Source of the DNA: Folioceros fuciformis
Lineage: Eukaryota
Direction of reading: 5' to 3'
Assembly: GCA_049999805.1 (NCBI GenBank)
Contig: JBNGIO010006268.1
Location: forward strand, 208,724-242,975
DNA length: 34,252 bases
A program made the translations under genes and the position numbers. The number at the start of each line of letters is the position of its first letter. Position 1 is the stretch's first letter. Positions 1 through 34,252 of this stretch are shown here, piece by piece. The notes under the pieces were generated by a model, which did not search any database, was not told where the DNA came from, and saw only the letters and a list, made by a program, of their open reading frames with translations.

Positions 1-198
1 ATACCTTTCTCGGCCTTTTGGCTAAGATCAAGTGTAGTATCTGTTCTTATCAGTTTAATATCTGATACGTGGGTCATCGACCCACACGATATTAATCTAA
101 TTTTTTTCCGGGGGAGGGTCCTTATGTGGTAGCTTGCTTCCACGGACCCTCAAGCGTCGCTTTGGCCTTGCACTACTGCCATTGCCTGGCGCACCCCA
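1..198 (+). ncRNA. U2: U2 spliceosomal snRNA (plant type)
   Basis: Starts ATACCTTTCTCGGCCTTTTGGCTAAGATCAAGTGTAGTATCTGTTCTTATCAGTTTAATATCTGATA, the canonical plant U2 5' end with branch-site pairing GTAGTA. Stem IIb GTGGGTC..GACCCAC, U-rich Sm region at 99-107, stem III GAGGGTCC..GGACCCTC, stem IV loop TTGCACTAC. 3' end approximate. Confidence 0.97.
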
Positions 199-208
199 CC
201 CCCTGTAA

Positions 209-223
209 AAGAAAACCAAATTG
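209..223 (+). terminator. putative snRNA 3' box downstream of U2
   Basis: AAGAAAACCAAATTG ~10 nt after the U2 3' end; near-identical AAGAAAACCTGAAATTG follows U1 (2747-2763). Confidence 0.5.
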
Positions 224-556
224 GATTGTCGTTTGATTTTGGTCGGCCGCTGGATGCTTATGTCGAAAGTGCAGGAAATGGAAGTTCTCGAGGTATCCGA
301 GGCGCAGGGGCGTCGTCCAAAGAGCAGGCCGCGTGGGAGCCGGCTGCCATGACATCTCCTGGCTGGGCGAGGAGGAGCATAGCCCTAAGGGAGTTTGCAC
401 GTCGGAGCGTGGACTTTCTCAACTTGTCAGGGCTCGAAGCAGGCCACCTCCTTGCCTGCAGGCATTCTTGTCCTTGGCCTGGACTGTTGACTGACTGACA
501 ATGTATCTTTATTCTGTTCAGCTTGTCCTTGCAACATGTGTGCCAATCAGATGGAG

Positions 557-652
557 AGGCTGAGATGCGCAAGCTCGAAGCATCTCAGCTCTCAAATGCA
601 AGTCGCAAGTTAGGCTGAGATACACAAGCTCGAAGCATTTCAGCTCAAATGC
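557..652. repeat. tandem pair of ~43-bp hairpin-forming units
   Basis: AGGCTGAGATGCGCAAGCTCGAAGCATCTCAGCTCTCAAATGC (557-599) and AGGCTGAGATACACAAGCTCGAAGCATTTCAGCTCAAATGC (612-652). The first copy has a perfect 10-bp inverted repeat, GCTGAGATGC/GCATCTCAGC. Confidence 0.8.
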
Positions 653-828
653 CAGCAAGGTGAGATTCACTGCATGGATCGTTCCCCTCAAGTACGCACG
701 TTAGACGGGCTTGTGCAGGAAGTAAGTGGGGGAAGGACAGCCAACTTGCTAAGTGCTTCCGTCGAATGCAAGTGGTCAGTGTAACGCTTCTGAGCTTACA
801 CTGGAGCAAGTTTAGTTGCATGAGAACC

Positions 829-2037
829 CTAAATCTGATTTTCAGAAGAGGAGTGTGAACATGTCGGATGTTCACGGGATGGGAGGGGAGGTGCGTGGTC
901 CATAACACCGTCCCGGGACCTAAAACTGGCCTTGAGGTGTGCTACGGGAGCGGGAGCCTGAAGCATCCATGGCATGTAAGTCCGGCGTGCTCATGGAACA
1001 CGGAATTCCTGAACCTCGGAAGCTTCAACAATTTACAAGGCTACCCACCCCACCTCTAGGTTACTTACTGCTGCAATCTTCAGCAGGCAGAGAGTGCCCA
1101 AACGATCTGCAAATGTCGTTGAAAGAGCTGGGCCTGCATGAACCACAAAGACGAGGACGGTACTGTGCATGGCAGAGGGAGCCTGTGTGGTGAGAGAGGG
1201 CTCACCAGGATGGATGGATGCTCTCGAGGAGAGAAGCTCCTCCTGGCCAGCAGTATCGAAATCAGCGGCAAGGACTGAAGGTGCTGCTGTTGTGACCATC
1301 ATCTCTGGAGCTGGGGGCCCTTGGCCTTGAGAACCCTCCAGTCCAGCATCATCTGCCAAGGCGAAACCAAAGAGCTATTGCTCCTCTGGTTGAGGACCAG
1401 GTCCACCGGGTGGACAAGCGCATGGAGGCCCCCCGTCTTTGCAGATTAAATTAAGGAGCATCCACGAACGGAACATAACGTAACGTAAACGTGATCGAAG
1501 GATCACTTCGCTCCGAAAAGTGCCTGCCAGCTGCCGAAAACCAATCCAAGCTGTCCACGGAAACAAGGCACTGCAACTCCCCGGACAGTGTTGTGATGAA
1601 TCTGTAAGACTGACACGCAAAGCAACTTTGAACAGTTTCCAAATCATACCACAAAATTTCGTGAACCGGAAGTACAGACGTGATACTCCCAACCCTTGCG
1701 AGACGTGTGTATCTGTTCCTCTCCTCACCCGTATGGCCCGGCACTCGCTTCATCTTTTCCTGTACCATCGTTCTTTCGTCGAAACAGAGAGTTTGGCCAC
1801 AGCCGAATGACAGACCAATCGTGGGCTTATCTGCTTTGCACATCCAGTAGTGAGCTAGGTAGGAAACTGGAGCACAATGGATACAAGCTGGAGATGAGGT
1901 TCGGTTTATGAATGCTTCTGTAGAAGTTTACCTGTTTTCTCGTTGCCAATAATGTCATAGTCATGGTGAGAAGCAAGGAGGGAGAGAAACAAGTGCAAGG
2001 CCAGCAGTTGGATAAGTCGCGAGCCTGAAGGACGCAT
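829..2037 (-). CDS. hypothetical protein (~265 aa), 5 exons, signal-peptide-like N-terminus
   Basis: Exons 2037-1932, 1830-1480, 1352-1206, 1133-1069, 957-829 joined by GT-AG introns of 72-127 nt (donors GTAAAC, GTTATG, GTGAGC, GTAAGT). All phases are compatible; total 798 nt. N-terminus MRPSGSRLIQLLALHLFLSLLASH. No family recognised. Confidence 0.5.
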
Positions 2038-2514
2038 TCCCGTTGGAGAGTTGCGGATACATGGAAAGGGAAGTCAAAACCAGGAAGACATGAAATATGT
2101 ACGTACATGGAGGCATGATGGATGGATGATGCCCAACTTGAAAGCAAGTGATGGCTGCTTGCATGAACGATAACTTTCTGCAAACGCGTTCGAAGCCATG
2201 AATGTGGCACGACAGCTTCAGGGTTTAGGGTTGATGCACCCACACATGGAGGGATACATGGCAATGAAGATTAGTTGCCTTGTTTGTCGGCAGCCATTTT
2301 GTAAGCCCTGTGACGTGGAATCCGCAGCAGTTTAAGACGGTAAACCGACATTGTGGCACACAGTTATTCGTGGTTCGCACAAGCTAAAGAAACAGTACAT
2401 GGGGCTCCAGTGGTCTCCGGTGTGGCCAAGGCAGGAGCGGCTGGACGGGACGGAGGCCCAGGCGGAGAACCTGCGTGCAAGGAGGACGCATTGTAGTATA
2501 GAATCGGGCGTAAA

Positions 2515-2524
2515 ACCCATATTG
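2515..2524 (+). promoter_or_regulatory. USE-like upstream element of U1 snRNA promoter
   Basis: ACCCATATTG at -70 to -61 from U1 +1 resembles the plant USE core TCCCACATCG at about the expected Pol II spacing. Only a weak TATA-like TATGTGAA at about -30. Confidence 0.55.
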
Positions 2525-2584
2525 CGTACGTATTAGGGGTGACCAAGAACTTGGTATGTGAACTGGTGAAGGGGGCAGAGGTAC

Positions 2585-2743
2585 ATACTTACCTGGGCGG
2601 GGCCCATCGGTGATCACGAAGGCCGATGACCTGGGGTCCCCTCCGCCATTGCACTGCGGCCGGGGTGGCTCCACTATCTACCTACGGGTAGAATAGACGT
2701 CATAATTTGTGGCAGCGGGGGCTCGCGTACGCGCGGCCCTCGA
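2585..2743 (+). ncRNA. U1: U1 spliceosomal snRNA
   Basis: ATACTTACCTGG 5'-splice-site-binding end; loop I GATCACGAAG (U1-70K site); loop II ATTGCAC (U1A site); stem III closed by TACG; Sm site ATAATTTGTGG; stem IV GGGGGCTCGCG-TA-CGCGCGGCCCTC. 3' end approximate. Confidence 0.97.
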
Positions 2744-2746
2744 TCT

Positions 2747-2763
2747 AAGAAAACCTGAAATTG
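2747..2763 (+). terminator. putative snRNA 3' box downstream of U1
   Basis: AAGAAAACCTGAAATTG, shared with the U2 3' flank. Confidence 0.5.
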
Positions 2764-3307
2764 TATGTTCCGTGAATGAGAGCCGTGTTTTGGTGGCCAG
2801 TCATGTGCGGTATGAAAATCATGGCAGGAGAGCCAGCTCAGCTCGATCACGGCTGCCCTATCTCCCAGGTTTGACGTCGGAGGCAGGGCGCATCAGTGTC
2901 GTCTCACCTCGCTTCCCGTGAGCCTCCCTGGGAGGGGGAGACTTGAACTTCTCCAGCAATCATGGCCCATGGCCGTGATCTCGGCCTGCATCGCACTCCC
3001 ATGTGGACTGAGTGCTTGCTTGAGCCTCAAGTGCTTGCAACAGTTACCAGTCCGCAGAGCCCAGCAGGAGGGGATGCCCTGTCTTTGCACGAGCTCAAGG
3101 ATGGCATGCTTTCACAATGTGTTCCTTGCTTGCAGAGTGTCAGAATGCCGTGCGACTTCCCCTCAATCCTCATAAAACCGAGCTTCGTACATGTGGGCGT
3201 TCTGGTCTCCGGAACGAAGGCCGAGTTTGGGCTGTCCAAGAACAAGGTTTGCGGTGAAAGTAAGTATCCTCTCCTGCTAGTAATACAAGGGCGTTCTGGA
3301 TTGTGTC

Positions 3308-3325
3308 TGTGTGTGTGTGTGTGTG
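3308..3325. repeat. (TG)n microsatellite
   Basis: TGTGTGTGTGTGTGTGTG run. Confidence 0.85.
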
Positions 3326-3456
3326 GGGGGGCGCTGGGGCTCTTGATGCATTTCCAGGAGCGCCTCCAAGTCAAGCCGCTGCAGCGTCAGCACGGCGCCT
3401 TGAACTCGCGCCACACGAAGGCCAGGGCAGGCGGAGGCATTCCCAGAGGAACGTAT

Positions 3457-3558
3457 ATGTGTACATATGCACTCTAACCACATGTGTTCATATGTGCCCT
3501 AATACCGTGTCCGTTGTGTGCATATGCGCTCTAACCACGTGTTCATATGTGCGCTAAT
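3457..3558. repeat. ~46-bp direct repeat (2 copies, each with CATATG-centred subrepeats)
   Basis: TGTGTACATATGCACTCTAACCACATGTGTTCATATGTGCCCTAATA vs TGTGTGCATATGCGCTCTAACCACGTGTTCATATGTGCGCTAATA; sits at the GC-rich to AT-rich transition. Confidence 0.8.
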
Positions 3559-4291
3559 AAAATGGCTAATAGTTGTCTTTGGCTATCCTAGAATATGTTG
3601 TCTCATGAACTTTGAGGAAAGTTGATTTGGAAGAGTTTTCATACATTTCTGCACAAAGGGCACATAGAAATGTCCAATAGAGCATAGAATCAAGTCCAAC
3701 CATGACTTTCTCTTGTTGTGTATTGTGAAGCTCAAGCTTGGTACTTTAAGAGACATACCTTCCAAACAAGCATGCCATGATAATCAACCTTATGCTTCTT
3801 TTAGCATGCTAAGGAAATATCTCACTACTTCAAAAGAATGCTCGACTACCCCTTACAGACCCTTGTATAGTTGTCAACCATCCAATCGCCACTACCTAGA
3901 GGTGCATTATGAATTGGTACCAATTGTTCGTAAAGTTAACTTCCGAAATAACTGTTCATCAATAAACCATCTTTCTATTGTAACTTTTCATTCACTCGTT
4001 GTTTACTTGGATTTAACGTGGTCACTTTATCTTCCATGCATGTTCATTCCCCCACTCGTCATTCACAAGATCTTACGTGGATAAAGAAAGTTTAATATTT
4101 ATTTATTTATGTATTCAGTTTCACAAAACACATATGTGCATTTCTCTTTATGATGGTCAGATATTATGCGTGAATTAACTTTTGAAAGAGCAAATAAATT
4201 ACTCAATATACAACGTATTAAATAAAAGTTATCAATTATTGAGATCATTTACAATCTTTACAATTGTCTAGCCTATGCTCTTGGCTAAAGT

Positions 4292-5100
4292 CTAGGTACT
4301 CAATCCGTATATTCGGATTTTGAAACGCAAGAATTCTCCATTGTTGGAGATCCACTGTTGGTCACGTAGTTTTTGAAATGCATGGAAAGTTAAGAGGGAA
4401 CCTGAACCTGGTGACAAGTCCCCATCCTTTGCACACCTAGTGCTTCTCCTAATTTCTTTAGACTACTTGTCCATCCCATTATGTATTTGATGTCATGTAT
4501 AGTAGGAAAATACATAGCCAGACCCATTATGTATTTGATGTCATATATAGTAGGAAAATACATAGCTAGACAAGAAAGAAATTCGTTCCTTGTTTGCGGT
4601 AGTTCTTGCCCTGTGATTGCCTTTAACAAGCAGGCAAAGTCGTACGTTGGATTACATAATATATGAATAGGTTCGAGGAGCCTTCCAAAATGCTGTGCTC
4701 GTATGCCCAATTTTCGATGTTGATCAAAATCCAAGCCTCTAGAGCATGGAAGATTAATACTGTCTTCTGCATACATGTCTCGCTTGAGATCAATTTGAAA
4801 ATTGAATTGCCATATCCAAGGTTGCCCTGTTTTTGGGCAATAAGGTAGTTTACCGTTTTCATCCGCAAACGTAAGCCCTAGTTGAATTAGTTTGAGTCTA
4901 TCAACTTTTCCTATCACCTTCTCGTATTCATAATCATCACAACTTCCGATTGGCACTACCACTGTTCCTAGGAATTCCGTATCGATGGATATGATACGGT
5001 ACTTGTTTATTATTCCAACCCAAACAAAATCAAGCTCTTGCCTTAAATTGAAAGCCCACACTTGTCGGATAAATGGTGCATTCGGTTGCGCGTGTGCCAT
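4292..5100 (-). pseudogene. CAF1: CAF1/POP2 (CCR4-associated factor 1) deadenylase pseudogene
   Basis: IRQVWAFNL, ISIDTEF, VDRLKLIQLGLTFADENG, WQFNF, D.YAEDSI, YDF..LLK and FPTIYDIKY are CAF1 motifs. Lesions: WVTFHSG segment missing, 48-bp internal tandem duplication, frameshift after ..CHQ (~4407). The other frame continues GSGSLLTFHAFQKLRD...IYGLST* to a stop at 4292-4294, with the catalytic D of GSDSLLT read as G. Confidence 0.88.
4475..4570. repeat. 48-bp tandem duplication inside CAF1
   Basis: 4475-4522 and 4523-4570 differ at 2 nt; encode LAMYFPTI(Y/H)DIKYIMG twice. Confidence 0.95.
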
Positions 5101-7318
5101 GGTTGTCGTGCACGGCTAACGTTGAATGCTTTGATATTATACTTCAATTATAGCCCTAGCAAACCAAAACGCATGTGGGGACCACTCCGACACAACAACG
5201 TCACCAACAAAAAGAAACTTGTTCTTCTTAAATGAGGAAGTCTTTTGGTCAATCCCAACCCGCTGAGAAAGAAATGTTCGCCGTCAAACAAAGTGTATGG
5301 GCGCTCCAAGATGAAGATGAAGGGTAAAGAACCACCCTCCTTGGCCAAGGAAAACATTACATCAACTATAAAGCCCAAGGAGGGGAAGGAAAACATGACA
5401 TCATTAATAAAGCAAGCAAAGATCTATGTAAATAGGCTTTGTAGGCATACTTAGTAGGGTTTCATTGTGAAAACCCAAGGAAGGCAATGATATGAATAAA
5501 TGCCTACATGACTTCGAGGGTCAAGCCTTAGATATTAAGTATTTGCAAAGGCTAAGGACACAATGTCATTTCATCTCGAGGGCCCATATATAAGTAATTT
5601 TATTAAGGGGACACATTGCAGGCCAAAGATAAGTACATATTAAGTGGGGATATTTGGAGGGCCTAGTATAAGTAGGGTTTAGGGTTGAGTTAATTAGTTA
5701 CTTAATTTGGTGGACTCTTACGTATTAGTTGACCAGCAATACCTTAGTAAGGGGTACACCCTAGACTAGGTGTCTTGTGGGTGGTAGGGTAGGCACACTT
5801 CATGCTTTCACCCAAGACAATGTTGTCCTCCCTCTCGGATGGTTTGGCGATGCCGGTTCTACAGAAGAAGAGGAAGAAATCATTTTTCAATTGTTGAAAA
5901 CTAGAAATGAATTTTTAAAGATGATTCCTCTACATTTTAAACTTAAGGCCAACGCGAAGCCCCATCTTGGGCATCAATGGCAATGCGGCCTACATGTAAC
6001 AACTCAGAAAGAGATATATTAATTTTTTTAAAAATCACATTAAATATATAAATATAAACCCTTCGGCCCCTTCCAAATTTAAATTAATAACTAGATGAAA
6101 TCTTTCCATTGGAGATTGTCTTGCTTCAAAAGATCTTGCCTTTCCACAGCTAAGATTTTCTACACTTAATATGCGTAAAAATATATTTATACTTGTATTT
6201 GTATCTATACGGTGTGACCAGCCCCTATATTGATATAAGGATATATTCTTGCAACAGTGCGCACACGATGCCTTCCCTTGGAAACTTCTCCCCCATCAAG
6301 TTTGGTAACGTCAATCTGACTTCATCTTACATCACATCATTGCAATCGTTTTATGCGTGTCGAAACGTATTAATGCAAATTTTGTCGCAAAAAGGCTTTG
6401 ATTCAATTAAACAAAATCTGATCCATGTTTCCTTGATGAAGATCAGGGTGCCCATAAATTAGGATACCGATCTTGGAGAGCCTTTATATCCATCTCTGCC
6501 TTAAACAAAGTTCACTAAAGCTGAGTGAAGGAAGAGCATGTTGTGAAGCATGGGTGTACCTTTATAGACTACCTCGAGCAAGCAACAATGTTTCCCATTG
6601 TTGGACTAGATGTCTCTTACAGCCCGCGTTAGAAGGACTTGCACATTTGATTTGAGGCATTCTAACAGTTGATAGCATGAGAGACCCTTCCTATCACTTT
6701 TGTCTCTACGTAGCAATTGTTATCATGACCTACAACTATTCCAGGGTAAGGCAATTTTGTTTGCCATCTAGGTCAAAGAACACATGGCTTGTATTGACTT
6801 GCGGGCAAGACAATGTGCCCCACAAGAGCACTAGCCTAAATTAAATTTTGTTAGGTTGGTTACCATCATTAGTGTGGCTGTGGAATTCCTTGTTAGGAGT
6901 GACAACATGCCTTTAACAACTAGACGAAACAAAAAGCTCGTCCTAGTAAACAACAATTGGTGTTCAAGAGATGGCTGGCTAGGTGGGATTTCTTTTTATT
7001 GGTGAGTGAGCCTAGGCTGATTGGTGGTGGAGAAGGCAACAATTTGTTTTTCTCCTTAGTCTATGGTACCTCCGTGTAAGCCGTCAATCCACTTAGGTTA
7101 CCTAGCTTCCACTATCACCCTAACAAGCACACCAATAGCAAGCTAATAATATCCATAATGTAGCAAATGATTAAGAAATCATGGAGCAAAAGTGTCATGC
7201 ATGTCCAAGGCAACAACTTGCTAGCAATATAGCATGTACTTAGTGGGGAGACTATTACTGAGTGGGAAGACTATTGGACACTGTGAGTGCATTAAATAAC
7301 ATAGAGGGAAAGGAATCG

Positions 7319-7522
7319 AAACTCTGGTAGTAAGATGTACTTGAAGATGGGGAACATACCTTCATGGTGTTTCTTATGCCTTGCCAAAAGAGCACCTAGA
7401 AGTAAGGAAAGCAGAGTTGAAACTTTGGCAATAAGGTGTACTTGAAGATGGAGAAACATACCTTGATAATGCTAATGCTATCTAAGCCTTGCTTAAAGAG
7501 CACCTAGAAGCAATAAAAAGAG
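7319..7522. repeat. degenerate ~100-bp tandem duplication in AT-rich, probably TE-derived DNA
   Basis: Shared blocks TGTACTTGAAGATGG..AACATACCTT..GCCTTGC..AAAGAGCACCTAGAAG occur twice, ~100 bp apart. Confidence 0.8.
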
Positions 7523-8294
7523 ACACAACCAACAAATTTTGGGCATCTTTGTATTGATGCTGAGTGAGGATAACGTCACATACTTTACAATATCTACTTC
7601 TTTAAAAGTAGTATCACATGGTTTGCTTTCTCATTGTTTCGACCTACCATCATGTATTCCTATGGGCTCATTTAATTGTTTAAAATGTCCGTGGTCAGTG
7701 CCTCTTTTAGATCGACAGCTGACATGCAGATGTCATTTATCTTCACTCAAATGTACATAAATGTATGCATGTACATTTATACCCCCTTTCCAAAATTGTC
7801 CAGAGTTTTATTCTATACTATGTAGGAACGACTTTGATCATCAATTGCTATGGCTACGAACATATGTTGTCTCCACCTTCTGATTTTGTCAGTGTGAAAT
7901 CAGATTGGGTCCGTTTTTTGGACCTAAAATTGTGTTAAATTATCATATTAGTTTATCGTTCTTCTCCTTGTAGCCACAATTTATATGCCCTTAACCATAG
8001 TCGTCAGGAAAAACAGGTGGGTGACGGTGCTTTTGCTAACAACAAGATCCCTTTGCTTTGGATCGACGCGTGTTTAAGTTGACATGGGATAATGGGGGGC
8101 AAAGGGCCAAACGGTGGTCTGTATCTAGGTACAGTAGAGGGCAGGGCCGTACGTAGATTTGTCTAGACCTATGAGAAGGGTAAGGTGGATTAGTAGGGCC
8201 ATGACGCGCCCGTCTTGAGGAACTGAATAAAATCTCGCCCAAAGACGTTAAGGAATTCATGAATACCGGCATATGTAAGTTCCTTGCAGCCATA

Positions 8295-10893
8295 TCACGA
8301 CTCGGCTTCTTTTAGAGCGTGAGGCGCCTCGCTGGGAGCCCTCCAAAGACCCCATAAGATGGTGATATGAGCTGCCAGTAGAGCTAATGATGATGCAATG
8401 CTCGACGGGTAGATGTTCCAGCATAGCTCTACAATTCCAAGCAACGCTAGCCTGAACAGGCAACCAACATTCGGTTCACACTCAGGGATGATAAAGCATC
8501 AAATTCACTGGCTCGTGCTGAAGACTGTATCACTTACCGCACAGGTGTGGGAAAAGGTGCCTTCCAAAGCAGCAGCGGTAAGCTAAAGAAGTACCTGATC
8601 CAAGACGGGATTAAACCAAGTTCATCAGTGCAAGATAGGGAGCAAGGGGAGACTGGGCTGGATTATAGACAACAGCTGGCCAGAGGAAAGGGGTAGAGTA
8701 CCAGCAGTAGAATTGATAATGAAGAGAACGCGCACAGACTATACCGATGAAGTTTCCTGTGAAAAGGACTGTTGCTATATCTGCAGAAACTTGAAGCACA
8801 CATATTAGCATTGAAATAGCATTCAGGTACGTGGGGCAGTCACAGTACATAGAATGACAAGGGGTATGCCAACGTACGATCTGCACTCAGGACTTTCCCT
8901 CTGGTGCTCCATTTTTGCTTCACAGAATCAAACAATCCAACTTGGTTGTCTTTTCTTGGAACATAGAGTGCAGTTGCAGCTACGATGCCACCTTCATGTC
9001 TGAGGAGTTACAGACCTGTAAGGGAGGATGAAGCAGGATTGGGCTTTGAAATTCAGAGTCGGACAAGGCGTGCAACACGTACCGACACCACTTAGCATGT
9101 GCGAAGAGCCACAACAACCCAAGATGTAATAGCAGTAGTAGAACAGCTAGTGGTTTCGACACAAACAGAGGCTCGGGTAAAAATTTGAGATTAACCGACC
9201 TGCATCGAGATTTTTTGTTAGAGAAGAAATGGATTGACTGATATCTGGGACGAAAGGGTGGACATAATTACCAAAAATGAATGAAAACACGACCGAGATT
9301 GAATGCTCTGGATACGTAGGCTAGTGGGGCGTGCAAAAGGAATGGAAACCCTAAAATCGCCTGCATTGCGCATCGAACGCACCACCTCGTCAGTATGGGT
9401 GTCCCCAGAGATTGCATGGTTTAGTATCCTGACAGTTACCTGAACCAGTGCAGCATATGAAAGTGCTGTTACAACTTCTCTCAGTGACAAGGTCTGTGAA
9501 CACGAACGTAAAATTGTGGGTGAGCAGAAACACAAGTAAATTATGACCGCGGCTGTCCCTCAACATCAAGAGGTTCCCAACCACTGACTGACCTTCAGCA
9601 GCAGAAGCAGGAGGGGTGGTGCATAAAGCAACACATTCATCTTCACTGAAACTGCCGCACTGCCCTTTTCACACAACAGACAATGTCGAGCAGTAAGCAC
9701 CTACAAGCAATAGACTGCAGCACTCGCTGATCCTGAATGTCTCGCGGTCGTACACAGGATGAAATCCACAATCTCACCTAGCTAGAGAGAGCACATTACA
9801 TCCTGGAAGGTCACAAGTGTGCTCACCTGAAAACCAGCAGAGCTACATACCAATGTTGCCTTTGCATGATTGCAATGGATGCATGTGCAAGTGTTGTAGC
9901 CACACAGTCATTGAACAGTCGTAGAACGAAGATGGAGTGCACTCTTTTCGATAGGCACAAGAGCAACAAAACCCACCACGGTGCCTGCCAATGTATTTTG
10001 AGCATATTCTGTGAGATCAGAGTGTACTTGGCGCATCGACACATCAAATGCAAAGCAAAGGGATGTCTGTCAGGGATGGCTCACCACTGCAGCCCTGATG
10101 TATATTAGAAGCGTAACTCCAAGATTGACGATGTACAGGGCTCCAAAGAAAATCTGGTAGCAGCATGTACACATGAGCCACCAATCATGGGAAGGACCTT
10201 GGCTGTCAGAGTTCAGGCTATTGACTACCCTCATAGAGAGGGAGAAATGGGACGTCAAGAGCAGACTTAGCTAGTACTCGAGCATTTGAAACGTCACATG
10301 AGACTACAAAGAACGGCAGAGAGAGAGAGAAAGGACCTGCGCAGGGAAGACCGCTGAACCTGTCAGATAATTTATTACAGAGTATATATACAGGAAACCA
10401 GCAGGATAGACAAGAGGACCAGTGTCTCCAGAGATATTCTTGTAATTCCTTTCTCCCGCTAGAAATTGCTCGACCTGAGAAGGAGGACTTGCATTAGAAC
10501 TGACATAATCACTACGAAGATGATCCATCTCACCACCCATTACTAACTGGATACGAGCATGAAAAAGTAGCAGAACGCATCCGGGTGTACAATCAAGGAG
10601 TAGTACCTGTGAGATGTAAGCATCCCAATCTATCTTCGTGTCTGAGATCAAACGACCAAGCAGCAAGAACTGCTGAACAACCCATTCAACCATAGCAAAT
10701 GGGACATTAAACAGCGCTTGGAATACTAGGAGGGATACATACAAGGAACCCTCGCAATTATGAAGCAGACGAGAATGGTGTCCAGAAAGATAGCGGTCAC
10801 GGCGGCTGCAAAATAGAGAGACCTAGTCTGGGGAACAACTTTCCCGTCTCTGTGTCCTTCCCCACCATCTCGAGATTTCCGAATCCGAGCCAT
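8295..10893 (-). CDS. ALG3: Dol-P-Man:Man5GlcNAc2-PP-Dol alpha-1,3-mannosyltransferase (multi-exon)
   Basis: Spliced exons give [115 protein letters not shown] at 10893, TGA at 8295-8297. Confidence 0.95.
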
Positions 10894-10953
10894 TCCTGCT
10901 CGTCGACGGGTTGTCACCACTTCCCCTCAGTACCCTTCACTTCCATGCCGGGA

Positions 10954-10962
10954 AAACCCTAA
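10954..10962 (+). promoter_or_regulatory. telo-box (AAACCCTAA) in the 126-bp divergent intergenic region
   Basis: AAACCCTAA midway between the ALG3 ATG (10893) and the zinc-finger gene ATG (11020). Confidence 0.5.
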
Positions 10963-11019
10963 TCCAATTGCTTCGACTGTGGGGGAGGTAGGAGCCGGAA
11001 CTTCTGCAAAGCACCAACC

Positions 11020-11486
11020 ATGAGAGGCCCCGTGCGGCTGGTTGCCACCGCCGGGGGCGTGCTGGTGGGAGGCGTCTTCGCCGTGTCTATGGTGTCCTCC
11101 GTCACAGTGCAAGCCTTCCGGTCCTTCGTGGAAGCTAAACGGGTACTTCCAGCACCTCTGATTACCAGCTCGTTTTGTTACAGTCACCTGATCGTCGCTT
11201 CCGTTTTGGCAGAGAAGAACTTCCCCGCCGTGCCAGAGGTGCAAGGGCAAAGGATTCACGTCCTGTCAGCTGTGCAAAGGCAAGTCTACCATCCAGTGGT
11301 CGCCATTGTTCGATCCCGTAGTGATGAAGCCTTGCGTGTGTCCTACCTGTGAAGGCACCAAGTAAGATTCTCCAATTTTTGCCTTCCCCAGATATCGCTG
11401 TCGCTTGTGCATGTGTGCGTCACCTAACGGACTTGTTTGGCAGGATTCAGCGGTGTCTGAACTGCGTCGGGCGCGGGTACGCTTAG
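11020..11486 (+). CDS. small DnaJ-type (CxxCxGxG) cysteine-rich zinc-finger protein, 104 aa, DnaJ-E-like, N-terminal hydrophobic segment
   Basis: Exons 11020-11142, 11213-11361, 11444-11486 (GT-AG, phase-consistent) encode MRGPVRLVATAGGVLVGGVFAVSMVSSVTVQAFRSFVEAKRRRTSPPCQRCKGKGFTSCQLCKGKSTIQWSPLFDPVVMKPCVCPTCEGTKIQRCLNCVGRGYA*. Four CxxCxG motifs, no J-domain. Confidence 0.9.
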
Positions 11487-12028
11487 GATTGTGGCGACGA
11501 GCGGGACGTTCATTTCTCAGTGTCTGAATCTGAAAATCCATCTGCCCTGCTCGGGCTTGTTTTGCTCCAGATTTGAACCAGAGGGATTAATTCATTGTGA
11601 TGCAAACGATGCAGGCCGTGAGGAACGTGATCGTCGTCTGAATCTCAGACCGTGCAAATAGATGCTGGCTTCAGTGTAGTAGGAGCGAAGAGAATTCCTG
11701 CACTGCCTGAACCTGCAATCGCCGGCGGGGTGAAGTCTTGTACCAACGTCGTTGTTCAACATATTTCTTCAAATTTCACGACCTACTAGAATTCTTGTTC
11801 AAGGAGACAATCAAGGCTAATTCAGTGGGGCTTTGCACAAAATGAGATCCGCAACACATCATCCTAAGCTTCTTACTTACTTAAAGGAATGTTTTGTAGG
11901 GCCGAGTTGTGTATTGTGTTGTGGCTTTTGCAGAAAAGTATTAATGACTAATATACATGCATGTATACATATGAAGCTTTCTATATATTGAATTTATAAT
12001 AACAAACAATTAATAAAATATGTATATA

Positions 12029-13293
12029 TAGTCAACCCTCTCTAAATATGATCTCCCTAAATGTTATATCTCTATAAGTGTTATAGGTTTGGGTAAATGT
12101 TATATCTCTATAAGTGTTACAGGTTTGGGTACTCCCTAGTTAAGGAGTAAGGGAGTACTCCTAGTTGGGAGTAAGGGAGTACTCCTAGTTGGGAGTAAGG
12201 GAGTAACGCTAAATGTTATTTTCTATAAATTTTATATGTTATTTGTTTTATGAGAATAGATACTCCCAACCATTATAGTCTAATTCTATAAATTTTAATT
12301 TAATTTTATAATATAAAATTATATATATTATGCTTAAAATAACATAGATAATATAGATATCTAACTTATCCAATCACAATGTGACAAAAAAGAGATGTAT
12401 CGATGTTAAAGAGAAAATCATCAGAAATTAATCGATATTAAAGAAAAAATCATGAGAAATTGATCGATATTAAAGAAAAAATCATGAGAAATTGATCGAT
12501 TTTAAAGAGAAAATCATCAGAAATTGATCGATGTTGAAGAGAATCATCGGAAATTGTTAGAAACACTCTAGTTATGATAAGAAAGAGCAAGTGGTAATCT
12601 GTCGGATATAGACTTGAATAACTTATAGACTTGAATAACTTAGTTTTGAGATATGAAATGTTAACAGTGATGATGAATAACAGTAAGTCAACCAAGCAAC
12701 ATGTGACCCCTATTATGTCTTCACAAGAATTTGTTGATTACGAGGTGACAAATGCATGTGCTATCTTTTCTACTTCAGGTGCAAATGATACTTGGGCTTC
12801 TGTTCAACCTCCACCCTGAAAATAAAGTTGTTGATGTTGAAAATTCTTCTACAGAATATTATCAAGAAAGGCTTATATTATATGCACTTGGGTGATACGT
12901 ATATTTTTGGAGCAACGACCAAATGATACTATGTCTTTAAGAATTTGCAACAAATTGAAAAAGAAGTTTTTTTAGCAGATTAAGTACACTTTGAAACAAG
13001 TAGAAATAATTTTTGAGGTCAATTTGAAGTTTATTTCTTATTTTATTTGTTATAAATTTATAATAATATTAATAAAATTTATTCACATAATATTTATTAA
13101 CATAATATAATATAATAATATCTATATAAAATAAATAATAATCATATATAAAATATATTTCGTAATTTTTATATGTTAAATAAATTTGAATATTTTATTT
13201 TTAATAAATACTTGAATTCTCTAATTGTTACACCTCCCTAAATGTTACCCAATGCCCTACTCCCAACGGGTAACATGTAGGGAGGGTGGACTA
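12029..13293. mobile_element. non-autonomous pogo-like (Tc1/mariner superfamily) DNA transposon
   Basis: Imperfect TIRs TAGTCAACCCTCTCTAAATATG (left) / TAGTCCACCCTCCCTACATGTT (right, reverse complement), flanked by TA on both sides and resembling CAGT..AACCTC pogo-type TIRs. Subterminal CTCCCTAAATGTTA motifs at both ends. AT-rich interior with a degenerate transposase C-terminal remnant (MSSQEFVDYE, FLEQ, KQVEIIF; ~12715-13015). Confidence 0.8.
12058..12560. repeat. internal tandem arrays of the transposon (2x36 bp, 3x24 bp, ~5x31 bp)
   Basis: TAAATGTTATATCTCTATAAGTGTTAYAGGTTTGGG x2 (12058-12129); ACTCCTAGTTGGGAGTAAGGGAGT x3 (12131-12204); AAATCAT(C/G)AGAAATTGATCGATATTAAAGAA-like x~5 (~12398-12560). 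Confidence 0.9.
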
Positions 13294-13513
13294 TATATAC
13301 ATAGATTGTATTATAAGGAATGGAAGTCGAGCAATGGTAACAGACAAACCGGGTTTTCATAAGTCCCTTCCCTTCTTGTACTTCAAAGCTTTCAACCTCC
13401 TTCCTTGTTCCAAGGGGAGCTCGCCTTTCCTTCCTTACTCAAAGACTTTGAGACTCTCCTTTCAATGTGTAGAAGAGAAGTCTCGTACTCATTGTATCAC
13501 TTGTACGATGGTG

Positions 13514-13846
13514 GCAAGCCAAGATTTCCTAGCCCTCATTGTGTGGGCAAGGACAACAAAAGAGACACAAGGAAGCTTTTGCTTTTATTCTTTGTGAGTA
13601 CAATAGAAGAGACACGAGAATGACTGCAAAGCCAAGATTTGTTAGTCCGCACTATGGTGGCGAGGACAACAAAAAGAGAGACAAGGAAGCGTTTGCTTTC
13701 ATTCTTTGTGAGTACAACACAAGAGACACGAGAATGACTGCAAGCTAAGATTTCCTAGCCCTCGCTACCTGATGAGGATAACAAAAGAGACTCAAGGAAA
13801 CCTTGGTTTTTGTTCATGGTGAGTACAATATAAGAGACATGAGAAA
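13514..13846. repeat. ~113-bp tandem repeat, 3 diverged copies
   Basis: GCAAGCCAAGATTT...GGACAACAAAAGAGA..CAAGGAAGC..TTTGTGAGTACAA..AAGAGACACGAGAATGACT repeated three times. Confidence 0.9.
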
Positions 13847-14424
13847 GCTTTCGTTCAAGACTAATACTCATGAAAGCATCTTGGATGCGAGGAAGAACAA
13901 CAACAAAATGAAGGCGAGTAGCATGTTTTCCTCACCTCTCATGATTGTTATAAGCTTGTGTTTCATTATGCTAGCGCTAACCATGCAACCTCTCACAACA
14001 ACTCCTAATTGTTAGATCTATTTCACAATGTTCTTTTGGCAGTATGTAGGTTTCCATTACCCTTTGAAGAAAAGGGCACTTGGAGTTGTTGTTGGCTTGT
14101 ATTGAATCACACCATCAAACTCCATGGACCAAGATCTATTGCACAATGCTCTTTTGGTAGTAGGGTTCCATTGTCCTTAGGAGAACACTTGGTGTAGCCC
14201 TAATTCGCACAATTTGCAACATGCGTTCATAATAAACCATGGGTTCATTGCCCCACTAATGGCTTGGATGTCCCTTCAGCAATACATAGTAAGTATATGG
14301 TGCCCCTTGTCAAGTCATTTCCAGGATGGCTGGAAGTGGTACGCAGGGGACCGACAATTGCCTGGACGTGGTATGAACGTACGTGACCGAGCTCCCACAA
14401 TCTCCTGGGCGTGGTCTCATATCC

Positions 14425-14842
14425 ATGACCGAGCTCTGTCAATCCCATCGTGTGCCGGACGAGAGACTTGGTAACGACGTGGACGTGGTACCGGCCCGAC
14501 ATCCCGATCCAGGCCGGCATCTTGGACGTCCAGGTAAACCACACACTTTTCTCTCCACTGAGTCTTCTCTCTGCGCCCCCTCCCGAAGGCTCCAAGTTAC
14601 GGAGAGTAACAGAACAGCGAAAGAAACGGAGGGGCGAGGTACAAGGCAAGAAAGTGTGCACAACCGGTGAGCCGGTGGCGGCAACCGGCTCAGCACCAGA
14701 GTACTGCTCGCTGGGCTCCTCGTATTGGCTCAAACTGCGTAATTTTTTTTGTTGTTTATGCTCCTCGCGGCAAGGCAAGGCCTGGGTCCGGGAAAGAGTC
14801 CGGGTCCGGGCTGTGGGTGATGAGAGGCCCAGCGTGCTGTGA
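14425..14842 (+). CDS. possible small basic spliced ORF (84 aa) or spliced leader/uORF of the downstream gene
   Basis: Exons 14425-14533, 14589-14666, 14775-14842 with donors GTAAAC and GTGAGC are phase-consistent. Contains RRVTEQRKKRRG (NLS-like). The first intron is only 55 nt and no homology is recognised. Confidence 0.25.
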
Positions 14843-15189
14843 GGCATCCACTCAGCCGCTGAGAGCCCAGCCCAGCCCGGACGAGGCAGATGGCCGCACA
14901 CGCAAACCGTGTTCGAAAGGGGTGAATGATACCCTAGGCGATGCTGCCAGTCCCGCCTGCTCCGCATTGGCCCAGCTCCTGCTGCAATCGCCGCTCCCCG
15001 CCATCTTCCCGCCATCGCAGCACAAGGATGAGCATCAAGCCCGCTTCTTGCTGCCCTTGCAGCATCTGAGGCCCTGGAGGTAATACAAGAAGGTCGCATT
15101 AGAGTCTTGGAGGCACGGCCAATCCGCGCTGGCGGCATCGCACTGTCTGCATTATTGCCCGGAGCAGCGCGCAGGGCAGCGGAGCAGAG

Positions 15190-18100
15190 ATGAGGGAGGA
15201 GCACCGAGGCCGGATGGAAGCTGTGGTGCGATCGCTGCAAGATGCGGACTGGAATTTCTCCAAGGCCTCCATCACCTGGACAGTGCGGAACCTCCTGGAT
15301 GTGCGTAGCGGCTGCTTGTGTTGGTGATGTGATGTCGGGTGGAGTGGGAGTGGATGATATGCTCGTTTTGTGATGCAGATATACGGGCCTAAGGCTGGCT
15401 GGAGTTATATTGAGGAGAACAACTACCAGATTGTGGTTGATTGCATCACGTCTGACAAGAAGTTGAAGCAGGTATGTGGTCAAGGTTGGGGAGTGGTCGG
15501 CAGGGTAGCGGGTGAGGGTGGTGCGTCGTGCTTAGAGGGAGCAGCGGAGGCAGGATCTGCGAGCCCCGGCTTGTGCTGCCCCCTATTGTCCCTAAGGGCT
15601 ATAACAATTTTGTGTTGACCAAGGAAGCTTCTTCCAAGGAGTTTGAATATATGTATGTATGAGCGTTTTTTATGTTGATCAGAACAAGTATCAAATGAGA
15701 TCTGGTCGAGATGGGAAGGCGGCAAATGGCCCACATGGCAGCAGAGCCCTACTGCGTGGTGCTGAAAAGGCGGCGGCAACTCTTGTGCCGTCTCAGATGG
15801 AGGAGACAGTTTTCTGCGGCTCGCCGAATGAAGGCCACTCTCCTGATTCTCCGGATATACGTTGCCATCAGAGGCACCTGTGGTCGGTCAGGTGTGGCTT
15901 GCCTAACCTGCCCTGCTTCTGGGAGCCGTATGAGGGGGAGCAGCCAGTGCTGGATGTGACTGAGGCCGAGCCGGGGCCTGGGCCTGAGCTAGGGAGTGAC
16001 GGCGACTATACGGGAAAGTCGGGTGGCGATGGGGACGCCTCCTGCGGGAGGCTTCCTGACTCTGCTGCTGAGAAAAGCGATGACAACGGTGTCCATCACA
16101 CCTCCACGAAGTCGTTTGAAGCTGGGTTCCAGGTGAAGGTTCGGGGCAAAAGATCCCGTCCATCTCTTGGAAAGGATATATTCAAGCAGACTGATGATGT
16201 TAGTGCACTGGGTTCTCCCCCTTTGGCTCAGCCAACTTGTGGGACAGAGCCCAGCAATGAAGGTTCCAGGTCTGTGGGCGAAAACCCGTCACCGAGTGTT
16301 GTGTCCAATGAAAGCGTCCACGAAGCTGGGGTTCCGACAGCTGGAGCTCCTGGACGGGCTGACATTATTGGCCAGGTTGGTCCTGACTTGCAACCTCGTC
16401 TGGACTCAATGAAGCGGTCACTCGGTTTAGCTGAAGCCCAAGCAATGCCAGAAGGAATGCTTTCCGAGGACAATGAGCTGCAGCTTGCTAGCAAGAGAAG
16501 AAAAGCAGGTGAGAACGGGCTTGGGATGCTGAGAAAAATCCGGGGCTGTACCACAGCAAGGGGTGCTATCGTGCCCCATGGTGCAAATGGAACAAGTGCC
16601 AAAGGCTTCAGCACACGAACTCATTTGGCTGAACCTACAGAGAATGCAGCAGATTTTAAAACAGACATCAGCCCAAATGTGGAGAATGTAACAGGTTCCG
16701 TCTGGCGCAATGATGCTGGACTGCAGGATGAAGGCAGCGCCCGGACCCTTGTCGGCGTGTCGAACAACACTCTAGCTTCGGTGCCACTAAGAACCGAACA
16801 GAAGTCTGTGAAACTGGCTGCACAGGAGGCACAGTTATGTAAACCCGAGCCAGTGAGGCAGGAACGTATCCCACTCCCTCCTGGACCAAAGGTTCAAACA
16901 CTAGACAGTTCGAAACCGTCATCTCTCTGCCCTCTAGACCCCGTCGAACCCAAGCCCCTATTTGACGAAAAGAAGGAATCAGGTGATCAGGGTGCGGTTC
17001 CTCTACAATCTCCCCGTCTTCCTCCTGGATTTGAGGGGAAGTTTACTTGTACGGTGTCACAAGAAGATTCATCGCTAGGCAGGAAGCTTGCTTGTGTGAA
17101 AGGATCAGAGAATGGTCCTCAGGTTTCTGCAAAGAGAGCTTCCTCTGGTGATGCGGTTGTGCAGACTACTGCATGTTCCTCTAATGGTAAAGAGCAGCTG
17201 CATAAAGATGGCTCACAGACAGATTCGGATGATGTTCCTGCGTCAGCGAGAGCACAGAACAGCCTTCCAGATTGTGCAGCACAGGCAACAGGTAGCTGTG
17301 AAGCCTATCCTGCCTCGCAGGGTGTCTCCCCACGAACGCCAAATGCCATACCAACCTGGCCAGCGACCTGGCTTCCTCCAGATTCCTCAGGTTCCCCATC
17401 TCTTTCATCTTGTAGCATCCTATCTTCTGCCCATCGACTGGGATGTTTGCTTGCTGAATCTCGGTGTCCATGCCAGGAAGCCATCCTCAACTTTCAGCTT
17501 CCAAAGCGGGCAATTCCACAAAAAATACCCTTCCTCCTACTCCGAACTGCCCTGGAGTGTGCCACCCTCCTATTGTATCAGGTACTGATACTTCCGATCT
17601 TTTTCGAGTCTTCCTGTCGCTGCTCTGCATCACGACCACCAATTTCTTTTTGTTCTATGTGAGCAGGGCCTCTATCAACTACCGATCCAGAATTGCCTCC
17701 TCTGACGGGTCCGATTCCACCGTCGTTGACTGGAACGTTAAGAGGAATGCTGTCTGGGAGCCCAACTCCTAACGTTTCACCTCTTGACCATGGCGAGAAT
17801 GTGAATGTCGTATGTCCACCTGCTACTGCCTGCCCTGGTCTCTCAGCTCCTGCTGGTCCCTCTTCTTCTGGTGCTTGTGCTTTCACTCCTGTGGGTGGCA
17901 CAACCCCATCACCTCGAAAGCAGAGTGTGGCTCAACCATCTCATATGAGTGTGGGTAAGCAGAAGGTACCTGAAAGCTCGTCAGCTAGCACACCTGTCGC
18001 GGTTGAAGTGCATGGGAACGTACCTGGACGTGCAGTTCTCATCGACGGGAGAGGAGCAGGGTCTTCGGGAGATATTGTTACCGGCAGTGGCATGTCGTCG

Positions 18101-21100
18101 CACTTGGCTGATCCAATAAGGTCTGTCTACCTGGGAAAAATTCCCAAGGGACTAAAGGATATCGAGGCGTCTGTAAGAGAGGTTGTGCGCGCGTTATTAA
18201 ACTCCTTCGAATTTGTCCCGCAGAAGATTGCTCGTCTGGAAGAGTTCTATCTACGCGAGAGGCCCACTTGGAATTTCGGGTTTGTCGAATTTTCTACACC
18301 GAAGGTGGCTATGGTTTTCCTTGATGCTTGTCAAGCTGATCCAGGCGCATTACCTTTGAATGGGGGTTACTTGAAGGTAGGAAGGAACAACCAGGATCTC
18401 AGTGGTGACACCTTACAGCGGAACAAGCTTTTCCCTCAAACTAGAGACCGGGACCTGGATCCTGTGAAGGTCATTTATGTCGGCAATGTTACCCCAAAGT
18501 GGCAAGACGAGACGGCCCTGAGACGCTATTTCTCGAACATTTTGAAGGGCTCAGATGAACACTTGAATAGCGACCTTGTGCGAGCAGTCTATCTCCTTCC
18601 TTCGCAATCTGACGCGTATCTCGAGCTTTTCTCAGAGCATTTGGCGGATTCTTTGATTTACAAGTGCATGAAGGATCCGAAGCTACTGGAGGTATTGGGT
18701 GAAAACACATTCTTCTGTCGTCATCCTAAATGGGTTCCACTATGTGCTGCGCGATTTGTGCGAAGGCGGCGTTCTGCTCCGCACAGTATATTCCTTCGGG
18801 AGATTGTACCGGTCAAGGAATTTTGTGACCAAAGTACTCTCCATTTGGCTCAGCTTCCCATTAAAGGTGACGGCTATTACTTCAGGCAAAGGCTCCAGGA
18901 TTTGTTTGAAGCAGTTCTACGAACTTTGAGTATAGAAAAAAAGATTCATGGAAGCATCAGGAACTTTTCTTGGCCTCCCGGAAAACCCTTCGCTTATATC
19001 GACTTTGATTCAGAGGAGGTAGCGGACGCCATAATGGACCAGTACATTGACAAAGTGCAGAGCTTTTGTGTAAAAGACATGTCACTTCTTATCTTTAGGC
19101 ACCAGAAGTATATTCGTCCTGGTGCAATATATAGGCATTCCGCAAGAAATGTTGATCCAGTTTCTGGAAGAGCTTTTGAAGATGACCTCGAGAGGAGGGC
19201 AGGTGTTTTTGAGGACGTTGAGCACGGGTCTGAAGTAGACACTGGTCCATCTGATTCTGCTGGCAGGAAGGCGCTCAAATCGGAGAAAACCAATTCCCCG
19301 AGCGTTTCGGGCTCTCTGATGGGGCCAAACGATTGTGCCAGTAGCACTCTTCACTCAAATTTCTTCAGGGAAATGAAGCGCTCGCAACTGGAGGGACCCA
19401 AAAGGCTGACTTTGAAAGGATTGGCCCGAGGGGCATTTGAGCCTGCACTAAGAGGAGCTCTGAATGAGTTGTTTGAGAGAGCCCTGTGCGAGTCCGGTGT
19501 GCTGGAGCCTGAAATGCAAGTTGTAAGGAGCGTAACACTTGGGTCTGAGCCATATGTGACGGTCAGTGGGTCTGACGTGGCTCGAGCCCTTCTGCAATGC
19601 CGTATGCCACTCAAGCTGGGAGGAGAAAGGCTGACTCTTCATCCCTTGAAAATTGAGAGTCGAGGTCAAACAGCTTTGGATGCCCATAAGAAAATTCCAA
19701 GTTTTGAGCAGGGTGGACCTCAGGGTCCATCGGATCCCACCTCTATGAGACCACGCTGGGTATCTCCTAGAGCCAGCGGACAGTTGGCACCTCTGCTTGG
19801 TGGTTGGGGTGCAGAGCCTTGGGGCCGACCGTCCCACAGATTTGGACCACCAGTCGCTCCAGACGCCTCGTTTCCTAGAGGTATGGGGCCTCCCCCGCCA
19901 CCATATCCTCCAGACTGTGGCAGGCCCGCTGCACCAAGGGTTCCTCCATTTTGCTCACCGCCACCAGGGTATTCAGATCCACCTGGAGGGCTTTTAGTGC
20001 CGCCTTGGAGGCCAGGACCTCATCCTACATGGCATTACGAAGGCAGTCCTGAGCACGTAGGTCATCAAAGTACTAATTCTGAAGCACTCAGAGGTCAAGA
20101 AACTAAGTCCTCAGATGCCGAATTTGCTGGGGTTCCCCCACATAACAGGAGGAGAAGTTCTTTGGAGGGACGGCTCGAGTCTGACGATTCTAGACAGAAG
20201 AAGCCTCGAATACAAGACAGCACAGAAGTTGTAGTGGACAAGAGCATTGGTGGTTGGTTGGAGGCGGAGGAGGATGATGAGGACGGAAAGCCTTTGCCAT
20301 CTAATTTATTGCAAGATAAGGATCCTGGAATCCCAGAAGATACCGCCCAGCATCTTCAAGTTTCCATCGGAGATGTAGGTGCCATGCGACGCAACTCCGG
20401 TGAAACCAAGAAAGCTTCAAGTCAACAGGGAAGCTTGGTATGTGGAGCTGGGGTGGTTGACTGCGACAGGGACCGCGAGGGGGATCCAGGGTTTGCTGTA
20501 AACGAGCTAGAAGACAAATTGCTGACCAGAACTTTTGTCACAACAAGCGGATGTCACCCGGGGGTGAAGTTGGACTCTGATGATAAGAAGCATGCAAGAC
20601 AGCCTGGCCAAGGAGGACCTGGCCTTCCTGGAGCCGAGCCGAATTCTGTAGTCCAGCTTGAATGCATTAAGGATGAAGACATGAAGCTAAAACCGGCCTT
20701 AAAGGACGCTCCCTGTACCGTGGATTCAGCATGCAGGAATAGCCCGCCTCGTCAACGTGATGTACTGCAGTTTGATCTGAACGAGATAATGGTCGAAAGT
20801 CCTGATGGGCCAACCCCAGTCCGCGATGAGTGTGTGGAGCCACCTGGCAGCCTGCCCAACAAGAAGGGCACCAGTCACCAGTCTGGCAGAGACGCAGACT
20901 TGGAGCACAAACGACCTTCTTCAGCAGAGAAAGGAACATCTAAACAGCAGTCTCTTGACTACAAGAGAAGAGATGATGAATCACCATCTCGCTGGTCACC
21001 ATCGAGGGACAGCCGACGGAGTCACACTTGGCACCGTGATGACAGAAGGTCCGACCGAAGTGATACTGACCACCCGCGGAGGACCTTTGATGAGCCCAGG

Positions 21101-21343
21101 CTCTACAGGAAGAGTAGTAGGCATGACTCCGATGATCGAAGACCAAAGCACAGTTCTCTTCACAGGTCCAGTACCATGCCTCGACCCAGCTCTAGTCTTT
21201 GGCCAGATGTCAGAATCTCAGACGAAGACAGGCAACAGTTTAGAGACGCCAGGAGCGTAGACGAGGACAGACACTTATACAGACGAAACCGCAGCTTTGA
21301 TGAGGTGAGAGATGCTCGCAGGCGTTACCGTCCCGAAAGATAA
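15190..21343 (+). CDS. large (~1897 aa) protein: N-terminal WIYLD domain, long disordered region, four U2AF65-like RRMs, Pro-rich segment, RS/RD-rich C-terminus
   Basis: Exons 15190-15300, 15379-15471, 15683-17390, 17477-17581, 17667-21343 (all GT-AG, phase-consistent, 5694 nt) join ORFs 15659..17662 and 17693..21343. N-terminus RMEAVVRSLQDADWNFSKASITWTVRNLLDIYGPKAGWSYIEENNYQIVVDCI fits the WIYLD pattern. RRM-like units at ~18118, ~18466, ~18832, ~19400 (e.g. SVYLGKIP..NFGFVEF; VIYVGNV; LHLAQLP..KPFAYIDF). Confidence 0.82.
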
Positions 21344-21615
21344 CGTTGGTTTTCTCACACTTTCCACATCTGTGTCTGAAGTGCACTTCAGGTCTGGTTC
21401 GGTCCTGTACACCAGCCGTTAAACACGTCTCCTCCCACTCCACGATTTGAATTCGCGAACGGGAGTGACAAGCGCGGGCCCGCCACCGTTAATATTAAAA
21501 CTGAAGCTTCCCCTTTGCAATCCGATGAGCCCCTGAGTGGTAGTAACATACAGTATGAAGCAGCGAAGCCCCGAAGCGACGCCGACAGGAAGATGAATTT
21601 CTGAATCGTTTCAGA

Positions 21616-24600
21616 ATGATGCAGAAGGAGCGATGGCGGGAGCTTGTGCTTGTGGTGCTAGGCGTGTTGTTGCACGCTGTGTACATGCTCAGCATTTTCG
21701 ACATTTATTTCAAGACGCCCATCGTTCATGGAATGGATCCAGTGACGCCCAACATCAGGCCACCTGCCAAGCGGTTGGTGCTATTTATCGGTGGGATTCT
21801 GCACCTTCGCAGGCCAACTCTAAAGGTTGTGAGGTAAGGGAATGGCTAACCAGGACTGGTGTGCTGCAGCTGATGGAATGAGGGCCGATAAGTTCTTCGA
21901 GCTAGACCCTTATGGCAAACCTAGAGCCCCATTTCTGCACGAAGTTATGCATAAATATGGGCGGTGGGGTGTGTCTCATGCTCGGCCACCCACTGAGTCA
22001 AGGCCTGGGCATGTTGCCATTATTGCGGGATTTTATGAAGATCCTAGTGCGGTAACGAAAGGTGGGTTGTGCTGGGTTAGGGTTGCTCACTGTCCTTATG
22101 TTTGTAAGGTATGTAGCTCAGTCCTCACTGGTTCTTGTATGAATAGGCTGGAAGGCCAACCCTGTGGAATTTGATTCGGTGTTCAACAGAAGCAGATACA
22201 CTGTAGCTTTTGGGAGCCCAGACATAGTTCCCATTTTTGTGGCGGGTCTGAAGCACTCTCATTGGAAGTCTTATCCATCCGAGTTTGAAGACTTTGCTAC
22301 AGGTGTGTGACTGAATGCCAGGAAGCACGCTCTGTCCACTGGAGCTGCCTCCAGCTATTGTGCGTGAAAGTATGCTACAAGGCTGACCGGCTATCATCAG
22401 CAACTGAAACCAAGTGTTTGTCTGATCTGTTAGATGCATCATTTCTGGATGAGTGGTCGTTTTCTCACCTCAAAGAGTTTCTGGAGATATCAGTGGACGA
22501 CCACACCCTCCGCCACATGTTGGAGCCGCAAGGGAGCATTGCCTTTCTGCATCTCCTGGGATGTGATACAAATGGCCATGCGCATCGCCCTTATTCGAAC
22601 ATATACTTGAACAACATTGAAATTGTTGACAGAGGTGTGAAGATGATCTATGCGCTGATGGAGGAGCACTTCAAGGATAAGGGGACGGCATACGTGTTCA
22701 CTGCAGATCATGGAATGAGCAATAAAGGTTATGCATTGTTTTCTTACTGGCTGCATGGAGTTGATTACCTTCCATGGATTGGAGATAACATGCATCTTGG
22801 CCCCTTCTTATCAGCATCAATGCTTCTCGTTGCTCTCTTCTTTGTAGGCAGCCATGGTGATGGAGATCCAGCTTGCACGGAGACTCCCCTTGTGGCTTGG
22901 GGATCTGGGATTCGAGTCCCTAGCCCAGCCAGTCCAGAAGATAATGCAGATGATGGACTGAAGTTTGTGGATGAGCACAGTCACAATCTGGAGACTCCCC
23001 TGGGTTGGGGACTCGAGAAGCTGGAACGCCTCGATGTAAATCAAGCTGATATTGCTCCTTTGATGGTCAGTCCCCTCACTTAAGTGATGGCCTAGTTTTG
23101 TAGTGTCCTTGTGTTTTTTCATTTCGAAGACATTCTGTGAAGTAAGTATCCACTGACGTAAGCCTGTGGCTGTAATACATGTTGGGGCAGTCTGCCCTTC
23201 TGGGTCTGCCTTCTCCCATGAACTCGGTTGGCACGTTGCCTGTGGAGTACCTGAATTTGGATAAGGTTTGTTATGGTGCTATCGTGAACCAACCTAGTAG
23301 GCTTTTCTCATGGGAATTGGTTATTTGTTGTGGGAACTGATGCAGGAAAATCTTGTATGCAGGAAGATCTGGCACGAGCAGCACTGGCTAATTCAAAGCA
23401 GATATTGAACCAGTTTCTTCGTAAATCTCGTATCCATGGCTGGGTTTGTCTTTTAGATTGTTTATCAGTGTTACTCTCGCTGAACAGTCTGCCAGGTGCA
23501 TCGCTCGCATGTCCATCTTAACCGATAGTTTGATATGGAAGCAGAGCTTAAGCAGTCAACTTCTTTATTCTTCAAGCCTTATTCCCGACTTTCAAATCAT
23601 CATTCGATTGTTCATGAGATCGAAAATCTCATCTTTCATCATGAAGTTAATGCTGCCATGGAAGCAATCCAAGAATTAAACAGGAACGCTCTGGCGGGCA
23701 TCCATTATTTCCAGACATATGATTGGCTGTTCCTTATGGCTATAATCACGGCTGGATATCTTGGGTGGATGGTGTACATTGGGCTTCATGTTCTCTGGAG
23801 CTATACCTCCATGGTGCAGTTTCGAGTCAGCAAAGGCTGGATGCGTGCCACCAAAACTACTAGACAGCGAGTGAGCACTTTGGAAGCCAGACTTTGAGCA
23901 GTTGTGCTTGCTTCAATCATTGTCTTGCATGTTAACTTGACTGATGCAGCCTTACACTGACTGACATGATCACAGGTTCGTGCTGGCGGTGTAATGCTGC
24001 TGGTGATGAGCACCATTTTCTTGGTGATAGAAAGAGCCCCTCTGCTCTATCATATATACCTTGCATTAGCGCTTTTCCTCTGGACAGAAGTGTTGGGAGA
24101 TACAAGTACATTGCGAGCCTTGTGGAATTCAGTGTGTAGAGCAAACATTTACGATATGGTGAAAGTTGCCTGTGCAACCTTGTTATCAGTATTTCTTTTA
24201 GAGCTTCTGGTAATGTGCTCGAAGCATCTCATATTTTCTTGCAGTATCGTAGTGCCGGAATGGACATTGGCTGACGTCTAGTCTGTCATTTATTTCGATA
24301 AGTTGTCTCACGTGTGGTCAAATTTATGCTTGGAAGGTGACGAGCTTCTTCAGTAGAGAAATCTACACGGGAATTTTTGCAGTGGCAGGGGTAGTTGGTG
24401 CGGTGGTGGTTTCCTGTAACACTCCAGGGATTTCTATGGTGCCAGCATACGTGTGGGCCAGCTGTTGGCTTCTGGCTGGGTTTACTCTAATGCCGGCACA
24501 TATTCCCGATAACACAGTCCTTGTGTAAGTATGAGAGCTGTTTCTTCTCATTTAACAACAAACCCTGAAGGCCCAGAGAAGCTGGGTCGAATAGGTTGAC

Positions 24601-26340
24601 CCCCGTCAATTTTCACTAGTTCAGAGGTCAAGTAGGTGTGTAGCTTTCTGCTGGTTTTTTCTCTTTTCTTGACAATTCGATTTTGAACAGGGTTGCCAGT
24701 GGGGTTGCTGTGGTAATTCTGGGTATTGTTGTAAAATCAATAAATCCCCTTACTCTGGCTCCGCCAACATGGAAGCCGATTGCTGGAAGTCCGAATCGCA
24801 AGTTGGATAGTTCTTTCTTTCTGTTCCTCATTCAGGTAGTTCAATGAACCCTTGAAGACTCAATAATACCGGCATTCCTGCTGGGATGGAGAGGTCTGTT
24901 GAGGTGCGTACTGTGCTGTCTGTTATTTCAGGTGTCACTAGTGCTGATGGCATCACTGATGGTTTGGATTACAACCTCTTACCGGGCAAACAGAAAGGGG
25001 CTTCCGTTGGTGCATCAGCTTATCAACTGGTGCCTTGCTGGTAACCCTTTTTTATCCTTGTGACCTCATTGTTGGTTCCCTCAGATCCTTCTCTCTTTCC
25101 TGTACGAGATGGGAGCAATAGCTTGCAGTGGCAGCATGTGGTTTGATGGCTACTCTGCTCTGGAAATGCAGGAATATCTGTTCTTCTGCCTTTACTTTCA
25201 CCACGAGGCGTGCTTGTGCGGCTGTTGTCCATTTTCCTGGGATTTGCTCCGCCTTTTTTGCTTCTCTCTATAGGGTACCTCTCTGTCCCTTTAAGTTCAG
25301 TTGATGAGTACACCATGTTGGGACCCTGTTTCTTTGCAATTTGATACCATCTGAGAAGTGATCTCTCTCCAGGTACGAGGCACTATTTTACAGTGCCCTT
25401 GCATCAGTCCTCCTATCATGGATCTTGGTCGAGTCGACAGTTTTCTATTTTCCTGTATTTAACAGTCATGTCCCAGAAGCAGAGGATGTTAAGGAGATGA
25501 GGTTACCCTCGGACAACACTGGAGTCGTGAGTCAGAGTCGGTCATTGCGGATTCAGGACGCTCGTGTTCCACTCTGTTTTGTAAGTGTCTTACTCACCTC
25601 GTTTTGCGGTGCATTGATGAGTTCAACTCAACATGGCTCAATCGTCTGCAGCTCATCCTCATAAATGTGGCCTTTTTTGGGACTGGGAACGTGGCAAGCA
25701 TAGCAAGTTTCGAGATATCATCCGTCTACCGGTTCATCACTATATTTGACGTATGCACCGTGGGTGTTTAGCTTTCCATCAAGTGTCTGGGCCTTGTTCT
25801 TACCCTGGAGACGGATGTGTGTGATTACAGCCATATGTGATGGGGGCTCTCCTGCTTCTGAAGCTGTTTATCCCTTTCATCCTTGTCACGTATGGCTACC
25901 AACTCTTGCATTGGTACAGCCGTGTGAATTACCACTTCCTTCCCAGCCACATTCCTTGACGTGTCTGCCATTCCTTGTTGTCGTTATGGTATCAGTTGCG
26001 CATTCAGCGCAGTAACGAAGCTGCTGGAACTGCCGAGACTTGGTTGCTATTTTCTTGTCATTCTCTTCTCCGATGTGATGACGATTCATTTTTTCTTCCT
26101 AGTAAGTCTCAGAAGCCCCAAGCTGTCGTGGTTCTGGTTCTTTTTGTTATTTTTCACCAACTGTGTATCAACCAGGTTCGCAACACGGGAAGCTGGATGG
26201 AGATCGGAAATAGCATCAGTCACTTTGGGATCATGAGCGCTCAGGTAGTGTTTGTCTTGCTTCTCTTCGCCATCTCGGGCGTGTATACCAAGGATTTCGA
26301 GTTGTTCCCAGGACGACGGAGCTTTTCTAAAGTGGTCTAG
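21616..26340 (+). CDS. PIGN: GPI ethanolamine phosphate transferase 1 (PIG-N/MCD4), ~18 exons
   Basis: [171 protein letters not shown]. Stop TAG at 26338-26340; start codon uncertain. Confidence 0.96.
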
Positions 26341-27317
26341 CTGTCGCCTTAAAGTGACCTGTTTGCAGTGCGCCAGCCTTTTTTTGTTCATGCCGTCGCC
26401 TGTTTTTTCGCACGCGGACCGCTATTTAGATTTGGTCTCTAAAAGAAAATTTCCCATTATAAACTTGGAACAATTCTTCGAAGAGTCCTGGAACGATGCT
26501 TAGCTGGGTCCTCAATGGAAAGGATGTCCTCTTTCCTAAATCACTAGAAATGGCATGGCACGAGCTTGCTGTTACGTACCGAGTTCCCACGACCCAAAGA
26601 AGGCCGTCCTGGACTTACATATAACTCTTCTCCTGGAGAGCTTCTACCTCACGGCGCGCTTCCCGTGGTCCTGCCTGCTTGTGCTTTCAGTCACTCGTAT
26701 AACTAAATGCTGTGGTACTACTACATACTTTCGTTGTTCCCATCGCATCTGGCTGTCCATGCACAACTGGAGTTACAAGAACCCGCTCCGGGTTGCCATC
26801 TGAACCAAGCAGTCTTGCAATAGGCCAACACCTGAGTAAAGCTCAAGACGCGGGATAAGAGCGACATCATCCGCGTTCATTGATTCCTCACGATGCTTAT
26901 CAAAGGCGTCCTCAGCAAAGATCCTGATTGCACTGGAAGAGACGTAGGTAGACATGTTCCGCAGCGCATTCGTCGGGATCAATTGCAATGCTCAGTGATG
27001 GCTGCGCTGTTCCGAGCTTTCTGAGACACGCGCTCATACGGACCTGATCTGCAATGAGACCATTGAAAACGACGTGCACAACAGTGAACATGAAGTAGAA
27101 TCCTCCGCAGACGAGTTCCGACATAAGCTTGTCTCTGCTACCCCTACATAGGGGTAAAGTCGTGCATCCAACAGATCCCGTTCTTCCCTCACCTCTGCCG
27201 CTGCTGCTGTAGCCAACTACAGTAGCTTGAGGTACCGAAGAGCAGACGGTGTCCCCACCCGGCAGGCATTGTGCGGTTACAAGCTGTAAAACGTTTGCAA
27301 GTACGGCACTTCCTTCT

Positions 27318-30300
27318 TCAAATGGCCCCTTCATCTGGGAAGCTGGTACTCATTGCAGTGAATTTCTGCTGGAAGCTTTGATTACAGTAGGCGCCGAAAG
27401 CCTCTGCGGGCATCAGCCCTTGGCAAACATTACAGAAATCTGCTATCAGCTCTGCAACCATCCAAGCACAATAGTCTGTAAAATGAAACTTGGGTGCAGA
27501 GAAACACCCATATTGTTGCATGACCGGGGTGAACACACCTTGAAACCGCTTCCTTGGGTGCAGAGGTTGACAGACAGCAGCGTCGATGAACATTTTCTTA
27601 TCTGCCTCTGTCAGCAAACCAGGTCTGACAGAGAAGTCTATGGACATTAAAGTAATCGACATAGCTGCCCTGGTGGCCACGCTGTATCGGGAGCACAGGG
27701 CATAGAGAACCATAGCTACAGCCTCCCTTAGCTGGGGGATAGTGGGACTGCTAGCCAGAGACGACAACACTACCTGCACCCACCGGCTTCATCATTTCAT
27801 CAGTACTAAGGCAAAAGCTTGAAAAGTCATGTCAAACCATTCCACTACACTTACGTCCACCACTGAACTCCCACACAAGCTAAGAACTTGGTCGACATGA
27901 GGTATTAGCTCTTGTGGTAATCGCCACACAGTTCTGTCCTTCATGTCTTCTTCACTGAAGGTTGAGCAGCAGATCACATCTGCTAGGAAATCAGCAGCTC
28001 CAAGGGCTGGTCCCAGCTCCTTCCGTTTAATACAACCTAGTCAATAAGCAAAGAAAATGCAAGGTTGTCACAAGGGCTCGGCTGAAAAGGAGCTCATTAG
28101 ACGGTCAGCAGATGTCTACCATCATAGGTTCACTTTCAAAGTAGTTCCTCTCCCCTTTAGGAGAGCCACCACACTAACCGATTGAGCACTGGACAATTTG
28201 AGAAAAACCAGGCGATGGCACGAACAAAACAGGCTGGTTGTGAAGAAGGGTTCTTCCCAGACGACAGACAGCCCCGAGAACATCTCCGGCATTTTCTTGC
28301 CATTTTGCCTTCTCCTTCTGGTGAGGGCCTACATGGGTTGAATTTCCCGAGCCTCTGTCCATATGTGTAGCTTCCAGTATTCCTTCAAATCCTGGAATGG
28401 CCGTTGTGATATCCAGTAGCATGGATGAGAGCGAGTGTGCAATATCCTGTTGATCAGATACCAACCCCTTTGAGCTTAGGGCAACTACCTGGAGACAGAT
28501 AAAAGCAAACAACCGTCATTTCCCAACGAGAAACCTTCTGCTTTTCCGGAAACGGAAGCTAGAAATGAGCTTTTAGAAACTTACTTCACTCAAGCACTGG
28601 AGACAAACAGGACGCAGATGCTGCTTGAACATAGCTGTGGCCCTTGCGATTATGTCAGGGATCCAGCCAGCAAGCAGCGTACCTACTTTTCTTGCTAGAA
28701 TCGCCCAAAGCTCACACAAGCTGCTGGCCACTTCAGAGTCTGCTGCCCAATTCGTTGCCACTGAGTCCAACACCGACCAGATGTCTTGCAATACTGGGAG
28801 AATTTCTCGCAAGGCACTCTCGTTTGCCCCACAGTCCAGGACAGCAGAAAATACTCTGACTTCACAAGAAATAGCCTTTCCAGTGGCCTCTGTCCTCTCC
28901 TAAAAATTCAAAAGAGCTTCCATGAGAATGTCAATACCAGCCCAATCTATGTACAACTAATACTGATGCCAACGGAATACCATGAAAATAAGAAAAAAGC
29001 ACACAGTGTCAAGGGGATAAGCACCTGTGACACTGATAACGTCCTCAGGGTAACAGCTGCAGAAGCTGTGAGGCGAGCAAATGCTGGTCGGCTTTCTGCA
29101 GGGGGAAGTGCAGCTGCAACAATTGCAAGCGCTTGAACCATCGCTAAGCGTTCACCTGCCTCAATATCCATTGATAACCCAGCCGCTTCACATTCTGACA
29201 TAAGAGGTGCAAGTGCCTGAGCTGCTGCGATGTGTGGGGCAGCAGCTTTACAGATTTCCCTCAGAGCGTCGCAAGCTTGTCTCCTAGCTGCACGACATAA
29301 GGCATGGAAGTAGCGCCATGAACTGCTTGCCTTCACATTGATGACTGCTACAATTATTAACTAAGGATACATACCATCCTTAACGAACAGGGCCCCAAGG
29401 GAATACTGGACCGCTATTCCTAACAGATTTGAGTCCAAAGCGGCCCAATCTGCATATCGTCCAAGTGCAGTGACAGCCGTCTCAACCATTCGTCCATGTG
29501 ACAAACTCTTTTTATCTGGCCAGAACACCATATTCAAGAGTTAACAAGCATCACCATCTTCACTCGCTTTCCCAGAAATTACTGGGAAGCATCTGAAGTA
29601 GGGTAAGAATATTGCCTTTGGGAGGTGGCATACCCTTGGTGGTGACAGCTCCCCTTCCTGGCATCTGACGTATGACTGTGTGTACAAACGAATTCACAGT
29701 AACTGTCTTGTCAGGGAGTTTCATTTCTGATCGAAGCTGATCTCTTAAAGCAGCAGCAGTGAAAACACACACTTCGGCAATCTGCCATGTGTCTGCCAGG
29801 TGAAGCTTCTCCAAGATAAACTGGAGGAAGACAGCTCCCATTTCTCGATACAATGAGGTCAGCACCTCTTCAGCAAAGCTGTCACGAAACCTGATGTGTA
29901 CACACAGACACAGCAGTTGAGTAACAGCTTCATATTCCAGCTTGAGGCATGACGATAAACAAAGGCAGTAAAACCTTACCGATGGAAACTGTCTTCGTCA
30001 GTCTCAGAAACCTCCCAGCTTTCAAAATCTGCTGGATACATGGTGACCTGCATAACAGCCTGGGTATTGTTCTATGTTACTAGCATGCTTTGCATTATAG
30101 GTCACTATCATAACTAGCACAAATTTAAGCACATTAGCTCAAACCAGACAACATGGCACCTGGGCAGCACTGGCAAAAAGTGGTATCTGGAGAAATTCTG
30201 CACGTCTAGCTGCAGGGACTGGCACAAGTCGTGGCCAGGCATTGACAACCCTCGTAGCACATTCTACCCCCAGACCCCCTCCTCCTCCAGAGGCATCGAC

Positions 30301-31823
30301 CAGCCAATTAAGCAATTCGGTCGCGTCATACTCTCCTTTTGCAACAAGGGGTGCCTCAGCAACACATGTAGCTCCAAGCAAAGTGCAGAGGCCCAACGCT
30401 CGCTTTCTGAGTGGTGAATCTGTTGCAGTTGGTGAACCCGCATTTGCTATGTAAGCGCCTCTGTTTGCTAGAATTGCTGCACTCTTCAGCCAAAACCATT
30501 AGCGTTGGTAAGTAAAAGTTTTCAGAGCTGCACATATGCAATAACACAGGCACATCGGGGTTCAGCTAAAATAAACAGCAAAAACCTTACCTGCTGTGAT
30601 TGCACGCATGGCTTCGTATCTGTCTGGCAGAGGGTCCACAGAGGATACAAGTTCCAAAGAAGCAGCTACAGCTGCATCAAAGCAGGCTTCGCTGGGTGAA
30701 CCAAGCCCATGTATCATCGACTGAAAAAGCATTTTGTTGTCTGAGAAGACTTCTGACAAGGTAACACCTGCTGGGATCCTGTTGTGCATCCATCACATTC
30801 CAGGTGCACCTCTTCAATTTGTGAGTCTGCTGGAGGTCCGCAAGTGGGCAAAAGGGAGATGAAGCACCAGTGTGGACCTACCATCGCTCCAAACACGTAA
30901 GAGCCCTTGCAAGAATATCACCGCCTTCATCAGGCGAGCTGACTGTAGTGTCAAGGTATTGCAGAACTTGGGAGCAGCAGTCTTGCAAACATCTGCCGAC
31001 CTGACCAAACAAAAGAGGAAGACAATTTCTTTCAGCGGAATGAATATCAAGCTAATCATGTCCTCCTGTACCCTGGCTAAATCAATGCTTCCTACACAGA
31101 CATAGTCATATTCTTTGCGACCTTCCATACCTCTGCTGAAAGAGACTGGGACCGCGACAACACCTCTTCAGCCAGTACTGTAAGCAGATCTACCCAGAAA
31201 AATCGCTCCACTGGAGCAACATCAACGCTTCCAATGATGCTCTCAAGCAGCTGGTTCCAATATACCCGCAAGCAGCATCAAATTTCATTCAAACATAAAC
31301 CCTGCTGCAATGACGAGCTGCACAGTTGGTGAAGGAAACATGACATGGTCTGGCAAGCACCAACCTCGTAACAGGCCACCTCACCAACAACAGCAGCTGC
31401 TGCACAGACCACAATAGATAACCTTGGAGCCACAACGCTATCATGTCGGATTAGAGGCAGCTGCTGGACAAGAGTCTCGTAAATTTCCTGAGCATCTTGT
31501 TGAGACAGCTGAACCCAGTCATTGCGGATCTTCGACAGCAAAAGATTAAGAGCGAAAAATCGAACTTCCTGTAAACCTCGGACACTAGAATTGGCAGGTG
31601 GAAAGGCAAGATACAGAGAAACTGTCCAAGCCCGAGGAGTTTCTACGAACTGGTTGAGCCACTGGTTGGCAAGCTGCTGTTTCTCGCTATGCCCGGTAGT
31701 ATCGAACAGGCTGCAAATGGCAAGCTCCAGCTCTTGCGCTTCGGCATCCAGCCTCCTCTCCTCCTCATCGTGCAAGGCGTCAGACGATTCCATGTGCAAC
31801 AAGGCTCGGGCCACTCCAGTCAT
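27318..31823 (-). CDS. importin-beta family karyopherin, importin-13/transportin-3(MOS14)-like, multi-exon
   Basis: N-terminal AICSLF..QQLANQWLNQFVETPRAW..EVRFFALNLLLSKIRNDWVQL (IBN_N/Xpo1-type), then HEAT-like helical exons (LLTVLAEE, EDSFHRFRDS..EEVLT, WQIAEVCVF, ACDALREIC) and C-terminal KRFQELIADFCNVCQG. Stop at 27318; start could be 31823 or 31793. Confidence 0.85.
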
Positions 31824-32298
31824 TACATGACCGAGACCTATATAAAAGGACCTAAACCGTCAGCTGGTCCGCAAAGTTGCGACTCCCCTGTGAGCTTCTC
31901 GCATGCAAATTCACTGGTTTCCGCATGCTGTTGCAGTTTCGGAATATCGTAGTGGACAAATTGTGAGACCCAAAACGTAAAAGTCTTTGGAGCGAAGTGT
32001 GCTCTTGGTTGAAGGGAAGGATGTTGCATGAGATCGAGTAGAGTGATTCTCAGCTCCTACGAAAGCAATATCTTGCAAGGAAGTTCGGAAGTGTCGACTG
32101 GGGATGCAGTCGCATCTATTTGCTACGCACGATCGCTGGTTTTCTGCTCTAGTTTGAGCTCAGGAGAGAGTGGAAGCGCGACTGACAGAATTGGAGAGAA
32201 GGGATGGGAATTGCGGCTGGACGATTGTGGACATGACACCGAGCGGTTTGAGGTTTGCAGACGGGTTCAGGACCGCGTAGGCTATGATATGCCCAACC

Positions 32299-33912
32299 AT
32301 GACGAGCGTGAAGGATGTTACAGAGAGCTTCAGGGATGCCGTTCGGTCAGCTGCTGGAAAGCTTGGATACGATGCGGTATTTTTTCCTCTTCACAGACAC
32401 CTTTTCCATGGTTGTTGGATGCTAGGTCGAATCATTCTGGCCTGCTGATCGCATGTACACATTGAGTTTTTGTGGGTTTGTGAAGAGGGGAGGTATGGCG
32501 TTGTAGTGCTTGTCGTCAGGAAGGTTTGTTTAAATCGACGTCTTCACGTTTTTGCTTTGCTCACCATTTCCCATTGTCATGCAGACGAAAATGACCAAGG
32601 TCACATCCTCTTTGATCATGTCGAAAACCCAGCCGAAGTCGAGATTTCTCCTCGAAGCTTTAGAGATTGTGGGTATCTAGTTGGTGGTTGCATCGCGTCA
32701 GTTCTTTTGTTTCTTTAGAGATCCTCTTCAGGGCATCTGAAGGTTTGATGTTTTGCAGCTGGGGAACATTCGAACGATGCATTCTTTTATCGCAACGCAT
32801 CGAAAAGACTACTTAGATAGGTATCGAAGTTCCGAACAAGAGCGGGACAACATTGAGCATGAGGTGATGGTTCCACAGTTTTGCTCTTTTGAAGAGAACT
32901 GTGTCCTCTTGTGAGGAGGGTCTTGTACTACAGAAAGCATAATGCGGAAGGGGGGGCCACTGTTTTGTCAGGTCGGGCTGTTTGTGAAAGCTTGCCGTGA
33001 GCGTATTGATGTCCTCAAGGACAGCATAGGCGTGGAGCAGAGGAAAACGCAGGGATCGACCTGGCGGGATGCCATTGGTAGTTCTCCACGCAATTCAGAT
33101 CTGATTGCCCATGAGACTGGTTTGGTAAGCCCTGAGAATTATCAAGCTTTCGCCGGCGTCTGTCCACTGAAGTACCCTTGAAGGTAGTGATGTTTCTCAT
33201 GTTTTTTGCATCACCCTTTTCTGGGTAAGGCAGGTTTTGATCCTCAGCGAGCGTCTTCGTGTTGTTACTACTCTGTTCGACCGACTTCGTGCCGTGAGAT
33301 TCCAAGAGTCCATTGATCGAAGACTTCCCAAGCTTAGGCGAGGGCTCCAGATGCAAGTTGTGGTGGATCATGCTTACTTTCCAGAACGGGACGAACCCCC
33401 GGAAGAGCCCACTGTGACAGGTGGTCGTAGCTCGTATCAAACAGCGTTGGATGAAGAAACCCGCATGCTACAGGTAACGCCCCGACTGCTCCCTCCATAT
33501 GGTAGTTGTGAAATTACACACTTTTATCAACGTGAGCTCTGTTCGATTTTTGCAGATTGAGTTGACTGAAACAATGGCTTCAGTGCGACAAACACAGAGA
33601 AGTATGCTGGAAATGTCTGCTTTGAACCACTTGTTCTCCACCCATGTGCATCGGCAAGCTCAGCAGATTGAGCAACTTTATCAGCAGGTACGACGTCTGA
33701 ACAGCATTTCCCGCTCTGCAATAGACAACACACGTTAGTTATGTTGTTTCTACCTTGTCATGCAGGCGGTGAATGCTACACACAACGTAGAGGCAGGCAA
33801 CAAGGAGCTCAATAAAACGATTCAAAACAATAGGAGCAACATGCTATTTTTGCTGCTCTTCATAGTTGTTCTCAACATCACTCTCCTCTTCCTTCACTGG
33901 TACAATCAGTAA
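32299..33912 (+). CDS. SYP81: syntaxin-81 (ER Qa-SNARE, syntaxin-18/Ufe1 family)
   Basis: MTSVKDVTESFRDAVRSAA, HRKDYLDRYRSSEQERDNIEHEV..FVKACRERIDVLK, DLIAHETGLVLILSERL, SNARE motif QTQRSMLEMSALNHLFSTHVHRQAQQIEQLY..GNKELNK, and C-terminal TM LFLLLFIVVLNITLLFLHWY. Seven GT-AG exons. Confidence 0.94.
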
Positions 33913-34121
33913 AGCAGGGATGGAGCCCCTCCCCGAGCAGCTCCACACTCCCATCCACTGAGGACACCACGGGAGGACGTGAGACGAAATCCTTACATTG
34001 TCAACATCAATGCCGCAGCTTCCTTGGTGAGCTGATGGCCAACGAAGAACAATCGCAAACGTGTTGTGTGCTCCACGAGTGTGCAACATGGGCCTGAGCT
34101 GGCAGACGTAACCTGAATCAC

Positions 34122-34252
34122 TTAGGGCAGCAGTTGCTTCAACCCTGGCCGGGGATCGGCAGCCTTGGCAACCTGAACCAGTGTCCTGAAGCTGTAAGGC
34201 TCGTGCATAGCAAGCTCAGAAAGAACCTTCCTGTTAAGCTGAATGTTCTCCT
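34122..34252 (-). CDS. RPL20: ribosomal protein L20 (bL20, nuclear-encoded, probably mitochondrial), 3' portion only
   Basis: Minus strand reads ENIQLNRKVLSELAMHEPYSFRTLVQVAKAADPRPGLKQLLP*. LNRKVLSELA..EP.SF is the bL20 C-terminal signature. Truncated by the window edge. Confidence 0.9.
   Translation of the reverse strand, partial: ENIQLNRKVLSELAMHEPYSFRTLVQVAKAADPRPGLKQLLP

Follow-up and report, generated by a model that had tools for sequence, protein, structure and literature searches.

The DNA between positions 15190 and 21343 on the forward strand of the window (the whole 34,252-nucleotide stretch of Folioceros fuciformis DNA analysed here) is probably a single gene for a nuclear RNA-binding protein, in which a WIYLD domain would serve as a UBA-like adaptor ahead of multiple RRMs. 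It very probably encodes one long protein of this kind that starts with the WIYLD domain. The predicted product is about 1900 aa long and would comprise a three-helix WIYLD domain, about 750 aa of disordered linker holding a few conserved short motifs, three adjacent RRM units, a fourth RRM unit, a Pro-rich region and an Arg/Ser/Asp-rich tail. By its sequence relationships, the protein is a member of a small uncharacterised multi-RRM family whose named members belong to non-seed land plants only, and the WIYLD domain appears to be attached in some lineages of this family, namely those of the window, of Sphagnum, of the organism behind the metagenome loci L001 and L002, and of the organism behind the protein P0051. 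What the comparisons establish is the set of domains, their order and their conservation; the finding concerns the domain architecture of a family that has not been studied, and the mechanism is proposed rather than demonstrated.

The gene model has five exons on the forward strand (15190-15300, 15379-15471, 15683-17390, 17477-17581 and 17667-21343), which join into 5694 nt, or 1897 codons and a stop, with zero internal stops. The predicted introns measure 78, 211, 86 and 85 nt, and all four run from GT to AG. A joined frame of about 1897 aa with four such introns had been proposed in an earlier note on this DNA, and the sequence check agrees with that prediction. Exon 1 (15190-15300; model aa 1-37) opens with the first in-frame ATG downstream of a stop at 15100-15102 and carries the N-terminal half of the WIYLD domain. 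Intron 1 (15301-15378; 78 nt, phase 0; GTGCGT...TGCAG), with in-frame stops inside, splits the domain, and exon 2 (15379-15471; model aa 38-68) supplies its C-terminal half. Intron 2 (15472-15682; 211 nt, phase 0) separates the WIYLD part from the long exon, holds stops in all three frames, and runs from the donor CAG/GTATGT to a pyrimidine-rich acceptor ending in TTTTTTATGTTGATCAG. Exon 3 (15683-17390) lies inside an open frame of 671 codons and encodes a low-complexity linker rich in S, G, P and A, with an SPRLPPGF motif at nt 17009-17032 and no Pfam match. The last exon (17667-21343), inside an open frame of 1226 codons, encodes a Pro/Ser-rich lead-in, four RRM-fold units, the Pro-rich region, an acidic region, the R/S/D-rich tail and the stop. 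Scoring the codon usage of the small exons against that of the long ones gave no useful signal: exon 1 scored best in a wrong frame, because the training set is of low complexity. A search of sequencing runs for this DNA listed none recorded as RNA; one run of uncertain kind contained 0.96 of the sampled words.

The two long ORFs (671 and 1226 aa, counted from stop to stop) lie in one frame, with a single TGA at 17660-17662 between them. In the junction region (17391-17666), candidate introns at 17391-17476 and 17582-17666 would flank a candidate exon 4 of 105 nt (17477-17581; 35 aa). The junctions 17390/17477 and 17581/17667 are one frame-consistent option among many, as 71 single-intron GT-AG alternatives were counted, among them the skipping of exon 4 together with 70 others; likewise, the 3' end of exon 3 is a candidate position, one of many in-frame options. 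The acceptor at 17666 is preceded by a strong pyrimidine tract. The TGA could alternatively be a nonsense mutation or an error in a decaying or mis-assembled gene, in which the loss of a CCCH zinc finger would be part of the decay. Such a reading would suit two ORFs that share a frame with one stop between, and a window without the zinc finger that two relatives, the protein P0001 (20.5 bits) and the locus L001 (32.9 bits), carry between RRM units 3 and 4. It is scarcely probable, however, given that the ORFs stay open over their full 671 and 1226 codons, that the TGA stands just upstream of a pyrimidine tract and a CAG acceptor, that introns are needed in the orthologous region of L001 as well, where the ORFs are in different frames, and that the domains fold confidently and keep the invariant residues of the family. 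A recoded TGA was also considered and dropped, as nothing favoured it and an acceptor site follows directly.

The WIYLD domain, first noticed from the sequence alone, is borne out by a Pfam match, by alignment with a relative and by the SUVR4 structure 2lxe. Exon 2 alone (31 aa) matches Pfam WIYLD (PF10440) over profile positions 36-57 of 61 with E 7.6e-5 and 22.9 bits, against a gathering score of 27 bits, the exons having been scanned separately with a third of the domain in exon 2. Exon 1 alone gave no Pfam WIYLD match; its match to DinB_2 (E 0.013) was taken as chance. Among PDB sequences, the sole match of exon 2 is the SUVR4 WIYLD structure 2lxe (E 0.55), and exon 1 has weak helical-repeat matches only. 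The signature of the domain is present, as W45, I48, Y53, V56 and D58 of the model, all in exon 2, correspond to W81, I84, Y89, L92 and D94 of 2lxe_A; the last of these would be D74 of native SUVR4, assuming a tag offset of 20 residues. Model residues 7-67 align without a gap over the exon 1/2 junction to the WIYLD domain of P0051 (residues 18-76, E 8e-7). In the AlphaFold model of P0051 aa 1-100, helices span residues 14-28, 34-48, 50-59 and 63-81, and a VIA search of this model against 48,161 chains placed 2lxe on top (Z 8.4, rmsd 5.6 A, 75 aa; next Z 6.0), with UBA, SOUBA and RuvA domain III structures ranking below it. Foldseek with the same model returned no match at E<=0.001. A three-helix WIYLD bundle like that of SUVR4 is predicted, then, for the relative P0051.

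Arabidopsis SUVR1, SUVR2 and SUVR4 resemble the window protein in their plant origin and in an N-terminal WIYLD domain with the W-I-Y-L/V-D signature, and the SUVR4 domain is the best structural match to that of the family. They differ in what follows: pre-SET and SET in the SUVR proteins, four RRMs in the window. The absence of pre-SET and SET stated in the earlier note holds for the four exon translations scanned with Pfam (exons 1, 2, 3 and 5), which gave no match to either at E<=1.

What the WIYLD domain binds is a separate question from its presence. The WIYLD domain of SUVR4 is reported to bind ubiquitin, with D74 required (PMC4260354). By analogy, the WIYLD of the window may do the same, ubiquitin binding being known for SUVR4 only. 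At the column aligned with D74, the window and Sphagnum have D, L001 has N and P0051 has E, and point mutants of SUVR2 at the equivalent residue kept their silencing function (PMC4260354); therefore, ubiquitin binding may not be the conserved role of the domain. The gene could, accordingly, be a single one whose WIYLD is not a ubiquitin reader at all; rather, it would mediate protein-protein contacts or dimerisation, or be a UBA-like fold that binds some other ligand, and the product would be a lineage-specific RNA-processing factor with a docking domain. Dimerisation or targeting is what the original description of WIYLD proposed (PMC1636477), and fern and lycophyte relatives manage without the domain. 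This alternative is possible, if somewhat on the doubtful side, as the window retains W, I, Y, V and D, and the nearest solved fold is the ubiquitin-binding WIYLD of SUVR4, with the SOUBA and UBA domains, which also bind ubiquitin, coming next.

The WIYLD and RRM parts very likely belong to one gene, as judged from comparison with other lineages. For example, the Sphagnum jensenii protein P0041 (CAK9220416.1, an NCBI model) has a WIYLD domain (29.5 bits) and aligns in the same order with the window model over WIYLD (E 2e-5), RRM units 1-3 (E 1e-38), and unit 4 with the Pro-rich region (E 1e-9). Three other Sphagnum models, P0039 (S. troendelagicum), P0046 (S. balticum) and P0048 (S. compactum), likewise join WIYLD and RRMs; all four are automatic gene models, and P0039 and P0048 have a 37-aa insertion exactly at the site of intron 1. 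P0051 is a continuous ORF of 978 aa on a 3.4-kb contig and holds WIYLD (42.5 bits), linker and RRM units 1-2; from its size and uninterrupted WIYLD, the contig is presumably an mRNA. The Sphagnum proteins and P0051 follow the same order as the window, with an N-terminal WIYLD, a long linker and an RRM-like module, and share with it the motifs CRHP..VPL and RH.KY.RPGA.Y and the helix GALNELFERA. They are about 28-30% identical to the window protein and half as long (926-978 aa), and are database entries that have been neither named nor characterised. Sphagnum also shares the Pro-rich end, and P0041, unlike the window, has no long R/S/D tail that could be seen.

The same arrangement is found in DNA. 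A search for related metagenome loci with a 7-sequence alignment gave nine, and in six of them WIYLD exons precede the RRM region by 2.3-4.2 kb on the same strand; the six represent two lineages, with L001 and L002 being 99.95% identical. Both WIYLD exons recur in L001, as does a homologue of the long linker exon. Exon 1 is 42% identical to nt 5824-5931 of L001 and exon 2 48% identical to nt 6261-6353, and an intron is placed at the homologous WIYLD codon in L001 (donor GTGCGA) as well as in the Sphagnum-type loci. Similarly, L001 has a phase-0 donor, GTAAGA, equivalent to that of intron 2, and an in-frame acceptor at 6810, and a conserved block, residues 47-110 of exon 3 (nt 15821-16012), recurs in L001 equally far from the proposed acceptor (E 3e-10). 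No WIYLD exons were matched in L003, L008 and L009. L008 is truncated on its upstream side, short of the WIYLD position, with residue 78 of P0041 the first to map, at nt 59; in L009 the upstream sequence is only about 2.0 kb long, and in L003 2.7 kb of upstream sequence gave no match.

The Sphagnum models, P0051 and the conserved exon order, strand and intron position are in support of the fusion that had been read from the window by itself. Two neighbouring genes would be the other reading, with a stand-alone WIYLD protein (117 aa, for example, should the frame continue as far as the stop at 15616-15618) next to an RRM protein starting at ATG 15695 or downstream, the two being kept together as a conserved neighbourhood with separate transcripts. 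An in-frame Met does occur five codons into exon 3, the fern and Selaginella relatives are without WIYLD, the Sphagnum-cluster model P0008 begins downstream of WIYLD, and WIYLD proteins without other known domains are on record (PMC1636477). Yet the read-through stop and ATG 15695 are only 77 nt apart, too close for a terminator and a promoter to fit between them; the exon 2 donor and exon 3 acceptor are good and phase-compatible in both the window and L001; both parts stand in one ORF in P0051 and are joined in the four Sphagnum models; and two further lineages keep the same order and strand. Two separate genes are hence very unlikely.

The single-gene model places four RRM-fold units in the last exon. 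AlphaFold modelled the conserved part of this exon with a mean pLDDT of 76 and four b-a-b-b-a-b units, whose block pLDDT is mostly 82-97. Unit 1 (18122-18385, forward strand; model aa 825-912; pLDDT 85-94; b-a-b-b-a-b) has an RNP2-like SVYLGKIP and an RNP1-like NFGFVEF, the motif calls here and below following the RNP1/RNP2 consensus, and matches PTBP1 RRM1 in VIA (Z 11.0, rmsd 2.0 A, 78 aa). Unit 2 (18470-18721, forward; model aa 941-1024; pLDDT 82-97) has an RNP2-like VIYVGNV, DAYLEL in b3 and, at its end, the family motif FFCRHPKWVPL; C211 and P218 are near-invariant in the family. Unit 3 (18836-19096, forward; model aa 1063-1149; pLDDT about 79-96), which ends in FRHQKYIRPGAIY, has LHLAQ at RNP2 and an RNP1-like KPFAYIDF, with Y342 and P345 near-invariant and R344 invariant in the 7-sequence alignment. 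VIA matched units 2 and 3 only as parts of tandem-RRM alignments, those to nucleolin and Hsh49 being among the ones that include unit 2. Unit 4 (19403-19645, forward; model aa 1252-1332; pLDDT 87-95) has degenerate RNP motifs and a conserved helix, GALNELFERAL; it is conserved with P0001 and P0041, and VIA matched it to U2AF65 RRM1 (5w0g, Z 10.3, rmsd 2.3 A, 81 aa).

Sequence profiles see little of these units. Pfam RRM_1 (PF00076) stays below its cut-off in the window (16.8 vs 20.7 bits, E 0.0065, exon-5 aa 427-458, in unit 3), passes in P0001 (23.2 bits) and scores 17.9 bits in L001. Phmmer with the RRM region against PDB sequences found no RRM protein, only antibody and response-regulator chains at chance level. 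By fold, all the listed proteins among the 158 Foldseek matches at E<=1e-3 are RRM proteins (top E 6e-9 to 1e-5), and the ESM Atlas returned RRM-type clusters only, with scores below 0.9 that serve as leads only. The predicted fold, Foldseek and VIA thus agree with the four RRM-like units of the earlier note. Its label 'U2AF65-like' did not stand: Foldseek ranks U2AF65 below Prp24 and raver1 and only narrowly ahead of SHARP and SFPQ/NONO; the VIA rows of PTBP1, nucleolin, U1A, SFPQ and U2AF65 lie within 1 Z; and no U2AF65 PDB sequence was matched. Since the match is equally good to many RRM proteins, neither the label nor the recognition of 3' splice sites is specifically supported. Prp24, raver1, U2AF65, SHARP/Spen, SFPQ/NONO and PTBP1 have tandem RRM folds as the window does, where units 1-3 carry RNP-like motifs, but domain number and order, strand motifs and the WIYLD domain set the window apart, and no single family stands out by fold. 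U2AF65 has an N-terminal RS region, a ULM and a C-terminal UHM, an arrangement that the window layout does not resemble.

The low-complexity regions described earlier are seen by composition. The Pro-rich region (19655-20059, forward) has 26% P over model aa 1336-1470 and two PPxY motifs, at model aa 1416 and 1438, and can be aligned to the Pro-rich C-terminal ends of P0001 and P0041. The tail (20840-21343, forward, stop included; model aa 1731-1897) has 21% R, 17% S and 14% D, with 10 RS/SR and 11 RD/DR dipeptides in 167 aa; the two kinds are mixed, unlike in a classical RS repeat. Many splicing factors have an Arg/Ser-rich region, as the window protein does.

Taken as a nuclear RNA-binding protein, the product may contact RNA through RRM units 1-3, which appear to retain aromatic residues of RNP1/RNP2 type, and its tail and Pro-rich region may engage the RNA-processing machinery, with splicing as one possible role. 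The WIYLD domain would act as a UBA-like adaptor, either for ubiquitin or a ubiquitylated chromatin protein, as in the case of SUVR4 WIYLD, or for another protein partner, and through its binding RNA handling would be coupled to a signal from chromatin or ubiquitin. This gives a testable candidate link between such a signal and RNA handling in bryophytes, and a second architecture in which to ask what WIYLD really binds. In the literature searched, WIYLD is either the N-terminal appendage of SUVR methyltransferases or present in proteins without other known domains (PMC4260354, PMC1636477), and no description of WIYLD combined with RRMs was found there. The architecture was flagged as unrecognised at the outset; this stood with regard to publications, but it is not unique, as it is present without a name in public protein sets (Sphagnum). 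The same WIYLD heads a conserved four-RRM protein in several non-seed plants. Pfam misses the RRM part in most members; therefore, domain tables would list WIYLD only. A bolder and unlikely proposal is that WIYLD proteins with four RRMs are old land-plant readers, holding ubiquitin or ubiquitylated chromatin by WIYLD and nascent RNA by the tandem RRMs (and CCCH in some), as an RNA-side counterpart of the WIYLD-SET methyltransferases that was lost or replaced in seed plants. If true, there would be a direct physical link from a ubiquitin mark to RNA processing or RNA-guided silencing, and WIYLD would be a portable module, not a SUVR appendage.

The family comprises 18 clusters related to the last exon at E<=1e-3 among 1.84 billion representatives, and all 10 clusters with a named source come from mosses, lycophytes and ferns (Sphagnum, Selaginella, Adiantum, Pteridium and Ceratopteris). 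WIYLD is present in none of the 18 representatives and in longer members of two clusters only. The full-length fern proteins P0002, P0003, P0005, P0007 and P0034 and the Selaginella proteins are without it; therefore, the fusion is not family-wide. Phmmer with the first 68 aa of the model found no match among the 18 representatives because the WIYLD-bearing forms are non-representative cluster members. Residues 1-90 of P0041 used as a homologue query, and an alignment-based search limited to proteins of 2969-5000 aa, gave no match and are uninformative on absence. P0001 was the sole relative among 8000 candidates scored with the RRM region, and is 39% identical to the last exon over 353 aa (E 6e-78). 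Together with L001/L002 it is the closest relative (37-39% identity over RRM units 1-3), and it shares unit 4 and an R/S/E/D-rich tail with the window. In Sphagnum and Selaginella, unit 1 has degenerate RNP motifs.

The gene at 15190-21343 (+) of the window is predicted to encode a 1897-aa protein in which a WIYLD domain precedes four RRM-fold units. The model includes exon 1 (15190-15300, 37 aa), exon 2 (15379-15471, 31 aa), exon 3 (15683-17390) with a long linker, exon 4 (17477-17581, 105 nt), and exon 5 (17667-21343), which holds the RRM units, all on the + strand. These five predicted exons sum to 5694 nt, i.e., 1897 codons and a stop, with no internal stop, and the start codon at 15190 is the first ATG downstream of an in-frame stop. 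The GT-AG introns of this eukaryotic window are short; the four predicted here measure 78, 211, 86, and 85 nt, and all carry GT..AG ends. The bulk of the protein lies in two long open frames of 671 and 1226 codons (stop to stop), which share a common frame and are separated by one TGA (17660-17662). This TGA closely precedes a pyrimidine tract with a CAG acceptor and is most likely intronic, although by sequence it may also be a nonsense change or an error. Between the long frames, the reading frame is kept by two introns with exon 4, by skipping of exon 4, and by 70 other single-intron GT-AG options; the choice among them leaves every domain unaffected.

The WIYLD domain is split across the first two exons. 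Exon 2 matches Pfam WIYLD (E 7.6e-5, 22.9 bits against a cut-off of 27) over profile positions 36-57 of 61, which is the last third only, and exon 1 alone has no Pfam WIYLD match. Among PDB sequences, the sole match of exon 2 is 2lxe, the WIYLD structure of the Arabidopsis methyltransferase SUVR4 (E 0.55), in which model residues W45, I48, Y53, V56, and D58 stand opposite the SUVR4 W, I, Y, L, and D. The join between the two exons was checked by aligning the window model to relatives: residues 7-67 align with P0051, a related 978-aa protein, without gaps over the junction (E 8e-7).

There are several lines of evidence that the WIYLD and RRM parts belong together. The window model and the Sphagnum protein P0041 are colinear through the WIYLD domain (model 23-77 vs 23-91, E 2e-5), RRM units 1-3 (799-1162 vs 377-731, E 1e-38), and unit 4 with the Pro-rich part (1253-1441 vs 749-913, E 1e-9). 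Likewise, P0051 is a single 978-aa ORF on a 3.4-kb contig, with a WIYLD domain at residues 20-75 followed by RRM units 1-2 at residues 729-952. A metagenome scan recovered nine loci, six of which carry WIYLD exons 5' of the RRM match and in its orientation. The distance is ~3.7-4.2 kb in L001 and L002, which are 99.95% identical and count as one lineage, and ~2.3 kb in the Sphagnum-type loci L004-L007. The splice site within the domain is also shared. Exon 1 of L001 ends in ...RNLLN with donor GTGCGA and its exon 2 starts with VYG.., while the window has ...RNLLD, GTGCGT, and IYG..; in Sphagnum an intron falls at the identical WIYLD codon, and three of the Sphagnum models have 37 extra residues at precisely this point. 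Further downstream, L001 has a 671-codon linker ORF with an in-frame acceptor at 6810 and a block in common with window exon 3, described below. The alternative is a stand-alone WIYLD gene followed by a separate RRM gene, but reading from the stop of such a WIYLD gene to the next ATG would leave only 77 nt between the two. To judge from these sequence comparisons, the two parts very probably form one gene.

The fold of the domain was examined in P0051, which matches Pfam WIYLD at 42.5 bits (E 5.7e-11). An AlphaFold model of its residues 1-100, made from single-sequence input, has helices at 14-28, 34-48, 50-59, and 63-81 with pLDDT ~83 within them. Foldseek returned no match for this model. 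In a VIA all-against-all comparison with 48,161 chains, the first rank was the expected 2lxe, with a Z of 8.4 (rmsd 5.6 A, 75 aa), 2.4 Z ahead of the next, a Z of 8 being modest for a helical bundle by the tool's own note. The second rank was the ubiquitin-binding SOUBA of UBAP1 (Z 6.0), followed by UBA domains and RuvA domain III.

Pfam detects the RRMs of the window only below threshold (RRM_1, 16.8 bits against a cut-off of 20.7). AlphaFold modelling of window 18086-19678 (531 residues) on a 22-row alignment gave a mean pLDDT of 76 and four confident strand-helix-strand-strand-helix-strand units at segment residues 13-100, 129-212, 251-337, and 440-520. The observation in an earlier note that a WIYLD domain and four RRM-like units share one frame is thus confirmed by the 1897-aa frame, the exon 2 match, and this model. 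Foldseek found 158 matches in the PDB at E<=0.001, and those listed are all RRM proteins, including Prp24 (6e-9), raver1, U2AF65 (3e-7), SHARP, and SFPQ/NONO. Similarly, VIA aligns unit 1 with PTBP1 RRM1 (Z 11.0, rmsd 2.0 A, 78 aa) and unit 4 with U2AF65 RRM1 (Z 10.3, rmsd 2.3 A, 81 aa). As dozens of further RRMs tie within 1 Z, the modelled fold is that of an RRM four times over, without preference for U2AF65; the four RRM folds of the earlier interpretation stand, but a likeness to U2AF65 in particular is not supported.

Judged against the RNP consensus, RNP2/RNP1-like residues are present in unit 1 (VYLG/NFGFVEF), unit 2 (IYVGN/DAYLEL), and unit 3 (KPFAYIDF). In unit 4 the RNP motifs are degenerate and the helix GALNELFERAL is strongly conserved. 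Between RRM 3 and 4, the two closest relatives, P0001 (aa 508-532) and L001 (ORF 9563-11650, aa 592-616), carry a CCCH zinc finger (Pfam 20.5 and 32.9 bits, respectively), while the window at ~19270-19400 has no zf-CCCH match and no visible Cys/His pattern. Beyond the RRMs come a region of 26% Pro that contains two PPxY motifs, an acidic stretch, and a C-terminal 167-aa tail in which R, S, and D account for 21%, 17%, and 14% of the residues.

The linker holds two conserved elements. The block SPDSPDI.HQR.LWS...P.L.CF at window 15821-16012 (exon 3 aa 47-110) aligns with aa 48-106 of the L001 frame 6810-8816 (E 3e-10). The block sits equally far from the predicted acceptor in the two sequences and matches nothing in Pfam; the rest of the linker is unalignable. 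The motif SP.LPPGF occurs at window 17009-17032 (model aa 511-518), where ~0.04 occurrences are expected from the composition of the protein. It is also found upstream of the RRMs in relatives, once each in L001, P0002, P0016, and P0018, three times in P0012/P0051, and six times in P0015. Motifs of the PPG-hydrophobic type can be bound by GYF domains.

When the RRM region was compared exhaustively by HMMER with 1.84 billion cluster representatives, 18 relatives emerged at E<=0.001, ten of them at E<=1e-30. Ten of the 18 clusters have taxon names, namely Sphagnum, Selaginella (five), Adiantum (two), Pteridium, and Ceratopteris, and the named members of the family are confined to non-seed land plants. 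In a Pfam scan of 28 family proteins, WIYLD was absent from all 18 cluster representatives and present in five longer members of two clusters; P0041 exceeds the cut-off (29.5 bits), P0039, P0046, and P0048, also Sphagnum models, score 20-22 bits, and the fifth is P0051. Full-length fern proteins and Selaginella paralogues have no Pfam WIYLD at E<=0.1. Domain composition and order are conserved in at least four lineages. Two relatives have other additions: P0011 (Logan) has an AP2 domain (40.6 bits) C-terminal of RRM units 1-2, and P0033, a gene model from Adiantum nelumboides, begins with gag and protease domains of a retrotransposon and appears to be chimeric.

The available text of earlier work places WIYLD in SUVR proteins (PMC9828519, PMC5725981, PMC4260354, PMC1636477), and that of a 2006 account restricts it to SET-domain proteins or proteins without other known domains (PMC1636477). 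The RRM in the available text of PMC9828519 is the RRM_DME domain of demethylases. A description of the WIYLD and RRM architecture was not found in the searchable literature, outside which lie subscription-only papers and supplements; co-mentions are, by title, surveys of histone modifiers. In public protein sets the architecture already exists as unnamed Sphagnum entries, and it is therefore not unique to this genome. It is a variant built from known kinds, a non-seed-plant family of four-RRM proteins headed by a WIYLD domain.

As far as the available text goes, the WIYLD of SUVR4 is a ubiquitin binder that depends on D74, while point mutants of the SUVR2 WIYLD keep function (PMC4260354). The window has an Asp that would align with D74 if the 2lxe chain bears a 20-residue tag, which agrees with the domain limits 21-77 in the available text of PMC1636477. 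The same column has Asn in L001 and Glu in P0051. Because of these substitutions and the functional SUVR2 mutants, ubiquitin binding by the WIYLD of the family, argued by analogy, is a tentative hypothesis, somewhat less probable than its opposite. In the likeliest mode of action, RRMs 1-3 would bind RNA in the nucleus, the R/S/D tail and Pro-rich region would contact the processing machinery, and the WIYLD would act as a UBA-like docking module.

The surroundings of the gene show a few further features. An antisense open frame of 428 codons (14245-15531, -) spans exons 1-2 and the GC-rich region upstream; to judge by its translation, which is of low complexity, it probably arose by chance. 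Directly upstream of the gene, window 12001-14000 is sharply AT-rich (GC 0.29-0.35 vs ~0.5 nearby). By eye only, the flanking genes on both sides are presumably housekeeping genes: we take them to be a CAF1/POP2-type deadenylase (4390-5115, -), an ALG3-type mannosyltransferase (10304-10822, -), a PIG-N-type GPI ethanolamine-phosphate transferase (21559-23900, +), and an importin/transportin-like protein (~27000-32000, -).
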